Source: Methanosarcinales archaeon (lineage in GTDB: Archaea; Halobacteriota; Methanosarcinia; Methanosarcinales; Methanocomedenaceae). From it: DNA of 32,000 bases. The DNA lies in the NCBI GenBank assembly GCA_030600695.1, contig JAUVLO010000004.1, positions 1-32,000 of the forward strand. Reading direction: 5' to 3'. Shown here one piece after another: positions 1 to 32,000 of this stretch (within the stretch, counting starts at the first letter, position 1; each line of letters opens with the position of its first letter). The translations under genes were made by a program, and so were the position numbers. The notes under the pieces were generated by a model. That model did no database searches and was not told the DNA's origin. It worked only from the letters and a program-made list of their open reading frames with translations.

Positions 1-606
1 GAGACCATCGCATTATTTCATGACATCGGTCGCTTTGAACAATTCAGGACCTATGGCACTTTCAATGATAAGGTATCGGAAAACCACGCAACTCTCGGGC
101 TGAAGGTTTTAGAAGAAACAAACGTATTAAGCCGGCTCACAAAAACACAACGCTCCATCGCTTATAAAGCCATAGGCTATCACAATGTACGTAAACTTCC
201 CGAGCCAGCAGACGAAAACCCTGATTGTTTACTGTATTCAAAACTATTACGGGATGCGGATAAATTGGATATATGGAGGGTTGTGACAACTTATTATGCA
301 CAACGTCATGAGCATCGCAACACTGCATTGGAGCTTGAACTTCCTGATACACCTGAATATTCACTTTATCTTGTTGAAGATATCCTTAACAACCGGGTTT
401 CAAATTCCCATGCCCTGAAAACATATAATGATATGAAACTCATGCAACTGGGTTGGATATTTGACATTAATTTTGCCCGGACATTCCTTTACATTCAACA
501 AAGGCAGATCATTGAGAAAATCATTGCCACACTGCCCGATACTGAAGATATTCGAAAAATTCAAAACCACTTAAAAGAATATCTGGAAAAAAAAGGTAAT
601 TCCTGA
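1..606 (+). CDS. HD-domain metal-dependent phosphohydrolase; 5' end lies outside the window
   Basis: Frame 1 is open from base 1 (ETIALFHDIGRFEQF...HATLG...LLRDADKLDIW). The HD motif and downstream DADK motif are typical of the HD superfamily. Track ORF 265..606 is the same frame. TGA stop at 604-606. Confidence 0.75.
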   Translation, partial: ETIALFHDIGRFEQFRTYGTFNDKVSENHATLGLKVLEETNVLSRLTKTQRSIAYKAIGYHNVRKLPEPADENPDCLLYSKLLRDADKLDIWRVVTTYYAQRHEHRNTALELELPDTPEYSLYLVEDILNNRVSNSHALKTYNDMKLMQLGWIFDINFARTFLYIQQRQIIEKIIATLPDTEDIRKIQNHLKEYLEKKGNS

Positions 607-651
607 TCCCAAATATAAAAGGGACACTGTATCATATTTCAGTTTTGTTCA

Positions 652-763
652 CGTATAGGAAATTATAAACGCATTTCGATATCGATATAGTTAATTTTTA
701 TTGGTCTCAATCAAATCTTTTGACAGGATTTACAGGATTGGAACGTATCCTGTCAATCCTGTC
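652..763 (+). repeat. E1 repeat: conserved ~70-nt flank with the tcgatatcga palindrome, plus an ACAGGAT-unit hairpin (722-763)
   Basis: gtataggaaattataaacgcatttcgatatcgatatag...tcaatcaaatcttttgacaggatttacaggat-tggaacgt-atcctgtcaatcctgtc. An inverted copy lies at 11333-11469. Confidence 0.8.
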
Positions 764-814
764 TAAAATTTCCAATTTATTGAGATATGGATTTCACGTT
801 GCATCGTCTGTGCA

Positions 815-980
815 TATTGAATAGTCGCCGCCGCCAACAGTTGAAATATATATTCTGTGTAATTTTTAAGACGCATAGTACACAGAGACACACAGAGCGT
901 TTTTTCCCATACTCTGCGTACTTCTGCGCACTCTGCGGTTAATATCGAATTGATTCCAGGCCCTATTGGTTCTTTCAATC
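815..980 (-). repeat. A-type repeat, diverged copy A0, with a CGCAGAG-unit hairpin (881-938)
   Basis: Shares tgaatagt...gccgccgcc..gttgaaatatatat...hairpin...ttctttcaatc with copies A and B, but the hairpin units differ (cacagag/ctctgcg). Confidence 0.65.
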
Positions 981-981
981 A

Positions 982-1050
982 CCCTGCCACCGCAGCCCGC
1001 AAGGGCGGCAGTGTGGCAGCCAGCCTTATGGATTCGTGCGAGTTTGGAAC
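982..1050 (+). repeat. F repeat copy 1 (GC-rich imperfect hairpin module)
   Basis: ccctgccaccgcagcccgcaagggcggcagtgtggcagccagccttatggattcg...ttggaac. The second copy is at 5627-5695. Confidence 0.75.
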
Positions 1051-1175
1051 CGCAGATAAACGCGGATGAACGCAGATATTATAGCTAAAATTTGATTATA
1101 TTTAAATTTACACTGCATAATTATAATTAAAACCCACAATCGCCGTTATCTGTGTTCATCTGTGTTCATCTGTGG
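1050..1175 (+). repeat. Inverted 28-nt stuttered arms (CGCAGAT units) flanking a 70-nt AT-rich spacer
   Basis: Arms are ccgcagataaacgcggatgaacgcagat (1050-1077) and atctgtgttcatctgtgttcatctgtgg (1148-1175). By hand there are 23 Watson-Crick pairs, 4 G:T pairs and 1 mismatch. Confidence 0.8.
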
Positions 1176-1243
1176 TTAATACTGAAATAAATATAGTTGG
1201 CGTCCTTTCTGCACTAACCCACTCCTAAACTGATGCCTTCGTA

Positions 1244-1439
1244 CGGGTGCCCATGCGCTGAGTGTGGGGCACGGGAGTGAATAGTAGAGTGTGCTGCCAG
1301 CAGCGGCTATGGCTGTGAAAATATATAATTTATGAAATACTGTACAGCAAAGCACGCAAAGTAAAGGGCACAACGTCTTTGCGAACTTCGCGCTCTTTGC
1401 AGTGAAACACTTAACGGCACCCTTCAATCTGCATGCCTC
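1244..1439 (-). repeat. A-type repeat copy A, with a GCAAAG-unit hairpin (1347-1400)
   Basis: Near-identical to 2254-2469: cgggtgcccatgcgctgagtgtggggcacgggagtgaat...gaaaatatataatttatgaaatactg...gtctttgcgaacttcgcgctctttgc...gcacccttcaatctgc. Confidence 0.85.
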
Positions 1440-1605
1440 GGTGGTTAATATTGAAATGATTGCCAGCCACAGTCCCATTATATGCTCTCACGCCCCCCTC
1501 CTGTGCTGGTGCCTGGATGCGGGGCATATGCGCTGGACGCGTAGATTGGGATTTAATAATAGTGGGATCCCCCGCGCTAAAGCGTGCGTTGATCAGTAAA
1601 AAAAG

Positions 1606-1863
1606 TCAATAGACGTTTCCACGAACTCCGATATCTTCAATAATTACTGTATTTTTATCACTCTCTATTCTATAGACGATTCTATACTTCCCAACGCGCA
1701 AACGAAACTTGCCCGCCAATTCCCCTTTTAACATTTTAATGTTCTTACCGGAAGCAGGTTTTTCCAGTAATGTTTCAATTGCACGATTAATTCTCGCTGT
1801 ATTTTTATCATCGAGTTTGTTATAGAATTTAACAACTCGATCGTGAAGAAGGATTTCATACAT
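1606..1863 (-). CDS. Type II toxin, RelE/ParE family
   Basis: 85 aa with ...KMLKGELAGKFRLRVGKYRIVYRIESDKNTVIIEDIGVRGNVY, the characteristic RelE/ParE C-terminal pattern. It overlaps the upstream small ORF by 8 nt. An oligo-T run follows the stop on the minus strand. Confidence 0.8.
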   Translation of the reverse strand: MYEILLHDRVVKFYNKLDDKNTARINRAIETLLEKPASGKNIKMLKGELAGKFRLRVGKYRIVYRIESDKNTVIIEDIGVRGNVY

Positions 1864-2101
1864 GGCGTTTCACTTTGTTCCATGAAGTGAATTCCTGCAT
1901 TTTACCCATCTCCCATGCCTGATCAGCAGTTCTAATATTTCGCATTGACTCTTCATCAGCAAGAATTTCAAGGGTAGCATCAAGTTCTTCTTTTTGTTCG
2001 AGATATTCGATAAAATCGAGAACTACTTTTAATCTATCAGGTGATAAGACATCCAACTTTTCAATTGCTTTTCTTTTATAATTAACTACATGAACTGCCA
2101 T
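1856..2101 (-). CDS. Putative antitoxin partner of the RelE-family toxin
   Basis: 81-aa ORF translationally coupled to the toxin by a 4-codon-scale overlap, in the usual antitoxin-first order. No family signature recognised by eye. Confidence 0.6.
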   Translation of the reverse strand: MAVHVVNYKRKAIEKLDVLSPDRLKVVLDFIEYLEQKEELDATLEILADEESMRNIRTADQAWEMGKMQEFTSWNKVKRHV

Positions 2102-2253
2102 TATCTTGCCTCCTGTTATAGAAACTGAATTAATTAATATTAATACTATGCAATAGGTTGCCTCATAATCTCATTAAAGTGAGAACTTTGCCACCAACTT
2201 CCATTATGTACGATATATCTGCCCGACCATAGACGGTCTGGTTTGCCTCCCTG

Positions 2254-2469
2254 CGGGTGCCCATGCGCTGAGTGTGGGGCACGGGAGTGAATTGTGGAAT
2301 GTGCTGCCGGCGGCGGCCATGGCTGTTGAAATATATAATTTATGAAATACTGCACCGCAAAGCACGCAAAGGACGCAAAGTTAAGGTCACAACGTCTTTG
2401 CGAACTTCGCGCTCTTTGCGGTGAAACAATCAACAGCACCCTTCAATCTGCGTGTATCTGCATGCCTCT
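2254..2469 (-). repeat. A-type repeat copy B, with a GCAAAG-unit hairpin (2353-2423)
   Basis: Direct-orientation copy of 1244-1439 on the other side of the relE cassette. The hairpin has 3 units per arm: caccgcaaagcacgcaaaggacgcaaag / ctttgcgaacttcgcgctctttgcggtg. Confidence 0.85.
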
Positions 2470-2776
2470 GCGTTTTATGCTACCCAGCCTTGGCCCGTTC
2501 CCCCCACTTCTCCACTCTCCCGCCGCCCGTCATTCTGTATTTGTCCACATCTCAAAACATATAGATCAAGCTTAAATAGATTTATATATAATTCATACAT
2601 ATGAGTATAATGATGATTGTGGGCGGGTACAATTTTTATAACTAACCCCCACTCCCAAACCCCCGCTCACAAATTCATCATTTGTGGAACTAATGAAGTG
2701 GTGTTTTTTTAAACCATGGATTGTTGTGATATTCCTGATTGCCAACTTTAGTAAACCAGATAATGTCTATGTTGCA

Positions 2777-3661
2777 CTACACATCAAGAGAATTTATCTG
2801 TTTTGCAGCCTCAGTGAACATCTGGTCTCCAAAGTTCTCAATGTTAGAAACAGGTTGACCAGCATGTACATCAACCATTATGAAATATTCATCCTTCACA
2901 GTTTCTCCGTGATAACAATAAAGGTCGTCACTGATCGAAGCTATGTAATAATTACTGGACATTCCGCCAATGGGAAGGAAAGATGAATCTGAAAGTATAT
3001 CCCAATATATGTGTAATCCGTTACTGCGGCTGGGTCTTATTTCTGCAATTTGCTGGACATAACCCTTCCACAGCCAAAATGTGACATTTCCTTTAATAAG
3101 AGGAATAATATTCCACTGAGAAGAATAATAATCCAGGACCTGGTTTGCAGCCTCAGGACTTTCCATTTTATAAACTAAATATTCCACTTCAAAATTAGTT
3201 GAAGTACCGTTGCTTAAATATAAAACACCGACTTTATCAACCACCTGTGATTCGAATTGCCAGTTAGTCTCATCATTCATGGAGTCCATTCTGGTCGTAT
3301 CTAATTGTACCCGCCTCATCCCACTGATATTATCAGGGAAAAACCGGGCAAATTCCGGTTTAAGAACAGGTTCAGGTATATTACCGGTAAATAATACAGG
3401 CTGGATGTCAGTACTTATACCAGGTTGTATACCAGGAGGTGGCGGGCCTGTAGGATAATCTGCCTGATTGGTTCCGCCGCCGGATAGCAGGTATGCGATC
3501 ACCAGTAATAATCCGGCAATGATAGCTATGTATGGTAGATTGTTGGCCGGTCCTTTACTGCTATCTGTCTTTGCTGTCTTTGGAATCTGCTCACTGTGGT
3601 TATTCCGGGCAGTATCTTCTGTTTTTTTAGTACTTCGTTTCTTTTTAGCCAAAAATATCAC
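2777..3661 (-). CDS. Hypothetical membrane-anchored protein: basic N-terminus, one TM helix, Pro/Gly linker, globular C-terminal domain
   Basis: 294-aa ORF with hydrophobic segment LPYIAIIAGLLLVIAYLL followed by PTGPPPPGIQPG. Composition looks coding. The overlapping + strand ORFs look like shadows. Confidence 0.6.
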   Translation of the reverse strand: MIFLAKKKRSTKKTEDTARNNHSEQIPKTAKTDSSKGPANNLPYIAIIAGLLLVIAYLLSGGGTNQADYPTGPPPPGIQPGISTDIQPVLFTGNIPEPVLKPEFARFFPDNISGMRRVQLDTTRMDSMNDETNWQFESQVVDKVGVLYLSNGTSTNFEVEYLVYKMESPEAANQVLDYYSSQWNIIPLIKGNVTFWLWKGYVQQIAEIRPSRSNGLHIYWDILSDSSFLPIGGMSSNYYIASISDDLYCYHGETVKDEYFIMVDVHAGQPVSNIENFGDQMFTEAAKQINSLDV

Positions 3662-3689
3662 TTTTTTTCATTTGATAACGACATCATAA

Positions 3690-4484
3690 TTACACATTTA
3701 TTAATAAGAGTTTTGTGACAGCGAATATCAGGTCACCATACAAAACAGCTACAAAGAACCCAAGTGTAATGGGTATCATGAACGGCAGGCCCGGAGTAAC
3801 CCATACCCGCCTGTCAATCAGGCCCTCGGCAGCGAATCCTTCAAGTTCTTTAACAGTTTCCTCGTCGATACTTGCCCCCCCGCGCCTGAACTTTGTATAA
3901 AATTCACCCTCAAGGAGATAACATTCTTCGATCAACTTGATATGTCTGCCCAGCAAATTTGAAATGTCTGTCTTAAACCCAACAAAGAGATACGCTGGCC
4001 GTTTCATGATCTCGCCTGGTTTTAAGGTGAACAGGTTATAGAAAAACAGGAACAAGGGTACCACTACGGTCAGCAGGACAGAATTCCCAAATACACTAAA
4101 AGCGAAAAGATCGATAAGGGGCACGCCATTCAATGGCATCAGCACTCCGAACAGTTCAATTGTTGGGTAAACGGGTATAATAATAGCCAGGACGATCAGG
4201 CTCTTGGCATCGGCTCCTCCAAAAGCACCGAACTGGAATAAGATATAGACAAATACGAATATTACACCCGCTGAAAACAAAAGCCTGACCAGGGCAGGTA
4301 TCCCACCGTTTATAATATCATATGTAACAAAAATGAGGGCACCTGCCAGCATTACTTTCCAAAGCTGGTTAGATACACGCCTTGTCAGGATATCCGTATA
4401 GCAGGAATACAGTAAAAATGGAGTACAATACAGTATTTTCAACAAGTCAATAAAAACCATTGTATCTACCATTTTATTTTTCAA
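3690..4484 (-). CDS. Archaeal type IV prepilin/preflagellin peptidase (A24 aspartyl peptidase family)
   Basis: Polytopic membrane protein. An FGAFGGADAK motif (GxGDxK-type catalytic Asp) and an upstream Asp-containing loop fit the FlaK/PibD/EppA family. Confidence 0.75.
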   Translation of the reverse strand: MKNKMVDTMVFIDLLKILYCTPFLLYSCYTDILTRRVSNQLWKVMLAGALIFVTYDIINGGIPALVRLLFSAGVIFVFVYILFQFGAFGGADAKSLIVLAIIIPVYPTIELFGVLMPLNGVPLIDLFAFSVFGNSVLLTVVVPLFLFFYNLFTLKPGEIMKRPAYLFVGFKTDISNLLGRHIKLIEECYLLEGEFYTKFRRGGASIDEETVKELEGFAAEGLIDRRVWVTPGLPFMIPITLGFFVAVLYGDLIFAVTKLLLINV

Positions 4485-4836
4485 TTATATCAATTATATC
4501 TATAATACGCATCAGTGGGTAATCCAGTGATTGGTCGTATTTTAGTCCAACTGTTGCCGTTGTGCCGCCAAAAGTGATCCTGGCCTCCACGTCCAGCATC
4601 CGGCCTTCCAGTTCGCAGTACCTGAACTTCTCACCGGTCCTGCTGGCGACCATGTCCCTGTCTATCGTTACCAATATTTTTTCAACATAGGGCTGCACTG
4701 ATATGCTTTCCTGTATGGCCTGCTCCAGGCTGTCTACAGTACTTATATTTACCGGAGCGCCTGTGAACTGGTGATACAGGGCACCCAATTTGATGCCTGC
4801 CTCAAATAATGCGTTGTCCCTTTCACTTATAACCAT
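4474..4836 (-). CDS. mptD: Archaeal dihydroneopterin aldolase MptD-like (methanopterin/folate branch)
   Basis: MVISERDNALFEAGIKLGALYHQFTGAPV... matches my memory of the PF04038/MptD signature. I chose the ATG at 4836 because the track extension to 4971 runs into a non-coding repeat. The gene overlaps the peptidase gene by 11 nt. Confidence 0.6.
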   Translation of the reverse strand: MVISERDNALFEAGIKLGALYHQFTGAPVNISTVDSLEQAIQESISVQPYVEKILVTIDRDMVASRTGEKFRYCELEGRMLDVEARITFGGTTATVGLKYDQSLDYPLMRIIDIIDIIEK

Positions 4837-4947
4837 GGTTAGCAACTTACAAGTGAAAATATAAACCATTTGCTGTTTAATACCAGGCAGTGACATGGAT
4901 GGGTATCCGGCAGTCCGGGGGTGCAAAGTGGATGTTATGCTGGTTAG

Positions 4948-5098
4948 CTGCCGGGTGCCCATCTCGCTCAACTCCGCCCCCGGCCCCCTTGTTCACGGCA
5001 TACAGGGCGGGCTGGCAGGCGTTTTTGTGGTGCCTTGTGTATGCATGGGTGTCAGTGCCCGGACCTCATATTCTACTGTAGAACGATGGGGATTCATG
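4948..5098 (+). repeat. C-type repeat copy C
   Basis: ctgccgggtgcccatctcgct...gggctggcaggcg...tgcatgggtgtcagtgcccggacctca...acgatgggg. The partner copy is at 5726-5868. Confidence 0.7.
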
Positions 5099-5165
5099 TT
5101 CTGTTGGTTGGTGGGGGGGCAGATGTCGCCATATTTATATCTAAAAACAACTAATTAATTGCAAG

Positions 5166-5375
5166 GTGAAAATATTGATTTTTAAGGTAGTTCTGGAATT
5201 AGCTGAAGAGGGTGGCTATGTAGTATATGTACCTTCTCTTCCCGGATGTATTTCTGAAGGTGATAGTAAAGAAGAAGCACTAGAGAACATCAAAGAGGCT
5301 ATAGAACTATATTTGGAACCAACCGAAAATCCTGTTTTAGCTTACAGTGCCGAACTCGCTGAAGTTGCTGTCTAG
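5166..5375 (+). CDS. hicB: HicB-family antitoxin
   Basis: 69 aa with ...EEGGYVVYVPSLPGCISEGDSKEEALENIKEAIELYLE, a classic HicB N-terminal fold signature. GTG start, TAG stop. Confidence 0.8.
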   Translation: MKILIFKVVLELAEEGGYVVYVPSLPGCISEGDSKEEALENIKEAIELYLEPTENPVLAYSAELAEVAV

Positions 5376-5388
5376 GCAGGTATGCCAA

Positions 5389-5613
5389 ATGAAGTTACCA
5401 GTCGTTTCAGGCGAGAAGGCAATTAAGGCATTTTTAAATGCTGGTTTTGTAAAAGTCAGGCAGCGTGGAAGCCATGTAAGATTGGAAAAGATTGAAGGTA
5501 ATGATATAATTAAACTTACAGTTCCATTACATAATCCAATGAAGAAAGGGACTCTGAGCAGATTAATTAAAGATGCTGGTTTAACAATCGATGAATTTGT
5601 TAATCTGTTGTGA
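5389..5613 (+). CDS. hicA: HicA-family mRNA interferase toxin
   Basis: MKLPVVSGEKAIKAFLNAGFVKVRQRGSHVRLEK... is a typical HicA. The ATG at 5389 is in frame with track ORF 5347..5613. Confidence 0.8.
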   Translation: MKLPVVSGEKAIKAFLNAGFVKVRQRGSHVRLEKIEGNDIIKLTVPLHNPMKKGTLSRLIKDAGLTIDEFVNLL

Positions 5614-5626
5614 TTTTATACCCTAC

Positions 5627-5695
5627 CCCTGCCACCGCAGCCCTTCAGGGGCAGCAGGTGGCAGCCAACCTTGTTGATTCGAATAAGCCTTGAAC
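5627..5695 (+). repeat. F repeat copy 2
   Basis: ccctgccaccgcagcccttcaggggcagcaggtggcagccaaccttgttgattcgaataagccttgaac. Confidence 0.75.
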
Positions 5696-5725
5696 TTATT
5701 CCGCCCCCTCTATTCTTCGGCTTTC

Positions 5726-5868
5726 CTGCCGCCCATCTCGCTGCGCCCTACCCTGGCGTTCATCTGGCATGCAGAACGGGCTGGCTGGCGCTTTGCTTTA
5801 ATAGTGTCTCGTGGATGCATGGGTGTCAGTGTCCGGACCTCACTCTACCGTGGGACGATGAGTCTTGG
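5726..5868 (+). repeat. C-type repeat copy D
   Basis: ctgccgcccatctcgct...gggctggctggcg...tgcatgggtgtcagtgtccggacctca...acgatgag. Same orientation as copy C, with several indels (roughly 70-75 percent similarity by eye). Confidence 0.7.
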
Positions 5869-5940
5869 TCTAAGAAGTTCCGCAGTACTGGCAAACCCAT
5901 AGCATATGGTCGGAAAATAAGAGTATAACAAAATATTAAG

Positions 5941-6012
5941 TGCACCGACCGGGATTCGAACCCGGGTAGTGGGCTTGGAAGGCCCAAGTCATAGCCGCTA
6001 GACCATCGGTGC
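5941..6012 (-). tRNA. tRNA-Gly (anticodon UCC), no encoded CCA
   Basis: The reverse complement reads GCACCGA-TG-GTCT..GAC-T-TGGGC-CTTCCAA-GCCCA-CTAC-CCGGG-TTCGAAT-CCCGG-TCGGTGC-A. This gives a 7-bp acceptor stem, 5-bp anticodon stem, TCC at positions 34-36, and a canonical T arm. Confidence 0.9.
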
Positions 6013-6195
6013 GCAAGGGAATTGTACTTCCTGTATAGTCTTATTCGATTTAATTGTTGCGGATGTTTACATTATTTCCCTGGAATTTTGCATTTGAAAG
6101 ATTATTTACATGCCGCCGCCAGACAATAACCTCCTGCTCCCCTTGATTTTTCAAATAATCGTTGAAATTGATCAAATCCAAATATCAATCAGGTG

Positions 6196-6543
6196 CTACA
6201 CCAGTTTCAACTTGCCCACGACCTTGTCCAGTTTCTCAACAGGTCCGGGCCCGATACCCAGTACAGTAACGGTCCCAGGTGGTATCTGGGTAAGTCCGGC
6301 ATCAGTGATAAGGGCAGTAGACAGCCCTTCCCTGCGTGCCGACTCCTTCAACAGAAATAGGTCCTGCAGCGTGCCGGTCTTAAGTACGACCTTCTTCTGC
6401 CCGTCCTTCATCCAGGAATCACGTTCCTTCTTATCAGCAAAATCAGAGGCGGTTACGGCTGCATGTGCCACCTGTACAGCCAGCTTGCCTTTTGAAAGTT
6501 TAAGGTCATCACGGGTTACGATACACTGCTTGTATTCAGTCAT
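6196..6543 (-). CDS. pth2: Archaeal-type peptidyl-tRNA hydrolase (Pth2)
   Basis: MTEYKQCIVTRDDLKLSKGKLAVQVAHAAV...KVVLK...ITDAG.T.I..GT.TVLGIGP is the PTH2 family pattern. I prefer the start at 6543. Confidence 0.85.
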   Translation of the reverse strand: MTEYKQCIVTRDDLKLSKGKLAVQVAHAAVTASDFADKKERDSWMKDGQKKVVLKTGTLQDLFLLKESARREGLSTALITDAGLTQIPPGTVTVLGIGPGPVEKLDKVVGKLKLV

Positions 6544-7279
6544 TGATGAGCATCCCATCCTTATCGAATTTCAATGAGTTCGTAGTTCGCTGGTGCCATT
6601 CTTCACCAAGCTTCAAGGCTTCATCCCTGTTGAAATCACCTATCTCCACATCCTCGTCAGTGAATCCGGATATGGACGACATAGGTATGTACAGTTTCTC
6701 AGCCCCGTGCTTGAACACAAGATTCCCGGCATCAATGGAAATAGTCTCACCGATCCTCTGCCCGTGCTGCACCACGAACTTGCAGAGTATGTCCTGTTTT
6801 GATATGGGTTTTTCCTCATCCTGCCCCTGGTCGGGTGGTTGGGATTGAGGAGCTCTTAGTGGTTCGGCAGGTTGGGGTTGAGGGGCTTTTATTGGTGCGG
6901 CAGGTTCACCTGGCACTTCTTTTTCGGCCTGCGCCTTTGATGGAACCGGATGGGGTATGGACATCGAGTGCCAGTCCAGATCGTCATGTTTGTGTTCCCA
7001 TTTGCTGCCCACCTGCCTGCTCTGTTTTGTTTGATTTTCATCCTTCCCCGGGCTACCGGGTGCTGCCTCTGCACCTACACTTTTCTGTTCAACCGCAGAA
7101 CCCTGGGCAGAATGCACATTCCCGGCAGCTACTACTGGCTTTTTGTCTTCCCCGGCAACTACCACCGGCTTCTTATCTTCACCGGTAGTTGCTACCTGCT
7201 TCTTATCTTTCCCGGCAGCACCGGAATCATCTGTCCCACATCGCCCTATTAGTTTGTTGAAAGTGTCTTTAAATCCCAT
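6536..7279 (-). CDS. Hypothetical protein with a disordered repeat-rich N-terminal two-thirds and a compact C-terminal domain
   Basis: 247 aa. Contains 10-aa tandem repeats GKDKKQVATT/GEDKKPVVVA/GEDKKPVVAA and a PQ-rich stretch. The C-terminal ~85 aa (KFVVQHGQRIGETISIDAGNLVFKHG...) looks globular. Lies in an apparent operon with pth2. Confidence 0.6.
   Translation of the reverse strand: MGFKDTFNKLIGRCGTDDSGAAGKDKKQVATTGEDKKPVVVAGEDKKPVVAAGNVHSAQGSAVEQKSVGAEAAPGSPGKDENQTKQSRQVGSKWEHKHDDLDWHSMSIPHPVPSKAQAEKEVPGEPAAPIKAPQPQPAEPLRAPQSQPPDQGQDEEKPISKQDILCKFVVQHGQRIGETISIDAGNLVFKHGAEKLYIPMSSISGFTDEDVEIGDFNRDEALKLGEEWHQRTTNSLKFDKDGMLIND
7121..7210. repeat. In-gene tandem repeat, 3 x 30 nt
   Basis: cccggcagctactactggctttttgtcttc / cccggcaactaccaccggcttcttatcttc / accggtagttgctacctgcttcttatcttt. 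These encode the 10-aa repeats of the 6536..7279 protein. Confidence 0.85.
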
Positions 7280-7288
7280 CCTTTATCC

Positions 7289-8437
7289 CTACCAGTGTAT
7301 TCGTTTCATGTATTTTTCATCCACACCAAGGAAATCAATGGCTGAAGCAATAATGGCATTAGTGAATATGTATGAGTTGATCTCAGAGATCGATAGACGC
7401 ATCTGGTTCATCTTTGTTGTTGTGATCTTACTGGGTGTCTTGTCGTGGAAGATGCCCATGTCTCCTTCTTCCACAGGTATGAAAATGATATTATCCTCAT
7501 ATCCCCATTCTTCCAGGAGTTCAACCATCCTGGAACTTTTATTTACAGTAATAGGGAACACGTCCACTCCTTTGCTGCGTGCCTTCATCATCCCTTCCAC
7601 GATCTCCCTGGTATTACCGCTTCCGCTGATGGGAATATATACGTCGCCCCTGACAAAACTGGGCGTGGTGGCATCGCCTTTAATGTAGACATGCTGGCCC
7701 AGGTGTGTCAAACGCATTCCAAAGGCTTTTGCCACGAACCCTGACCGTCCCACGCCATCCACTATGAAATGCCCCCTGCGGTTCAGCAGCTTTTCAATCC
7801 ATGAACGCAGGTATCCATCATCAATATCCCGGAGCAGCCTGGCATTCCTTAGATAGTGGTCTATCTGCTGGTAATATTGACTGACATCGCCGCTGTCCAG
7901 GACAGGCAGTATGCTGTTCAGCATAGTACACAGTTTTAGTTCGAACTCAGAACCCATGACTGCCAGTTCGCTGGGCTTTTCCAGTTTTATATCTTCAAGC
8001 AGGAAGACAAAACCGTTATGTGATTTTATTTTTTTATATGCAGGCGAGTCGGTCTTGGTAGTGATAAGTATCTCACTTGCACCCAGGCGGTGGGCATCTT
8101 CAAGATAGTTATTAACACTTTCAGTGCCTCCCGAGCCCGATGCAGATAATACCATGTTGGACCTGTCAGGGTCAAAGTAGCGGCGGATGGGGTCGTCAAG
8201 GGTGGCAGGGAAAAGCTGTTCATATTTCAATAACTGGTGGAGAAAATCATATAGGGCCAGTGCACTCCTGCCCTCACCGATACCGTATATGACCTTTTGT
8301 TTTGTATCGGCCTGGAAAATGAAGTTTCTCAGGACTTTTATCAGGCCGCCAATCTCTTCCTCAGGGATATGCTTGAGTTGTTCAAGAAATTGGAGCTGGA
8401 TGTCGATCGAATCATAGAATTTAGCAGTGGAAGTCAT
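7289..8437 (-). CDS. Tandem double SIS-domain protein (two 6-phospho-3-hexuloisomerase-like sugar-phosphate-binding modules)
   Basis: The N-terminal half has GIGEGRSA...VLSASGSGGTES. The C-terminal half has VDGVGRSGFVAKAFGMRLTHLG...IPISGSGNTREIV. Both are SIS/PHI-type motifs. Confidence 0.7.
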   Translation of the reverse strand: MTSTAKFYDSIDIQLQFLEQLKHIPEEEIGGLIKVLRNFIFQADTKQKVIYGIGEGRSALALYDFLHQLLKYEQLFPATLDDPIRRYFDPDRSNMVLSASGSGGTESVNNYLEDAHRLGASEILITTKTDSPAYKKIKSHNGFVFLLEDIKLEKPSELAVMGSEFELKLCTMLNSILPVLDSGDVSQYYQQIDHYLRNARLLRDIDDGYLRSWIEKLLNRRGHFIVDGVGRSGFVAKAFGMRLTHLGQHVYIKGDATTPSFVRGDVYIPISGSGNTREIVEGMMKARSKGVDVFPITVNKSSRMVELLEEWGYEDNIIFIPVEEGDMGIFHDKTPSKITTTKMNQMRLSISEINSYIFTNAIIASAIDFLGVDEKYMKRIHW

Positions 8438-8535
8438 GTCTTGTTCTTCACCGGATTATATTTTCATTCTGTATATAGTAGCGTCATAACATAATATAAT
8501 AATGTTTATAGGTGGTAAGACCACAGAGAAAAAAT

Positions 8536-9492
8536 ATGGATATTTCAGATCATCCAAAGGTGCGTCTCAGGGATTTTATTATTACCAGGGAAGGGTGGAT
8601 ATTCTCATCAGCCGATTACCACCACCCTGAAGGTGTCAGGGGCGTGCTGCGCTATGTACCTGACCCTGAAGGCGAGCGTACAGACGGCACCCGGAATTAC
8701 CGGAAATACGATTTTGACGAAGCATATGATTACATGGAGCTCCACAAGCCAGAGTGGGTGCAGGATGTCCACATCATACCATGGGACCAGGTCGAGCGGG
8801 TGTTGAGCCCCACGGACCGACTGGCAGGGATATGGCGCTCTGACCCAAGGATCGAAGAGATAACCAGGACCCTGCTGGAGGCTGGGATTCCCATGGACAG
8901 TATAGGAATAACAGGGTCATTCCTGCCCGGCCTGCAGATAAGTGTTTCCGACATTGATCTTGTGGTATATGGTCCCATGTGGTTCAGGGCCAGGGATATA
9001 ATAGCCAGGGCAAAGGACGATCCCCACAGCAGCATCGAGCACCTGGATGAGGGGATGTGGGAGCGTATCTACAATAAGCGAATTCCTGAGATCAGTTTTG
9101 AGGAGTTCAAACTCCATGAGATGAGAAAGGGTAACAGGGGAATGATTGGAGATACATATTTCGATCTGCTGTTTGTCAGGGACTGGGACCAGGTCAGTGA
9201 ACCAACGGGCAGGGGTGCGGACATGGGTCATGAGACCATAGAGGCGGTGGTGACAGATTCAGAACTGGCTTTTGACAGCCCTTCGGTCTATAAGGTGGAT
9301 CATCCCGTGATCGAGTATGTGCTATCCTACACCCATACCTATGCCGGGCAGGCACTGGCAGGCGAGACCATAGAGGCCAGGGGCATGGTAGAAGAGGTGA
9401 ATGGTCACAGGCGGCTGGTCGTGGGTACCAGCAGGGAACCAAAAGGTGAATGGATACGCTCGCTGACCCTGCTTGGGTCTTCCGGACAATAG
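8536..9492 (+). CDS. Predicted nucleotidyltransferase (Pol-beta superfamily fold)
   Basis: ITGSFLPGLQISVSDIDLVVYGP is a GS...DxD NTase signature. I prefer the ATG at 8536 within track ORF 8512..9492. Confidence 0.6.
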   Translation: MDISDHPKVRLRDFIITREGWIFSSADYHHPEGVRGVLRYVPDPEGERTDGTRNYRKYDFDEAYDYMELHKPEWVQDVHIIPWDQVERVLSPTDRLAGIWRSDPRIEEITRTLLEAGIPMDSIGITGSFLPGLQISVSDIDLVVYGPMWFRARDIIARAKDDPHSSIEHLDEGMWERIYNKRIPEISFEEFKLHEMRKGNRGMIGDTYFDLLFVRDWDQVSEPTGRGADMGHETIEAVVTDSELAFDSPSVYKVDHPVIEYVLSYTHTYAGQALAGETIEARGMVEEVNGHRRLVVGTSREPKGEWIRSLTLLGSSGQ

Positions 9493-9570
9493 TAGTATAC
9501 TGAACTGTATCCTCAAAAAGAAGTGACTTTTTAATTTATTCTGGATAAATGGATCGTGGCAAAAAAGATT

Positions 9571-9640
9571 CACCGCAGAGGACACAGAGAGGCGCAGAGA
9601 TGTGTTGTTTTTCTCTGTGTGCCTTTTTGCTCTATGCGGT
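9571..9640 (+). repeat. Decayed CGCAGAG-unit stuttered hairpin followed by an ATATATATTT box (A-type module in + sense)
   Basis: caccgcagaggacacagagaggcgcagag-atgtgttgttttt-ctctgtgtgcctttttgctctatgcggt, then ...gtgatatatattttatcc about 60 nt downstream. Confidence 0.6.
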
Positions 9641-9766
9641 TTTTTGAATAGTCCCAGTAAATAATAAAAAGTCTCGTAATTCATGGCAACAGTGATATAT
9701 ATTTTATCCACTGCCGAAATTTTCCGAGTCCTAAAGAATCGACCCGGCATCCTTTCATTTTAATAA

Positions 9767-9994
9767 CATGACTGTGACATCACAGCAGACACAATCCTTA
9801 CTATCGTACCCGCCACCGCAGGTTCGCTCATAATGGTCTCGCTGGTGGTGCTACTGCAGCAACTGATCTACCATCTCCCACCCGCACTGGTGCTGGTTCT
9901 TTCGGTCGGGGTGGGTCCGGTATCGTATTCCGTGTTCATCTGGTTGACGCAGAAAGAAGAGATAGGGGAGATCAAGCGGTTGATTAGAGGCTGA
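9767..9994 (+). pseudogene. C-terminal remnant of a Wzx/MOP-type polysaccharide flippase
   Basis: The frame opens after TAA at 9764-66 and reads ...AGSLIMVSLVVLLQQLIYHLPPALVLVLSVGVGPVSYSVFIWLTQKEEIGEIKRLIRG*. Two terminal TM helices plus a charged tail are typical of flippase C-termini. There is no upstream body. Confidence 0.4.
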
Positions 9995-10221
9995 ACTTGA
10001 GCTAAGAGATGTTACCCAAACCGACGCACCAACCGCGTGCGGTCCACCTGCATCAAACAGAACATGCGAGACACCAATCTAACGAGAATCTGGATTGTTG
10101 TTACCACCCTTGGCCTTGGGTTGCTTGACAGAAAAGATTTGTGACAGGTTATGAGCAAATTACTGGATTATATGATAATGCCGTATAAGGGAATTTCTTT
10201 TTGAATTCGATGTGGGATGAG

Positions 10222-10827
10222 TTAGTATTCAAGCATGACTTTTGCTTTTATTTGAGCTACATCTTGTTCTATCATTGAAATCCTCTCATCAAAATGAGAC
10301 CTAAAATCATCTTTAGTGGAGCGGATTTCGGATGTTATTTCTATTCTGTTTTGATCGATTTTACCACTAAGATTATCTCCAAGATGATCGATCTTACCAC
10401 CAAGATAATCGATCTTACCACCAAGATTATCTCCAAGATAATCGATCTTACCACCAACTCCATCGATTTTTTGGCTGAGATTTGAGTTCATTTCTCTCAT
10501 ATATCTCACTGCTGCATCCATTCTTTCGTAAGTTGCTGTGGTCAGGTCTTCTTCTCTAATAACATCAAATGTTCTATACTCACCAGTTGGCTTTTTATAA
10601 ACCACGTCAATTTTTTCTACGCGTATAGGGTACTGAGTAATATTAATTTTTTCAAGCAATTCTTTGATATCGTCTTCTTTCCCTTCTGAGATAATCTGCA
10701 CTGTCCCGTCATCAAGATTTTTAACATATCCATTAAGATTCAGATTAAAAGCGATCTCATCAATGAAATCTCTGAAACCTGCTTTCTGAACTCTACCGTA
10801 TACTATGATCTCTGCACGTTTTTCCAT
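10222..10827 (-). CDS. Acylphosphatase-like domain fused to a 7/11-residue tandem-repeat and coiled-coil C-terminal region
   Basis: The N-terminus AEIIVYGRVQKAGFRDFIDEIAFNLNLNGYVKNLDDGTVQIISEG is the acylphosphatase signature. The C-terminus holds repeats GVGGKID/YLGDNLGGKID/YLGGKID/HLGDNLSGKID. Confidence 0.75.
   Translation of the reverse strand: MEKRAEIIVYGRVQKAGFRDFIDEIAFNLNLNGYVKNLDDGTVQIISEGKEDDIKELLEKINITQYPIRVEKIDVVYKKPTGEYRTFDVIREEDLTTATYERMDAAVRYMREMNSNLSQKIDGVGGKIDYLGDNLGGKIDYLGGKIDHLGDNLSGKIDQNRIEITSEIRSTKDDFRSHFDERISMIEQDVAQIKAKVMLEY
10354..10470. repeat. In-gene tandem repeat with alternating 33-nt and 21-nt units
   Basis: atcgattttaccactaagattatctccaagatg / atcgatcttaccaccaagata / atcgatcttaccaccaagattatctccaagata / atcgatcttaccaccaactcc. 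Confidence 0.9.
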
Positions 10828-10926
10828 ACCAAACCTATTTTCTTAAAAGAATATAAACGTTGTTCTCTGTTTGTTTTTGGCCTCACACATGAAAATTAAG
10901 TATATGGAGACAAATGGCTGCCAGCT

Positions 10927-11145
10927 GTGGCAGTGCTTCAGGTGCTCTGCCTCTACGGACTGAGCAGTGCATACCTGAAAACCACAGAAAACCTCTATCT
11001 CGCAGCCGGACAGCCCAAGATCATGACAAAGATCAACCTTTTGCAGCTTATCTTAATGGCAGTACTGATCTATCCCTTAACCCTCAGATACGGCATCCCC
11101 GGAATAGGAATAGCAGCGGCAGTACCGCCCGCGCTGGTACTTTAG
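10927..11145 (+). pseudogene. Internal fragment of a Wzx/MOP-type flippase
   Basis: ...LYLAAGQPKIMTKINLLQLILMAVLIYPLTLRYGIPGIGIAAAVPPALVL* resembles the penultimate TM pair of flippases. It has no N-terminal body and ends at TAG, after which plausible hydrophobic sequence continues. Confidence 0.35.
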
Positions 11146-11332
11146 ATCGGCCTGGGTGCGGTAAGTCAACAGACTGTTGTTATTGTAAATACACTGTGGT
11201 ATATTTAGGCATTCCTAAGTATATAGTTTGTGAAAGATTTACAAGGCTTTTATTGCGAACAATGAATAACTCTTTATACTCAAATTATTCTGGCAAATGG
11301 GAGGATTTTCGTGGTGACTTTATGGACCTGAT

Positions 11333-11469
11333 TTACAGGATGCACAGGATGCACAGGATGAGGATGTCAACCAATATCCTGTAAATCCCGTAAATCCTGT
11401 CTGAAGATTTGATTGAATTTAAGAAAATTACTTATATCGATATCGAAATGCGTTTATACTTTCCTATAC
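11333..11469 (-). repeat. E1 repeat, inverted copy, with an ACAGGAT-unit hairpin (11335-11401)
   Basis: The reverse complement reads tgtataggaaagtataaacgcatttcgatatcgatataagtaattttc...tcaatcaaatcttcagacaggatttacgggatttacaggat... Confidence 0.8.
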
Positions 11470-11676
11470 ATTAAATAAAATTATAAATAAATGAATTCTT
11501 GAGATTTGCAGCTATTCCGCAATCAGGCAATTTTCTTAAAAACCATTGACCTTCTATAAAATTAGCACTCAAAATGTTCTTTAGAGACAACATTCATCCA
11601 GGCAAGTAGTCACTCGTTGACGATTATAATTGTCCGGATGCGTTTTGAACACAAAAATCAAGAAAAACTGGCTAAC

Positions 11677-13485
11677 ATGAAAGATATAATTACAAGCTCC
11701 AGGGAAGAATTGGCAAGATTATTATGGAAGTCTGACCCTACTATTCACAGGATACTGAAGAATAGTATTAACTTCCATGATTCCAGGAATGAGATTTTCC
11801 GTTATTTAAATGGTATAGATGCATCATTGTTCACAATATATTCCCATAGTAAACAGGATATGAATATCCTGGAAAAAAAGAATGCGCGGGATTGCATAAG
11901 GGTTCTAAAGACCATTTTGCGGACCCAAAATGAAAAACAAACACATTTCTCGGCTCTAAGGGCTTTGTATAGCATTGCAAAGAAAAACAAGGTACCTAAG
12001 AATATCAGTGAGGGGTTCCTTTTCGAGTTTATTTACCTGTTCAGGGGAATTAATGGGAATTCCGGGTTATTGGCTGAAAAAGAAAAACCTCCATTTCTAG
12101 ATCTCGATGGAATGGATGCCGCCCTTGAGAGAACAAAGTTCCTTGATGATTATTCTAAAAGAATGGACCTGTCTTTTAAGAAATACAGGACCGGTCTGGA
12201 CCATGACCTGGTCCCTGAAAGAGATGATATGAAAAAACGTATTTTACAGCAATTCGGTGGAGATGAGGAGGACTGGACTGACTACAAATGGCACCTGGGC
12301 CATATTATTTCTGATATTGATACGCTCCAAAATGTGGTAACATTGGACAGGGGGGAAATACGTGGTCTTAAATTAGCTATTGAAAATAATATCCCGTTCC
12401 AGATAACACCGTATTACTTATCCTTATTTGACAGGGAGAACCGGAAACAATATGACCATTCTATAAGGGCACAGGTGCTGCCCAGTGAGACGTACTGCCA
12501 GAACTATTTAAAGAGCATCCGGACAGGGGCAAGCCTGGATTTCATGGATGAGGCTTCGACCAGCCCTATTGAAACCATTACCAGGAGATATCCTAAGATA
12601 CTTATTTTAAAACCGTTTCAATCATGCCCACAGATTTGTGTCTATTGCCAGAGGAACTGGGAGATCAAAAGTCTTCAGGATGGTAGTATAACGAAGGAGA
12701 CTACATTAAAGGCGATTGACTGGATAAAAGCCAATCCGCATATCAGCGAAGTGCTGGTAACGGGAGGCGACCCGTTGACGCTGAACGATTCCATTCTTGA
12801 CAGGCTCCTTGGCATGATCTCTGACATCGAACATGTGGAACGGATCAGGATTGGGACCCGGACGCTGGTAACACTGCCTTTCAGGTTTACAGACAACCTG
12901 ATCGATATCTTTAGTAAATATCACAAGCTGGGGAAACGGGACGTGTGCATCGTGACACATTTCCAGCATCCTACTGAGATCACTCCTGACACTATTGATG
13001 CGGTGTCAAGGATCAAGAAACAGGGCATTAATATTTACAACCAGCAGGTTTTTACTTATTATAACAGTAAGAAGTTCGAAAGTTGCCTGCTTAGAAAAAC
13101 CATGACGAGATCAGGTATCGATCCCTATTATACTTTTAACACCAAGGGCAAGGAAGAGACTATAGATTACCGTGTACCTATCTCAAGGCTTGAGCAGGAA
13201 CGACATGAAGAAGCCAGGCTCCTCCCAGGACTGGAGCGAACTGATGAGTCGGTGTTCAATGTACCCAGGCTGGGTAAGTCCCACCTGAGGGCGTGGCAGG
13301 ACCATGAGGTGATCATGATACTTCCGGATGGCAGGCGTGTGTACCGGTTTTATCCATGGGAGTCCAAGATGGAGCTTGTGGAGCCTTATAATTATGTGGA
13401 TGTGTCCATATACCGCTATTTAAAACGGTTGTATTATGATGGCGAGGATGTTGATGAGTATAAGTCCATATGGTATTATTTCTGA
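11677..13485 (+). CDS. KamA-family (lysine 2,3-aminomutase-like) radical SAM/PLP enzyme with a ~215-aa extra N-terminal region
   Basis: CPQICVYCQRNW is the CxxxCxxC cluster. WTDYKWHLGHII...IPFQITPYYLSLFD is the KamA N-terminal motif. VTGGDPL is present, and NVPRLGKSH carries a candidate PLP lysine. I prefer the ATG at 11677 within track ORF 11617..13485. Confidence 0.8.
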   Translation: MKDIITSSREELARLLWKSDPTIHRILKNSINFHDSRNEIFRYLNGIDASLFTIYSHSKQDMNILEKKNARDCIRVLKTILRTQNEKQTHFSALRALYSIAKKNKVPKNISEGFLFEFIYLFRGINGNSGLLAEKEKPPFLDLDGMDAALERTKFLDDYSKRMDLSFKKYRTGLDHDLVPERDDMKKRILQQFGGDEEDWTDYKWHLGHIISDIDTLQNVVTLDRGEIRGLKLAIENNIPFQITPYYLSLFDRENRKQYDHSIRAQVLPSETYCQNYLKSIRTGASLDFMDEASTSPIETITRRYPKILILKPFQSCPQICVYCQRNWEIKSLQDGSITKETTLKAIDWIKANPHISEVLVTGGDPLTLNDSILDRLLGMISDIEHVERIRIGTRTLVTLPFRFTDNLIDIFSKYHKLGKRDVCIVTHFQHPTEITPDTIDAVSRIKKQGINIYNQQVFTYYNSKKFESCLLRKTMTRSGIDPYYTFNTKGKEETIDYRVPISRLEQERHEEARLLPGLERTDESVFNVPRLGKSHLRAWQDHEVIMILPDGRRVYRFYPWESKMELVEPYNYVDVSIYRYLKRLYYDGEDVDEYKSIWYYF

Positions 13486-13625
13486 GCGTTGTTTGATGGG
13501 CAATTTAATCTTGACGTTGCCAGATTAACTTTCTTAAATGTCAGGCAAACCATGCACGTTGCTTCTTAGTCATTCATTTGGGTAACCTGGCGTAGGGCTT
13601 CGTTTTCCGGGTGGTAAACAATGCC

Positions 13626-14102
13626 CTATAAAAGATCTAACAAATCATCCACAGTAATTATATCAACATTAATTAGTTCATAAACTCGTTCTTTAACGTT
13701 AAGAAGTGATTTCACATCCATAGTAACAAGCGGTATTGCATAATGATGTGCAAGTGCGACTATAGGTGCATCTTTTGGCTCTATTCTAAGTGCTTAGGCC
13801 AGTGCTATGTTTTCTTCCCTCCCTTTCACTTCTCTTAATACGGTTTTATCAAAGTCCAGTGGTGTGAATGTCGTTTTTACATAAGGTTCTCTAAATAAAG
13901 ACCAAATTGCAGTTTGGAGCAGATTGATATCCTTTCCGCTTTTGTGCCCTTCAAAAATGACATTATCACTAATTTCTTTTGCCAGATATGCAGAAATTAT
14001 TGGCTTGACATCTCCATTAAATATTTTTTCTAAAATATAGGTACATTTAGCGTCAGTTCTTAGAAATGCATGGATCCAGACACATGAATCTATTACAATC
14101 AT
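13626..14102 (-). pseudogene. vapC: VapC-type PIN-domain toxin interrupted by an in-frame TAA (13794-13796)
   Basis: Track ORF 13794..14102 (MIVIDSCVWI...) stops at TAA. The same frame continues for 55 codons: ALRIEPKDAPIVALAHHYAIPLVTMDVKSLL...DLL*. That segment carries the third and fourth conserved PIN acidic positions. Confidence 0.7.
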
Positions 14103-14470
14103 GCAGTTTCCTGCAACTCTTTATAGGCTTTTGCATATTTACTTTCTACTTCATTTTTCGTAATCTGTATAGATCTATCAATGGATTCTTTTGTATTTTC
14201 AGATCCAAGAGAGGATAGAATTTTCAGTGCTTCACTGGTTTTCATGGGTTTTTTCCATGCATTGAGCATGATTTTTTTCGTGTCCAGCGTTTCTTTGAAA
14301 AGATCAGATTTTAGATTATAGATGCTTAAGTCTTCTAAATAAGACAGGATTGCTTTTTTGACAAAATTCTCTCTGCTCTTTGTGGATTTTGATTGTATCG
14401 TTCTATCAATCTTGTGGGCTAAAAATTCGCCGATGTTAACTTTCGCTGCAGTTTCTGACATCCATATCAC
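14099..14470 (-). CDS. Putative VapB-type antitoxin (possible ribbon-helix-helix N-terminus)
   Basis: 123-aa ORF overlapping the PIN gene start by 4 nt. ...SRENFVKKAILSYLEDL resembles CopG/RHH helices. Confidence 0.55.
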   Translation of the reverse strand: MIWMSETAAKVNIGEFLAHKIDRTIQSKSTKSRENFVKKAILSYLEDLSIYNLKSDLFKETLDTKKIMLNAWKKPMKTSEALKILSSLGSENTKESIDRSIQITKNEVESKYAKAYKELQETA

Positions 14471-14940
14471 TGGTTAATAGTTAAACACTATCTTTTATAA
14501 ATGTTAACATCCGGAGATGGTGTCATATCTTTTGGCTGCATCCGGGGAGTCCTCAGGTTCGTGAATTAATTAAATTTCTCATTTAGGTTATTGTGGTGCT
14601 GCTCTATAATTCCACAGTGGGATGACCCCTTCCATACATCAATTGTTGCAAGCTTTAAATGTGTGGACTGGAATCTTTTCGTGACTATACATTTCCTCGA
14701 TCATTGTAAAAATTCAGTAAAATCTGTATGTATCGGATGAAAAATGATGACCAGAGAGCATTTCCCCCCTTCACTCCCACACCACACCCCGACCCATGGC
14801 CATCCTTTACTCCCGGCCGATGCTCCCGAGTCATCAATGCAATCCCGGCGATGTACCAGCGGCGGCGGGCTGTCCTTACATCCACAGCCAGGGCTGTGTT
14901 CTGGCATTCCCTGCTCTATGGACTCGGGCCACATGAATCC

Positions 14941-15267
14941 ACAGGGTTAGATGAAGTTGTGGGCAGGACTGATGATATGCCGATGGTGCAGGGTATTAAT
15001 GTATTTCCTTTCGGGATAGAGGGTATGCTGGTGGGCATTCTTGGGGTGGGCGATCGGTTCCGGGTTGTTATTGACCGCAAGCGGTATGAACTGGATTAGG
15101 CACATATCAGGGTGGAGCTGACCGAAAGGGGTTTTACTGGTGAGCTTAAGGAGGCGTGGGGGGTGATGTGTAGTGTGGAGGATAAGCTGAAGGCTGTGCT
15201 GGATATTAGGAGAGTGGTGGAACTGGTTGAGAGGGGGGTTATTTCGAGGATTGTAGGGGAGAGGTAG
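14941..15267 (+). pseudogene. C-terminal remnant of a phenylacetate-CoA ligase (PaaK/F390 synthetase-like) adenylate-forming enzyme
   Basis: GLDEVVGRTDDMPMVQGINVFPFGIEGMLVGILGVGDRFRVVIDRKRYELD, then TAG at 15097-99, then in frame AHIRVELTERGF...KLKAVLDIRRVVELVERGVISRIVGER*. This matches the GRxDDM...GxNxFPxxIE...VxxV C-terminal subdomain. The N-terminal ~300 aa are absent. Confidence 0.55.
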
Positions 15268-15306
15268 AGGGTGGTGGAGATGAGGGGGGGATATTTGAAA
15301 CCTGGT

Positions 15307-16476
15307 TCAGAATGCCCTGGTCATATCAGGCCGTTTCATTAACAGGGCGACCATTATACCTGTGAATATGCCTGCACACACAGATACAATGAAACCCCCT
15401 ACCAGCAACATGGGATCGATAGCAGGACTGACGTTGAAACCGATAACCCTGGTAAGCATATTGTTCAAAAACACTTTTCCGACCACGGCCAGCAGCACTC
15501 CTATGAGACCTCCCCCTGCTGAAAGGAACAATGATTCATAGAATACTGATTTTAAAATGGAAATTCTTGAGATGCCGATGGCACTCATTACTGCCATATC
15601 ACCCTCCAGTTCACTGACCGACATCACCATAGTTGTGCCGATAAACAACATCCCGAGGATAAAAGAAACCAGGGCTGTGGCTGCTGCTGTTGCCAGGATG
15701 CGCTTGTCACTTACTATTTTGAAAGCAGTATATTCAGAACCTGATAATACAAGATGGTCAGGGTACAGTTTTTCCAGCAGGGGTCCTGCATCAGGCCCCT
15801 CGACCAGTATCTGGTCTGCCCTGTCACCTTCAAGGTTTCCGGTAATATACTGTAATTCAGATAGATGTATCACTACAACAGGAATTCCGGAATAATCTAC
15901 AGTGTCTATGATATTAACCACCCTGAAGCCTTTTGGAGATGCAAATATTCCGGTGGAAATGTCAAGGTTCAACCGGTCGCCCACACCCAGTCCAAGGAGG
16001 GCTGCCATCTGCCTGTTAATAACAGCTTCATCGGTCCATCCTCCTCCAAAAAAGTATGGGTCACCGCCTGTAAAACCGCTTGCTGCAAATGGCATGATAT
16101 CAATTGCACCCGGGATCACACCCATTGCAAGTACTACACTGGTCTCATTTGGATCATTGGCATATGCATATACCACCCTGTTCAACACAGGACTTGCCCC
16201 TTTGACCCCGGGGTCAAGGAACAGGGTCTCAATCTCACTGTGGACATCACCCAGCATGGTCTGCCCCGAACCTAATACTGGGTCCAGGATGTCCGAATCA
16301 GCGGGCACCACCCAAAAATCGATGGAACCTGAGGCATCGCTGTTCTCTTTCAGTCCCAGGCTTACCGAAGTCAGCAGTATCATAAGGGCGATGGCAACAC
16401 CGATCGCTGTCATGGTAAAAAGTGTCCGGTATCGACGGCGGTACAGGTTCTTCAACGACATCTTCAGGTATGTCAC
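15307..16476 (-). CDS. ABC transporter permease, FtsX/MacB-like
   Basis: 389 aa with an N-terminal TM helix, a large extracytoplasmic domain and a C-terminal 3-TM FtsX module. It overlaps the ATPase gene by 4 nt. Confidence 0.8.
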   Translation of the reverse strand: MTYLKMSLKNLYRRRYRTLFTMTAIGVAIALMILLTSVSLGLKENSDASGSIDFWVVPADSDILDPVLGSGQTMLGDVHSEIETLFLDPGVKGASPVLNRVVYAYANDPNETSVVLAMGVIPGAIDIMPFAASGFTGGDPYFFGGGWTDEAVINRQMAALLGLGVGDRLNLDISTGIFASPKGFRVVNIIDTVDYSGIPVVVIHLSELQYITGNLEGDRADQILVEGPDAGPLLEKLYPDHLVLSGSEYTAFKIVSDKRILATAAATALVSFILGMLFIGTTMVMSVSELEGDMAVMSAIGISRISILKSVFYESLFLSAGGGLIGVLLAVVGKVFLNNMLTRVIGFNVSPAIDPMLLVGGFIVSVCAGIFTGIMVALLMKRPDMTRAF

Positions 16477-17144
16477 TGCACGATTCTCCCGTCTTTGAGA
16501 TGAATGACCCTGTGTGCCCTGGAGGTCACTGATTTGTCATGGCTTACTATAATAATTGTCTGGAGGGATTCGCGGTTAATGGATTCAAATATGTCCAGGA
16601 TGCGTTCCCCTGTGACGGAATCCAGTTCACCTGTCGGTTCGTCGGCAAACACTATGGCCGGCCTGTTAGCCAGTGCCCTGGCAATGGCCACCCTCTGCTG
16701 TTCACCTCCGCTTAACTGGGAGGGGATATGGCGGGTCCGGCTGCCCAACCCCACCGATTCCAGCAAAGACTCGGTCCTTTCCCTTCGTTCTTTCCCAGGT
16801 ACACCGGCTTCACGCATAGGAAGTTCCACATTCTCGAAAGCGGTGAGAGTAGGAAGGAGATGGAACTGCTGGAATACGAACCCCAGTTGCCTGAGCCTGA
16901 GCTTAGCCAGTGCCTTTGAGGATAGCGTTGAAGTGTCTGTATTGTTGATATATATCTTACCAGAGGTGGGACGGTCGATGCAGCCCAGCATATGCAATAA
17001 GGTGGATTTGCCTGAACCGCTGGGTCCGTTAATGGCTACAAATTCTCCCTCCTCTATCGTGAGGTTCACATTTTGTAGGGCATCTATGGCGATATTGTTT
17101 ATCTTGTACCGTTTTGTGAGGTCAATGGTTTGTATTATGTTCAT
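16473..17144 (-). CDS. ABC transporter ATP-binding protein (LolD/MacB-type)
   Basis: Walker A GPSGSGKST, Q-loop, signature LSGGEQQRVAIARAL, and Walker B IVFADEPTGELD. Confidence 0.9.
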   Translation of the reverse strand: MNIIQTIDLTKRYKINNIAIDALQNVNLTIEEGEFVAINGPSGSGKSTLLHMLGCIDRPTSGKIYINNTDTSTLSSKALAKLRLRQLGFVFQQFHLLPTLTAFENVELPMREAGVPGKERRERTESLLESVGLGSRTRHIPSQLSGGEQQRVAIARALANRPAIVFADEPTGELDSVTGERILDIFESINRESLQTIIIVSHDKSVTSRAHRVIHLKDGRIVQ

Positions 17145-17210
17145 GTTAAATTTTTTATAATTGGTTATTACTGGAATATATATAGTTGGTTCTTTTCAAC
17201 TTTGTGTGGG

Positions 17211-17336
17211 TTAATTTAACTTACCATCCATACGATAAATGATAGTCACTCTGTATCTTTCGGTTTTGAATCGATACGATCTTTTGAATGCTGTTTTGAT
17301 TTTATTGATTTATCCTTCCACAATTCCATGATAATG
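17211..17336 (-). mobile_element. Degenerate C-terminal tail of a DDE transposase (ISL3-like signature) with an internal stop
   Basis: The minus frame reads HYHGIVEG*INKIKTAFKRSYRFKTERYRVTIIYRMDGKLN*. This resembles the EGxNNKIK..KRxxYGF..F..RI tail of ISL3-type transposases. There is no intact body, and the context is AT-rich and non-coding. Confidence 0.3.
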
Positions 17337-17515
17337 CTTATTTATTATTTTTCTTAGTTTATTGATTTTTTGATATTGCTATGTGATGCCCGGTAATACC
17401 ATTTATGAATATGTTTTATTTCCACATTCCCCTGAGTAAATATGGAGTTTTGATCCAACGGAACACGGCCCACTGTCAACCAGCTAATCAATATCATAAG
17501 CGGCATAATGGAATT

Positions 17516-17564
17516 TTGTGTTAACCACAACAAACACATTTTACAATATTGTGTTGACCACAAC
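17516..17564. promoter_or_regulatory. Two copies of a TTGTG-N5-CACAA palindrome spaced 33 bp apart
   Basis: ttgtgttaaccacaac lies at 17516-17531 and ttgtgttgaccacaac at 17549-17564. Both sit in the divergent region between the ABC operon and dph5. Confidence 0.35.
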
Positions 17565-17734
17565 TTTTTTACTTCAAGTAAATGCGAACGAACTGAGCAT
17601 TTTCTTGTTTCATTCCGAAAGTAATTGAACACTGTATCAAACCCCAGTTTCCAGGCCAACAAGACTACCCCAGGGAAGTACCACAACCATTACTCCCAGA
17701 AATCTTTATCCTGCCCCGCCCCAAAATTACCTCT

Positions 17735-18532
17735 ATGCTTACATTCATCGGCATTGGCCTCTATGACGAAAAAGACATATCTGTCAAGGGCCTGGAAGCC
17801 ATCCGCAGCGCAGATCATGTATATGCTGAATTCTACACTTCGGCCCTTATGGGTACCACCATCAGGGAAATGGAAGCCCTCTATGGCAGGGAAATAACCA
17901 TACTGGGCCGTGAGGATGTGGAACAGCAGCCCGAATGGCTGCAACGTGCCCTGACTGAAAAAGTAGTCTTCCTCACTGCCGGCGATGCCATGGTCAGCAC
18001 CACCCACGTAGACCTGCGCATGCGGGCCCATGAACTGGGTATCAAGACCTCCATCATCCACGGCTCATCCATCCTCAGCGCCGTACCCGGCCTTACCGGC
18101 CTGCAAAATTACCGCTTCGGCAAATCCACAACAATCCCGCATCCGTACATCCATAAAGAGCGGACCATCATCTCCCATACCCCCTACGATATCATCAGGT
18201 CCAACCTGGATGGCGGCATGCACACCTTGGTCTTCCTTGATATCGACCCGGAAAAAGGATACATGACCATCAACCGGGGCTGTGAACTCCTGATGGAAGT
18301 GGATTCACAGCAGGACGAACCGGACCTGGAGCACCGCTTAATCATAGGTGTGGCAAGGGCCGGCTCCCCATCACCTGTAGTCGTAGCCCTGCCCATGGTT
18401 GAACTTGCAGATTACGACTTCGGTGGCCCCCTGCACATACTCGTGGTGCCGGCAGACCTTCATTTCATGGAAGCCGAAGCCCTGGTTAAACTTGCGGGTG
18501 CGCCAGAAGAGATACTGGATATGGGAAAATAA
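17735..18532 (+). CDS. dph5: Diphthine synthase (Dph5)
   Basis: MLTFIGIGLYDEKDISVKGLEAIRSADHVYAEFYTS... is the canonical tetrapyrrole-methylase-fold Dph5 N-terminus. Length is 265 aa. Confidence 0.9.
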   Translation: MLTFIGIGLYDEKDISVKGLEAIRSADHVYAEFYTSALMGTTIREMEALYGREITILGREDVEQQPEWLQRALTEKVVFLTAGDAMVSTTHVDLRMRAHELGIKTSIIHGSSILSAVPGLTGLQNYRFGKSTTIPHPYIHKERTIISHTPYDIIRSNLDGGMHTLVFLDIDPEKGYMTINRGCELLMEVDSQQDEPDLEHRLIIGVARAGSPSPVVVALPMVELADYDFGGPLHILVVPADLHFMEAEALVKLAGAPEEILDMGK

Positions 18533-18550
18533 AGCCCCAGCCGTCAACGA

Positions 18551-18581
18551 CCCCGGATTTCGCTAACGCTCAAATCCGGGG
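18551..18581 (+). terminator. Perfect 10-bp stem hairpin followed by a T-run, downstream of dph5
   Basis: ccccggattt-cgctaacgctc-aaatccgggg, with tttcttttttt about 25 nt further on. Confidence 0.35.
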
Positions 18582-18687
18582 CATCTTAGTCGATGCTCGG
18601 TGAAATTTCTTTTTTTAATTTTTATTAATTCTAAATAACATGAATATATATAAAAACTTAAGTAAAATGTAATAATACATTATATAA

Positions 18688-19611
18688 ATGAAATTCTTTG
18701 AATGGATGTGGGGGAAAATTGGTTGGTTTATCTCACTCACAATTGCCTCTTTGTTATCAATTACTGTTGTAAATATTCCAGATATTTTACTTAAATTTGA
18801 AATATTAATAGGTTTATTGGTATCAGGATTGTTTGTTCTGTTATTATTTTATAGTATTAATTTTCATCAAGATTATGAAAGGATAATGCTATCACAAAGA
18901 GTCCCGATGGATGCTTTTTTGAACAAAGTACATAAAAAAATAATATTTAATGATGTGACTTTTACAGAAAAACAGGCAGAAATTAGAATCTTTCGGGAAA
19001 TTTATAACAATATGATTGTTTCAAACGAAATTTATGACCGATTTAAAGTTAAAATATCTTCCAAGACTGATGTCCCTCATATTGAAGAAATTACAGTTAA
19101 AAGAGGAGATAAAACAATAGCACTAAATGAACTTGATAGTGATACTGTTAATCCAATACGTTGTTTTGAAATAGATAGTAATGATGTAGATCTTTCTGAT
19201 CCTTTAAAAAAGAAAATAGAATTTTTTGTGCCACTTCATTTAAAAGCAGGCAAAACTTGCGAATTTGAATTGATTTACCCTTCTAAAGCATATAAAAATG
19301 CCTTAGAAGGAAAAGAAGATTTTGTTCAATTACAAGTGAACCGTATTACAGAGGAATTAATATTAGAGGTAATATTAAATGGAGAAATGGAAAAAGAATT
19401 CAGATTGACTCCTTGTGTAGATGTAGATGGTACTAGATTGACACATAAGATTTTCGATGCATCTTTAGAACGAATGAAAAGAACGGAATCAAATTTAAAA
19501 GAACGACCAAAATATTATGACAATAATGTATTATGGAAAATTGAAAGACCAAAAATTGGTTATAATTATCGAATGTATTTTAGACTTTTACCAAAAAATA
19601 GACGTTCCTAA
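18688..19611 (+). CDS. Orphan protein with two N-terminal TM helices and a beta-rich soluble domain, in an AT-rich islet
   Basis: 307-aa ORF with Lys/Asn/Ile-rich codon usage, clearly more AT-rich than its neighbours. No family recognised. Confidence 0.6.
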   Translation: MKFFEWMWGKIGWFISLTIASLLSITVVNIPDILLKFEILIGLLVSGLFVLLLFYSINFHQDYERIMLSQRVPMDAFLNKVHKKIIFNDVTFTEKQAEIRIFREIYNNMIVSNEIYDRFKVKISSKTDVPHIEEITVKRGDKTIALNELDSDTVNPIRCFEIDSNDVDLSDPLKKKIEFFVPLHLKAGKTCEFELIYPSKAYKNALEGKEDFVQLQVNRITEELILEVILNGEMEKEFRLTPCVDVDGTRLTHKIFDASLERMKRTESNLKERPKYYDNNVLWKIERPKIGYNYRMYFRLLPKNRRS

Positions 19612-19705
19612 TTCCCGTCTTCCTCTTCAAAAAAGGATAAAAAATTATTACATATCATCATAACCTACCACCTTTGTATATTATCAATTTAATCTAAGTA
19701 CTGCT

Positions 19706-19745
19706 TAGTATTTACTAGTATTTATTAGTATTTACTAGTATTTAA
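19706..19745. repeat. Tandem repeat, 4 x 10 nt
   Basis: tagtatttac tagtatttat tagtatttac tagtatttaa, about 95 nt downstream of the orphan gene. Confidence 0.85.
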
Positions 19746-20029
19746 TTTTGTGTTCCTATTCGAGGGGCCACATTTTAAAAATTTGTTTTATACCAATCAA
19801 AGTCATATGTCAAATTAAAAATAATTTAATACCCATTTCTACTCCGAGCATGAACCACCCATCCCGCAATAACTATCCTCGTACTAACAGTACAGGGTCT
19901 TCGTATTCTTAAATACTCCCATTTGACCCACAGGTTCCTACGCCTGCCGTAACAATTTTCCACCTCGCTTAAAATGTTTATATAAGCTTTAACAAAGTAC
20001 CATCCACCAGGTCACGCCTACAGTTTAAC

Positions 20030-20593
20030 CTAACCTTCACCTGGCAAGGGCACCTCAGAAGATTCCTCTGCCCCTGATTTTTTTAAGTCCCTGCTGTTAT
20101 ATTCGTGTTCCATTATACCTTCCTTGAGGATGATCACATAATCGGCAGAATTCTTCAGGGCAATAGACAGCCCGGGCTCGGCACCGAATAGTATAGTCTC
20201 CTTGCCGTGCTCATTGGCCTTGGACAGCAAGGGTTTGAAATCCGCATCCCTTGTCACCAGTGCAATGGTATCGATCACCGGACTGAACACCAGTTCCATA
20301 CCTTCTACCGCCAGCCTTACATCTACATCACTGGTACAAATGATCGGCTCTAAACCCTGGGTCTCAATTGCTTCCACCAGTTTATCAGATGCATACTGGT
20401 TTAAAAATACCCTGCCAATCTTGATACTGCCATAATCCTTGAGAACATCCCGTATCTCTTCAAGGTTGATCTGGAACTCCTTCCTGAGCATATTCGGTCC
20501 GTCTACAAGCAGGGCGATCTTTCGCCGCCCTTTCTCCTTCTTGGAACCAAGATAATTGCGAATGGATTCAAAACCACTTTTCATAGGCTTCAT
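20030..20593 (-). CDS. NYN-domain (LabA-like, TIGR00288-type) putative RNase
   Basis: KIALLVDGPNMLRKEF...IKIGRVFLNQYASDKLVEAI...ICTSDVDVRLAV...LVTRDADFKPLL is the NYN/LabA acidic motif pattern. Confidence 0.8.
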   Translation of the reverse strand: MKPMKSGFESIRNYLGSKKEKGRRKIALLVDGPNMLRKEFQINLEEIRDVLKDYGSIKIGRVFLNQYASDKLVEAIETQGLEPIICTSDVDVRLAVEGMELVFSPVIDTIALVTRDADFKPLLSKANEHGKETILFGAEPGLSIALKNSADYVIILKEGIMEHEYNSRDLKKSGAEESSEVPLPGEG

Positions 20594-20689
20594 TTGTAAT
20601 CCTCTAATAAACTAAATACTGGATTTATGTGCTAATAAACTTGATAATTGAAAGGAATCTACACGATTGTAAATAAGTTTCAATTTTTT

Positions 20690-21487
20690 TCATTGTTTTT
20701 TTAGGTCAAAAACCCATCGACTTACTCCTGGTGCCACATTACCACACCTGCGATAGAAGACCACATCAAACCCATTATCCTGGTACTCTTTCAACAGTTC
20801 CTGTATCTGGTACTGTTTTTTGAACGTGTAGAAATGCACAATTCCCCCCTGTTCCACAAGTCCGGATATCTCATACAGGAAATGGTCCATCCCGTAAGGA
20901 ATAGGAAGTACAGCCCTGTGGAAACTGCACCTGAACATATTGGGAATATGGGATGCATCCCCGCAAATAACGGATACGTTCGTATCGACCCGGTTCAACT
21001 TCACATTCCCTGCCAGCCACTTACACGCCTTTTGGTTCTTTTCAACAGCCACAACACACGCACCTCTTGAGGCGGCTGGCACAACATAGGGACCCACACC
21101 GCAAAATGGTACCAATATGCGCTCACCGCCCCTGACCTGGGACGCTACCCTGAAACGTTCGTATGAAAGATGTGGGTTAAAAAATACCTCATTTACATCT
21201 AACCGGTAGCGAAACCCGTATTCCCTGTGTTCGGTCCTTGTAGTAGTACCTGATAGTATCTCATATCTTCCCACCCTGTCCTCCCCTTCCAGCATGGATA
21301 CTTTGTTAAGCACTGTCCCGATGTTGCCGTGTTTTGAGATAATTGCCTGTGCTATTAGTGCTTTATAGTCATCCAGTCCCTGTGGTATAGAGATAATGGC
21401 TATATTGCCAATGATATCAAAACTGTTGGGCACCAGGTGTAACAATGGTTCAGGTACTATACATTCCATGCGGGTTTTCAGGGTCAT
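20690..21487 (-). CDS. Trm5/Taw2 (Met-10+) family tRNA methyltransferase/aminocarboxypropyltransferase
   Basis: FDIIGNIAIISIP, EHREYGFRYRLDVNEVFFNPHLSYER, and the SAM motif ILVPFCGVGPYVVPAA. The short length (265 aa) favours Taw2-like, but I cannot discriminate. Confidence 0.7.
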   Translation of the reverse strand: MTLKTRMECIVPEPLLHLVPNSFDIIGNIAIISIPQGLDDYKALIAQAIISKHGNIGTVLNKVSMLEGEDRVGRYEILSGTTTRTEHREYGFRYRLDVNEVFFNPHLSYERFRVASQVRGGERILVPFCGVGPYVVPAASRGACVVAVEKNQKACKWLAGNVKLNRVDTNVSVICGDASHIPNMFRCSFHRAVLPIPYGMDHFLYEISGLVEQGGIVHFYTFKKQYQIQELLKEYQDNGFDVVFYRRCGNVAPGVSRWVFDLKKQ

Positions 21488-21581
21488 TTAACTTGCTCTG
21501 TATTTTGGCGGCTAAATATATTAGCTTGCATATTAGCTTGCATCCAAATGATTTTATTATAACAAAACATCAGGTAGTTCG

Positions 21582-21962
21582 ATGAAATTATCTGACGATA
21601 TACGCGCTCAATTAAAATTTGATGATAAAGGGCTTATTACTGCCATAGCCCAGGACCACGAGACGAACGAGATACTCATGCTGGCTTTCATGAACCTTGA
21701 GGCCCTTGAAAAGACAGTGGAGACAGGTAAGGCGCACTACTTCAGCCGCAGCCGGGGCAAGCTCTGGCTCAAGGGCGAAAGTTCCGGTCATGTGCAGCTT
21801 GTGCACGATATGTACATTGACTGCGATGCAGACGCTGTATTGATAAAGGTTGAACAACTGGGCGGCGGTGCCTGCCATATGGGATATCGATCATGTTTCT
21901 ACCGCACGCTTGAGGGCGATGTGGTGAGCAAGAAGGTCTTTAATCCTGAAGACGTGTATTAA
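21582..21962 (+). CDS. hisI: Phosphoribosyl-AMP cyclohydrolase
   Basis: ...[56 protein letters not shown] is the HisI signature. Confidence 0.9.
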
Positions 21963-21984
21963 TCATAAGAATGGGGGCAGGGAT

Positions 21985-23814
21985 ATGAAACTGGTACTTG
22001 ATACAAGCGTGATCATTGGAGGCCGTATTACTTCCCTTCTCGATGCCGGGGAATACAGGGATTCTACCATAATCGTGCCTGAGGCTGTGGTGGCCGAGAT
22101 AGAATCACAGGCAAACCGGCATCGTGAGTCCGGGTATAATGGACTTGAGGAACTGGGAAAGCTGCGTGAGATGGCAAATCTTGGCCAGATCGAACTCGAA
22201 TTTGCAGGAAAGCGGCCGGGTCCCGCACAGGTGGAACTGGCAAGAACAGGAGAGATCGATGCCATGATACGGCAGGTTGCACTTGACTGTGGTGCCACTT
22301 TCATGACCGGGGATCGGGTGCAGTCCATGATAGCTGATGCCAGGGGCCTGGAAGTCATATTCCTGCCTCCGGGGAAGACTGAGGCCAAAGCTACTGCCAT
22401 AGAGGAATTCTTCACACCTGACACAATGTCAGTGCATCTCAAGGACAATGTGGAGCCGCTTGCTAAAAAGGGTTCCATCAAGGATATCCAGCTTACCAGG
22501 ATAGGTGATACCCCCTGCACTGAGGATGAGCTCAGGTCAATGGCCAGGGAACTTATCGAAAGGACAAAAAGGGACCCTGACAGCTTCGTAGAGATGGAAT
22601 ACGACGGTGCGACAGTGCTCCAGCTTGGGAACATGAGAATCGCAATCGCTTCCCCGCCCTTTTCGGACGGCATGGAGATTACTGCGGTGCGCCCGGTGGC
22701 ATTGGTGTCCATGGACGATTACAGGATGGCAGGGGAACTGAAGCAGCGACTGGCAGGCCTGCAGCGTGGTGTACTTATAGCAGGTCCGCCGGGAGCTGGA
22801 AAATCCACATTCGCCGCAGGGGTGGCAGAGTTCCTGCAAAGCTGCAGCAAGATCGTCAAGACAATGGAATCCCCCAGGGACCTGTCAGTAGAAGATGCAA
22901 TTACCCAGTATTCGCCGCTGGAAGGGAGTATGGAGAAGACAGCAGATCTGCTGCTGCTTGTCAGGCCCGATTATACTATTTACGACGAGTTGCGCAAGAC
23001 CTCGGATTTCCAGGTGTTCGCTGATATGAGGCTGGCCGGAGTGGGCATGGTGGGCGTGGTTCATGCCAACAGGCCAGTGGATGCTATCCAGAGGCTTATC
23101 GGCAGGGTGGATCTGGGTATGATACCCCAGGTGGTGGATACGGTGATATTCATTGACAAGGGAGAAGTGGCCAGTGTGCAGGATATCAAGTTCACTGTAA
23201 AAGTGCCTCATGGTATGACCGAATCCGACCTGGCTCGCCCGGTGATCACGGTGACGGACTTTGAGAGCGACAGGACCGAGTTTGAGATATACACATACGG
23301 CGAACAGGTAGTGGTAATGCCCACAGCCGGAACCCAGGAGGCTGTCCCTTCTGCATGGGGACTGGCTGCAGAACGTATACGCGATGAGTTTCGCCGTAAG
23401 GTGCACGGGCCTGTTAAGGTTGAATTGAGCGGGGATGACAGGGCGACCCTGTGGGTCAATGATATTGACATCCCTAAAGTGATTGGCAAGGGCGGAAGGA
23501 ACATCGAGATGATGGAAAAAAGACTGGGCATCCATATAGATGTTAGACCCCTTGACAGCAGCCATGTGCCGGTGGAAGGGGAGTTAAGGAAAACAATTGT
23601 TCCTGAAATCTCAATGAAAAAGAAACACATAATATTAAAATCGTCCGGAGTGCCCGGGGCGGATGTGGAAGTGATGGTGGAGGGAGACGTTATCTTTACT
23701 GCTACTGTGGGGCGAAAAGGTGATATAAGGATTGTCAGGGATTCTGATATTGGTGGCCGGTTACAGGAAGCATTGCGCGATGACCTGGAGATCAGTATCC
23801 GGACAATCAGCTGA
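21985..23814 (+). CDS. PIN domain - PilT-like ATPase - KH domain protein (COG1855-type archaeal ATPase)
   Basis: N-terminal PIN (KLVLDTSVIIGG...), Walker A GPPGAGKST, and a C-terminal KH-like IPKVIGKGGRNIEMMEKRLG. Confidence 0.85.
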   Translation: MKLVLDTSVIIGGRITSLLDAGEYRDSTIIVPEAVVAEIESQANRHRESGYNGLEELGKLREMANLGQIELEFAGKRPGPAQVELARTGEIDAMIRQVALDCGATFMTGDRVQSMIADARGLEVIFLPPGKTEAKATAIEEFFTPDTMSVHLKDNVEPLAKKGSIKDIQLTRIGDTPCTEDELRSMARELIERTKRDPDSFVEMEYDGATVLQLGNMRIAIASPPFSDGMEITAVRPVALVSMDDYRMAGELKQRLAGLQRGVLIAGPPGAGKSTFAAGVAEFLQSCSKIVKTMESPRDLSVEDAITQYSPLEGSMEKTADLLLLVRPDYTIYDELRKTSDFQVFADMRLAGVGMVGVVHANRPVDAIQRLIGRVDLGMIPQVVDTVIFIDKGEVASVQDIKFTVKVPHGMTESDLARPVITVTDFESDRTEFEIYTYGEQVVVMPTAGTQEAVPSAWGLAAERIRDEFRRKVHGPVKVELSGDDRATLWVNDIDIPKVIGKGGRNIEMMEKRLGIHIDVRPLDSSHVPVEGELRKTIVPEISMKKKHIILKSSGVPGADVEVMVEGDVIFTATVGRKGDIRIVRDSDIGGRLQEALRDDLEISIRTIS

Positions 23815-23859
23815 AAATTGATAATTGATATATATAATAACTACAATACTTTTGATACT

Positions 23860-24000
23860 ATGATGCGTTATTGTCCGGAATGTGAAGGAAAAATGAACTT
23901 GTTCAGGTATCCTACAATGAAACGGTTTGACCACCTGGGTCGAAAACTTGTTATTTACAAATGTGTTGAATGTGGACATGAAGTAGAGTATGCAGAATAA
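23860..24000 (+). CDS. Small C4 zinc-ribbon protein
   Basis: MMRYCPECEGKMN...YKCVECGHEVEYAE has two CxxC pairs. The ATG at 23860 lies within track ORF 23818..24000. Confidence 0.45.
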   Translation: MMRYCPECEGKMNLFRYPTMKRFDHLGRKLVIYKCVECGHEVEYAE

Positions 24001-24049
24001 TGCTGTTACTTTGTTCAAAAAAATAATCTGTCCGCTATCTATCACTTTA

Positions 24050-24103
24050 GATGTTAATTAGCTATAACTGATGTTGAATAAATAACAGATGTTGAATAAT
24101 CAG
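24050..24103. repeat. Tandem repeat, about 3 x 18-20 nt
   Basis: gatgttaattagctataact / gatgttgaataaataaca / gatgttgaataatcag. Confidence 0.7.
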
Positions 24104-24147
24104 TATTAGCAAAAATAACTACAGGCAGCCGGAAATGAAGTTGGCTG

Positions 24148-24267
24148 CCATCACTGGCACTATATAGTCGTTCTAAACCATCACTGGTACCATATAGTCA
24201 TTCCCAACCACTACTGGTACTGTAATAGTCGTTCTAAACCATCACTGGTACTGCAATAGTTATTATC
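24148..24267. repeat. Tandem repeat, 4 x 30-31 nt, abutting the stop codon of the KaiC-like gene
   Basis: ccatcactggcactatatagtcgttctaaa / ccatcactggtaccatatagtcattcccaa / ccactactggtactgtaatagtcgttctaaa / ccatcactggtactgcaatagttattatc. Confidence 0.9.
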
Positions 24268-25033
24268 AGAATACTGTATAGACCTCTTCGTGCGGATGCA
24301 CAATTACCCCAGTTGTGGTAATTTCATAGGGATGGATCTTCTTGCTGTGGTCAGAGCCGCGCATCTTAAATATTTCAAGGCTGCGCACCCTTACATTTTC
24401 CATCCTCTTGTAATACAGGGCAATAGTCCCCTCGGTCACGAAGTTCTCAACTCCGAAACGACTTGGATGATCATCATCCACAACTTCGGAGGTCATCATT
24501 GAAGTCAGGCCCAGTATTTCCAGGGTGGTGGACAGTTTTAACAGTTCCACACGTATCTTGGCCGGGTCCTGTAGATAGAATCCAATAGATGTGGTGGAAT
24601 CTACTACTGCCCGTTTGGCATCGATCTCTTCCTGGATCATTATGATCTGGTCCATCATGGAACGCATGTCAAAGGGTCTCACGTCAACGTATTTTTCCTG
24701 TGATGGAATACCGATCTTGGTAGACGCCGCATCAATAATGGCAAGTTTCCCCTCATCCTCCAGTTTCTTCAGGTCCCAGCCGAATACTTTTGCATTGTCC
24801 CTGATGTGCTCAGGGCGCTCCTCAGTTGCTACAATAATGCCGTTCTCATTGTATTTGGTGATGCCGTTGTAAATGAATTGAAGCGCAAGAATGGATTTTC
24901 CAGCCCCTGAAGTTCCTGATATCAAGTATGAGTGGTCCCTTAACAGGCCGCCTTCGCAAAGCTCATCAAAACCTTCTATCCCGGTTGGAACGCGGGACAA
25001 TTCATCCTTAACATCGTTTGTATTTCCGTTCAT
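24266..25033 (-). CDS. Single-domain KaiC/RadA-like RecA-superfamily ATPase
   Basis: PTGIEGFDELCEGGLLRDHSYLISGTSGAGKSILALQFIYNG with Walker A and Walker B (AVVDS). 255 aa. Confidence 0.85.
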   Translation of the reverse strand: MNGNTNDVKDELSRVPTGIEGFDELCEGGLLRDHSYLISGTSGAGKSILALQFIYNGITKYNENGIIVATEERPEHIRDNAKVFGWDLKKLEDEGKLAIIDAASTKIGIPSQEKYVDVRPFDMRSMMDQIIMIQEEIDAKRAVVDSTTSIGFYLQDPAKIRVELLKLSTTLEILGLTSMMTSEVVDDDHPSRFGVENFVTEGTIALYYKRMENVRVRSLEIFKMRGSDHSKKIHPYEITTTGVIVHPHEEVYTVF

Positions 25034-25281
25034 TATGATTCATCCGTTGATTTAATAATTATATAATAACACATCTTATATAAAGTCATCATTATAATGA
25101 TAATCCCACACGTTATTATGATAACTTAAGTTATCCCATATATTATAAATCTTAGTACGATATAAAAATAAGTTATACATATTTAGATGAAGTCAAGTAA
25201 TAATTTTAACATGTGGAGTATATTATAAATATATGTATATATCCATATTAATCAGTACATTTTAAAATCCAATTATCTCAA

Positions 25282-25322
25282 CATTTTACTAATACATATC
25301 CCAGCATTTTACTAATACATAT
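25282..25322 (+). promoter_or_regulatory. Two identical 18-nt boxes cattttactaatacatat, 23 nt apart, upstream of pan
   Basis: The boxes lie at 25282-25299 and 25305-25322. A related box is upstream of cdc48 at 31162. Confidence 0.4.
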
Positions 25323-25451
25323 ATCTCACGGATTTATGCCAACGCTAACCGAAATAATTTCAAATCACTGCTGAACAGTGCCTAAAAAGAATTGGGAAAT
25401 AAGATTGTGCCTGCTAACATTTATATCGTATAATATCAATTTTTGTACCAT

Positions 25452-26672
25452 ATGGATAACTCAATAGCCAAACCTTCCGGTAAAACGGGTTTTGTAACTA
25501 CCCCGGATACACAGGATGAAGATATACAATCATTAATTATAAAGATCGAGCAACTTGATGATCAGAACGACCAGCTCCAGAAACGACTACTTGATGCCGC
25601 TGTAGCCAACAGCAATTACCTGCAGACCATACAGAAACTCAAGGAACAGGTAAACCAGTTGAAACTACCACCCCTGTTCATTGCATCAGTAATGGAAGTT
25701 GTCAGTGATATGGCACTGCTGCGCCAGCATGGCAGTAACCAGGAAGTTATCACCCGCATCCCGCCTGAAATGGGAGATGAACTGGAAGCAGGTATGAGGG
25801 TTGCAGTGAATAACGGTTTTGTGATTGTCAAACTACTGGCAAAGCCGGCTGACGTAAGGGCCAGGGTCATGGAACTGATCGAGGCACCAAATGTGGATTA
25901 CAGTTCCATAGGCGGGCTTGACCAGCAGATCCAGGAAGTAGTGGAAACAATTGAACTCCCGCTCACCGATCCGGACCTGTTCAGGGATGTTGGTGTGGAA
26001 CCACCAACAGGCATACTTCTATACGGGCCGCCAGGTAGCGGTAAGACCCTTATTGCCAAGGCGGTGGCCAGCCGGGCCAATGCCACATTCCTCAGGATGT
26101 CAGGTTCTGAACTTGTCCAGAAATACGTAGGAGAAGGTGCAAGGCTGGTACGTGATGTGTTCCAGATGGCAAGGGATAAGGCACCATGTATTGTTTTCAT
26201 AGACGAGATCGATGCCGTGGGCGGGCACAGGACACACGACGGCACCACAGGGTCAGCCGAGGTGAACAGGACCATGGTACAACTCCTGTCCGAGCTGGAT
26301 GGTTTTGAGGAGCGGGGTGAAGTAAAAATAATTGCGGCCACCAATCGTATTGACCTGCTGGACCCTGCCCTGCTGCGGCCGGGACGGTTCGACAGGATCA
26401 TCGAGATACCTATGCCAGATGAAAAAGGCAGGCTGGAAATATTCAAGATACATACCAGGAACATGGCCATGGACAATGATGTTGACCTTGACAAGCTGGT
26501 GAAGATGACCAAGGACCTGAGCGGTGCTGACATAAAGGCCATCGTCACAGAAGCGGGCATGTTCGTGATACGCAGGCGGGACAGGACTATCAAGATGAAT
26601 GATTTTATTGATGCCTACGACAAGGTGATCACTGACGAGCATGAAGAAATCCCGGAAGGCATGTTCGCCTAA
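25452..26672 (+). CDS. pan: Proteasome-activating nucleotidase (PAN)
   Basis: N-terminal coiled coil, OB region, and an AAA module GILLYGPPGSGKTLIAKAVA...IVFIDEIDA...ATNRIDLLDPALLRPGRFDR. I prefer the ATG at 25452 over the TTG at 25443. Confidence 0.9.
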   Translation: MDNSIAKPSGKTGFVTTPDTQDEDIQSLIIKIEQLDDQNDQLQKRLLDAAVANSNYLQTIQKLKEQVNQLKLPPLFIASVMEVVSDMALLRQHGSNQEVITRIPPEMGDELEAGMRVAVNNGFVIVKLLAKPADVRARVMELIEAPNVDYSSIGGLDQQIQEVVETIELPLTDPDLFRDVGVEPPTGILLYGPPGSGKTLIAKAVASRANATFLRMSGSELVQKYVGEGARLVRDVFQMARDKAPCIVFIDEIDAVGGHRTHDGTTGSAEVNRTMVQLLSELDGFEERGEVKIIAATNRIDLLDPALLRPGRFDRIIEIPMPDEKGRLEIFKIHTRNMAMDNDVDLDKLVKMTKDLSGADIKAIVTEAGMFVIRRRDRTIKMNDFIDAYDKVITDEHEEIPEGMFA

Positions 26673-26692
26673 CTCCTGAATAATAAATTGTT

Positions 26693-27295
26693 ATGACCGA
26701 ATTACTAACACCGGATGAGGGGCAGACTGCCCTGGAACTGGCACGTACGGCCATTAAGGAATACTTGGGCAGTGGTGAAGTGATCAAGCCCGAAAGTCTC
26801 CCAGGTATCCCTGAACCCCCAGGTCTCCCACCTGTATTCAAGAATAACAGGGGCGTATTCGTCACTTTAAATAACAGGTCCGGCTCCCGCAGAGAACTGC
26901 GAGGGTGTATTGGCAGGCCCTACCCGGTCATGCCGCTGGGTGAAGCAATTGTGATCTCTGCTATTAATGCTGCTACGGAAGACCCCAGGTTCATGCCTGT
27001 TACTCTCAATGAACTGGAGAATATAGATATCGAGGTCACAGTGCTTACTACGCCGCACCGGCTGGAAGCAAGACCTGAAGAACTGCCCGGTATGATTGAG
27101 GTGGGCAGGCATGGACTGATCGTGCAAAAGGGGCCGTACTCGGGACTATTGCTGCCCCAGGTAGCTGTGGAACATGATTTTGATGCAGAGGAGTTCCTGG
27201 GCCAGACCTGCATGAAGGCGGGATTGTTCCCTGATGCATGGTTCGAGTCTGATACTGAGGTACTTGCCTTTGAAGGGCAGATATTTCATGAGTGA
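26693..27295 (+). CDS. AMMECR1-domain protein
   Basis: GVFVTL...LRGCIG...DPRF.PV...EVTVLT are AMMECR1 motifs. Confidence 0.85.
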   Translation: MTELLTPDEGQTALELARTAIKEYLGSGEVIKPESLPGIPEPPGLPPVFKNNRGVFVTLNNRSGSRRELRGCIGRPYPVMPLGEAIVISAINAATEDPRFMPVTLNELENIDIEVTVLTTPHRLEARPEELPGMIEVGRHGLIVQKGPYSGLLLPQVAVEHDFDAEEFLGQTCMKAGLFPDAWFESDTEVLAFEGQIFHE

Positions 27296-27318
27296 TAATA
27301 AAAGTGCAAGCTATAAAT

Positions 27319-27369
27319 CATGTTAATATTATTGTTATTAATATTCATGTTAATATTATTGTTAATATG
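27319..27369. repeat. Tandem repeat, 2 x ~25 nt, just downstream of the AMMECR1 gene
   Basis: catgttaatattattgttattaatatt / catgttaatattattgttaatatg. Confidence 0.8.
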
Positions 27370-27417
27370 ATATTTGCGGCACAGTTCCAAAATCCAGTGA
27401 TATCAACAATTATATTA

Positions 27418-27627
27418 GACGCAGATTAACGCTGATTAACGCAGATGCAGTATCCACTTTAAATCTAAGGGTAATTTAAAAATTATTAGACAGGATTAAC
27501 AGGATCGACAGGATATACCGCAACGCAACATCCTGTAAATTCTGTAAATCCGGTCAAAATACCATGCTTTTTGAAGTGGATACCAGATGCAACCTTAAAT
27601 CAGCGTAAATCTGCGTGAATCAGCGTC
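27418..27627 (+). repeat. Nested stuttered hairpins: outer CGCAGAT/CGCTGAT arms enclosing an inner ACAGGAT hairpin (27489-27555)
   Basis: Outer arms are gacgcagattaacgctgattaacgcagat and aaatcagcgtaaatctgcgtgaatcagcgtc. The inner hairpin is gacaggattaacaggatcgacaggatat-accgcaacgcaac-atcctgtaaattctgtaaatccggtc. Confidence 0.8.
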
Positions 27628-27688
27628 TTGAAAATAACTGGAAAATGGGACAGTGTCGATATTTGCAAGGAAAAGGAAGTAAAATATA

Positions 27689-27994
27689 ATGGAATTTTGC
27701 CCTAAATGTAAAAGTATGATGATGCCCGCAGGCAGCATGATGAAATGCCGGAAATGCGGTTTTGAGAAAGAGAAGACCAAAAAGATCATTGAAAAAAAAG
27801 AATTCAAGGAAAGAGAGGTCACGGTCCTGGAGGGCGATGAGGCGGCAGGCCTTCCTACTATCAAGGTCAAATGTGAGGAATGTGGTAATAAAACTGCTTA
27901 CTGGTGGCTAAGGCAGCTAAGGTCGGCAGATGAGAGTGAGACCAGGTTCTTCAGGTGCACCAAATGCGGCCGGACCTGGAGAGAGTACGACTAA
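27689..27994 (+). CDS. tfs: Transcription factor S (TFS/RpoM-like)
   Basis: N-terminal Zn ribbon CPKC...CRKC and C-terminal ribbon CEECG...[17 protein letters not shown], with the acidic DE hairpin. Confidence 0.9.
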
Positions 27995-28058
27995 CAGTTG
28001 CCCACATATTCCAACGTTACCTGCATATTTCAACAGGTATCTGCATATTCCAACAGTT
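27995..28058. repeat. Tandem repeat, about 3 x 19-20 nt, starting at the first base after the tfs stop codon
   Basis: cagttgcccacatattccaa / cgttacctgcatatttcaa / caggtatctgcatattccaa / cagtt. Confidence 0.8.
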
Positions 28059-28250
28059 TTGATCGTGACTATGAAGAGTTAATGCCTACGATGCCGTGAT
28101 GCTTTCCTGAATGTTGCATCATCGTTTGTGATGTTCGTCGTGTATTACAGTGTTCACTCGCGCCACAAACGCAGGTGTCCCCTTTCGTCTTCTTCTATAC
28201 TGTTGTTAGCACAATCTCCCACCATTTTAAACCACTCATGCTGTATATTC

Positions 28251-28655
28251 CTATATTTTATTTCCAGGATATCCTGGCGGTGTTGGCGCAGGAAATTGTG
28301 AACCAACCGATACCACATCTCCACTGTATGTCACGAAAACATTCACACGTTTATGCGTTCCATTAACTATCTTGATCGAAACTTGATACATCTCCTGTCC
28401 ATCGAAAACAGCTTTGCTCACATCGTAAATTTCATAATCGCTGTTATTTACCATAATAAGAGTTCTCGAATCATTTAAGGCAATGGACACAGCATCCTCT
28501 TCACTGATTTCCTTGTTCTCAAGACACCCACTTAACAAAATAGCTATAAATAAAATATAAATAGCAAGTATGGGGATCAGAACCCCATACCGATTGCCTA
28601 ATTCAACAATTTTCTTTCGATCCACATACATCATATTAATCCATCTACGAATCAA
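28251..28655 (-). CDS. Small membrane-anchored hypothetical protein
   Basis: 134 aa with one TM helix (YGVLIPILAIYILFIAILLSG) and a lipobox-like GC, followed by a small soluble domain. Located downstream of mfnA. Confidence 0.5.
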   Translation of the reverse strand: MIRRWINMMYVDRKKIVELGNRYGVLIPILAIYILFIAILLSGCLENKEISEEDAVSIALNDSRTLIMVNNSDYEIYDVSKAVFDGQEMYQVSIKIVNGTHKRVNVFVTYSGDVVSVGSQFPAPTPPGYPGNKI

Positions 28656-28723
28656 TCTTATATGAACGGATCATCCCAGGATATATCTATTGAGCCTTTC
28701 CAGTTACCCACGTATTCCAATAG

Positions 28724-29857
28724 CTACCCACATATTCCCTCAAGGTCATCCAGGAACTCATCCATCGCACTTTCACTAAGGTGCGGCATTATTACCAGTC
28801 TCATTCCCACCGGGTCCCGTGTTATTGACGTGGACCAGCCTTTTTTGGCAAGAGCCTGCCTTACAGCAGCAGTATCGCCCACGTCCAGTACCACCACGTT
28901 CATCACAGGGTCAACCAACGGCTCCACACCAAAACCCCTTGCACGCTCAACCAGCCGATGGGTCAGTCCCATGCAGTAATCCATCAGACTGCGGTATCCT
29001 TCCATACCAAGATGCCTCATAACAGCATATGAAGCTGCGACCACTGCCCCGCTGTGGGTCCCGCTTAGGGAATGCTGGGTATCGATGGTCAGGTAGGGTG
29101 TCCTGGTTTGCAGCCCTTCCAGGTGGGATGGGTCCCGAAACATCAGTCCACCTGCCGGAATGGTGCACAGTCCCATCTTATGTGGGTCGGCTGTCATGGA
29201 AGATACTCCTGGCAACCTGAAATCAAAATCATATTCCCTGTCAAGGAAGGGGATCACAAAGGCCCCGAATGCCGCATCCACATGCATGAACAGTTTCCTC
29301 TCCACAGCTATATCAGAAAGTTCCTTAATGGGATCGATCTGCCCGAATTCGGTAGTACCTGCTATACCCACAATTGCAACCGTATTGTCATCGATCAGCG
29401 ACTCCACCGACCCCGGGTCCACCCTGAAGCTGTCATCAAGTCCTGCCTTACGCAGTTCCATCTTCAAAATGTCAGCTATTTTATCGAATGAAAAATGTGC
29501 AGACTCGGGCACCACGATATTAGGCTTTGTACTCATTCCCGAATTCCTGGCAGCCCGTATGGCCTGTATATTGGATTCGGTGCCGCCGGTAGTAATATAG
29601 CCATGCACTGATGGGTCACCAAGCATACCACCCAGCATCCTGACTACCTTACATTCCAGTTCTTGAGTGCCAGGGAACAGCCCCGCATCACCCAGGTTGG
29701 TCTCGAAAAACATCTCGTGCGCAGCAACTGCGATTGGATGCGGGCGGGTGCACATGGCGCTTAACACCCGGTCATAGGATAGGTCCTTTGCCCTGTAACT
29801 TTCAAGCCTGTCCAGGATATCGTGTCTGGTCTCGCCCTTATCTCTCATATGTTGCAA
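28724..29857 (-). CDS. mfnA: L-tyrosine/L-aspartate decarboxylase MfnA (PLP, group II decarboxylase)
   Basis: ...SAMCTRPHPIAVAAHEMFFETNLGD...GYITTGGTESN...HVDAAFGAF...SMTADPHKMG carries the PLP Lys motif. Confidence 0.85.
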   Translation of the reverse strand: MQHMRDKGETRHDILDRLESYRAKDLSYDRVLSAMCTRPHPIAVAAHEMFFETNLGDAGLFPGTQELECKVVRMLGGMLGDPSVHGYITTGGTESNIQAIRAARNSGMSTKPNIVVPESAHFSFDKIADILKMELRKAGLDDSFRVDPGSVESLIDDNTVAIVGIAGTTEFGQIDPIKELSDIAVERKLFMHVDAAFGAFVIPFLDREYDFDFRLPGVSSMTADPHKMGLCTIPAGGLMFRDPSHLEGLQTRTPYLTIDTQHSLSGTHSGAVVAASYAVMRHLGMEGYRSLMDYCMGLTHRLVERARGFGVEPLVDPVMNVVVLDVGDTAAVRQALAKKGWSTSITRDPVGMRLVIMPHLSESAMDEFLDDLEGICG

Positions 29858-29886
29858 CCAAAGGTAAGCAGTATTGTTAAATTATT

Positions 29887-31107
29887 CTATTCTGTATCAA
29901 GGTGCGTCCTTGCTGTTTCTTCTGCCCTGCGCATCAGGTCCTTCACCTGCAATCCCGTCTCCTGTGCGATGCGCCTGCAATCCTCGAATTCAGCAGAAAT
30001 ATTCAGCACATTCCCCTTATTGTCACAACCCACCTTTACCTGTACCTGGTATGGCCTGCCCGAGACCTGTATCCCTATATCCATCATCCTGCGCAGAGCA
30101 GTAAGCCTGTGCCTGACAGGGATTTGCCGCACTCCCAGGCTTCCGGTCACTGCAATGATCTTATGCGCCAGCCTGTGGGCATCTTCATACCTGCAGACCA
30201 CCTTGATCAAAAATCCACTCCTTCCTTTCTTCATAGTAGCAGGTATCACAGAGACATCCAGTGCACCGTCATCCATCAGTTCCTGTATAAGGTATCCCAC
30301 AATCTCCCCCGTCACATCATCGACATTGGTCTCCAGCATCTCTACGTGGTCAACGGCCAGCCCGGCATCAAGCCCGCCCAGCACCGAGCGCAGCACATTG
30401 GGCATACCAGTCTCTTTCGAACCTGCCCCATATCCTGTAACAGACGAGGTCATTTGGGGATATTCCGGGCAAGGTGAGCCGTACTTCCCTGTCAGGTACG
30501 CCAGTATGGCAGCACCTGTCGGTGTAAGCAGTTCGTGCTCTACCGGCCCCCCGCGCCATACCAGGTTCGATGAATCCAGTATGGAAAGAGTTGCCGGGGC
30601 CGGTACCGGCAGCAGCCCGTGCGCTGTGTCAACATACCCGCCGCCCACAGAAACCGGCATGCACAATACCCGGGACCGGGGCAGTTCCAGGTCATGGAAC
30701 GCCGACACTGCACCCACAATATCAGCAACGGCATCCTGCTGCCCCATCTCATGCAGGTGCAGCTCATCCAGTGGCGTACCGTGTACCCCGGATTCGGCTT
30801 TGCCCATCAGTTCCAGTATGCCCAGCACGTCCTGTTCCACCTGCCGGGGCAGTCCGGCAGACTCTATTTGCTCCACCATCCGGGCGTATGTCTGCCTGGT
30901 GTCTGAGTGCTGGACCACTTCCACTTTAATTGCAGATAACAGCCCTTGCTTAACTTCGGATATACTAACCGTGACGTCTGCTGTCGATTCCATTGCCTCT
31001 TTAACCAATTCTTTATTGGCACCCAGGCCCAGCAGGCTCCCGATAAACATATCTCCTGATGCCCCTGAAAATGGGTCCAGTACAATAACTCTTGATGTCA
31101 TGTCCAT
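29887..31107 (-). CDS. larC: LarC-family (DUF111) nickel insertion protein
   Basis: VLDPFSGASGDMFIGSLLGLG...HLHEMG..D..ADIVG...CMPVSVGGGYV...TPTGAAIL. I prefer the ATG at 31107 within track ORF 29887..31164. Confidence 0.85.
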   Translation of the reverse strand: MDMTSRVIVLDPFSGASGDMFIGSLLGLGANKELVKEAMESTADVTVSISEVKQGLLSAIKVEVVQHSDTRQTYARMVEQIESAGLPRQVEQDVLGILELMGKAESGVHGTPLDELHLHEMGQQDAVADIVGAVSAFHDLELPRSRVLCMPVSVGGGYVDTAHGLLPVPAPATLSILDSSNLVWRGGPVEHELLTPTGAAILAYLTGKYGSPCPEYPQMTSSVTGYGAGSKETGMPNVLRSVLGGLDAGLAVDHVEMLETNVDDVTGEIVGYLIQELMDDGALDVSVIPATMKKGRSGFLIKVVCRYEDAHRLAHKIIAVTGSLGVRQIPVRHRLTALRRMMDIGIQVSGRPYQVQVKVGCDNKGNVLNISAEFEDCRRIAQETGLQVKDLMRRAEETARTHLDTE

Positions 31108-31161
31108 ATTGCTAACCAGATAGCTTTTATTGGAAAAATACTTATATGTACCCAATAAACA

Positions 31162-31190
31162 CATTTTACTAATAAATACATTTTATAAAT
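31162..31190 (+). promoter_or_regulatory. cattttactaataaatac box plus the partial repeat cattttataaat, upstream of cdc48
   Basis: Shares the exact 13-mer cattttactaata with the two boxes upstream of pan. It lies about 40-55 nt upstream of the proposed TTG start. Confidence 0.4.
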
Positions 31191-31218
31191 TATTATAAAT
31201 TGACAGGACGGAAAACAA

Positions 31219-32000
31219 TTGGAGCCAATTCAACTTAAAGTCACAAAAGCATATCCCACTGATTCTTCGAAAGGCATTGCCAGGATAGATCCCCATACCA
31301 TCCAGAAACTTCAGATATCTGTCGGCGACTTTGTTTTCCTTGAAGGTACAAAAACCACTGTTGCCAAGGTCTGGAGAGCAGATCAACCTGACTGGGACAC
31401 CAATAGTATAAGGATCGACGGTTATGCGCGCCAGAATGCGGGTGTTGGACTGGGCGAGCAGGTGTCAGTAACAAGAGCTGTACCAAAGGATGCAAAAAAG
31501 GTCGTCTTGGCCCCTGCTGAAGGAGAGGCGATCCAGCTCGGTGGTTCGGCAGATGTACTTGTTAAACGCCAGATATCAAAGCGGGTTCTTATGGAAGGTG
31601 ACATAATACCGGTTGTCAGTACTGTTGGCCAACCCATAGTTGGCCAGATGAACACGGGTCAGACCATACGCCTGGTAGCCGTGGAAGTGGAACCGGAAGG
31701 TGCAGTCATAATCAAGGATACGACCGAGATAGAACTGCTGGAGAAGCCTGCCACTGGTTATGATATAGTGGCCAGTACAGGAATTACATATGAGGACCTG
31801 GGGGGCCTGGGTGAACAGATACAGCGCCTTCGTGAGTTGATAGAACTGCCCCTGAAACATCCTGAAGTGTTCACAAAACTTGGTATCAGTGCACCCCAGG
31901 GTGTTTTGATGCACGGGCCGCCCGGTACTGGCAAGACTATGATAGCCAGGGCCGTGGCTAATGAAAGTGGTGCAAAATTCCATTCTATTGCAGGCCCGGA
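31219..32000 (+). CDS. cdc48: Cdc48/VCP-like AAA+ ATPase; 3' end lies outside the window
   Basis: Not in the ORF track because it is open at the window end. TTG at 31219 follows an in-frame TGA at 31201. Reads MEPIQLKVTKAYPTDSSKGIARIDPHTIQKLQISVGDFVFLEG... (Cdc48 N domain), and the end of the window shows GVLMHGPPGTGKTMIARAVANE. Confidence 0.85.
   Translation, partial: MEPIQLKVTKAYPTDSSKGIARIDPHTIQKLQISVGDFVFLEGTKTTVAKVWRADQPDWDTNSIRIDGYARQNAGVGLGEQVSVTRAVPKDAKKVVLAPAEGEAIQLGGSADVLVKRQISKRVLMEGDIIPVVSTVGQPIVGQMNTGQTIRLVAVEVEPEGAVIIKDTTEIELLEKPATGYDIVASTGITYEDLGGLGEQIQRLRELIELPLKHPEVFTKLGISAPQGVLMHGPPGTGKTMIARAVANESGAKFHSIAGP

Follow-up and report, generated by a model that had tools for sequence, protein, structure and literature searches.

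Stuttered hairpins in a Methanosarcinales contig as candidate gene-less relatives of a GxxExxY-nuclease element

The first 32,000 nucleotides of contig JAUVLO010000004.1 from a Methanosarcinales archaeon (assembly GCA_030600695.1), the whole stretch analyzed here and called the window below, carry hairpins whose arms are built of short units in tandem, which raises the question of what kind of element these stuttered hairpins are. The window is archaeal and resembles Methanoperedens. All nine hairpins that a first-pass annotation had placed in the window are present, and its remark that the copies differ in their unit holds as well. Two motif families can be told apart: ACAGGAT, with a pitch of 9 nt, and CRCRRAK, with the subtypes CGCAGAT, CGCAGAG, CACAGAG, and CGCAAAG. 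Each arm has two to four heptamer copies at a pitch of 9 to 10 nt, the two arms are mutually inverted, and they usually lie 8 to 60 nt apart, with no coding capacity in between. The CRCRRAK hairpins stand on a foot, (A/C)ACC…GGT(T/G); the ACCGCA foot, claimed for five hairpins, was seen at 1050, 2353, and 9571 and, on the minus strand, at 938, and it recurs in other phyla. The features are listed below, with a strand only for the gene pair.

646–774: 129-nt insertion with an ACAGGAT hairpin at its right end, absent from the related metagenome contigs L004 and L005
722–763: ACAGGAT hairpin, 2+2 units, 9-nt pitch, 8-nt loop; DNA fold −15.0 (+) and −16.1 (−), z = −6.9/−7.6
881–938: CRCRRAK hairpin, CACAGAG twice on the left, CTCTGCG three times on the right, foot ...GCGGTT; weak, z = −1.7 (+) and −2.5 (−)
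1050–1175: CRCRRAK hairpin, left arm AACCGCAGAT/ACGCGGAT/ACGCAGAT, right arm ATCTGTG three times plus GTT, AT-rich loop of about 60 nt
1347–1400: CGCAAAG hairpin, 2+3 units, within repeat module B (about 1200–1480)
1425–1443: degenerate orphan right arm (ATCTGCA, CTCGGTG), then GGTTAATATTGAAAT; homologous to 2446–2473
1606–1863 and 1856–2101, minus strand: ParE toxin and antitoxin pair (Pfam ParE_toxin, 5.6e-10)
2353–2423: CGCAAAG hairpin, 3+3 units, foot CACCGC...GCGGTG, within module C (about 2215–2500); −22.2 (+) and −24.9 (−), z = −5.1/−5.7
2446–2473: orphan right-arm array ATCTGCG/ATCTGCA/CTCTGCG (TRF period 10, 2.8 copies), absent from the earlier list
9525–9676: composite palindromic element of about 150 nt, outer arms GACTTTTTAATTTATTCTGG and CCAGTAAATAATAAAAAGTC, with the stuttered hairpin 9571–9640 at its center
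9571–9640: CRCRRAK hairpin, left arm CACCGCAGAG/CACAGAG/CGCAGAG, right arm CTCTGTG ... CTCTATGCGGT, then a T-run; −14.8 (+) and −11.8 (−)
11335–11401: ACAGGAT hairpin, 3+3 units; fold z = −3.2/−3.9
11335–11488: inverted second copy of the 646–774 element, made of hairpin 11335–11401 and a flank of about 90 nt (82–83% identity, 634–739 against 11384–11488)
27418–27627: outer CGCWGAT arms of a three-layer nested palindrome, 3+3 units, 10-nt pitch
27450–27583: middle layer, a separate small inverted-repeat element GTATCCACTT...AAGTGGATAC
27489–27555: inner ACAGGAT hairpin, 3+3 units; z = −5.1/−4.2

These elements form one real, non-random family of extragenic palindromes of the REP/MITE kind, as had been claimed. 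A strict scan for a heptamer repeated at an 8- to 11-nt pitch and followed within 220 nt by its repeated reverse complement, with two mismatches at most, matched at 720, 2356, 11334, 27419, and 27490, while all 20 of 20 second-order Markov shuffles gave no match. TRF reported tandem arms of 9- to 10-nt period at 911–937, 1148–1174, 2356–2380, 9574–9600, 11335–11360, 11376–11397, 27414–27446, 27485–27514, and 27596–27626. Folded as single-stranded DNA, the hairpins at 722, 1050, 2353, 9571, and 27489 reached z-scores of −4.7 to −7.6 on the better strand, and the nested structure at 27410–27635 (226 nt) reached −46.1 kcal/mol (z = −7.9). Two members, 881–938 and 1347–1400 (z = −0.45/−2.3), are weak as hairpins and recognizable by unit architecture only. 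At the gathering threshold, Rfam matched nothing in the whole window except a tRNA at 5941–6012, and a permissive threshold added only sub-threshold miRNA-precursor look-alikes. TATA-like boxes stand at 843–852, 1318–1327, and 2332–2341, each 22–30 nt ahead of a hairpin.

Comparison with related sequences shows that several of these elements come and go. In L004 and L005, window position ~645 is joined directly to ~775, and the segment 843–1317, including hairpin 881–938, is missing as well. The junctions of the 646–774 insertion, the only ones that could be read, carry imperfect direct repeats of about 10 bp, ATTTCAGTT and ATTTCCAATTT (635–645 and 766–776), a possible target duplication judging from the sequence, which would fit a DDE-type MITE for this composite element. 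The ParE pair is bracketed by the direct-repeat modules B and C with one hairpin in each (1234–1435 and 2244–2454 are 90–91% identical), and the foot at 1347–1400 reads TACAGC...GCAGTG in the window versus CACCGC...GCGGTG in the L004 copy. An analogous arrangement occurs in Methanoperedens (L094), where a putative PIN-type toxin-antitoxin pair, called from a reading of ORF translations, lies between 193-nt repeats of 99% identity that carry ACAGGAT hairpins. A metagenome scan with the SIS-domain gene led to related strains whose synteny with the window ends at 6118–9519; a single hairpin site was comparable across them, and there the DNA past the stop codon differs in every strain. For the TFS gene and the acylphosphatase-like gene of the window, no identical protein record was found. 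Gene-less copies of the middle layer 27450–27583 without the inner hairpin are present in three other loci (L161, L168, and L173). Nesting of ACAGGAT inside CRCRRAK, as at 27418–27627, was read directly in L009, L039, and L073, and loop lengths in L040 and L151 match it. Throughout the loci, elements differ in presence between strains, nest in the loops of others, expand in tandem, and vary in array length, and assemblies break at the copies.

The first-pass annotation had taken the kept complementarity and the G:T pairs as signs of folding as RNA or single-stranded DNA and as an argument against duplex protein sites. Its covariation at the scale of whole stems is borne out by the homologues of 9525–9676 found at other sites in related genomes (L159, 80% identity; L154, 75%): the L154 copy is CACAGAG/CTCTGTG throughout, the L159 copy CGCAGAG/CTCTGCG throughout, and the window copy is a hybrid. 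The strand asymmetry is real for individual hairpins (1045–1180 folds to −23.0 on the plus strand versus −16.3 on the minus strand, and 875–945 and 1340–1405 fold better on the minus strand) but is not a property of the family. G:T pairs favor the plus strand in one window hairpin and the minus strand in another, and among 164 ACAGGAT hairpins the sense strand of co-directional genes showed 13 G:T against 25 A:C pairs. All units of one arm are in the same state, so that the four G:T pairs counted at 1050–1175 are not four independent events, and the apparent wobbles coincide with the purine-degenerate positions of CRCRRAK. In the 2-nt spacers, 37.8% of positions can pair, against 33.3 ± 2.4% by chance. 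From phylum to phylum the heptamers keep their sequence and show no compensatory drift. In a Bacteroidales array, both arms have A as the central base of the unit on the same strand, which makes an A·A mismatch in most of 12 tandem modules. The evidence thus points toward duplex protein sites: with heptamers conserved, spacers and degenerate positions free of pairing, and no consistent G:T strand, the arms look, by sequence, like arrays of protein-recognition sites and unlike RNA-type stems.

The same architecture is widespread. The pattern ACAGGATNNACAGGAT-N5-35-ATCCTGT was found at more than 118 loci in GTDB genomes, against a roughly estimated 8 expected, covering at least 12 bacterial phyla together with Methanoperedens and Methanosarcinaceae, and in 28 viral contigs. 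Both motif families occur with this design in Acidobacteriota, Planctomycetota, Verrucomicrobiota, Chloroflexota, Nitrospirota, Bacteroidota, Pseudomonadota, viral contigs, and Methanosarcinales. In 1.11 Mb we counted 54 left and 53 right CRCRRAK arrays, against 3 and 10 in block shuffles, and the ACC..GGT foot of these arrays was present in six phyla. The hairpins are intergenic, between normal-size housekeeping genes of mixed orientation (convergent 27, tandem 45, divergent 14). Clustering of 733 ORFs within 3 kb of ACAGGAT hairpins yielded no recurrent neighbor, with no family at more than six loci. No long-range arm pair enclosed a transposase; what was found were pairs of complete hairpins, a palindromic contig (L134) that is probably an artifact, and a GxxExxY cassette (L026). 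In the literature searched, we found no published description of stuttered hairpins.

One gene does recur between or beside the arms, and we saw no other: it encodes a GxxExxY-family (PF13366/TIGR04256) PD-(D/E)XK protein of about 125 residues. Its 17 independent contexts (at least 40% identity to a query) all have stuttered arrays no farther than about 100 nt from the ORF ends. Seven have arms inverted around the gene, in seven the gene stands beside complete hairpins or arrays, and three have direct arrays on both sides; this heterogeneous geometry counts against the reading as a GxxExxY element. The arms beside these genes cover each CRCRRAK subtype of the window: CGCAGAT/CGCGGAT in L182, L192, and L224, CGCAGAG/CACAGAG with a CACC foot in L204 and L202, and CGCAAAG-like units with an AACC foot in L225; an ACAGGAT-like set accompanies the gene in L223. 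Arrays beside the Bacteroidales gene are built of CGCAGAT/ATCAGCG units, as in 27418–27627, and differ between samples (12 versus 9 tandem modules). The arms of 1050–1175 are near-identical to those of Methanoperedens nitroreducens (L086) and to the gene-adjacent arms in L182 and L192, the left arm of 9571–9640 is, judged by eye, a close match to the one upstream of the Bacteroides finegoldii gene (L204), and the CGCAAAG-type units with AACC..GGTT foot that flank the gene in L225 are of the unit type at 2353–2423. Taking the gene-adjacent arms of L182, L192, L204, L224, and L225 as the comparison set, we found their features (CRCRRAK/RGGAT-type arms, 8- to 10-nt pitch, and ACC..GGT foot) at 881, 1050, 1347, 2353, 9571, and 27418.

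In an Acidobacteria clade the last codons and stop of the gene (AAT CCG TGA) are themselves a right-arm unit, and one genome holds seven identical gene copies inside hairpin arrays. The gene is wedged precisely between conserved host genes (for example fabD-GxxExxY-fabG and radA-GxxExxY). Residues G27, E30, Y33, D69, E79, and K81 are invariant, with the catalytic D...ExK intact. The AlphaFold model (pLDDT 88.6) has Cas4, lambda exonuclease, and Hjc as weak fold neighbors, and PADLOC and PHROGs gave only weak Cas4-like matches. The family is very large, with at least 8000 candidates in each search; its name is rarely mentioned in the literature searched. Matches in our second and third homologue searches came only from Acidobacteriota and Bacteroidota clades. 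No homologue was found in the INPHARED phage collection, a first protein scan of viral contigs confirmed none, and four more distant viral homologues (at most 37% identity) have no arms. Within 8-kb windows around 146 ACAGGAT loci, no full gene was present, only one fragment abutting a hairpin (L099). None of the nine window hairpins has the gene between or beside its arms, so they would be non-autonomous members. Nor was it present anywhere in the window or in the fetched Methanoperedens and Methanosarcinales loci (an estimated few hundred kb within 1.47 Mb searched), and for this reason a nuclease acting in trans in this archaeon is putative.

On these grounds we consider it somewhat more probable than the contrary that a widespread GxxExxY-nuclease element has in the stuttered hairpins its non-autonomous relatives, which lack the gene and resemble REPs or MITEs. 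The heptamers would be putative binding sites of the nuclease, several protomers of which may load on arrays phased at about one helical turn (9–10 bp). The phased 9-bp direct repeats that serve IS607 TnpA as multi-protomer recombinase sites are a precedent for such arrays (PMC6188088). Cleavage and repair at the inverted arrays, or at an extruded cruciform, could then propagate the element, and gene-less hairpins would be mobilized in trans, so that their relation to the GxxExxY cassette would be that of REPs to a REPtron or of MITEs to an IS; a role at the transcript level, as a 3′-end hairpin or terminator, would at most be secondary. More tentatively, and here we would put the chance below even, the family could be an undescribed class of mobile element of Bacteria, Archaea, and some viruses with GxxExxY as its sole protein, inverted phased-heptamer ends, REP-like gene-less offspring, and a mode of spread other than DDE, HUH, serine, or tyrosine transposition, such as multi-protomer loading on the arrays and cleavage at an extruded cruciform or loop. 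Such cleavage, if it occurs, would explain why elements nest in each other's loops.

If the hairpins were instead structured RNA or single-stranded DNA selected by the host, as 3′-end stabilizers, terminators, or processing sites, only pairing would matter and the GxxExxY link would be incidental. The excess of convergent over divergent flanking genes (27 versus 14) would suit this, as would the T-run after the 9571 hairpin and the concerted A:T to G:C switch, with pairing kept, between the 9525–9676 copies. The GxxExxY genes themselves are co-oriented with both neighbors in six of six annotated cases, and where their arms are inverted these pair better on the coding strand in five of six elements, which leaves room for a role at the RNA level. 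We nevertheless regard this account as unlikely: the same heptamers recur across phyla and domains without compensated drift, the spacers are not complementary, the A·A mismatch is systematic, the sense strand shows no G:U excess (13 versus 25), no Rfam family matched beyond sub-threshold miRNA-precursor look-alikes, and on one strand the folds of two of the nine are no more stable than those of shuffles. Readings of ACAGGAT as a CsrA-binding motif (ACA-GGA), −35 promoter (TTGACA), LexA box, or Shine-Dalgarno/anti-Shine-Dalgarno sequence were dropped, the motif being paired, found in archaea, and one of several unit types.

Two further accounts keep mobility and change the enzyme. The hairpins may be MITEs of a conventional transposon with multiple transposase-binding end repeats, either an IS607-family serine or a DDE transposon with subterminal repeats, GxxExxY being a frequent passenger. 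IS607 ends do carry four 9-bp helically phased direct repeats bound by TnpA, in a family of both bacteria and archaea, and the possible ~10-bp target duplication at 646–774 points the same way. Against it, the clustering of 733 neighboring ORFs gave no family at more than six loci, only GxxExxY stood out as an array-bracketed ORF in the fetched loci, with 17 contexts, and no GG termini are evident; we judge it quite improbable. Least probable by far, and largely refuted, are single-strand recombination sites of REP/RAYT, IS200/IS605, or attC type, the likeness drawn in the first-pass annotation. High-copy extragenic palindromes that vary between strains, a cluster of hairpins around a toxin-antitoxin cassette flanked by similar repeats, and GGTTAATA after three hairpins speak for them. 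Against them, there is no GTAG or CGTC tag, as REPs would have (PMC3733652), no recurrent neighbor family by ORF clustering, and no cassette-like neighbors. The GTTAATA that follows three hairpins does not conform to GTTRRRY, each arm is made of direct repeats where attC has inverted R/L boxes, and nothing in the window points to an integrase except a weak 123-residue Phage_integrase fragment at 14099–14470 (E = 0.007), 3 to 13 kb from the nearest hairpins.

Should the hairpins prove to be related to a GxxExxY-nuclease element, a function and a DNA partner would be assigned to a very large orphan protein family, the intergenic repeats that fragment metagenome assemblies of Acidobacteriota, the PVC (Planctomycetes-Verrucomicrobia-Chlamydiae) group, Chloroflexota, Bacteroidota, and methane-oxidizing archaea would be explained, and there would be a further REP/REPtron-like system, with a nuclease of another fold. 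That archaea and more than 10 bacterial phyla have these 7-nt motifs in common means either that they have spread horizontally very widely or that the recognition code is strongly conserved, and a single small protein with synthetic arms would allow a direct test of both. Phased-heptamer arrays could also serve as a programmable multi-site DNA-binding scaffold.

Set beside known systems, the elements share traits with several of them. IS200/IS605 elements, which encode TnpA-Y1, TnpB, or both, have imperfect hairpins subterminal to their ends; here no TnpA-Y1 or TnpB ORF lies between or beside the arms, and the HUH link that had been suggested (RAYT or TnpA-Y1) was not seen: roughly 38 window ORFs scanned gave no HUH match, the 733 neighboring ORFs no recurrent family, and the one recurrently bracketed gene is the PD-(D/E)XK GxxExxY. 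An attC site has R″ RYYYAAC, R′ GTTRRRY, and R and L boxes inverted within each arm. Here the base of some copies is closed by AACC...GGTT pairing, but in three copies the R′ candidate reads GTTAATA. Integrons have arrays of short promoterless cassettes next to an IntI gene; the neighbors here are normal genes in all orientations, and the integron reading was dropped on these neighbors.

IS607 is similar in its ends, with direct repeats of about 9 bp that are helically phased and inverted between the ends (PMC6188088), much like the 9- to 10-nt pitch and two to four units per arm seen here, and in spanning bacteria and archaea. It differs in that no serine recombinase or TnpB recurs beside our arms, as judged by neighbor-ORF clustering, that the termini read TTNG/ACC and not GG, and that the two ends are usually 8 to 60 nt apart. 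MITEs and foldback elements are likewise non-coding, multi-copy, and of similar size (40–230 nt), with inverted arms, insertion polymorphism, nesting, and assembly breaks; in contrast to them, the arms here are internally repetitive, there is no clear terminal inverted repeat with a fixed target duplication, and the putative autonomous partner, found only in other taxa, encodes a 125-residue nuclease and no known transposase. Free-standing homing endonuclease genes are also small nuclease genes wedged between conserved host genes and co-oriented with them, but they have neither phased repeat arrays nor abundant gene-less derivatives. Among 23S rRNA intervening sequences (IVS) with an ORF, the Coxiella IVS with its S23p ORF is likewise a small selfish insertion with a short ORF between inverted arms that pair into a long stem (PMC4990558). 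It differs in protein family and in its rRNA location, and its arms are not known to be stuttered.

REPs are palindromes of 20 to 40 bp with a conserved GTAG (or CGTC) tag at one end (PMC3733652). The stuttered hairpins end in GACAGGAT..., (A/C)ACCGCA..., or ...GCGGT(T/G), with GTAG or CGTC in none. Their arms are tandem heptamers at a 9- to 10-nt pitch, whereas a REP is a single palindrome; REPs are for the most part lineage-specific, whereas the motifs recur across many phyla and also in archaea; and the associated protein is a PD-(D/E)XK nuclease, whereas RAYT is an HUH Y1 transposase. What REPs and REPtrons share with them are high-copy short extragenic palindromes lying mostly between gene ends, their clusters and arrays and variation between strains, and the existence of a gene-bearing version, with these repeats on either side of one small nuclease gene.

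The nine hairpins with stuttered arms that the first-pass annotation had reported (722-763, 881-938, 1050-1175, 1347-1400, 2353-2423, 9571-9640, 11335-11401, 27418-27627, and 27489-27555) were all present, and that observation is confirmed. Their 9-10 nt tandem arms were detected by TRF, which also returned an orphan right arm at 2446-2473 that had not been listed. A strict scan (a heptamer repeated at 8-11 nt pitch plus its repeated reverse complement within 220 nt, with at most two mismatches) recovered five of the nine and none in each of 20 Markov shuffles. As ssDNA, seven of the nine were far more stable than their dinucleotide-shuffled versions (z = -3.2 to -7.6), and the triple-nested structure at 27410-27635 (226 nt) reached -46.1 kcal/mol (z = -7.9); 881-938 and 1347-1400 were marginal thermodynamically and identifiable from their architecture only. 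No Rfam family matched the hairpins. Family searches of the ORFs showed archaeal gene content, GC is ~43%, and related contigs came from Methanoperedens-type populations. The genes include:

25443-26672, proteasome-activating AAA ATPase
27689-27994, transcription factor S (TFS)
archaeal type-II prepilin/preflagellin peptidase
dihydroneopterin aldolase, archaeal-type (Pfam DHNA)
nickel-insertion protein, LarC-type (Pfam Ni_insertion)
pyridoxal-dependent decarboxylase
TYW2/Trm5 methyltransferase

The stuttered hairpins belong to a family of palindromes, found in Bacteria and Archaea alike, that are assembled from phased heptamers, lie between genes, vary by insertion or deletion, and nest in one another. 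For the ACAGGAT type, the exact pattern ACAGGATNNACAGGAT-N5-35-ATCCTGT gave more than 118 loci among the matches listed from GTDB species genomes, against a roughly estimated chance expectation of ~8. Host phyla among these matches include Acidobacteriota, Planctomycetota, Verrucomicrobiota, Chloroflexota, Nitrospirota, Desulfobacterota, Gemmatimonadota, Bacteroidota, Pseudomonadota, and Chlamydiota. The pattern occurs in isolates (Gemmata algarum, three Spirosoma species, Thiobaca trueperi, and Thioalkalivibrio denitrificans), in a dozen Methanoperedens/Methanosarcinales genomes, and in 28 viral contigs. The other units of the window (CGCAGAT, CGCTGAT, CGCGGAT, CGCAGAG, CACAGAG, and CGCAAAG) are variants of a single degenerate heptamer, CRCRRAK, and the foot of their arms, (A/C)ACC...GGT(T/G), is an extension of the outermost unit. 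CRCRRAK units with the identical foot were found in Blastocatellia, Pseudomonadota, Nitrospirota, Sumerlaeota, Planctomycetota, and Methanoperedens nitroreducens, and in 1.11 Mb we counted 54 and 53 arrays versus 3 and 10 in block shuffles (5-18 times commoner). By direct reading, an ACAGGAT hairpin is nested in a CRCRRAK loop at 27418-27627 and at comparison loci L009, L039, and L073; loop lengths at L040 and L151 match such nesting.

A search for arms more than one loop apart identified, in a Pyrinomonadaceae locus (L026, 2744-3262), a 136-aa ORF between four CGCGGAT units per side. This ORF encodes a GxxExxY protein (TIGR04256, 4.6e-41; PF13366 PDDEXK_3, 9e-42). Stuttered arrays lay within ~100 nt of the ORF ends in 17 of 17 independent contexts with at least 40% identity to a query:

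Acidobacteriota, three contexts
Fusobacteriota
Gemmatirosa
Persicobacter
Treponema
Bernardetia
Prevotella
viral contigs, four contexts
Sphingomonas, between fabD and fabG
Bacteroides, after radA
an HsdR-YgjP site
a seven-copy genome

A further GxxExxY gene, present only as a fragment, adjoins an ACGCGGA hairpin in Rudanella. The nuclease gene is recurrently bracketed or abutted by the same arms as in the palindrome family: inverted arms surround it in seven contexts, it abuts complete hairpins or arrays in seven, and direct arrays lie on both sides in three. No arms were found at four of four more distant viral homologs (37% identity or less, giant-virus bins included). All CRCRRAK subtypes of the window are represented at these genes. 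The arms of L204, CACCACAGAG-GA-CGCAGAG-GA-CACGGAG ... three CTCTGTG units plus GTG, have their counterpart in the window arm at 9571, CACCGCAGAG-GA-CACAGAG-AG-GCGCAGAG; ACGCGGATGAACGCGGAT in L182/L192 matches 1062-1081, CGCAGAT/ATCAGCG in L224 matches 27418, and AACCGCAAAAG...CGCGGTT in L225 matches 2353. The ACAGGAT type is linked to GxxExxY only via nesting, the common architecture, and one degenerate case, the CAGGAT/ACAAGAT set of L223. The gene has the orientation of both neighbors in six of six annotated cases, and in an Acidobacteria clade its last codons and stop (AAT CCG TGA) form a right-arm unit. GCA_017880035.1 (L215-L221) carries seven identical copies, each within tandem arrays, kilobases long, where CACAGAT/CACGGAT arms alternate with ATCTGTG/ATCTGCG arms and where the contigs end. 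In Bacteroidales, 90.5-nt (ATCAGCG)3...(CGCAGAT)3 modules follow the gene in tandem, with 9 to 12 copies between samples. We did not find the gene in the window or the fetched Methanoperedens/Methanosarcinales loci (an estimated few hundred kilobases).

The GxxExxY motif, D69, E79, and K81 are invariant, and an AlphaFold model (pLDDT 88.6) predicts a minimal PD-(D/E)XK fold, with Cas4 SSO0001, a Spirosoma restriction-endonuclease-like protein, lambda exonuclease, and Hjc as weak predicted fold neighbors. Searches gave no PDB sequence match and no defense-system or phage-family assignment. In the literature searched, GxxExxY was named only in passing; TIGRFAM/InterPro curator notes, outside that search, may mention repeats.

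The behavior of the hairpins is REP- or MITE-like. They are intergenic, often 10-80 nt off gene ends, between convergent (27), divergent (14), or tandem (45) genes, and no neighbor family recurred at more than six loci among 733 ORFs near ACAGGAT hairpins. Contigs L004/L005, which encode a ParE protein identical to that of the window in ~96% identical DNA, lack two segments: 646-774, with the ACAGGAT hairpin and 75 nt of flank, and 843-1317, with hairpins 881 and 1050; the latter segment also holds a GC-rich, non-stuttered simple hairpin with an ACCGCA foot (985-1020, CTGCCACCGCAGCCCGCAAGGGCGGCAGTGTGGCAG). The ~130-150 nt element at 634-774, made up of the ACAGGAT hairpin and a flank that contains palindrome CGCATTTCGATATCGATAT, recurs in inverted orientation at 11335-11488. 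The copies lie 10.6 kb apart with genes 775-11334 between them and could act together as a composite unit or serve as a substrate for inversion. A truncated gene remnant lies ~200 nt upstream of the second copy: one frame of 10914-11150 encodes only the C terminus of a membrane protein (…LYLAAGQPKIMTKINLLQLILMAVLIYPLTLRYGIPGIGIAAAVPPALVL*), which resembles a flippase or polysaccharide-biosynthesis type.

At 9525-9676, a ~150-nt composite palindrome has the 9571 hairpin at its center, and copies of this palindrome lie elsewhere in related genomes. From 9519-9523 onward, ~25-30 nt past the stop of the 8512-9492 ortholog, each of five related strains (L153, L160, L161, L162, and L175) carries wholly different DNA, a pattern suggestive of a hot spot for rearrangement after this stop codon. 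A distinct small inverted-repeat element (GTATCCACTTNAAATCTAAGGGTAA...TGCTTTTTGAAGTGGATAC, 27450-27583) makes up the middle layer of the 27418 structure; in L161, L168, and L173 it follows the 8512-9492 ortholog and lacks the inner hairpin. On the minus strand, a ParE-type toxin and antitoxin (1606-2101) lie between ~250-nt direct repeats (1200-1480 and 2215-2500; 90% identical), each with one CGCAAAG hairpin and one orphan ATCTGCR arm; the ParE-type protein recurs on five short metagenome contigs, each broken within the flanking repeats. In Methanoperedens L094, a putative toxin-antitoxin pair, read as PIN-type from ORF translations, lies between 193-nt, 99% identical repeats with ACAGGAT hairpins. 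L134, a 4298-bp IMG/VR contig, appears to be, over its full length, a near-perfect inverted duplication centered on an ACAGGAT hairpin, and could be an assembly fold-back artifact or a real hairpin-ended molecule.

Other repeats and remnants were also seen. Directly after the TFS stop codon, 28005-28056 is a 20-nt tandem repeat (CATATTCCAACAGGTACCTG, 2.7 copies) with ATCTGCA/ACCTGCA units inside. The KaiC-like gene 24266-25033 is closely followed on its 3′ side by a 30-nt repeat (24148-24252, 3.5 copies), and a 10-nt repeat (19706-19744, TAGTATTTAC, 3.9 copies) occupies a 30% GC intergenic stretch. In-frame tandem repeats (10354-10457, 6837-6906, and 7121-7219) occur within genes, with 21- and 54-nt units in the C-terminal part of an acylphosphatase-domain protein (10222-10827) and 33- and 30-nt units in a DUF5749 protein (6536-7279). 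At 13794-14470, a PIN_3-domain ORF (13794-14102) adjoins a 123-aa ORF that, given a weak Phage_integrase match (E = 0.007), may be a decayed integrase fragment.

The first-pass annotation had read the hairpins as folding as RNA or ssDNA, a reading that proved only partly right, with the spacers, the G:T strand, and the central base against it. In 164 ACAGGAT hairpins, the 2-nt spacers were complementary between arms at 37.8% of positions compared with 33.3 ± 2.4% when shuffled, so the "stem" is a series of 7-bp helices parted by 2x2 loops, and conservation lies in the heptamer. G:T pairs, taken earlier as a sign of such folding, do not bear it out: the asymmetry points to the plus strand at 1050 and to the minus strand at 881. 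On the sense strand of co-directional genes, ACAGGAT hairpins showed 13 G:T versus 25 A:C, and hairpins with at least two such mismatches were mixed as often as uniform. The differences in the window fall at purine-degenerate motif positions and, because they are common to all units of an arm, are not independent events. In most of the 12 modules of the Bacteroidales array, the units of both arms have A as their central base when read on one strand, which gives an A.A mismatch, and the 27418 arms behave likewise.

Whole-stem covariation, also claimed earlier, is real. Among homologous copies of the 9525-9676 element, the three units of each arm are uniformly CACAGAG/CTCTGTG in L154 and CGCAGAG/CTCTGCG in L159, and the window copy is a hybrid. 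Arm-wise homogenization or recombination between subfamilies accounts for this pattern no less well than selection for pairing does. There is room for an RNA-level role of the arms, in that pairing is better on the coding strand in five of six gene-bearing elements with inverted arms. Archaeal TATA-like boxes (GAAATATATA) at 843-852, 1318-1327, and 2332-2341 precede the hairpins of modules A, B, and C (B and C being the repeats around the ParE pair) by 22-30 nt, counted to the 5′ foot, so these copies might be transcribed from their own promoters.

We propose that the heptamers would be binding sites of the GxxExxY nuclease and the gene-less hairpins non-autonomous derivatives of the nuclease element. 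Membership in REP/RAYT, IS200/IS605, attC, or IS607 was considered, and for each of these families one or more defining features are lacking. The best place for the elements is with the REP/MITE kind, as a new variant tied to an uncharacterized nuclease. The closest organizational precedent is the REP/REPtron pair (PMC3733652), and the closest mechanistic precedent for multi-protomer loading is IS607 TnpA, several protomers of which are loaded on phased short repeats (PMC6188088).

Follow-up and report, generated by a model that had tools for sequence, protein, structure and literature searches.

The window analysed here (the whole stretch of 32,000 nt) carries a two-gene toxin–antitoxin (TA) operon between two direct repeats of ~220 bp, copies A (1234–1450) and B (2244–2478), which are 86–91% identical (Table 1). 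The segments 1234–1361 and 2244–2371 agree at 90%, 1347–1435 and 2366–2454 at 91%, and as a single gapped alignment the copies are 86% identical over 211 nt (E = 1e-58), the likeness fading beyond the core and reaching ~1450 in A and ~2478 in B. The near-identical strings listed for A and B in the first-pass annotation of this DNA were borne out, except for the first base of 'gaaatatataat...', which is exact in B alone, and the two TA genes indeed make up the whole coding content from A to B. According to Pfam matches and gene arrangement, the operon is predicted to be a type II TA operon of the ParE/RelE superfamily.

The same annotation had counted three copies of one element in the same direction, each with an internal hairpin. 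The direct repetition holds for A and B, but the third copy, A0 (827–942), matches B (2310–2425) at 66% over 116 nt (E = 7e-5) and is a paralogous (sister) module rather than a decayed copy: it has the TATA-like box and the GGTTAAT end in common with A and B, and a different hairpin (CACAGAG/CTCTGCG). As for the hairpins, with the sequences folded as DNA, that of B is strong (z = −4.7), that of A0 weak (z = −1.3), and that of A degraded (z = −0.5), because one 5' unit has been lost. The interval between A0 and A, described earlier as holding repeat modules only, does contain a further one (module 2), the long hairpin of which has an AT-rich loop of ~70 nt (z = −4.8, folded as 1046–1176), while its GC hairpin occurs again downstream in the window and in more than 25 other loci. 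All three modules are closed by GGTTAATAYYGAA (3 matches versus 0.2 expected). Their order 1-2-3 (window 815–1460) is kept in L119 (12624–13200) and L044; the module 1 type is also present in L119 and L057, and in L004/L005 the module 1 head is fused straight onto the A hairpin.

Table 1. Repeat modules, TA genes and boundaries in the window
Feature	Position	Strand	Details
Separate repeat family, ~130-nt element at left edge of array	650–775	+	hairpin ACAGGAT/ATCCTGT 716–769, z = −6.4
Module 1 (A0)	790–960	+	partial head; BRE/TATA-like box 843–854; periodic hairpin 872–935; GGTTAAT end 937–949
Module 2	961–1200	+	GC-rich hairpin CCCTGCCACC..GGCAGCC 982–1036; CGCAGAT/ATCTGTG hairpin 1049–1173; GGTTAAT 1174–1186
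Module 3 (copy A)	1201–1468	+	head 1234–1310; TATA-like box 1318–1329; CGCAAAG/CTTTGCG hairpin with two 5' units only, 1344–1402; GGTTAAT in tail 1443–1455; nhmmer 224 bits
Head of another module, truncated by TA cassette	1469–1576	+	1427–1562 resembles 1158–1287 (64%)
Discrete TA cassette, ~680 bp	1577–2256	−	AT-rich promoter region of its own, antitoxin, toxin, ~30-nt 3' tail
Predicted toxin gene	1606–1863	−	Pfam: ParE_toxin PF05016 (5.6e-10), PF15781 (4.2e-8)
Predicted antitoxin gene	1856–2101	−	81 aa; 8-nt overlap with toxin gene; weak DUF2281 match
Copy B, complete module	2244–2490	+	head; TATA-like box 2328–2339; three-unit CGCAAAG/CTTTGCG hairpin 2353–2423; tail; nhmmer 242 bits
C-rich spacer closing the array, right edge of variable region	2491–2566	+	boundary of homology to L045
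Left direct repeat beside HicB/HicA operon	4972–5088	+	72% to 5743–5860 over 120 nt, E = 7e-14
HicB/HicA operon	5166–5613		Pfam
Module-2 GC hairpin (5627–5681), then right HicAB-flanking repeat (5743–5860)	5627–5860	+	sequence similarity

Homology to L045, a 92% ortholog locus, stops exactly at 2566/2567. The left-edge element is missing from the orthologous site in L004/L005 and has an inverted second copy at 11384–11488 (81–83%). Compared with L159, an inversion of 10.7 kb bounded by 634–739 and its inverted copy 11384–11488 was considered and rejected, as the supposed orthologs were only 37% identical or unrelated. The HicB/HicA operon is bracketed by local direct repeats plus a family module; PIN_3 (13797–14102), a third TA-like pair of the window, is without such repeats. 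The whole window gave only tRNA-Gly in Rfam, and the region 600–2800, at gathering and permissive thresholds, gave only sub-threshold matches to plant microRNA precursors and other eukaryotic RNAs, the top ones on the long hairpin; with nothing relevant in Rfam, a known structured RNA was dismissed as the identity of the repeats. Nested palindromes were also noticed at 27400–27630.

Structure and distribution of the repeat family

The core was found in Methanosarcinales MAGs by a genome scan and in 75 loci by a metagenome scan, and an HMM search of related genomes and metagenomes gave 218 matches, including 88 near-full copies (44 non-redundant); most copies came from metagenome samples of the JGI Ga0255xxx series. 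Proteins encoded beside the repeats have homologs labelled ANME-2 by NCBI, and the host replicon is an ANME-2 (Methanosarcinales) chromosome. The unit of ~220–250 nt consists of a GC-rich head, a BRE/TATA-like box, heptamer arms and a tail ending in GGTTAAT. Each arm comprises three heptamers spaced by ~10 nt (CGCAAAG/CTTTGCG in the A/B type, CACAGAG or CGCAGAT in the sister types), and the arms usually form a hairpin, although some modules of L164 possess direct iterons only, with no hairpin partner. The AT box GTTAAAATATATAAT and its distance of ~25 nt to the first hairpin base are near-invariant in the 44 copies, the mean identity of which is 63%, and the box lay outside the part used to retrieve the copies. 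The TATA-like box and the 3' heptamer arm are conserved far beyond the remainder of the unit, which speaks for selection acting on the units themselves, as opposed to neutral selfish DNA.

One reading is that the unit is a promoter-operator or a small-RNA gene, in which the box would fire a short transcript from the hairpin start, or the heptamers would bind a regulator, and units beside TA operons would act on them, for instance through antisense transcripts that enter the convergent ParE operon. The near-invariant box and spacing would fit such a role, as would the sister modules, which keep the box and swap the heptamer sequence, and the iteron-only modules of L164; in three of the five TA families found in arrays, moreover, the upstream unit faces into the TA operon from its 3' side. 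However, the other two families are co-oriented with the units, and most repeat copies are not adjacent to TA genes. The lack of any Rfam match is accompanied by a lack of structural covariation: RNAalifold of the 44 copies gave −4.45 kcal/mol with 9 pairs and 0 compensatory changes, that is, no conserved element-wide fold. The orientation of the units relative to genes is random as well (downstream gene on the opposite strand in 22 cases and on the same strand in 15; upstream gene 19/19), which led us to reject the idea of a movable promoter or terminator serving adjacent genes. We consider the promoter or small-RNA role rather unlikely.

A coding repeat or type I toxin was rejected as well. 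A minus-strand mini-ORF (MAAAGST.QHPRPPP...), seen in many copies, lacks a start in 14 of the 44 and has variable stops, its entropy by codon position (0.91/0.70/0.94) displaying no clear third-position excess; a GTG ORF on the plus strand downstream of the hairpin runs into a stop codon in the consensus. No inverted repetition links the two ends of the 220-nt unit, in which only the internal hairpin is palindromic, and ~0.9 Mb of retrieved loci contained neither an autonomous element nor a transposase sharing these ends. The insertion sequence (DDE transposase) beside the L119 array was discarded as a master element, since its flanks are unrelated to the repeat. A virus-borne composite element was likewise rejected, the composite core having no match in IMG/VR; heptamer-periodic hairpins alone occur in many bacterial phyla and viral contigs. 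Literature searches retrieved no relevant paper for the heptamer strings and only Borg tandem-repeat papers for ANME/Methanoperedens repeats, and the family is apparently undescribed so far.

Most copies are solitary and intergenic, in either orientation relative to genes. Where copies are adjacent, they are co-oriented in 30 of 32 pairs, and many units stand head-to-tail with no cargo between them. Arrays were also observed to adjoin type III CRISPR-Cas loci. Module number differs between strains, as in L004/L005 compared with the window: window ~855–1330 is absent from the former, the indel being bounded by a common AAATATATA box, with no target-site duplication seen. As the edges of this indel, the one examined, are shared repeat sequence, unequal or illegitimate recombination or slippage is indicated, and recombination accounts for the polymorphism as well as transposition does. 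The modules between two TumE cassettes also differ among L104, L119 and L126. In none of the relatives examined do orthologs of the two flanking genes keep the neighbours that they have in the window; synteny was broken at all orthologs retrieved, and no empty site (a single A/B hybrid without the cassette) was found among them.

Toxin–antitoxin cassettes and their relation to the repeats

The layout repeat–cassette–repeat, as recognized in the first-pass annotation, is real and recurs at other ANME-2 loci with other TA families: gaps of 0.8–1.0 kb between copies repeatedly contain one TA operon, namely ParE, TumE type a, TumE type b, DUF433/DUF5615 or HicBA. Among Pfam-annotated small proteins, TA components account for 10 of ~17 at less than 500 nt from a repeat versus at least 6 of ~38 at more than 1.5 kb (p = 0.003 by Fisher's test; 0.03 if families not listed are treated pessimistically), as counted on crude ORF calls in partly redundant metagenome loci, where the TA count of the far set is a lower bound. 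The link of TA genes with the repeats is therefore an enrichment and not accidental. That A and B merely surround an unrelated TA operon by coincidence or local segmental duplication, with no general TA link, seems to us very improbable: the abundance and mostly solitary occurrence of the family, the commonness of TA genes far from repeats and the repeat-free PIN_3 pair would agree with it, yet it leaves unexplained, besides the enrichment, the recurrence with at least five TA families at independent loci and around the ParE cassette of L164, as well as the bracketing of the HicAB operon of the window.

The ParE cassette itself is independent of the repeats. Window 1577–2256 is 88.6% identical at the nucleotide level to L161 89–764, the homology beginning at 1577, and L161 has no flanking repeats and a different context; in L162/L163 the cassette is found in yet another context. 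A diverged ParE cassette (80% protein identity) in L164 is again enclosed by two same-orientation modules, which are oriented relative to the cassette as they are in the window. Contigs with exactly the toxin of the window are all shorter than 1.1 kb, and at least L002 begins and ends within repeats. Similarly, two arrays share the TumE-a cassette at 93%, their flanking repeats being only ~80% identical.

The idea that the repeats form an integron-like attC array was not borne out by any of the tests made. The annotation had reported no integrase or transposase in the window, and no tyrosine recombinase was indeed found: Pfam gave no Phage_integrase match among the larger ORFs of the 32-kb window or among the ORFs beside five other arrays, some of which run to contig ends, so that their ends are beyond view. 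Near the six arrays, mobile-element genes were limited to a DDE transposase of the IS4/IS5 type next to that of L119 and, within that of L126, the reverse transcriptase of a group II intron. Core pairs of attC, R'' (RYYYAAC) and R' (GTTRRRY) 50–150 nt apart, numbered 0 on either strand in 600–2700 and 4960–5940 (0.46 in shuffles), and neither a conserved fold of the repeats nor a constant junction was seen. The flanking units end or start at different HMM positions from cassette to cassette (274/7, 236/39, ~145/107, 272(+85 nt)/58 and 137/55). Junctions lie within a head, within a hairpin loop, just before the TATA box, or 85 nt or ~300 nt off a unit.

The same observations bear on a broader possibility, a dedicated cassette platform working without an integrase or with an unknown recombinase, which would capture, excise and shuffle small operons, the AT box and heptamer iterons serving as recombination site as in integrons or Xer/pdif modules. 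Co-orientation of neighbours, a single small operon per gap in at least five TA families, the bracketing of a homologous ParE cassette in a second lineage (L164) and the strongly conserved iteron-like core would all be expected of it, and TA modules are also the commonest annotated cargo of archaeal integron cassettes (10.5%; PMC9668308). Against it stand the missing tyrosine recombinase, attC pair and covariation, the scatter of junctions over the unit, the many units that abut without cargo, the solitary state of most copies and the ParE cassette free of repeats in L161, and we hold such a platform to be unlikely. Slightly more doubtful still is its widest form, an ANME-2 platform free of integron integrase, whose co-oriented 220-nt units would be recombination or landing sites for capturing, keeping and reshuffling small self-contained operons, mainly TA and other defence-type ones, beside CRISPR-Cas, the heptamer hairpin being a pan-prokaryotic and viral recognition module.

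Affinities of the arrays and their probable origin

Of the known systems, the BIMEs of enterobacteria, built of REP/PU palindromes, resemble the family in being non-coding and extragenic, in lying in either orientation between genes, and in combining a few palindromic and linker modules in fixed orders, with head-to-tail amplification and strain-variable copy number. Mosaics of modules in recurrent orders and in tandem are found here too, with one order shared by the window, L119 and L044. The ANME-2 units differ in being 220–250 nt, i.e., five to ten times longer, in their archaeal host and BRE/TATA-like box, and in three heptamers spaced by 10 nt versus a single 35-nt REP; REP palindromes measure 20–40 nt and have a GTAG/CGTC tag and an associated RAYT transposase, whereas those of ANME-2 are periodic and measure 55–130 nt, and no RAYT/TnpA(REP) partner was noticed. 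To our knowledge, BIMEs do not interleave with TA operons. In the LDR and QUAD/sib repeats of E. coli, which are themselves type I TA loci, units of a few hundred bp likewise follow one another as tandem direct repeats and each has a promoter, but a conserved small hydrophobic ORF is lacking in the ANME-2 unit. Acinetobacter plasmids have pdif (XerC/D) modules that are also discrete and small, often TA-encoding, with short recombination sites and varied contexts; however, pdif sites are 28-bp inverted pairs, and the ANME-2 repeats are long, direct and heterogeneous, with no dif-like 11-6-11 site noticed in them.

With the MITEs of Sulfolobus (SM3A/SMN1; PMC3718332) the family shares short, ORF-less, multi-copy intergenic units, the company of TA, CRISPR-Cas and IS elements in variable regions, and presence or absence between strains (the 650–775 element; window ~855–1330). 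As a precedent, IS elements, MITEs, CRISPR and TA genes are together overrepresented in the hyperplastic variable region of Sulfolobus islandicus (PMC3718332). The A/B unit, however, lacks terminal inverted repeats and a recognisable target-site duplication; the loci retrieved contained no cognate transposase, and ANME-2 neighbours are co-oriented, unlike the expectation of random transposition. The fallback offered with the integron idea, MITE-like elements happening to flank a TA module, comes nearer than the integron, but neither the chance flanking nor the classical MITE structure holds; lacking terminal inverted repeats and target duplications, the unit is nearer to a mosaic repeat of the BIME type. 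Integrons, including archaeal ones (PMC9668308), also have co-oriented repeats of ~100–200 nt between small cassettes, TA cargo and strain-variable arrays, yet the ANME-2 arrays are without IntI, attI/Pc context, R''/R' cores and a conserved bottom-strand fold, and have variable junctions, cargo-less tandem units and a cassette without an attC-like site of its own.

With moderate confidence we therefore favour a BIME/MITE-like mosaic repeat family that recombines at a variable site of broken synteny, at which TA modules build up and are kept. Copies A and B are two members of a high-copy, non-coding, modular ANME-2 repeat family, the arrays of which would grow and shrink via recombination among repeats. 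Such arrays would be located at synteny breakpoints, in variable, gene-poor DNA, where small self-contained TA operons, mobile independently of the repeats, would land; these operons may then be retained preferentially, their loss through repeat-mediated deletion being presumably counter-selected (addiction). Addiction-based retention has been argued for the TA cassettes of Vibrio super-integrons. The A–TA–B arrangement would accordingly represent a TA cassette inserted in a module head within an array, with no dedicated site-specific recombinase. So passive an origin is at odds with the near-exclusive co-orientation and the one-operon spacing of 0.8–1.0 kb, which are more regular than a 'junkyard' predicts, with the repeated bracketing of the ParE cassette by same-orientation modules in L164, and with the conservation of the TATA-like box and 3' arm. 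Nor did the loci retrieved yield an empty site or a transposase able to move the units.

A repeat family, seemingly undescribed, is hereby named and delimited in organisms central to the methane cycle, and it probably adds to the poor assembly of ANME-2 genomes. The 680-bp cassette with defined limits, occurring with and without flanking repeats, provides a concrete case in which to ask how chromosomal TA modules move and why they cluster. Apparently lying at synteny breakpoints, and found beside type III CRISPR-Cas, the arrays may be hot spots of genome plasticity. The heptamer hairpins across phyla and viral contigs hint at a widespread class of elements.

Organization and distribution of the repeat

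The copies A and B, which flank the ParE/RelE operon, are direct repeats with 90-91% identity in two ungapped blocks (86% over 211 nt in gapped alignment, E=1e-58), and the coding content between them is confined to the toxin gene and its overlapping partner, both points as proposed in the first-pass annotation. Its third copy, A0, shares only 66% identity with B and is a sister module whose hairpin differs; the stretch from A0 to A is filled by a further module, in line with the repeat modules reported there. All three modules are closed by GGTTAATAYYGAA (3 matches vs 0.2 expected). An internal hairpin had been ascribed to each copy: that of B is thermodynamically significant (z=-4.7), while that of A is not (z=-0.5), because one 5' unit has been lost from A.

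Alignment of 44 non-redundant copies from other genomes divides the unit into a GC-rich variable head; an AT box, GTTAAAATATATAATTTATGAAATACTGCAC, that hardly varies, resembles an archaeal BRE/TATA element and precedes the hairpin by ~25 nt; a hairpin with arms of 2-3 CGCAAAG units and three CTTTGCG units at ~10 nt spacing; and a tail, GGTGAAAC...CAACCTTCAATCTGCG..., in which ATCTGCG iterons and GGTTAAT are present. The entropy profile identifies a conserved core of AT box, loop and 3' arm; a portion of that arm had served as the retrieval pattern, but neither the AT box nor the distal arm had. Sister modules retain the head and AT box with CACAGAG or CGCAGAT heptamers instead, and some (locus L164) carry direct iterons only. 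Two fetched loci (L119, L044) repeat the window succession of modules 1, 2 and 3 (815-1460); thus the true repeat is a mosaic of modules. No Rfam model exists for the family.

The window comes from an archaeal chromosome and encodes an archaeal A24 prepilin peptidase, an archaeal-type dihydroneopterin aldolase, tRNA-Gly and housekeeping enzymes; its proteins have close homologs annotated as ANME-2 cluster archaeon. With a 21-base core pattern, the full composite was retrieved from Methanosarcinales/ANME-2 assemblies only; a second pattern yielded 75 metagenome loci, and an HMM trained on 14 copies matched 218 times within 0.94 Mb. The copies lie in intergenic DNA with random orientation towards adjacent genes. 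Among neighbouring copies ≤3.5 kb apart, 30 of 32 cases are co-oriented (~9 of 11 when counted as non-redundant arrays). All five contigs encoding the identical toxin in the public collection (L001-L005) are shorter than 1.1 kb (0.7-1.0 kb), and L002, at least, has both ends inside repeats. The family probably contributes to the fragmentation of ANME-2 assemblies and may also cause mis-binning. Repeat contigs of 1 kb are filed in Anaerohalosphaeraceae and Methanococcoides bins.

Coordinates of features (window positions unless a locus is named)
Feature	Position	Strand
Copy A	1234-1450	
Copy B	2244-2478	
ParE/RelE-family toxin gene, between A and B	1606-1863	minus
Toxin partner gene, 81 codons, between A and B		
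HicB/HicA operon	5166-5613	
HicAB-flanking direct repeat	4972-5088 / 5743-5860	
Module-2 GC hairpin copy	5627-5681	
PIN_3 pair	13797-14470	
TumE array beside CRISPR-Cas	L119 6062-10339; L065 3850-5682	
Reverse transcriptase/maturase insertion	L126 1910-4206	
Heptamer-periodic hairpins	716-769, 872-935, 1049-1173, 2353-2423, 9572-9645, 11335-11400, 27405-27625	
Heptamer-periodic hairpins, other loci	L008-L043, L128-L157	
AT-rich triple-periodic run	19706-19743	
Nested palindromes	27400-27630	
134-nt inner element	27450-27583	
~105-nt inverted copies	634-739 / 11384-11488	
Solitary periodic hairpin	9560-9650	
In-frame repeats, acylphosphatase/DUF1664 ORF	10354-10461	
In-frame repeats, 30-nt period (ORF 6536-7279)	7121-7210	

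Integron features and gene content between copies

None of the integron features tested was found, and the likeness to attC/VCR arrays raised in the first-pass annotation is not upheld. Neither the window nor the flanks of five other arrays encode a tyrosine recombinase; beside those five lie ordinary genes (for ABC-transporter components, TrkH cation transporters and an RNase Z-like protein), type III CRISPR-Cas genes and a single IS4/5-type transposase. No R''/R' core-site pair was detected on either strand, RNAalifold returned no element-wide structure and no compensatory pair, the junctions lie at a different position in the unit for each cassette, and many units adjoin directly with nothing between. 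A TumE-containing array adjoins type III CRISPR-Cas genes (Cas10, RAMP protein) in two loci, in one of which (L119) an IS4/5-type DDE transposase lies between them.

Small accessory operons recur between copies, one per 0.8-1.0 kb gap: ParE (window), TumE types a and b, DUF433/DUF5615 (PIN-like) and HicB/HicA. Elsewhere the gap is occupied by a group II intron reverse transcriptase, an aquaporin, a Bro-N protein or further repeats. TA components account for 10 of ~17 Pfam-matched small ORFs ≤500 nt from a repeat, a set that also includes HepT/MNT, PIN, UPF0175 and MazE-like proteins, vs at least 6 of ~38 at >1.5 kb (Fisher p=0.003; p=0.03 if four of the far-set families not listed are also TA). 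Given this enrichment and the recurrent TA operons in the gaps, the association is real, but TA genes abound in these genomes in any case. The window HicB/HicA operon, beside tRNA-Gly, has on either side a direct repeat of its own (~115 nt, 72% identical), which differs from the A/B unit and is absent from all fetched loci but L006, a contig covering the same site; a module-2 GC hairpin directly follows hicA. No such repeats surround a further TA-like pair, made up of a PIN_3 protein and a 123-aa partner encoded upstream.

Plasticity of the locus and origin of the arrangement

The array varies between strains: a related strain (L004/L005) has one chimeric module in place of the window's three, the 475-nt difference being edged by a shared AAATATATA box, and also lacks a separate 130-nt hairpin element (~650-775). 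Module content between TumE cassettes differs among L104, L119 and L126. L126 has an insertion between modules, a 443-aa reverse transcriptase/maturase of the group II intron type, which is missing from L070 although the two are otherwise nearly identical; the array is thus a possible intron homing site. Orthologs of the HD gene and of the 294-aa gene have another gene neighbourhood in each relative examined, and homology to L045 stops at 2566/2567. The array appears to sit at a synteny breakpoint.

A homologous operon in L161 (toxin 89% identical; window 1577-2256 shared at 88.6% nucleotide identity) lies between unrelated genes with no repeat near it, and another (L162/L163) has yet another context, which suggests that the ~680-bp cassette is a self-contained unit moving without the repeats. 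The window copy interrupts a module head. In L164 (toxin 80% identical), by contrast, the cassette again lies between two head+AT-box modules that share one orientation and point against the operon, the arrangement seen in the window. The TumE-a cassettes of two arrays share 93% identity, their flanking repeats only ~80%.

On balance we lean towards a BIME/MITE-like mosaic family that would multiply head-to-tail, recombine and occupy variable DNA, where independently mobile TA operons would land and then be retained; retention we infer from passages of PMC9668308 that cite the super-integron literature. The Sulfolobus islandicus variable region, co-enriched in MITEs, IS elements, CRISPR and TA genes, provides a precedent (PMC3718332). 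The family works like BIMEs, but shares only their mosaic/tandem organization, and it lacks the terminal inverted repeats and target duplications of MITEs; the earlier fallback of MITE-like elements comes closer than the integron reading but understates the link with TA genes. Its heptamer-repeat strings were not found in the papers searched. A purely passive model leaves unexplained the regular co-orientation of adjacent copies, the conserved AT box and iterons, and the bracketing of the same cassette again in a second lineage. These features keep two rivals alive: units acting as functional promoter/iteron or small-RNA elements, which we regard as unlikely, the copies being random in orientation relative to adjacent genes; and a dedicated recombination platform of unknown kind, slightly more doubtful still, with cassette junctions variable and many units devoid of cargo.

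Heptamer-periodic hairpins and other elements

Hairpins and some half-hairpins with arms of three heptamers at ~10 nt spacing occur in the window and elsewhere, the heptamers being CGCAAAG, CGCAGAT/CGCAGAG, ACAGGAT, CACAGAG and CACGGAT, often framed by AACCGC...GCGGTT. The window holds six exact triple-periodic runs vs ~0 in shuffles; five consist of these heptamers, and the sixth is AT-rich and unrelated. The CTTTGCG x3 arm is shared by Anaerolineae, Desulfobacterales, Planctomycetota, Verrucomicrobia, Kiritimatiellae and Methanoperedens and by 30 IMG/VR viral contigs, a few of the viral matches being coding 9-nt tandem repeats. We found no description of this hairpin class, which spans many bacterial phyla as well as viral contigs and may be the more general lead.

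Three nested palindromes comprise outer CGCAGAT/ATCAGCG arms, a GTATCCACTT...AAGTGGATAC element and an innermost ACAGGAT hairpin; the 134-nt inner element is 90% identical in L055/L083 and thus is probably a MITE inserted into the hairpin loop. Inverted copies of a ~105-nt element, 81-83% identical and 10.6 kb apart, are attached to ACAGGAT hairpins and could mediate an inversion, which comparison with L159 did not support. The intergenic gap that separates the convergent genes 8512-9492(+) and 10222-10827(-) contains a solitary CGCAGAG-type periodic hairpin (z=-4.4). Flanked by an A-run and a T-run, this hairpin resembles a bidirectional terminator. In-frame tandem repeats occur in two ORFs, those of the acylphosphatase/DUF1664 protein (start-to-start spacing 21/12/21 nt) encoding ...GGKIDYLGD... 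repeats.

Follow-up and report, generated by a model that had tools for sequence, protein, structure and literature searches.

Two similar repeats, C and D, lie on either side of a hicBA toxin-antitoxin (TA) cassette in the genome of a Methanosarcinales archaeon. Judging from sequence comparisons, we suggest that they are probably successive members of a non-coding repeat family, modular and array-forming, in an ANME-2-type Methanosarcinales lineage. The most likely reading of this arrangement is that recombination between units shuffles the cassettes and that TA addiction retains them. The basis for recombination is comparative throughout and consists of metagenome contigs, including the two joins (mptD to C, and D to the tRNA) within the window, the whole 32,000-nucleotide stretch of DNA analysed here.

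Repeat units and the family to which they belong

The preliminary description proposed that C (4948-5098) and D (5726-5868) are direct repeats, and this proved correct. They aligned at 71.5% identity over 137 nt (blastn, E = 3.5e-15), and a MAFFT alignment of the two gave a mean column identity of 79%, with indels of 1, 2, 5, 5 and 7 nt. The 28-mer ATGCATGGGTGTCAGTGNCCGGACCTCA, common to both, occurs only at positions 5041 and 5815, and none of 100 shuffles contained it; exact runs common to C and D are of 17 nt only. The repeats had also been considered non-coding, in agreement with the lack of any Pfam match in the overlapping open reading frames (eight, including those over C and D) and with the many single-base indel differences among copies of the family. 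As described, the segment between them contains hicB, hicA and a module named F, and nothing else. No inverted repeats were found to bound C, D or the C-to-D segment, and single-sequence RNA folding of either repeat, on either strand, gave results no better than those of shuffled sequences.

A family profile extends C to 4951-5163 and D to 5704-5938, as far as the tRNA. It matches C with E-values of 7.9e-46 and 2.7e-29, and D with 3.8e-44 and 3.2e-22; both are seeds of the profile, and their independent support is the pairwise similarity to copies at the related loci L002, L003, L018 and L035. Unit C (4951-5163, plus strand; E = 2.7e-29) consists of a truncated 5' body (4951-5009), the core GGCTGGCAGGCG (5010-5021) and a type-1 tail, whose TATA-like end, ATATTTATATC (5131-5141), is located about 25-35 nt upstream of the hicB GTG. 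Before it lies a truncated family unit (4895-4951, plus strand), a tail-type fragment only, which matches profile positions 127-186 (nhmmer, E = 1.4e-7) and resembles L002 915-974 and L002 3773-3830. Unit D (5704-5938, plus strand), delimited by profile matches, comprises a 5' body, the core GGCTGGCTGGCG at 5779-5790 and a type-1-like tail, and its trailer adjoins the 3' end of tRNA-Gly.

A profile built from eight copies recovered 60 copies among 25 loci, at variable intergenic spots. Units are 115-250 nt long and non-palindromic. The 5' body is C-rich, about 115 nt long, and terminates with the core GGCTGGCAGGCG(C)TTTT; the last letters are GCGCTTTT in almost every body. After the core comes a tail, for which there are at least three alternatives, often with an AT-rich, TATA-box-like end, and units may include a hairpin, either F or one whose arms are short tandem sub-repeats. 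In empty units the TATA-like module lies ~22-25 nt upstream of the hairpins, which are not consistently found at cassette ends. A ~78 nt hairpin module is present in L018 and missing from L035, as a discrete insertion. Multi-copy loci contain 2-7 units on the same strand, with start-to-start spacings of ~0.1-2.5 kb and short cargo in the intervals. All 13 loci with at least two matches (51 copies) keep the same strand throughout, without a strand switch, and F is always on the strand of the units.

Cargo is found between the core or tail of one unit and the body of the next. Its position within the unit varies: some cargo follows the TATA module and some follows the core directly, and a body follows forward cargo within 20-100 nt. 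Of the ~20 cargoes, about half can be recognised as type II TA modules (vapBC twice, TumE, Gp49/ParE-like, ParE/RelE twice, hicBA and a second hicB); the non-TA cargoes include a nitroreductase, an MFS transporter and unknowns. Many units are empty.

Neither the body nor the whole unit gave any indication of a conserved RNA structure. For 29 bodies, the consensus fold has an energy of -1.5 kcal/mol and no supported structure, and the covariation term for 16 whole units is near zero. Local alifold output pointed to a long-range stem joining CCTGCCGCC to the core; this stem was rejected, as the alignment contains no compensatory change and the stem is absent from the consensus fold. The motif CCTGCCRCC, considered as an array motif, occurs in the body, core and F, yet is enriched across the whole window, including its genes (35 occurrences versus 9.4 expected). 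The only Rfam match is the tRNA (whole window at the gathering threshold; 600-6100 at E-values up to 10). The family pattern had no match in viral contigs, and we found no description of the C/D family in the literature.

A second pair of repeats occurs in the window. Repeat A (1234-1435, plus strand), with an A/B-type tail, a TATA-like module and a GCAAAG-type hairpin, is on the relE side of a ParE/RelE operon, and its partner B is at 2244-2454 (plus strand); the two are 86% identical over 211 nt (E = 3.5e-58). The operon (1606-2101, minus strand) encodes a ParE/RelE-type toxin (1606-1863; Pfam ParE_toxin, E = 5.6e-10) and an antitoxin (1856-2101), in opposite orientation to the repeats. C/D and A/B had been taken for two private pairs; they are instead units of one dispersed, array-forming family. 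A/B match the C/D profile weakly, via the TATA-like module (E about 0.03). The common core suggested earlier for the two pairs, gggtgcccat..cgct, needs an indel; single units of L002 do combine A/B-type and C/D-type modules. The view that repeat-bracketed TA operons form a pattern rather than a coincidence is supported by their recurrence in L002, L012, L013, L018 and L022/L025, and bracketed hicBA recurs in L034-L043. In part the repeats occur irrespective of cassettes, as L009, L023 and L024 have head-to-tail units without cargo; repeats of this kind had been named in the preliminary description as speaking against its reading.

The hicBA cassette and the variable segment

The cassette consists of hicB (5166-5375, plus strand), encoding an antitoxin of 69 aa (Pfam HicB_lk_antitox, E = 2e-11), and hicA (5389-5613, plus strand), encoding a toxin of 74 aa (Pfam HicA_toxin, E = 4e-16, scanned as 5392-5613), with an intergenic gap of 13 nt. 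Based on gene adjacency and domains, it is a HicAB type II TA system with putative toxin activity. The hicA stop codon is followed by the hairpin module F (5627-5680, plus strand), in which CTGCCACC, the stem and GGTGGCAG are followed by CCAACCTTGT. Among 10 copies of the F stem, 90.7% of cells pair and two pairs have compensatory change; the RNA fold has a z-score of -3.75. As previously noted, F also occurs beside the first array: the copy at 982-1036 (plus strand) is 85.7% identical to 5627-5681 (E = 1e-8).

Fourteen other contigs encode a HicA protein with 100% identity, between differing flanks (TiaS/pterin-binding; DUF763/Mch), and L002 carries the cassette at 94% nucleotide identity in an MFS flank. 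With the present window, hicBA thus has at least four genomic contexts, indicating that the cassette has moved. A family unit is directly upstream of hicB in every contig that covers this region, and the same core, tail and F accompany hicBA in every context, showing that parts of the repeat travel with the cargo. The region upstream of hicB is conserved in three genomes and includes ATATTTATATC at about -35 to -25. We predict that the TATA-like end of the tail of C may serve as the hicBA promoter, in which case the mRNA would be leaderless or near-leaderless. Exact-protein look-ups of HicB, the 88-aa HicA open reading frame and the 162-aa version of MptD returned no record, and window positions 4886-5940 had no match among plasmids and phages. 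The hicB gene of L018 is interrupted by an unrelated MITE, a 435-bp insertion.

The variable segment is bounded on the left by the mptD upstream region (4837-4885, minus strand), the last stretch common to mptD relatives; homology of L004-L008 to the window (85-91% nucleotide identity) ends at 4879-4885. The right edge is the region upstream of tRNA-Gly (6013-6118, minus strand), conserved with L003 to 6101, and the homology of the pth2 relatives L026-L030 ends at 6118-6119. Between them, tRNA-Gly(UCC) is encoded at 5941-6012 on the minus strand (ARAGORN; Rfam RF00005, 63.8 bits). The synteny of mptD, tRNA-Gly and pth2, suggested earlier as a check, is absent in relatives: the close pth2 relatives have no tRNA-Gly at pth2, and the mptD and pth2 blocks are adjacent in none. 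More distant pth2 relatives have hicBA and TumE near pth2, with no family unit. A relative with one repeat copy and without hicBA, as the preliminary description anticipated, is L003, in which a single unit adjoins tRNA-Gly and the other flank is not syntenic. Window positions 5778-6101 are 81.6% identical to L003 2937-2641. Since L003, which lacks hicBA, conserves the tail of D together with the tRNA as one block, D appears to have been resident at this site, not made by insertion.

Breakpoints and the origin of the arrays

Comparisons between loci place the breakpoints at the core or within ~25 nt of it. The hicBA cassettes of L002, L017 and L018 are homologous to the window from 5009 onwards, and L003 is so from 5778. 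L012 and L025, 99.2% identical over 3371 bp, diverge from profile position about 114, and L035 and L018 rejoin ~25 nt upstream of the core. The Logan contig L001, from an independent assembly, breaks at 5021 in C and at 2390 in B. Among body-only copies, the ends of profile similarity are scattered from ~100 to 145, mostly at 113-117. Array content also differs: L018 has an extra 1.73 kb relative to L035 (three units and two cargoes) between flanks that are 97-99% identical, and L025 has one more unit than L022. The 5' bodies beside the L018/L035 difference are only ~70% alike, which argues against a simple recent crossover between the present units.

Given these comparisons, we propose that hicBA would be the cargo of unit C, with F placed after its stop codon, and that D would be the next unit, its tail fused to the trailer of tRNA-Gly. 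The cassettes would be moved, duplicated and deleted by recombination between units, in the simplest version by homologous recombination with body and core as the homology. The direct repeats would bracket hicBA because the cassette lies inside an array, and TA addiction would favour keeping the cassettes. Two observations sit less easily with this proposal: the 115-nt body is conserved beyond the needs of homology arms; and cargo-free units are common, such that repeats and TA modules may merely share permissive regions.

The latter observation leads to an alternative to which we assign a minor but appreciable probability, namely that selfish or structural repeats (MITE-, REP- or BIME-like) duplicate in permissive intergenic regions, where TA operons gather independently. 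The cargo-free runs of units in L009, L023 and L024, the discrete ~78 nt hairpin insertion that distinguishes L018 from L035, the unrelated MITE within the L018 hicB and the presence of hicBA and TumE near pth2 without a family unit are all consistent with it, but independent gathering does not account for the constant association of hicBA with its core, tail and F across contexts, for the strict same-strand order in 13 of 13 multi-copy loci, or for the concentration of breakpoints at or near the core. Those breakpoints, which several comparisons place at or near one short conserved core, could instead reflect a new type of integron-like system, which we consider unlikely. Here body and core would be the recombination site, and a dedicated recombinase encoded elsewhere would cut circles out and integrate them at cores. 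Arrays in which conserved delimiters on one strand separate short, TA-rich cassettes, differing cassette content between flanks of 97-99% identity and a body conserved far above neutral sequence would all be expected of such a system, and integrase-less arrays (CALINs) are common (PMC9668308). However, the delimiter is not a palindrome and has no R/L-box or AAC...GTT frame around it, body-only copies lose similarity over about 15-30 nt instead of at one nucleotide, and cargo occupies differing positions in the unit. No integrase or transposase was detected in the window or beside arrays among the genes scanned or families listed; the scans covered 20 window genes, none of which has a recombinase domain, and 45 flanking proteins, the latter alignment-based and considering the best 25 of 74 families. 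It is doubtful that the arrays represent an undescribed ANME-2 cassette system with a ~115 nt non-palindromic site ending in GGCTGGCAGGCGCTTTT, mostly-TA mobile cassettes and a putative recombinase, that is, an integron analogue with other sites and enzymes. Rather less likely still is a module acting at the RNA level, transcribed from the TATA-like end through hairpin or cargo and the C-rich body and ending at the T-run of the core. The body would then be a shared 3' UTR/terminator or part of a small-RNA gene, and the arrays tandem transcription units. This would explain the upstream spacing of the TATA-like modules (~22-25 nt to the hairpin in empty units, ~25-35 nt to the hicB GTG), the GCGCTTTT end of nearly all bodies, the body within 20-100 nt after forward cargo and the compensatory changes that preserve the F stem. 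Conversely, a T4 run is a weak terminator in archaea, reverse-oriented cargo does not fit, and neither conserved structure or covariation in body or whole units nor an Rfam match was found.

The remaining alternatives concern the locus itself. The preliminary description favoured integration of hicBA at the 3' end of tRNA-Gly, with C and D as attL and attR, which we now regard as extremely improbable. D does adjoin the tRNA 3' end, although not with the ~70 nt gap described, as the profile extends D to 5938, and a single unit at tRNA-Gly without hicBA, as in L003, would be expected under integration. The att-like duplicate that was predicted is missing: 3' parts of tRNA-Gly (25 nt and 15 nt, up to 3 mismatches) matched nothing in the window but the tRNA itself. 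Also, the genes scanned include no integrase, the family occurs at many loci without a tRNA (0 of 17 metagenome loci with arrays have one), the same hicBA cassette is found at non-tRNA sites, and C and D match each other at only 72-79%. Like tRNA-targeting elements, hicBA here is a small accessory module at a tRNA 3' end between direct repeats; unlike in these elements, the repeats are not tRNA-derived, no integrase was detected, the family is mostly away from tRNAs, and the tRNA-proximal repeat is present in L003 without cargo. It is also very unlikely that the contig is chimeric across repeat copies, such that the mptD-hicBA-tRNA-Gly-pth2 linkage occurs in no cell. The lack of any relative with adjacent mptD and pth2 blocks and the breaks of the Logan assembly inside B (2390) and C (5021) would fit an artefact, but exact runs of 17 nt are below usual assembler k values and too short to mislead assemblers, the order unit-hicBA-F is found on more than 14 independent contigs, and L003 reproduces tRNA-Gly with a D-type tail.

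If recombination between units creates true cassette platforms, ANME-2 archaea, which are uncultured and globally important methane oxidisers, may gain and lose small accessory genes without classical integron machinery. If the units are only recombination-prone mosaic repeats, they would explain assembly breaks at such sites in ANME-2 and the scrambled gene order around units between close relatives, and the TA operons there would be array cargo, not remnants of tRNA islands. The unit grammar and core motif can be searched for in long-read genomes.

Likeness to known repeat and cassette systems

The arrays share several features with integron arrays, CALINs and the TA-rich Vibrio superintegron. 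In these as in the ANME-2 family, conserved sites in the same orientation separate short cassettes, TA operons are a major cargo, some of them reversed and driven by promoters of their own, closely related strains vary in their cassettes, and an adjacent recombinase is not needed. The ANME-2 arrays also have at least two same-orientation sites <4 kb apart with short open reading frames, as used to define integrons and CALINs. The sites themselves differ. An attC is an imperfect palindrome of 57-141 nt with R''/L''...L'/R' boxes (RYYYAAC...GTTRRRY), whereas the ANME-2 delimiter is ~115 nt, C-rich and non-palindromic; neither inverted symmetry nor a consensus fold revealed an attC-like palindrome in it. 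Integron crossover is fixed at G|TT, and the ANME-2 arrays have no fixed crossover. In contrast to integrons, ANME-2 units often have their own TATA-like module, many are empty, and no IntI was found beside arrays among the matches listed. Archaeal examples of integrons have been reported (PMC9668308), in a study whose main text does not mention Methanosarcinales or ANME.

Other parallels come from non-coding repeats and from accessory gene hotspots. In ANME-1, a different order, hicAB and other defence or TA genes are concentrated in highly variable regions (PMC13385816), for which the parts of that study considered here describe no repeat-delimited arrays. The BIMEs/REP of E. coli and the NIMEs of Neisseria (RS units with dRS3) are, like the ANME-2 family, non-coding intergenic repeats. 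They are interspersed mosaics in which a few modules are variably combined and arrayed, and act as substrates for rearrangement. REPs (PMC2817692) are GC-rich palindromes of 20-40 nt in alternating orientation, whereas ANME-2 units are long, on one strand and bracket gene cassettes; among the genes scanned, no RAYT-type transposase was seen. C and D have neither the terminal inverted repeats nor the target-site duplications of MITEs, whereas the family shares with MITEs that its elements are small, non-coding and multi-copy, and the hairpin modules and the 435-bp insertion in the L018 hicB resemble MITEs.

Repeat units bracketing hicBA

C and D, the two direct repeats on either side of hicBA, are 71.5% identical over 137 nt (blastn, E=3.5e-15), and their MAFFT alignment has a mean column identity of 79% with indels that break the reading frame. 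They share a 28-nt block that has no other site in the window and is absent from all shuffles. The hairpin module F, located 3' of hicA (5627-5681), matches a second copy at 982-1036 (blastn, E=1e-8). A Pfam scan of the ORFs over the repeats gave no match. These results confirm the preliminary description of C and D as non-coding direct repeats, and a search for further copies recovered many more in other loci.

An exact pattern from the block shared by C and D identified two Methanosarcinales MAG contigs among GTDB species representatives. One (L002) carries five C/D-like copies in 5 kb. It also has the same hicBA, which matches window 5009-5629 at 94% identity, along with a ParE/RelE operon, a second hicB and pieces resembling A and B, the direct repeats around the ParE/RelE operon of the window; all are beside an MFS transporter gene. 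The other (L003) contains one copy, abutting tRNA-Gly, and no hicBA. A degenerate core-region pattern matched 17 metagenome contigs and no viral contigs. A family profile seeded with eight copies and run on 25 loci gave 60 hits. In all 13 loci with at least two hits (two to seven per locus), the 51 copies lie on a single strand without a strand switch, an arrangement with a probability of ~2^-38 under random orientation.

Each unit comprises a C-rich 5' body of ~115 nt (CCAGCCCC..TCCTGCCGCC..CTTCACTCTGCCCGGGTGCCCGTCCCGATCTGCTCC..CCTTGTGGTGTGGGGGCTGGCAGGCGCTTTT), which ends in the core, and one of at least three alternative tails, including type 1, that of C, which ends in CGCCATATTTATATC, and type 2, which ends in GCTGTTAAAATATATTATTTATGAAATACTG. 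The tail is followed by cargo, a hairpin or both, and then by a linker (..GGTTAATATTGAACTGATT) to the following body. Two kinds of hairpin occur: F, whose stem is preserved across 10 copies (90.7% of cells paired, two pairs with changes on both sides), and hairpins with arms of tandem 7-10-nt sub-repeats. In the window, profile hits delimit unit C (4951-5163) and unit D (5704-5938), preceded by a truncated tail fragment (4895-4951). A/B match the profile weakly, through a TATA-like module (E about 0.03), and L002 has A/B-type and C/D-type modules inside the same units. Thus, the common ancestry proposed for the two families is plausible at the level of modules but weaker than originally stated. 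The 9-mer CCTGCCRCC (at most one mismatch, both strands) occurs 35 times in the whole window compared with 9.4 expected from shuffles, both in genes and in the body, core and F modules.

Genomic contexts and cargo

The source of the window is a Methanosarcinales archaeon of the ANME-2 type. The nearest named homologue of its MptD is from an "ANME-2 cluster archaeon" (92% amino-acid identity), in whose genome the mptD-peptidase A24 stretch is 91% identical to the window at the DNA level. The minus strand encodes a ParE/RelE-type toxin (1606-1863) and its antitoxin (1856-2101), a 294-aa ORF (2777-3661), an archaeal A24 peptidase (3690-4484), mptD (DHNA; 4474-4836), tRNA-Gly(UCC) (5941-6012) and pth2 (6196-6543), and the plus strand encodes hicB (5166-5375) and hicA (5389-5613). 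Two minus-strand genes contain internal repeats. The DUF5749 gene (6536-7279) has in-frame tandem repeats of 33 nt (6831-6896) and 30 nt (7121-7210) that give a low-complexity repetitive N-terminal region in a protein of 247 aa, compared with 185-226 aa in relatives; the acylphosphatase-domain gene (10222-10827) has interleaved 21-/12-nt periodic repeats at 10354-10461 (ATCGATCTTACCACCAAGAT...).

A protein 100% identical to the window HicA is encoded on 14 other contigs. In one group (L035, L037-L043) the cassette has TiaS and a 161-aa gene on one side and the gene for a pterin-binding protein on the other, the same locus as in contigs L017 and L018; in a second (L034, L036) it is upstream of DUF763, M20 peptidase and Mch. 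Counting L002 (MFS flank) and the window (mptD, tRNA-Gly), hicBA occupies at least four contexts. A family unit is directly upstream of hicB in every contig covering the region, and F follows hicA directly or one extra unit later. The region upstream of hicB is conserved in three genomes and contains ATATTTATATC ~25-35 nt before the GTG. This looks like an archaeal TATA box and, judging from promoter geometry, would yield a leaderless or near-leaderless mRNA. In L018 alone, hicB is interrupted by a MITE-like element of ~435 bp (5312-5749), unrelated to the C/D family and absent from L017 and L035, whose 17-nt terminal inverted repeats (ACCTTACTTTGAAAGAT / ATCTTTCAAAGTAAGGT) are accompanied by a duplicated AAT.

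The cargo between units includes vapBC (L013 3420-4030; L012 4735-5380), a TumE toxin and its partner ORF (L013 4578-5340), a Gp49/ParE-like toxin and partner (L025 3898-4499; likewise L022), ParE/RelE operons (window, L002), hicBA (window, L002, L017, L018) and the second hicB of L002. Genes for a nitroreductase, an MFS transporter and a PPC-domain protein are also found between units, as are several small unknowns. By our count, recognisable type II toxin-antitoxin (TA) modules make up about half of some 20 distinct cargoes; runs of units without cargo occur in L009, L023 and L024. The arrays are surrounded by housekeeping genes, such as hisF-lplA, dndB, nitrogenase-like oxidoreductases and carbamoyl-phosphate synthase.

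The tRNA-Gly locus

The preliminary description pointed to the 3' end of tRNA-Gly, which D adjoins, as a possible integration site; in such a model, C and D would be att sites flanking inserted hicBA. This model is contradicted by our tests: the window contains no duplicate fragment of tRNA-Gly, including the att-like 3' fragment sought, none of the 17 array-bearing metagenome loci has a tRNA, and L003, which lacks hicBA, conserves a block made up of the D tail, the tRNA and the region upstream of the tRNA. Given this block, D appears to be a unit resident at the tRNA rather than a product of hicBA insertion. On the minus strand its tail is the tRNA trailer, with T-runs visible in the sequence.

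The order mptD-tRNA-Gly-pth2 is conserved on neither side in relatives. Sequence shared with mptD relatives ends at 4879-4885, and upstream they have other genes, with no tRNA and no family unit; sequence shared with pth2 relatives ends at 6118-6119, followed by a thioredoxin-like gene, with no tRNA-Gly and no unit. The 1.2 kb from 4886 to 6118 is therefore a junction of two blocks not adjacent elsewhere, which may have arisen by rearrangement at repeat-rich DNA or, less likely, by an assembly join.

In L026-L030, the gene immediately after pth2 is the thioredoxin-like one. The more distant pth2 relatives L031-L033 (10349-15700) have ~5.3 kb between the two genes, encoding a catalase, a 454-aa unknown and a weakly PycTM-like (Pycsar effector-like) protein. 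The position occupied by tRNA-Gly and the array in the window is variable in these relatives as well. Two pth2 relatives at about 75-78% nucleotide identity, L027 (34-721, 2396-2858) and L028 (264-726), encode a TumE/HTH pair and hicBA within a few kb of pth2 but contain no family unit; therefore, TA operons near pth2 occur independently of the repeat family.

Breakpoints and competing explanations

Breakpoints between related arrays are at or near the core. The window and the hicBA cassettes in L002, L017 and L018 become homologous at 5009, beside the core (5010-5021), and their 5' bodies differ; homology to L003 runs from 5778 (D core 5779-5790) through the D tail, tRNA and tRNA upstream region to 6101. 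L012 and L025 share a 3371-bp stretch at 99.2% identity that spans hisF, lplA, one unit and the body of the following unit; they diverge at profile position about 114, beyond which L012 has a nitroreductase and vapBC, and L025 a Gp49-like TA module and other genes. Between flanks that are 97-99% identical, L018 has an additional 1.73 kb, absent from L035, that contains three units together with a relB-like cassette and a 147-aa gene; the two sequences rejoin ~25 nt upstream of the core in the hicBA unit. L025 has one more unit than L022. An independent Logan contig, identical to window 2390-5021, stops exactly on the final base of the C core and, at its other end, inside B. In body-only copies, the ends of profile similarity are scattered over some tens of nucleotides.

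The evidence best supports a reading in which hicBA is part of a short array of family units and the direct repeats on either side of it follow from the array structure. Recombination between units would reshuffle the cassettes, in its simplest version homologous recombination with body and core as the shared homology, and addictive TA modules may be the cargo that is retained. Assembly chimerism is a less likely rival to this reading, given the junction at 4886-6118. Alternatively, the body could act at the RNA level, as a common 3' module that extends to the T-run of the core, but we found no supported RNA structure in the body.

The arrays might instead reflect a dedicated site-specific system of integron-like architecture without attC features. 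Their architecture is like that of integron arrays and CALINs; however, by inspection the family delimiter falls outside the attC definition, and the crossover is not fixed, in contrast to the single-nucleotide crossover of attC. The body has no terminal inverted repeats, and no integrase or transposase was seen among the matches listed for genes around the arrays or among the window genes scanned. Selfish repeats and TA operons could also co-accumulate in permissive regions. The modular mosaic nature of the family is shared with BIMEs and NIMEs, from which it differs in unit size, strandedness and the bracketing of cassettes. We found no description of the family in the literature: the main text of an archaeal integron survey (PMC9668308) mentions neither Methanosarcinales nor ANME, and passages of a 2026 ANME-1 study (PMC13385816) place hicAB within variable hotspots and describe no repeat-delimited arrays. 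Overall, we consider it unlikely that the arrays are a genuinely new cassette system.

Two chromosomal flanks are conserved between contigs and recur beside different arrays: hisF-lplA in L012, L014, L025, L022 and L011, and a 248-aa gene in L025, L023, L015 and L019. Both flanks bound a single array of ~3.6 kb in L025, and L012 continues for >9 kb without reaching the second.

Palindromic hairpins with arms of tandem sub-repeats are located in the window at 872-943, 1050-1180, 1347-1410 and 2353-2423. Their sub-repeats (CACAGAG/CTCTGCG, CGCAGAT/ATCTGTG, GCAAAG/CTTTGC) vary in copy number, and several of the hairpins end in GGTTAAT. One such hairpin of ~78 nt in L018 (3216-3293) is precisely absent from L035 (2687/2688, at ACTAAC|TGATTCC); these hairpins thus act as small, discrete insertions with short direct repeats on either side. 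The CACAGAG/CTCTGCG module at 872-959 has an intergenic copy ~8.6 kb away (9568-9657; inverted and direct register, about 67-68% identity). A separate hairpin/repeat family (GACAGGATTTACAGGAT...ATCCTGTCAATCCTGTC) occupies three intergenic regions of the window (634-771, 11316-11488 and 27480-27560), and a 105-nt stretch of the first (634-739) is 81-83% complementary to 11384-11488.

Follow-up and report, generated by a model that had tools for sequence, protein, structure and literature searches.

What does an acylphosphatase (AcP) do at the head of a long repetitive tail? AcPs are classic model proteins, and to our knowledge their physiological role is still unclear. The stretch of DNA analyzed here (32,000 nucleotides of a Methanosarcinales archaeon contig, JAUVLO010000004.1; hereafter the window) carries on its minus strand a gene that was originally predicted to encode an AcP domain fused to 7- and 11-residue repeats. 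The search of protein families and the parsing of the repeat units both agree with that description, including the 21- and 33-nt DNA units that encode the repeats. From the domain identity, repeat anatomy, copy-number variation, periodicity and predicted continuous helix reported below, we infer that the product is probably, with room for considerable doubt, an AcP head borne by a coiled-coil stalk that forms homo-oligomers and is lengthened or shortened by in-register slippage.

The gene is a complete coding sequence of 201 aa plus a stop codon (10222..10827, minus strand), as judged by the open reading frame list, the sequence and full-length homologues. It opens with ATG and is matched along its whole length with E-values down to 1e-110, and an exact-sequence look-up returned no record of the protein. 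The AcP domain falls on residues 6–88 in a Pfam search (PF00708; 10564..10812, minus strand; E 1.3e-20; 73.9 bits, with the cut-off at 22.5), and this assignment is shared by PDB AcPs (E 3e-15), an AlphaFold2 (AF2) model and Foldseek. The modeled AcP fold extends over approximately residues 1–90 with a pLDDT of about 76–93, and its strand and helix order is the β–α–β–β–α–β arrangement of a ferredoxin-like fold of ~90 residues. Against stand-alone AcPs (PF00708, EC 3.6.1.7), such as those of S. solfataricus (2bjd) and P. horikoshii (1w2i), the head shares this fold (TM 0.94 and rmsd 1.4–1.5 Å to the S. solfataricus structures 2bjd/4ojh in Foldseek on the AF2 model), is 40% identical along 90 residues, and retains both catalytic residues, Arg and Asn, as well as signature motif 2. 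It departs from them in ~110 extra C-terminal residues that are predicted to form a coiled coil, a VQKA loop, and NCBIfam scores below cut-off.

AcP signature 1 (PROSITE) describes the phosphate-binding loop as [LIV]-x-G-x-V-Q-G-V-x-[FM]-R and holds the catalytic Arg; the corresponding site here reads V-Y-G-R-V-Q-K-A-G-F-R, so that VQGV becomes VQKA and the Arg is unchanged. VQKAGFR is found in 115 of the 120 closest homologues, distant members carry K, R, Q, E or G at the variant site, and the GFR-motif Arg is retained in nearly every family member found. Signature 2, G-[FYW]-[AVC]-[KRQAM]-N-x3-G-x-V-x5-G, is matched in full (G33-Y-V-K-N37-LDD-G-T-V-QIISE-G), and G33, V35 and N37 are invariant in an alignment of 50 homologues. 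Because the catalytic residues Arg19 and Asn37 are both kept, the head has probably retained binding of a ligand of the acyl- or carbamoyl-phosphate type and is likely to hydrolyse it. However, the change from VQGV to VQKA and the NCBIfam scores mean that catalysis is not assured: all 25 of the 25 AcP equivalog models listed fell below their cut-offs, the best (NF011012) with 70.7 bits against 103. The product is cytoplasmic, with neither a signal peptide nor a transmembrane segment found in the 201-aa protein. Upstream, an archaeal TATA-box-like element, TTTATATT (10850..10857, minus strand), can be read from the sequence with its center ~26 nt 5' of the ATG, and may be a promoter that gives rise to a leaderless or very-short-leader mRNA.

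The repeats occupy residues 123–158, a cassette (10354..10461, minus strand) that unit parsing and TRF resolve into units of 7, 11, 7 and 11 aa (21, 33, 21 and 33 nt). In the order of translation, and all on the minus strand, unit parsing gives GVGGKID (10441-10461), YLGDNLGGKID (10408-10440), YLGGKID (10387-10407) and HLGDNLSGKID (10354-10386). A degenerate founder unit, NLSQKID (10462-10482, minus strand), recognized by unit parsing and repeat families, adjoins the array. The predicted unit order was thus exact, but the array ends at 10461 rather than 10470, where the founder unit takes over. The description of the DNA repeats as near-perfect proved somewhat generous: TRF reports a period of 54 nt with 1.9 copies, 94% matches and a score of 187, whereas units of equal size are 86–91% identical. 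The best 54-nt self-match (48/54) lies well above the maximum of 37 obtained in 300 codon shuffles (mean 29.5, sd 1.4), and the repeat is therefore not due to chance. Within the 11-mer a further, smaller repeat is visible, since CTTGGAGATAAT is followed by CTTGGTGGTAAG, encoding LGDN and LGGK, and TRF detects a period of 12 at 10421-10443; the 11-mer is a heptad plus a four-codon internal duplication.

The cassette is framed by two conserved segments, both delimited by alignment and AF2. The N-proximal segment (residues 92–122, EEDLTTATYERMDAAVRYMREMNSNLSQKID; 10462..10554, minus strand) ends in NLSQKID and contains A98, T99, Y100, M103, D104, R108, Y109, M113 and N114, which are invariant among 50 homologues. 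In the C-terminal segment (residues 159–201, QNRIEITSEIRSTKDDFRSHFDERISMIEQDVAQIKAKVMLEY; 10225..10353, minus strand) the same number of homologues share invariant E163, R182 and E187, numerous charged positions are almost invariant, and for most of the 120 closest homologues this tail has a fixed length of 41–43 aa. AF2, run on monomers, draws residues 98–200 as a single continuous helix, with pLDDT values of 73–87 at residues 121–200 (77–87 in the C-terminal segment), about 51–63 at residues 91–120 and below 50 at residues 94–101. The helix of the M. mazei orthologue runs from residue 95 to 232, yet its array has a pLDDT of just 41–58, and AF2 often draws long helices for heptad-like sequence of any kind. 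The anticipated coiled coil of mixed heptads and hendecads is supported by this predicted helix and by hydrophobic periodicities within 3.5–3.67 residues, the spectral peaks being 3.64 for the window protein, 3.54–3.56 for heptad-only arrays and 3.66 for hendecad arrays. Read from the units, the register has Ile in position a and either Leu or Val in position d, and in hendecads the additional Leu falls at h; the resulting hydrophobic stripe is narrow, at 2/7 or 3/11 residues. The Gly next to the core Leu, at heptad position e, is invariant in 74 Methanosarcina heptads, and glycine accounts for 23–28% of the array. An array so rich in Gly is not typical of a coiled coil, and it may represent a flexible or conditionally folded segment. 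Profile searches of the tail matched generic coiled-coil families alone (DUF1664 and HSBP1 in Pfam), and no domain model specific to it exists.

The G-G-K-I-D motif, together with the sum 7 + 11 = 18, also brought to mind a β-solenoid or RTX-like Ca-binding roll (GGxGxD, with 9- and 18-residue turns). That fold was rejected on four grounds: arrays in the family mostly consist of heptads alone, units of different size are freely combined, the motif cannot be fitted to GGxGxDxUx, and the AF2 model is helical.

The fusion had been taken for a rarity, and is not one: its close homologues in Methanosarcina, Methanolobus, Methanoperedens and ANME-2 number more than 360, and distant ones occur in Thermoplasmata and Nitrososphaerota. 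It is a common family, which goes partway toward one of the outcomes originally named as a refutation, although the source databases label it solely as 'acylphosphatase'. A literature search for AcP in Methanosarcina or archaea, or in combination with coiled coils or heptads, returned no study of the AcP-stalk family, and the Borg tandem-repeat tables were the sole mention. The AcP-stalk fusion is widespread in archaea and unstudied, and the window gene is one more member, not an oddity. Among the 120 closest homologues the flanks are fixed and the array ranges from 0 to 138 aa, and across the family the spacing between K-x-D anchors is mainly 7, 11 or 18 residues. In distant members the array site is filled by different heptads (e.g., EKQDxML, GEKVDxV and MDSHIQR). 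Repeat-free members of 165 aa exist and form a stable clade, and one MAG encodes repeat-free and repeat-bearing paralogues together; the array is therefore dispensable for the basic fold.

How would such a protein be built and how would it change? In the explanation that we favor, a head of the structurally canonical AcP type (residues 1–90) would be carried by an α-helix of ~100 residues (roughly 15 nm) that would assemble into a homo-oligomeric coiled-coil stalk. The ends of the stalk (residues 92–122 and 159–200) may carry specific oligomerization or partner contacts, and the length cassette between these conserved ends would be built from modules of 7 and 11 residues, with K-I-D as their anchor. 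Units of 21 and 33 nt would be gained or lost by replication slippage or unequal recombination. Since 7- and 11-residue units both keep the hydrophobic seam, gain or loss of a unit alters stalk length and leaves the fold unbroken.

In the window's clade, flanking coding DNA that is 95–96% identical encloses differing arrays (7-11-7-11 in the window, 7-11-11-11 in L001 and seven heptads in L002), and the units inside one gene are 86–100% identical at the DNA level. One 90%-identity protein cluster contains forms of 221, 228, 235 and 263 aa that differ by whole heptads. These comparisons uphold the predicted length polymorphism, and turnover in this clade appears to be recent and fast. M. mazei, on the other hand, has exactly 10 heptads in ~200 contigs from many strains, which suggests two regimes, fast in the window's clade and in ANME-2 but frozen in M. 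mazei; the combination of fixed copy number and diverged DNA, originally named as a refutation, is accordingly seen in M. mazei, whereas the window's clade does not show it. Across 74 heptads from Methanosarcina, the positions of L-G-G-K-[IMV]-D are each 81–99% conserved (with [IMV] scored as a class) and every synonymous Gly, Lys and Asp codon is in use. The array sequence is therefore constrained, and the motif x-L-G-G-K-I/M-D appears to be under purifying selection in Methanosarcina. If slippage were instead neutral in a permissive linker, array length would be meaningless and function the same with 0 or 20 units. The stable repeat-free clade, the MAG with both paralogue types, and a range of array lengths with no obvious optimum among lineages are all consistent with neutrality, but the 10 heptads held throughout M. 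mazei, purifying selection on L-G-G-K-[IM]-D with synonymous divergence, and spacings dominated by the register-preserving values of 7, 11 and 18 argue against it, and we regard neutral slippage as possible but unlikely. Considerably less credible is an amphipathic 11-mer helix lying on a lipid or other hydrophobic surface, as in apolipoproteins, LEA proteins or perilipins. Helices of this sort typically have the 11-residue periodicity of 3.67, precomputed PF01442 matches are on record for several homologues, and the tail shows a weak phmmer likeness to apolipoprotein A-IV (PDB 3s84; E 5e-4, 23.9 bits). However, PF01442 gave no match in the 201-aa protein at E-values up to 1, the narrow stripe is like that of a coiled coil, the units are mostly net acidic, and pure heptads prevail in the family.

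The neighborhood bears on two further explanations. Using an intact 477-aa Polysacc_synt (MOP-type) flippase of a relative as a query, tblastn located both of the flippase remnants that had been noticed beside the gene. The upstream remnant (10900..11142, plus strand) corresponds to flippase residues 313–393 (94% identity, E 1e-40; 91–92% to relatives by blastp) and begins 73 nt 5' of the AcP ATG on the opposite strand, and the second (9800..9991, plus strand; 83% identity, E 3e-26) corresponds to the C-terminal end, residues 414–477, and lies 231 nt 3' of the AcP stop codon. The remnants on both sides, toxin-antitoxin modules that adjoin the gene in relatives, and an integrase fragment and a PIN gene 3–4 kb away in the window would suit the accessory or mobile gene of recent arrival that was originally proposed. 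That proposal does not hold up, and we consider it very improbable. The family is conserved in Methanosarcina, Methanolobus, Methanoperedens and ANME-2, with an apparently ancestral linkage to flippase and glycan genes. Of 24 loci spanning 7 kb or more (from Methanosarcina, Methanolobus and the window's clade), 15 have such genes no further than ~8 kb away. The junction of flippase residue 313, ~73 nt and ATG is also common to the window and its relatives L002 and L003, and the remnants therefore seem to have arisen when the 3' end of the flippase gene was duplicated locally, on either side of an AcP gene already in place. IMG/VR viral contigs contained no relatives of the AcP-stalk protein, and chromosomal housekeeping genes (tRNA-Gly, a PAN-like AAA ATPase, an MfnA-like decarboxylase, LarC and TYW2) make up the remainder of the window, a gene content that also led us to reject the idea that the window comes from a Borg or another extrachromosomal element. 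A defense or phage role was likewise rejected because PADLOC gave just a weak LeoA coiled-coil match, which carries no meaning for an insertion either, and the sole PHROG match was a 92-position family of unknown function that covers the AcP domain alone. The recurrent neighbors (GT2, flippase, epimerase, UDP-glucose dehydrogenase and surface-protein genes) hint weakly at a role near cell-envelope glycan assembly. On this basis the stalk could be imagined as a molecular ruler or tunable spacer, its tail docked on an envelope glycan or S-layer assembly machine and its length setting the distance from head to partner, so that slippage would act as a heritable dial that alters a surface-polymer property between close strains. 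Recurrence of such neighbors in Methanosarcina, Methanolobus and the window's clade, large surface proteins flanking the gene at one Thermoplasmata locus and one other locus, and conserved stalk ends around a variable middle would all fit, and coiled-coil rulers are an established principle (PMC5082667, PMC3482155). Nevertheless, gaps of 360–560 nt separate the gene from its neighbors with no tight operon, the context is unrelated to glycan synthesis at one ANME-2 locus and at loci outside Methanosarcinales, and no evident membrane-binding element is present in the protein. Synteny among related genomes is also phylogenetically non-independent, and we know of no glycan-synthesis step that needs an AcP. 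No universal neighbor emerged among distant members, which lie on short contigs near AAA_14/DUF4143, PIN, archease or housekeeping genes. Taken at face value, the ruler is a long shot.

Comparison with characterized systems brings out what sets the predicted AcP-stalk protein apart. Non-heptad coiled coils (hendecads, 11/3) are known in tetrabrachion and in the stalks of trimeric autotransporter adhesins, and the AcP stalk resembles both in its 7/11 units, continuous hydrophobic seam and periodicity of 3.5–3.67; unlike them, the AcP-stalk protein is cytoplasmic and small, with Gly-rich units and an invariant Gly at e. The sole non-AcP multi-domain structural matches (Foldseek, TMq 0.32–0.35, rmsd 11–12 Å) were the BLUF-coiled-coil photoactivated adenylyl cyclases bPAC and OaPAC (5m27, 4yut), which also place a long helix after a ferredoxin-like N-terminal domain. 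The AcP-stalk protein has neither an effector domain nor a flavin-binding motif, and the likeness is architectural only. WbdD of E. coli O9a likewise sets a catalytic head on a coiled coil, and that coiled coil determines O-antigen chain length (PMC3482155; reviewed in PMC5082667). AcP-stalk relatives vary mainly in length and the gene often sits amid glycan-synthesis genes, but the two proteins share no sequence homology, WbdD has a length fixed per serotype without near-identical DNA repeats, and in the AcP-stalk protein no membrane anchor was detected and a ruler role would be suggested by the neighborhood alone. A closer counterpart is the 175-aa Red Borg acylphosphatase, which in the tabulated data of Schoelmerich et al. 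(PMC9879509) has an AcP domain at residues 8–78 followed, in the same position as here, by an array of seven perfect KLVEGQN heptads at residues 114–162. There the heptad sequence is different, the copies are perfect and the gene resides on an extrachromosomal Borg, whereas the window gene lies in a chromosome and its units, mixed 7- and 11-mers, are imperfect. Borg amino acid tandem repeats are encoded by perfect DNA tandem repeats on a Borg element and typically create intrinsically disordered regions (PMC9879509). The window repeats, at 86–94% identity in a chromosomal gene and in a region predicted to be helical, are of a different kind.

If the stalk is as we describe it, a large archaeal family, including members in the genetically tractable genus Methanosarcina, puts an AcP on a stalk seemingly built for length variation. 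This arrangement implies an AcP that acts at a defined position or valency instead of as a free enzyme, and may offer a new handle on AcP function. The array would also be a clear-cut natural case of slippage in DNA repeats limited to unit sizes that preserve coiled-coil register (7, 11 and 18 residues), in a chromosomal family now linked to a tandem-repeat protein tabulated on a Borg element (PMC9879509). Should the doubtful spacer role prove true, the family would provide an archaeal counterpart of WbdD-type rulers, with an evolvability like that of contingency loci. The repeat also leaves a trace on the opposite strand and in other frames: a conserved antisense cluster in 17 loci and the open reading frames at 10294-10485 (plus strand) and 10341-10463 (minus strand) were considered as candidate features and set aside as by-products of the repeat.

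On the minus strand, an intact open reading frame with an ATG start (10222-10827) encodes a protein of 201 residues. Within it, residues 6-88 score 73.9 bits with the Pfam Acylphosphatase model (cut-off 22.5, E = 1.3e-20) and also match solved archaeal and bacterial acylphosphatases (AcPs), among them S. solfataricus AcP at E = 3e-15. Four units, of 7, 11, 7 and 11 residues and all on the minus strand, make up residues 123-158: GVGGKID (10441-10461), YLGDNLGGKID (10408-10440), YLGGKID (10387-10407) and HLGDNLSGKID (10354-10386), with a degenerate founder unit, NLSQKID, at 10462-10482 of the same strand. The 11-residue unit is a heptad carrying a four-codon internal duplication (LGDN/LGGK). According to Tandem Repeats Finder, the array has a 54-nt period in 1.9 copies (94% matches, score 187). 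The gene's best 54-nt self-match scores 48/54, whereas 300 codon shuffles gave a mean of 29.5 (sd 1.4) and never exceeded 37. The original prediction of an AcP domain joined to 7/11-residue repeats in 21/33-nt units is borne out by the Pfam match and the unit parsing, except that the array ends at 10461 and not at 10470; the DNA repeats are real, but calling them near-perfect was slightly generous.

The AcP domain, or head, retains the catalytic Arg (GFR) and Asn (GYVKN) and matches the second AcP signature completely. Its phosphate loop reads VQKA, not the canonical VQGV, as in 115 of 120 close homologues, and distant homologues carry K, R, Q, E or G at the variant site. Because of this loop and scores below the cut-offs of all NCBIfam acylphosphatase equivalog models, we assign the window protein to a divergent AcP subfamily. 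Judging from these motifs, the head has probably kept a phosphate-binding or hydrolysing role.

The window protein was modelled as a monomer with AlphaFold2, using 50 homologues as input. In this model (mean pLDDT 79), residues 1-90 adopt a canonical AcP fold, the head aligning closely to S. solfataricus AcP (TM 0.94, rmsd 1.4-1.5 Å), and residues 98-200 are predicted to form a single unbroken helix, the stalk, with pLDDT of 73-87 over the array and C-terminal tail and 51-63 over the N-proximal segment. The hydrophobic period is 3.64 in the C-terminal half of this protein, 3.54-3.56 in heptad-only homologues and 3.66 in one hendecad-rich homologue. In the register of the units, position a is filled by Ile, d by Leu or Val and h by the additional Leu of each 11-mer, as one would expect if 7/2 and 11/3 periodicities are combined in a coiled coil. 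The heptad/hendecad coiled coil originally proposed is thus supported by the monomer helix and these periods; in the M. mazei orthologue a helix (95-232) is also predicted, yet pLDDT is only 41-58 over its Gly-Gly heptads. A further caution is that glycine makes up 23-28% of the arrays.

Searching 5.8 billion proteins yielded 361 matches to the window protein. The best 120 of these are almost all full-length, apart from a few truncated fragments (E < 1e-76, 151-302 aa), and are annotated in their sources as plain "acylphosphatase". Where an organism is named, it belongs to Methanosarcina (including M. mazei), ANME-2/"Ca. Methanomarinus" or unclassified Euryarchaeota. Scanning genomes extends this range to Methanolobus, Ca. 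Methanoperedens, Methanocomedens and other Methanosarcinales. Exhaustive HMMER searching of 1.84 billion representatives gave 407 clusters at E ≤ 1e-10. The AcP motif is followed by a long tail (median about 118 residues past the domain) in 118 of 148 representatives, these being the best 150 minus two already among the close homologues, and named distant members belong to Thermoplasmata and Nitrososphaerota. Distant tails hold other heptad arrays at the same position (e.g., EKQDxML, GEKVDxV, MDSHIQR), with self-similarity lags of 7, 14, 21, 11 and 18. The window gene thus joins a widespread archaeal family and is no singular oddity. Neither Pfam nor NCBIfam has a model for the AcP-plus-stalk architecture, and our literature search found no paper discussing the family; the sole trace that it turned up is in the tables of a study of Borg tandem repeats, where a 175-aa Red Borg acylphosphatase combines an AcP domain (residues 8-78) with seven perfect KLVEGQN heptads (residues 114-162) (PMC9879509). 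No separate name exists for this large family.

The 120 closest homologues have a constant N-terminal part (about 122 aa) and a C-terminal tail that measures 41-43 aa in most cases and 58-60 aa in a subset, while their arrays run through 0, 7, 11, 18 aa and so on to a maximum of 138 aa, built only from 7-, 11- or 18-aa units; the 18-mer, QNRxEIREMNSNLGQKID, is a duplication of the junction. Two regimes of array evolution exist, one fast and one frozen. In the fast regime, the window gene and two orthologues (L001 and L002) share flanking coding DNA that is 95-96% identical (about 90% at third codon positions), yet their arrays read 7-11-7-11, 7-11-11-11 and seven heptads, respectively, as anticipated from the predicted recent expansion and length polymorphism. 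Units within a gene are 86-100% identical in this clade. Alleles of 221, 228, 235 and 263 aa occur in an ANME-2-like cluster (90% protein identity) and of 205, 212 and 219 aa in an M. lacustris-like cluster, and several contigs (L021, L022, L030) end within the array, as repeats would lead one to expect. In the frozen regime, that of Methanosarcina, units are just 65-77% identical in DNA, and in about 200 contigs the M. mazei gene stays at 10 heptads (a 233-aa protein). Fixed copy number with diverged DNA, which would speak against recent expansion, thus describes M. mazei but not the window's clade. In 74 heptads taken from eight species, positional conservation of x-L-G-G-K-[IMV]-D is 81-99% and every synonymous codon is in use, so the motif, with the Gly beside the core Leu, is under purifying selection and not just young.

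Two metagenomic proteins of the M. lacustris-like cluster (P0311, P0312) shift frame within the heptad array (...SSVGKWILSAGKLM...), either because the repeat was wrongly sequenced or assembled or because they are true frameshift alleles. Two Methanosarcinales MAGs, CSMAG_887 (L016, L017, L025) and CSMAG_2516 (L020, L028), encode two or three family paralogues apiece; a repeat-free 165-aa form occurs among these beside repeat-bearing ones, so the variants may be functionally distinct.

The window contains chromosomal housekeeping genes (tRNA-Gly, dihydroneopterin aldolase, a SIS-domain protein, a KamA-like radical-SAM protein, a PAN-type AAA ATPase, a KaiC-like protein, AMMECR1, TYW2, a PLP-dependent decarboxylase and LarC). 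The two flippase remnants reported to flank the AcP gene are real (9800-9991 and 10900-11142). On the plus strand, however, the C-terminal piece precedes the AcP gene and the middle piece follows it, so the gene splits no single flippase gene. Two related loci (L002, L003) carry an intact flippase and two partial copies, at 5601-5928, 8495-8980 and 10002-11433 in the numbering of those loci. Both partial copies begin at one and the same residue (about 313-316), and the AcP gene and toxin-antitoxin modules lie between them; the window shares with these loci the junction "residue 313, about 73 nt, ATG". The 3' third of a Polysacc_synt flippase gene has been copied repeatedly in this clade with different cargo (AcP gene, toxin-antitoxin pairs) between copies, a pattern suggestive of a recombination hotspot or of serial integrations at this 3' end.

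We considered that the gene is a mobile accessory one, as its description as an accessory insertion implied. Against this stand the unsplit flippase, the shared junction and the glycan-synthesis genes at 15 of 24 loci (loci of at least 7 kb). In Methanosarcina, the AcP gene has GT2 or epimerase genes on one side and, on the other, two surface-protein genes with a flippase in a convergent block, and GT2, GT4 and epimerase genes lie nearby in Methanolobus. An ancestral linkage to a flippase/glycan locus follows from this, and an accessory insertion is not the best reading. It is a loose linkage (gaps from the AcP gene to its neighbours are 360-560 nt) and is absent at one ANME-2 locus and in several distant lineages, where neighbours are unrelated; giant surface proteins adjoin the gene at a Thermoplasmata locus and one other. 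Three other rivals were weighed, namely a neutral spacer, a ruler for envelope glycans in the manner of WbdD, and an amphipathic helix resembling apolipoproteins. We favor an AcP-type head, possibly catalytic, on a homo-oligomeric coiled-coil stalk, whose conserved ends would supply specific contacts and whose middle would act as a register-preserving length cassette, growing and shrinking through slippage or unequal recombination of 21/33-nt units. The analysis shows the anatomy, the periodicity, the turnover of copy number and the selection on the motif, together with a predicted helix, whereas oligomerisation, catalysis and any significance of stalk length are inferred.

About 3 kb from the AcP gene, a PIN-domain gene (13794-14102) abuts a minus-strand fragment (14099-14470) weakly resembling a phage-integrase family protein (E = 0.007), which hints at a decayed mobile element (13794-14470, minus strand). 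Adjoining the flippase remnant is a 622-aa radical-SAM protein (11617-13485, plus strand), KamA-like as judged by eye, with a long N-terminal extension; its radical-SAM domain spans about residues 333-446, and Pfam matches only Radical_SAM and Fer4_12. Non-coding or remnant DNA between the two holds a perfect 9-nt repeat in 2.9 copies (ACAGGATGC, 11335-11360). A second coding tandem repeat of the window lies in a 247-aa DUF5749-domain protein (6536-7279, minus strand), whose low-complexity N-terminal region has 10/11-aa repeats (GEDKKPVVxAG); a 30-nt array of 3.3 copies and a 33-nt array of 2.1 copies encode these repeats (at 7121-7219 and 6837-6906). An apparently intergenic 30-nt array (24148-24252; 3.5 copies, 80% matches) lies directly 3' of the KaiC-like gene (24266-25033, minus strand). 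Past the AMMECR1 gene, intergenic clusters of 9-10-nt tandem motifs (ATTAACGCAG, ATTAACAGG, TAAATCAGCG) occupy 27321-27626, and similar ATCTG(T/C)G-type 10-nt repeats occur at 1148-1174 and 2446-2473; since the motif spacing equals one DNA helical turn, these clusters could be regulator-binding sites.

Follow-up and report, generated by a model that had tools for sequence, protein, structure and literature searches.

We consider it likely that the tandem repeats at the gene ends of this ANME-2a DNA are locus-specific minisatellites (variable-number tandem repeats) in short non-coding spacers, which are probably neutral and which were born from duplications spanning a stop codon and then expanded by slippage. 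The evidence lies in the anatomy of the repeats, their copy-number variation between relatives, the homology of units to coding tails, the conserved boundaries of the arrays and their absence from more distant relatives. The initial annotation had described four tandem arrays at gene 3' ends and had taken their position as a sign of a mechanism or function tied to termination or to 3' UTRs. All four arrays (4/4) were found about where they had been placed when the DNA was searched with TRF and read by eye. The observation is correct and of a known kind, minisatellites; the termination reading is not supported.

Genomic setting of the arrays

The window, by which we mean the whole stretch of 32,000 nucleotides that was analysed, is a housekeeping region of the chromosome of an ANME-2a (Ca. 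Methanocomedens-like) archaeon. When species-representative genomes were scanned with the KaiC-like protein, ANME-2a / Ca. Methanocomedens bins were recovered that have 84-96% amino acid identity and the same gene order (L001-L012), and this matching gene order shows that the region is chromosomal and no part of an extrachromosomal element. An exact-protein look-up of the KaiC-like protein returned no record. The G+C content of the window is ~50% in coding DNA and 22-35% in spacers. Its housekeeping genes code for an NYN-domain protein, a Trm5/TYW2-type methyltransferase, HisI, and a PIN-KH ATPase, as well as for a small Zn-ribbon protein, the KaiC-like ATPase, PAN (proteasome-activating nucleotidase), AMMECR1, TFS, MfnA, and a nickel-insertion protein. 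A putative diphthine synthase gene (dph5, 17735-18532) was assigned from its translation alone. The neighbours of the arrays, namely, PAN, tfs, dph5, hisI, mfnA, and Trm5, are syntenic in ANME-2a genome bins. Orthologues of the Zn-ribbon gene, which converges on the KaiC-like gene, were found in L001-L011 and the pair is kept across Methanosarcinales. In Methanosarcinaceae ~10 nt separate the stop codons of the two genes and no independent arrays were found behind the KaiC-like orthologues. The features discussed below are collected in Table 1.

Table 1. Coordinates of genes, arrays and associated elements in the window
Feature	Coordinates	Strand	Evidence
Small Zn-ribbon gene (DUF7838-like), converging on the KaiC-like gene	23861..24000	+	Pfam PF25208, sub-threshold, E=8.7e-6
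KaiC-like ATPase gene, 255 aa	24266..25033	-	Pfam PF06745, E=3.4e-77
KaiC variable-number tandem repeat, 4 units (30, 31, 30, 30 nt)	24148..24268	-	TRF and unit parsing by eye
Hairpin, 7-bp stem, 12-nt loop (GGCAGCC 24124-24130 / GGCTGCC 24143-24149)	24124..24149	-	sequence; also predicted by MFE fold
T5 run just past the hairpin, candidate archaeal U-tract termination signal (inferred)	24111..24115	-	sequence
T7 run, second candidate U-tract for KaiC-sense transcripts	24017..24023	-	sequence
Older 18-20-nt x3 array, GATGTTAATTAGCTATAACT / GATGTTGAATAAATAACA / GATGTTGAATAATCAGTATT	24050..24107		TRF (24064-24099) and reading
Left part of tfs-mfnA array, three 19-20-nt units (27995-28014, 28015-28033, 28034-28053)	27995..28053		TRF and reading
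Strain-specific insertion splitting the tfs-mfnA array	28054..28700		absent from L001, L004, L065, L067
Right part of tfs-mfnA array, two units	28701..28739	-	translation and reading
Window-specific tandem duplication, ~27 nt x2	27319..27368		TRF (27321-27368) and reading
MITE-like nested palindrome, 280 nt, AMMECR1-tfs spacer	27378..27657		inverted arms
10-nt x3.9 array, TAGTATTTAC	19706..19744		TRF

The array behind the KaiC-like gene

Read in the sense of the KaiC-like gene, the units of the KaiC array are TGATAATAACTATTGCAGTACCAGTGATGG, TTTAGAACGACTATTACAGTACCAGTAGTGG, TTGGGAATGACTATATGGTACCAGTGATGG and TTTAGAACGACTATATAGTGCCAGTGATGG, and TRF reported them as 24148-24252 with a period of 30, 3.5 copies, 80% matches, and a score of 145. 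Unit 1, which reads TGATAATAAC... in KaiC sense, includes the stop codon TGA of the KaiC-like gene, at 24266-24268 on the minus strand, as well as a second in-frame stop, TAA, so the array overlaps the stop codon. At the other end the last unit is fused to a hairpin, its terminal GG opening the hairpin with a 2-nt overlap. The array is placed, then, between the KaiC-like stop codon and a conserved hairpin with its T-run, and the hairpin is its fixed distal boundary. On the minus strand, that is, in KaiC sense, TGTAGTTATTTTTGC comes after the hairpin, and from its sequence the hairpin is the probable terminator of the KaiC-like transcript. A consensus terminator scan missed it because of its 12-nt loop. 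The T7 run lies 17 nt beyond the stop codon of the converging Zn-ribbon gene. L001 and L002 have exactly the same hairpin, and a nearly unchanged one is present in L006 and in nine metagenome contigs (L061-L069) that were obtained by a metagenome scan with the hairpin as the pattern and whose flanks are 98.3-99.4% identical to L065. L007-L011 have a different hairpin, followed by T7-8, directly after the KaiC-like stop codon.

From the same stop codon to the same hairpin there are four units in the window, two each in L002 and L006, and one in L001, and L004 has one copy and a stub. No copies are present in L003 and L005, in which the Zn-ribbon gene and the whole spacer are deleted, or in L007-L011, which are more distant relatives. 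The nine metagenome contigs have 2, 3, 7, 7, 8, 9, 9, 10, and 10 units. The comparison of copy number across strains, which the initial annotation had suggested, gave 0-10 copies for this array and 1 to ~16 for the tfs-mfnA array described below. In all alleles unit 1 holds the stop codon, and it is the CAGTACCAGTGATGG variant that is joined to the hairpin as the last unit. Interior units are near-identical in every allele, whereas the stop-side and hairpin-side units are distinct variants, and since the edges are distinct and the interior alike this is the usual minisatellite signature of internal expansion and contraction. Units are near-perfect only in L061-L069.

These differences in copy number bear on whether the arrays or their copy numbers could be artefacts of mis-assembly. 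Pairs of contigs with zero mismatches over 1.5 kb of flank differ in KaiC copies (7 vs 3 in L062/L063 and 2 vs 7 in L066/L068), as would be seen if assemblers had erred, and the study on Borg elements reports that tandem repeats are frequently collapsed by assemblers (PMC9879509). Mis-assembly is nevertheless extremely improbable because the four KaiC units in the window differ at ~20% of positions and cannot be a collapsed or unrolled loop, and because homologous arrays occur in independent assemblies from different projects. The high TRF scores and the homologous arrays with other copy numbers in relatives confirm that the repeats are real beyond chance. The rate at which copy number changes is uncertain, as short-read metagenome assemblies may collapse arrays.

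The repeat unit has the 10-mer CTATACAGTA in common with the end of the KaiC-like coding sequence, where the final codons read TAT ACA GTA (Y T V). The similarity of the coding tail to the unit is strongest with L002, which has the least-diverged unit (p=4e-4), and is followed by L065 (p=0.004), unit 2 of the window (p=0.03), and unit 4 of the window (p=0.09). No open reading frame of 40 aa or more lies within 24001-24265, and the only minus-strand frame that touches the spacer (23761-24045) is outside the arrays. Unit three, with its 31 nt, disrupts the reading frame. The array would be transcribed as 3' UTR, and the presumed 3' UTR of the KaiC-like gene, from stop codon to hairpin, would lengthen from ~23 nt to 120 nt here and ~290 nt in relatives.

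The 18-20-nt array on the far side of the hairpin has 2-3 copies in L001 and L002 and one in the lineage of L006 and L061-L069. It has no significant similarity to the coding tail of the Zn-ribbon gene (p=0.15).

The array between tfs and mfnA

The left part of the tfs-mfnA array begins at the first base past the tfs stop codon, and TRF reported the array as 28005-28056 with a period of 20, 2.7 copies, and a score of 76. The two units of the right part were absent from the list in the initial annotation and lie across the ~650-nt insertion. The last unit codes for the true C-terminus of MfnA (...EGICG-stop), in which GGA ATA TGT GGG TAG is read as G I C G stop. The stop codon of mfnA (CTA on the strand shown) is inside this unit at 28724-28726. 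In L001 this one unit makes up the entire tfs-mfnA interval, and the two stop codons are 3 nt apart (TAA CAG CTA). There is one copy in L001, four each in L004 and L067, ~16 in L065 (339 nt), and three plus two in the window, and L007 has none.

The units match the coding tail of mfnA, GGAATATGTGGGTAG, with p=0.0006-0.002. The unit GGAATATGTGGG matches the tail at 12/12 positions (p=0.0006), the unit GGAATACGTGGGTAA is still stop-terminated (p=0.0008), and one unit still reads GGA ATA CGT GGG TAA. A 40-nt higher-order unit in L065 aligns over 29 nt of the tail (p=0.002), and the left units in the window gave p=0.0006 and p=0.02. Judged from these alignments, the tfs-mfnA units derive from the coding tail of mfnA (EGICG and stop), of which they are degraded copies, and the array touches tfs because the tfs and mfnA stop codons were 3 nt apart. 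Homology to a coding tail was significant for two arrays only, and was not significant for the 18-nt, 27-nt, and 14-nt units (p=0.15-0.53).

The insertion within the array holds an orphan gene of 134 aa (28251-28655, minus strand) that belongs to no Pfam family, with units on both sides of it, and in L006 three units are followed by at least 3.3 kb of unrelated secreted-protein genes. Such an arrangement could be expected if the array were a stack of attachment-site remnants left behind by small gene cassettes that had again and again been integrated at, and excised from, a specific site at the 3' end of tfs. We regard this as very unlikely because the units copy the mfnA coding tail, arrays of 4 (L004, L067) and ~16 (L065) units are free of insertions, no integrase is nearby in the window or in L006, and the KaiC array is without insertion in any allele.

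Arrays at other loci and their distribution among spacers

A third independent locus was found in more distant ANME-2a relatives behind a gene referred to here as gene X. Units of 14 nt, in ~5-8 copies, start at the gene X stop codon (TGA followed directly by TTACACC...) and the array ends at a block 46 nt before the start of dph5. The window shares this conserved block, presumably a promoter, with those relatives. At the same locus L010 has a different unit. The gene X-dph5 array is consistent with an origin in a stop-spanning duplication.

The two remaining loci of the initial annotation are better described as flanks of insertions. The duplication behind AMMECR1 lies 24 nt after the stop codon, is a single copy in L002, and adjoins the MITE-like element. 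This element is flanked by a 9-bp direct repeat, GATATTTGC (27369-27377 and 27658-27666), carries three 9-10-nt arrays according to TRF, and is missing from L001, L002, L004, and L006. The 10-nt array lies 94 nt after the stop codon of a 307-aa orphan gene and, with that gene, is inside a strain-specific insertion of 1.48 kb (18534-20010, ~25% G+C). The insertion is absent in L001, which has 27 nt between the flanking stop codons, and in L003 the site holds another insert. The claim that the arrays sit exactly at gene 3' ends therefore holds for the KaiC and tfs arrays, which touch stop codons, but not for the orphan-gene array at its 94 nt. It also holds in the sense that well-developed arrays do begin at stop codons, as does the one behind gene X in relatives.

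The claim that the units are unrelated to each other and that each array arose locally was borne out. None of 21 pairwise comparisons of units (0/21) survived correction for multiple testing, and the two with p~0.01 were low-complexity AT matches. The 30-nt KaiC unit, its core, and the hairpin have no other copy in the window or in L001-L060, and a dispersed repeat family was rejected as these are found at the KaiC locus only.

Small tandem duplications are also present in the spacers between divergent genes. The sequence ATATTAGCTTGC is repeated twice at 21518-21541, against one copy in L003 and in L006 and three in L002, and a 23-nt unit is repeated twice at 25274-25319, where L001 has one copy. 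These duplications in divergent promoter spacers stay at 2-3 copies whereas stop-flanked arrays reach 8-16, and their small size is as expected if promoter spacing is constrained. Arrays that TRF found within genes have periods nearly all divisible by 3.

A census was done on ~239 kb of ANME-2a sequence, mostly homologous loci and not a whole genome, with TRF and a crude codon-usage gene caller. It is approximate, since the caller missed the Zn-ribbon gene and called one spurious ORF. Each class of spacer had ~4-6 independent arrays, with 15.0 kb of convergent, 10.6 kb of divergent, and 8.4 kb of co-directional spacer. Within the limits of this rough census the three classes have similar numbers of arrays and there is no preference for 3' ends, which goes against the expectation of positional enrichment at gene ends.

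The density of arrays per 100 kb was ~41 in the window, 9 in L001-L006, 8 in L007-L012 with L021, 7 in Methanosarcinaceae loci, and 4 in other archaea. Per kb the density in the window is 4-5 times that in homologous relatives and plain slippage does not account for the excess. Part of it may be an effect of assembly, as contigs break at repeats, or the strain could be unusually prone to tandem duplication.

Do the arrays have a role in termination?

If the arrays were functional 3'-UTR or termination modules, they might, for instance, be places where the termination machinery loads or pauses, influence the stability of the mRNA, or insulate converging transcripts from each other, and their birth at stop codons would have been selected. 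Three well-developed arrays start at a stop codon, as this would predict. The KaiC-sense RNA folds better than shuffled sequences (z=-3.15), and every junction between KaiC units is predicted to form a small hairpin of 6-8 bp, a potential that recurs in all lineages. On this account the array may have a role at the RNA level. No compensatory changes were seen in the junction hairpins across lineages. Since both the fold score and the junction hairpins are inherited with the unit and compensatory changes are not seen, they are not evidence of function, and as single-stranded DNA the hairpins could equally promote slippage. The tfs-mfnA and gene X-dph5 units contain little G (5-10%) in the sense orientation of the upstream gene and would give unstructured RNA, but the neighbouring promoter block has the same composition.

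Archaeal termination relies on U-tracts, runs of four or more U, together with aCPSF1 (PMC8716108, PMC7515710). On neither transcribed strand do the units have such a run, their longest internal T run being 3, and they were rejected as archaeal U-tract terminators; the hairpin and the T5 and T7 runs (24111-24115 and 24017-24023) are outside the KaiC array. A known structured RNA was likewise rejected: Rfam at gathering score found tRNA-Gly only in the window, and over 23800-24400 at E<=1 there was only a chance snoRNA match of 17.5 bits. Near and far relatives with the same genes have no arrays, copy number spans 1 to 16, the unit sequences are unrelated, and 5' spacers also generate arrays. 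Taken with the simpler cause of stop-codon contact set out below, the variability and dispensability of the arrays make termination modules unlikely, and the corresponding suggestion of the initial annotation was not upheld.

The units could instead be binding sites at the DNA level, iteron-like or operator-like, for a regulator or a replication protein. They are arranged head-to-tail, and short near-palindromic sequences occur within them (ACTATATAGT in the 30-nt and AACAnnTGTT in the 18-nt unit). This is highly improbable because the palindromes differ between lineages (CCAGTGATGG vs CCGGTAATGG), no replication-initiator or partition gene is among the Pfam-scanned window proteins (30 ORFs), relatives lack the arrays, and the tfs-mfnA units are accounted for as copies of a coding tail. 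Origin iterons and origin recognition boxes in particular were rejected as no initiator domain was found in the 30 window ORFs and the arrays are absent in relatives.

A model for the origin of the arrays

We propose that an array of the minisatellite kind would be seeded by a tandem duplication of 14-30 nt covering the last few codons, the stop codon, and a few spacer bases. The upstream copy would retain the frame and the stop codon, leaving the protein unchanged, and the extra copy would become non-coding 3' sequence. A tandem duplication would convert L-S-R to L-S-S-R with both original junctions kept. If S lies across the stop codon the same protein would be made, whereas with S within the reading frame the protein would have an insertion or be frameshifted. 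The array would then grow and shrink by replication slippage or by unequal recombination between copies, in the course of which interior units would remain alike and the two edge units would diverge. Slippage of the archaeal polymerases PolB and PolD on tandem repeats is mentioned, with citation, in the Borg study (PMC9879509). The array would be bounded by constrained elements, the stop codon on one side and a terminator hairpin, the stop codon of a converging gene, or the next promoter on the other.

Because the ancestral spacers were 3-23 nt, nearly any tolerated 3'-end duplication of 14-30 nt includes the stop codon. The arrays contact stop codons because these spacers were short and because the units were copied from the adjacent coding tail with its stop. 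A termination-linked mechanism is in this way replaced by a selection filter on stop-spanning duplications in very short spacers. More generally, in compact genomes with spacers of a few bases a protein-neutral 3'-end duplication must span the stop codon or fall just behind it, and minisatellites in such spacers would be born from coding tails and adjoin stop codons with no termination-linked mechanism needed.

Comparison with known repeats

Minisatellites in prokaryotes are head-to-tail repeats of 10-40-nt units that are locus-specific, mostly intergenic, and variable in copy number between strains, for which slippage or unequal recombination is presumed, and they are used for strain typing. 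The arrays described here agree with them in being head-to-tail, in varying in copy number between relatives at the same locus, and in having a locus-specific unit. They differ in that the seed can be traced, the units being copied from an adjacent coding tail and its stop codon, and in their host, an uncultured ANME-2a archaeon. In the literature minisatellites are one class of small variable segments, and the extragenic repeats of the REP/BIME/PU type are dispersed palindromic families (PMC2884548). Those palindromic repeats resemble the present arrays in that they are repetitive, lie behind genes and frequently where two genes converge, and form clusters of variable size, but the units here are locus-unique direct repeats and are not palindromic.

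MIRUs (mycobacterial interspersed repetitive units) form one dispersed and apparently mobile family; their insertion sites are start codons, and they contain a small frame that is coupled to the gene downstream (PMC12548453). Like the present arrays they are tandem, intergenic, copy-variable units whose position relative to the ends of the adjoining reading frames is precise. In the ANME-2a DNA the unit differs from locus to locus, the array is not spanned by a reading frame, and it is stop codons that are touched, as a result of coding-tail duplication; MIRU-like repeats were rejected because there is no dispersed unit family and no small reading frame in the unit. A CRISPR array was rejected because the units are contiguous without spacers.

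The closest comparison in methane-oxidising archaea is with the tandem repeats of Borgs in Methanoperedens (ANME-2d), which share with the present arrays an independent local origin and rapid change of copy number, as well as flanking partial repeats and starts within the ends of reading frames (here, the KaiC tail CTATACAGTA and the last tfs-mfnA unit). Borg repeats are perfect, strongly enriched in A on the coding strand, located on giant linear elements, and reported to be virtually absent from host chromosomes (PMC9879509). The arrays described here are in a housekeeping chromosomal region and their units are ~80% alike in the window. They are also not clearly A-rich: the main units have an A content of 31-36%, and in two units T is the most frequent base and in one it is C, while a further unit has as much C as A. 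A full-text literature search for Methanocomedens together with tandem repeats found no paper, and a paper on ANME-1 hotspots (PMC13385816) has nothing on tandem repeats at gene ends.

It is conceivable, though in our opinion rather unlikely, that ANME-2a chromosomes, and this strain especially, run an active Borg-like process of tandem-repeat formation seeded at stop-spanning duplications, and that the arrays are not inert. They would then tune 3'-UTR length, read-through, and antisense overlap, and recombination between them would exchange C-terminal residues and take up orphan genes. If this were true, arrays would set the distance from stop codon to terminator and the spacing of converging genes.

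As minisatellites, probably neutral ones, the arrays mean that rapidly evolving tandem repeats of methane-oxidising archaea extend beyond Borg elements, and their loci are ready-made high-resolution strain markers for uncultured ANME-2a populations. They are also a hazard for annotation, in that units that keep stop codons and coding-like sequence can mislead the calling of gene ends.

Tandem repeats between and within genes

Tandem repeats are much more frequent in the window (positions 1-32000) than in the homologous loci from relatives. With a score of 50 or more, the window has about 41 arrays per 100 kb, which is 4-5 times higher than the 8-9 arrays per 100 kb in the homologous ANME-2a loci L001-L012, while other archaeal loci have about 4. 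This high density is due either to an assembly effect or to the strain being unusually prone to duplication.

The array between tfs and mfnA extends into coding sequence. At 28724-28739 the TAG stop codon of mfnA falls within the last repeat unit, and because the mfnA frame ends inside this unit, the units mimic coding tails together with their stop codons. The adjoining unit would encode GIRG-stop, whereas mfnA itself ends in GICG-stop, and recombination between units could exchange the last residues of MfnA from GICG to GIRG.

Repeats that lie inside genes, in the window and in the metagenome contigs L066 and L069, have periods divisible by three. In the window, the gene for a DUF5749 protein has repeats with periods of 33 nt and 30 nt that encode GEDKKPVV repeats, and the gene for an acylphosphatase-domain protein has a repeat period of 54 nt. 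The copy number of the array of 18-nt units that encodes TPASIK/TPVPDE repeats varies among relatives. These in-gene repeats resemble the amino-acid tandem repeats of Borgs, the extrachromosomal elements of Methanoperedens.

More distant ANME-2a relatives carry another variable array, upstream of dph5. It runs from the stop codon of the preceding gene as far as a promoter-like block that is conserved and lies 46 nt ahead of the start codon of dph5. Its unit is 14 nt, TTAACACCGTATAC, and the unit in L010 differs.

Features and their positions in the window, in metagenome contigs (L066, L069) and in more distant ANME-2a relatives (L008, L009, L010, L021)
Feature	Sequence	Position	Remarks
MITE-like element	window	27369-27666	280 nt; AMMECR1-tfs spacer; position includes flanking repeats
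Nested inverted arms of this element	window	27419-27446/27598-27626; 27450-27477/27556-27583; 27486-27514/27530-27558	
In-gene repeats	window	6837-6906; 7121-7219; 10354-10457	
TPASIK/TPVPDE array	L066	1900-2138	18-nt unit, 13-17 copies in L066 and L069
TPASIK/TPVPDE array	L069	3679-3982	
dph5-upstream array	L008	4053-4126	
dph5-upstream array	L009	10569-10670	
dph5-upstream array	L021	3644-3684	
dph5-upstream array	L010	4148-4227	
Insertion	window	18534-20010	1.48 kb, ~25% G+C; between converging dph5 and NYN genes
Orphan gene, 134 aa	window	28251-28655 (-)	within 28054-28700, inserted inside tfs-mfnA array
Overlapping gene pair	window	1606-2101	85 and 81 aa
CGCAAAG/CTTTGCG family (n=2)	window	1233-1435; 2243-2453	86% identity across 211 nt

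The KaiC-like and Zn-ribbon genes

The converging arrangement of the KaiC-like gene and the small Zn-ribbon (DUF7838-like) gene is kept across Methanosarcinales, and in Methanosarcinaceae (L013, L015, L017, L026) the two stop codons are only about 10 nt apart. The Zn-ribbon gene was lost in two relatives, L003 and L005. The conserved pairing suggests that the two genes are functionally linked.

Insertions and putative mobile elements

The insertion between dph5 and NYN contains a 307-aa orphan gene without a Pfam family. At the same site L001 has only 27 nt and L003 has another insert of 0.8 kb, and this spacer, with genes converging on it, looks like a hotspot for insertions. The 134-aa orphan gene product has a hydrophobic segment at its N-terminus. 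The corresponding tfs-mfnA site in L006 (1-3300) is occupied by unrelated genes that span at least 3.3 kb and encode secreted or membrane proteins, together with a fragment resembling a subtilase, and no integrase was seen at this site in the window or in L006.

The MITE-like element is bordered on both sides by the 9-bp direct repeat GATATTTGC and is absent from the same spacer in L001, L002, L004, and L006. The overlapping gene pair looks, from gene arrangement alone, like a putative toxin-antitoxin pair, and a PIN-domain gene adjoins a weak phage-integrase fragment (E=0.007; 13794-14470). Both findings point to remnants of mobile elements in the window's first half.

A second family of small repeats in the window has arms that consist of CGCAAAG x3 and CTTTGCG x3 and are inverted to each other. 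A related 137-nt insertion lies in the Trm5-hisI spacer of metagenome contigs (L061, L065, L066, L068, and L069 were compared), and because its presence differs among these ~99%-identical contigs the family looks recently mobile.

Follow-up and report, generated by a model that had tools for sequence, protein, structure and literature searches.

Prokaryotic MITEs, such as the Correia/NEMIS elements of Neisseria, the SM elements of Sulfolobus and the pneumococcal BOX, RUP and SPRITE elements, are small, AT-rich, non-coding and intergenic sequences that are present in multiple copies, carry terminal inverted repeats and are flanked by target duplications of fixed length. They can be positioned just upstream of genes, their transcripts are predicted to form long hairpins, and small repeat elements insert into one another in bacteria (prokaryotic MITE review, PMC10969869). 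A REP is a palindrome of 20-40 nt with a terminal GTAG or CGTC tag and a stem of 5-13 bp; such short extragenic palindromes are often paired into larger hairpins (REPIN, BIME), are uneven among strains and include some families without a known dedicated transposase (PMC3733652). Abundant intergenic heptamer repeats are found across distant lineages in the form of the TAACTGA repeats of Beggiatoaceae and cyanobacteria (PMC4679880).

The locus described here shares the MITE properties listed above, including the mutual insertion and, across metagenome contigs and MAGs, the multiple copies. It differs from the described elements in its host, an ANME-2a archaeon, which is not among the MITE-bearing archaea in PMC10969869; in its centre, which consists of three heptamers per arm with a 9-10-nt period; and in its nesting, which is at or beside the palindrome apex. 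It is located in a 32,000-nt stretch of contig JAUVLO010000004.1 of a Methanosarcinales archaeon (hereafter the window; coordinates count from its first letter), where an earlier note had described a hairpin within a hairpin upstream of tfs. This structure very probably forms the centre of nested non-coding MITEs, a composite of 280 bp that is present as a lineage-specific insertion upstream of tfs. The composite agrees with the MITE definition in its size, inverted termini, duplications, lack of coding sequence and polymorphic presence, and the cognate IS alone is missing. The two elements, named MITE-A and MITE-B, have lengths of 138 bp and 134 bp, respectively, and the longest stop-free stretch of the 280-bp composite is 42 codons.

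When the window was analyzed with a repeat search, a pair of outer arms (27417-27446 and 27599-27628; 30 nt, 83 % complementary, 152 nt between them) and a pair of inner arms (27486-27514 and 27530-27558; 29 nt, 79 % complementary) were observed. Each outer arm consists of three CGCAGAT/CGCTGAT units with a 10-nt period and each inner arm of three ACAGGAT units with a 9-nt period. On the + strand, 27410-27635 (226 nt) folded as RNA with an energy of -78.4 kcal/mol (z = -8.6), the - strand reached -77.3 kcal/mol (z = -7.5), and z was -7.9 with DNA parameters; the fold was matched by none of 200 shuffles. Three-heptamer arrays at a 9-10 nt period were found 11 times in the window versus 0 times in 60 dinucleotide shuffles. 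The nested palindrome at 27417-27628 is real, strongly non-random and far from chance.

The hairpin within a hairpin reported earlier is confirmed by the repeat search and by z values of about -8 on either strand, and the fold energies, which the earlier note had proposed to compute for both strands, proved about equally stable. Pfam supported its identification of AMMECR1 and tfs, and the distance of about 60 nt that it had given before the tfs start was found to be 61 nt, counted from the end of the right outer arm to the ATG (27689); the end of the 280-bp insertion is 31 nt from the ATG. The right outer arm is followed by TTGAAAAT. It had also been stated that the outer arms pair perfectly when slipped by one unit. 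Complementarity indeed rises to 94-95 % over the arms when they are shifted by one unit, and this holds as perfect pairing for the heptamers but not for the spacers between them. In the unshifted register, a central A:A or T:T clash is present in each unit, in line with the same note. The inner ACAGGAT hairpin had been called perfect in architecture; it does have three units per arm, but the units of its right arm (ATCCTGT, ATTCTGT and ATCCGGT) are imperfect. Three features were absent from that description: a middle tier, in which GTATCCACTT (27450-27459) pairs with AAGTGGATAC (27574-27583), an outermost tier of terminal inverted repeats (27378-27398 and 27637-27657), and two pairs of flanking direct repeats. 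All features of the locus are listed in Table 1.

Table 1 Features of the AMMECR1-tfs locus, with coordinates in the window
Feature	Position	Strand	Evidence
AMMECR1 gene, upstream neighbour	26693..27295	+	Pfam AMMECR1, E = 2.9e-52
MITE-A target-site duplication, left copy GATATTTGC	27369..27377	.	identical 9-mer at 27658-27666; single copy GATATTTGG in L001, L002
MITE-A left terminal region; terminal inverted repeat GGCACAGTTCCAAAATCCAGT = 27378-27398	27378..27417	+	pairs with 27637-27657; recurs elsewhere in L201-L218
MITE-A palindrome, left arm and first loop bases	27418..27449	+	same arm in canonical copies L215, L212, L218
Left-arm units of MITE-A palindrome	CGCAGAT 27420-26, CGCTGAT 27430-36, CGCAGAT 27440-46	+	sequence, repeat search
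MITE-B target-site duplication, left copy CAGATGCA	27442..27449	.	same 8-mer at 27584-27591; both abut MITE-B ends
MITE-B left end (GTATCCACTTTAAATCTAAGGGTAAT...)	27450..27488	+	inverted repeat with 27556-27583; homologous end in L006 221-245
Inner three-unit ACAGGAT palindrome	27489..27555	+	repeat search; missing from L006 MITE-B copy
ACAGGAT palindrome, left units	27490-96, 27499-505, 27508-14	+	loop 27515-29
ACAGGAT palindrome, right units	27530-36, 27539-45, 27548-54	+	sequence, repeat search
MITE-B right end (...TTTTTGAAGTGGATAC), with T5 tract 27568-27572	27556..27583	+	inverted repeat; L006 homology
MITE-B target-site duplication, right copy CAGATGCA	27584..27591	.	matches 27442-27449
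Rest of MITE-A loop (ACCTTAA) and palindrome right arm	27592..27627	+	sequence, canonical-copy alignment
Right-arm units of MITE-A palindrome	ATCAGCG 27599-605, ATCTGCG 27609-15, ATCAGCG 27619-25	+	sequence, repeat search
MITE-A right terminal region TTGAAAATAACTGGAAAATGGGACAGTGTC; terminal inverted repeat 27637-27657	27628..27657	+	exact 21-mer in 18 metagenome stretches
MITE-A target-site duplication, right copy GATATTTGC	27658..27666	.	matches 27369-27377
tfs gene	27689..27994	+	Pfam Zn_ribbon_TFIIS, Zn_ribbon_RPB9

The orthologous spacers were compared as the earlier note had suggested. In a species-representative genome collection, the closest relatives of the AMMECR1 protein were found in six ANME-2a loci (L001-L006), which places the window in ANME-2a near Candidatus Methanocomedens, with amino acid identities to the window of 87-92 % over the full protein and 88-94 % over the best segment; AMMECR1 in other ANME-2 and in Methanoperedens loci is more distant from the window. 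Tfs shares 94-97 % amino acid identity with the same six loci, and an exact-protein look-up with Tfs returned no match. The order AMMECR1 to tfs is kept in all six, with a spacer of 78-123 nt versus 393 nt in the window, and the 280-bp insertion (27378-27657) is missing from every one of these six spacers. Since it is missing from the closest relatives, the insertion lies outside the conserved AMMECR1-tfs arrangement. Two of the relatives (L001 and L002) align base for base with the window on either side of a 289-nt gap. They contain a single GATATTTGG where the window contains GATATTTGC, 280 nt and GATATTTGC again, and therefore represent the empty version of a site that is filled in the window, with a 9-bp target-site duplication. 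Presence is thus polymorphic: the tfs spacer is empty in L001-L006, and a TYW2 spacer is filled in an ANME-2 MAG locus (L007) and empty in the window.

On the evidence of sequence comparison, the outer structure is a 138-bp MITE-A with terminal inverted repeats and a central three-unit CGCWGAT palindrome. Metagenomes were scanned for its right terminus using ACTGRAAAATGGGACAGTGTC as the query, and 18 stretches were returned. A canonical MITE-A has 138 nt, of which 40 nt form the left end and 30 nt the right end, on either side of the palindrome GACGCAGATTAACGCTGATTAACGCAGAT-GCAACCTTAA-ATCAGCGTAAATCTGTGTGAATCAGCGTC; its terminal inverted repeats (GGCACAGTTCCAAAATCCAGT and ACTGGAAAATGGGACAGTGTC) are conserved across copies and imperfect (17/24). 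When 27450-27591 was removed from the window copy, the canonical copies were 94-98 % identical to it: the 138 nt that remain share 97.8 % identity with L215 and 94.2 % with L218 and L208. The metagenome copies occupy unrelated sites. In total, MITE-A was observed at no fewer than six distinct sites across metagenome contigs and MAGs, and the 32-kb window contains besides only a degenerate terminus at 623-643. Five sites, including the window, have their own duplications of 8-9 bp, namely TTTTGACAA (L218), CGCTGAATG (L203), CTATATGA (L207) and G[T/A]GGTAATT (L215) in addition to that of the window, and a sixth (L208) is without any. Of these duplications, those of the window, L218 and L203 have a length of 9 bp and those of L207 and L215 one of 8-9 bp. 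The right terminus is found in L007 at 96 % over 27 nt, as part of an element of about 210 bp upstream of TYW2. This copy forms a subfamily with those in L203 and L207, which has the shared termini but a CACAGAT-type three-unit palindrome inside.

All full-length canonical MITE-A copies that were aligned have the alternation of A and T in the middle of the units that gives rise to the slip. As it is conserved in copies elsewhere, the slip is a trait of the MITE-A family and not a property of this locus. The register shifting and alternative structures suggested earlier are not specific to tfs, and no evidence of a functional switch was found.

MITE-B (27450-27583, 134 bp) ends in GTATCC...GGATAC (GTATCCACTT...AAGTGGATAC) and interrupts the MITE-A palindrome where the left arm meets the loop. 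An 8-bp duplication, CAGATGCA, directly adjoins MITE-B on both sides. When 27450-27591 was excised in silico, the result (CGCAGATGCAACCTTAAATCAGCG) was exactly the loop of the uninterrupted MITE-A copies. MITE-B copies were found in the window and in L006 only. The latter (221-334) stands alone, has another interior and is flanked by TATTTTTG, an 8-bp duplication of other sequence. MITE-B is absent from all 18 MITE-A copies of the metagenomes, so its insertion was a secondary event, seen in the window copy only, and it is this insertion that placed the outer arms about 150 nt apart. The earlier suggestion of a nested insertion is therefore substantiated by the empty orthologous spacers, by a MITE-B with its own 8-bp duplication and by the excision that restores the loop. 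One insertion does lie within another, but the arrangement is not simply ACAGGAT in CGCAGAT, as a GTATCC...GGATAC MITE lies between the two and terminal repeats lie outside.

The ACAGGAT palindrome is the centre of MITE-B in the window and is absent from MITE-B in L006. The same type of palindrome was found elsewhere in the window (718-766 and 11334-11401), in other ANME-2a contigs (L197-L199 816-877, L200 10835-10898 and L212 1685-1735) and, by blastn, in bacterial replicons, namely plasmid pTs485 of Thiodictyon syntrophicum, where it forms an AT-rich island within GC-rich DNA, and three plasmids of Spirosoma oryzicola. The window and Spirosoma have in common an asymmetric, imperfect right arm, ATCCTG[T/C]AAATTCT[GT/AC][A/T]AATCCGGTC, which argues for homology. 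No clear target duplication was found around the ACAGGAT palindrome in the window. The palindrome may be a third insertion or the original or swapped-in core of the window MITE-B; its exchangeability between MITE-B copies is partly demonstrated and otherwise putative.

Fixed-length, sequence-variable target duplications beside inverted termini are the signature of the staggered cuts of DDE transposases. Because duplications of this kind lie next to the inverted termini here, mobilisation of the DDE type is inferred. The locus was assembled by insertion of MITE-A into the AMMECR1-tfs spacer, 31 nt before the tfs ATG, with duplication of 9 bp (GATATTTGC), followed by insertion of MITE-B at the MITE-A left-arm/loop junction with duplication of 8 bp (CAGATGCA). 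The inner hairpin is the ACAGGAT three-unit palindrome central to MITE-B, a module whose exchangeability is shown in part. MITE-A and MITE-B would have been mobilised in trans by transposases encoded elsewhere, with staggers of 9 bp and 8 bp, respectively. Mobilisation in trans is put forward here as a probable step only, since neither an autonomous element nor a transposase with matching termini turned up in the window or the fetched loci. Transposase domains were absent among the ORFs of the window and the fetched loci, long-range terminus pairs were absent from the fetched loci, and the MITE-A and MITE-B termini had 0 matches in viral contigs.

Other palindromes have received insertions as well. 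A group II intron with matches to Rfam RF02005 and RF00029 is present in a CGCAGAT palindrome of L211, 2-5 bases from the arm/loop position that is equivalent to that of MITE-B, and in L201, L202 and L206 an additional partial hairpin with an inverted loop was observed at the same arm/loop position. Class C group II introns follow terminator stem-loops and others are attC-associated, so that a hairpin serves as the landing site. The intron near the CGCAGAT arm/loop junction in L211 resembles these hairpin-homing introns, whereas the elements inserted in the window are of other kinds than introns and are flanked by target duplications. A third family, MITE-C, which is also present in the window (about 9520-9675), is inserted in L208 within the right end of MITE-A with the duplication TAAAAATA, and insertion is therefore not limited to palindrome apices. 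The apex of an existing palindrome nevertheless appears to be a favoured landing site for mobile elements.

Palindromes with this architecture (a 7-mer repeated three times in direct orientation with a period of 9-10 nt, then a loop and three copies in inverted orientation) are found beyond this locus and this organism. At least seven were found in the window, and the hosts comprise ANME-2a, Methanoperedens, Bacteroides, Spirosoma, Thiodictyon and IMG/VR contigs of 58-70 % GC, which contain both CGCAGAT and ACAGGAT versions. The 7-mers seen include CGCAGAT, ACAGGAT, CGCAAAG and CACAGAG. Partner units co-vary in Bacteroides finegoldii (e.g. CGCGGAT with ATCCGCG and CACAGAT with ATCTGTG). A CGCAAAG palindrome encloses a CGCAGAT palindrome in Methanoperedens (L017), and hairpins within hairpins were also observed in L135, L319 and L330. 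The near-identical MAG contigs L198 and L199 differ concertedly in one arm only, and in a Spirosoma locus (L341) with two right arms it is the more distant one that the left arm fits perfectly; these cases suggest that arms are swapped or rebuilt as whole units. At the bare three-unit palindromes, the distribution of the best 8-mer matches equalled the shuffled-flank null, without a sign of target duplications. Matches to period-9 arrays in IMG/VR were mostly coding repeats, with an inverted partner in only 14 of 180 and 24 of 348. The loci of acylphosphatase homologues, which served as a route to the spacers of other hairpins in the window, did not have conserved synteny and were used for the palindrome census. 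A common CTGGAWAAATGG flank motif linking all hairpin elements was considered and rejected, as the pattern matches were mostly chance matches in coding DNA.

The TAACTGA arrays share with these palindromes the abundance of intergenic heptamer repeats across distant lineages. They are, however, direct repeats arranged head-to-tail with a period of 7, whereas the heptamers of the present palindromes have gaps of 2-3 nt between them, form triplets and invariably have an inverted triplet as partner. The heptamers of the cyanobacterial STRR sequences are comparable head-to-tail direct repeats. One tentative and rather doubtful idea is that the three-heptamer palindromes are a distinct cross-domain selfish module, which would spread or be regenerated in a hairpin-dependent manner, target palindrome apices and use MITEs as carriers. 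The shared heptamers and architecture in several hosts, the lack of target duplications, the repeated nesting and the arms exchanged as whole units speak for such a mode of spread, short of establishing it.

Three other explanations of the structure were weighed against nested MITEs. It could be a structured RNA of tfs (a 5' leader, a riboswitch-like element, an sRNA or a processing site) or a terminator or insulator between AMMECR1 and tfs. The very stable predicted fold, the filled spacer on the coding strand of AMMECR1 and tfs, and the T5 tract of MITE-B (27568-27572) would suit such a role. Archaeal RNA polymerase terminates at oligo-T. The T5 tracts within the insertion are single, however, one per strand, and no stem-plus-T-run terminator was found at the insertion; within 27200-27800, a single terminator-like site (27264-27280, inside AMMECR1) was called by a bacterial-type (sigma-70 promoter) scan, whose promoter calls are not applicable to an archaeal host. 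Both strands fold equally well. An Rfam search over the window at the gathering threshold returned tRNA only, and sub-threshold hits in 27300-27700 were exclusively chance matches of the microRNA type, as were those for the bacterial-type hairpins in L113. Equal folding of both strands, together with the missing Rfam match, points to palindromic DNA rather than to a strand-specific RNA. In addition, the element is missing from all six of the closest orthologous spacers and is found beside unrelated genes with target duplications. Transcripts of MITEs do form hairpins able to affect expression (PMC10969869), but any RNA effect would be a by-product of the insertion and not the origin of the structure. 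We consider an origin as a structured RNA or terminator improbable, and the terminator or insulator role proposed in the earlier note finds no support in the sequence.

Spread of a REP- or REPIN-like palindrome as a single-stranded hairpin, driven by a RAYT- or IS200/IS605-type Y1 (HUH) transposase, is even less probable. Hairpins dominate the structure, the outer palindrome starts with GACG and ends with CGTC (compare the CGTC-tagged REPs in PMC3733652), and target duplications are not enriched at the bare three-unit palindromes of bacteria and IMG/VR, which resemble REPs in this respect. An IS200-like HUH motif was also read by eye in Methanoperedens L014 and L015. Y1 transposition (IS200/IS605) leaves no target duplications, whereas MITE-A and MITE-B have clean, variable duplications of 8-9 bp at independent sites. 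The arms of 27-30 nt with three periodic heptamers contrast with REP stems of 5-13 bp and loops of 2-20 nt (PMC3733652), the ends vary between copies and families (GACG, ACCG, ATCCG and GACAGG) and no RAYT gene was seen nearby. A REP/REPIN identity was rejected, as the sequences do not have the tag and stem of the definition and MITE-A and MITE-B have target duplications. The least probable of the three is a protein-binding array (an operator, iteron or centromere-like array) in which six heptamers one helical turn apart regulate tfs. A period of 9-10 nt does put the units on one face of B-DNA, and the conservation of CGCAGAT and ACAGGAT in very distant hosts suggests sequence-specific recognition. 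The arrays are missing from the orthologous tfs promoters, though, and are therefore not a native tfs operator; they travel within elements that have target duplications, and no candidate binding protein is encoded nearby. As part of the explanation by nested MITEs, the heptamers may be candidate binding sites, most plausibly for the mobilising enzyme.

With nested MITEs as the preferred explanation, the insertion would bear on tfs expression through its position. In the empty-site version, a TATAAAT box is located about 61-55 nt upstream of the tfs ATG, so that transcription would be expected to start about 30 nt before the ATG, at the position of the duplicated GATATTTGC. As the insertion is at the expected start, the ancestral promoter would now be 289 nt away from tfs. 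Either a structured leader of 289 nt, with the whole palindrome and the T5 tract at 27568-27572, would precede the gene in its transcript, or transcription would begin from a promoter-like A/T box in MITE-A. Such a box, AAAATAAC (TATAAAAATAAC in L007), lies about 22 nt from the right terminus of MITE-A. At four of eight distinct sites, the right end is followed at 31-43 nt, in the same orientation, by the genuine start codon of a gene (tfs, TYW2, an ABC ATPase and a K+ channel). This suggests a putative outward promoter at the right end of MITE-A.

Searches for publications on MITEs of ANME/Methanosarcina or Bacteroides, on heptanucleotide hairpins and on these repeat strings returned none. 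At least three ANME MITE families with 8-9-bp duplications, for which no published description was found, insert into each other and are dense in a 32-kb window. The heptamer-triplet palindromes occur in Archaea as well as in several bacterial phyla; they may represent a repeat class not yet described and are the part of these findings that may be new. The conservation of their heptamers points to a shared enzyme that recognises them or to recurrent horizontal transfer, and their apices may serve as insertion sites for other mobile elements, a group II intron among them. The striking structure at tfs is selfish DNA, not a conserved regulator, and its insertion has probably rewired the promoter and leader of tfs in one ANME-2a lineage.

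Metagenome stretches carrying the right terminus of MITE-A (the 138-bp non-coding element found upstream of tfs) were compared. At one genomic site shared by closely related contigs, the insertion is structurally variable (L201, L202 and L206 versus L215, L212 and L214). In one variant the loop (TTAAGGTTGC) is inverted and an extra partial hairpin is present, and another has a right end with an 11-nt duplication (AAAATAACTGG twice). These variants indicate rapid rearrangement at the MITE-A palindrome. In stretch L211, a CGCAGAT palindrome has the right half of MITE-A. A group II intron without an ORF interrupts this palindrome where its left arm meets the loop, and the intron's position is a few bases from the point at which MITE-B, the 134-bp element with an ACAGGAT palindrome, is inserted in the window copy.

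A third family, MITE-C, has the ends GTGACTTTTTAATTTATTCTGG and CCCAGTAAATAATAAAAAGTCTC and a three-unit CGCAGAG core. In L208 it interrupts a copy of MITE-A in the right end and is accompanied by an 8-bp duplication (TAAAAATA). Two ANME-2a contigs, L198 and L199, are 99.5 % identical around MITE-C and show a concerted difference confined to the left arm (CGCAGAG-type versus CACAGAG units). Interleaved ACAGGAT arms were also observed in Spirosoma oryzicola (L341). Of two right arms, it is the more distant one that agrees with the left arm (GACAGGATTAACATGATTTACAGGAT) at 25/25 positions, variant unit included. The right arm that sits between these two is different, and this pattern suggests arm re-synthesis or template switching.

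Coordinates of the features described in this part
Feature	Sequence	Position
ACAGGAT palindrome and flank	window	11334-11470; 655-766 (reverse)
ACAGGAT palindrome and flank	L197-L199	816-945
Interleaved ACAGGAT arms	NZ_CP089545.1 (L341)	25862-26007
156-codon ORF	window	10914-11384
Likely non-coding spacer	window	10828-11616
Repeat-dense stretch	window	607-2776
Its palindromes and half-palindromes	window	718-766; 870-938; 1049-1177; 1347-1435; 2354-2422; 2446-2474
Its ~90 % identical copies	window	1234-1435; 2244-2454
MITE-C	window	~9520-9675
MITE-C	L208	8300-8640
MITE-C	L198 and L199	~12330-12470
Group II intron	L211	~200-905 (Rfam RF02005 236-512; RF00029 797-900)
27-nt tandem duplication	window	27320-27367
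~20-nt tandem repeat	window	28005-28056
Extra ORF	window	28251-28655 (minus strand)

The ACAGGAT palindrome was found three times together with a conserved flank of ~65 nt (AAGATTTGATTGAA..TATCGATATCGAAATGCGTTTATA..TTTCC) containing a TATA-like GCGTTTATA. In L197, a UDP-glucose dehydrogenase gene starts ~40 nt downstream of this unit. In the window, the 3' end of a 156-codon ORF lies in the palindrome. This ORF has an Arg/Cys-rich, low-complexity translation and no Pfam match and is probably not a gene; thus, the surrounding region is likely a long non-coding spacer. A gene-poor stretch of ~2.1 kb is crowded with three-heptamer palindromes and half-palindromes. It also contains two segments that are ~90 % identical copies, spaced ~1015 nt apart. 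The ORFs called there overlap the repeats and look spurious.

Around tfs, an AT-rich promoter-like segment (TCATGTTAATATTATTGTTA...) directly 5' of the MITE-A insertion is tandemly duplicated in comparison with L001, the closest relative. Close downstream of the tfs stop, another tandem repeat (CAGNTACCYRCATATTCCAA) is present in 1 to 4 copies across the relatives L001-L006. The extra ORF between tfs and the mfnA-like decarboxylase had no Pfam match and is missing from several of these relatives (L002 and L004-L006).

At four of the eight distinct sites compared (the window, L207, L203 and the ANME-2 locus L007, against L215, L208, L218 and L204), a genuine start codon lies 31-43 nt 3' of the MITE-A right end, and element and gene share one orientation. 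A AAAATAAC or TATAAAAATAAC box lies ~22 nt inside this end. This spacing and the box hint that MITE-A targets promoter-proximal sites or carries an outward promoter.
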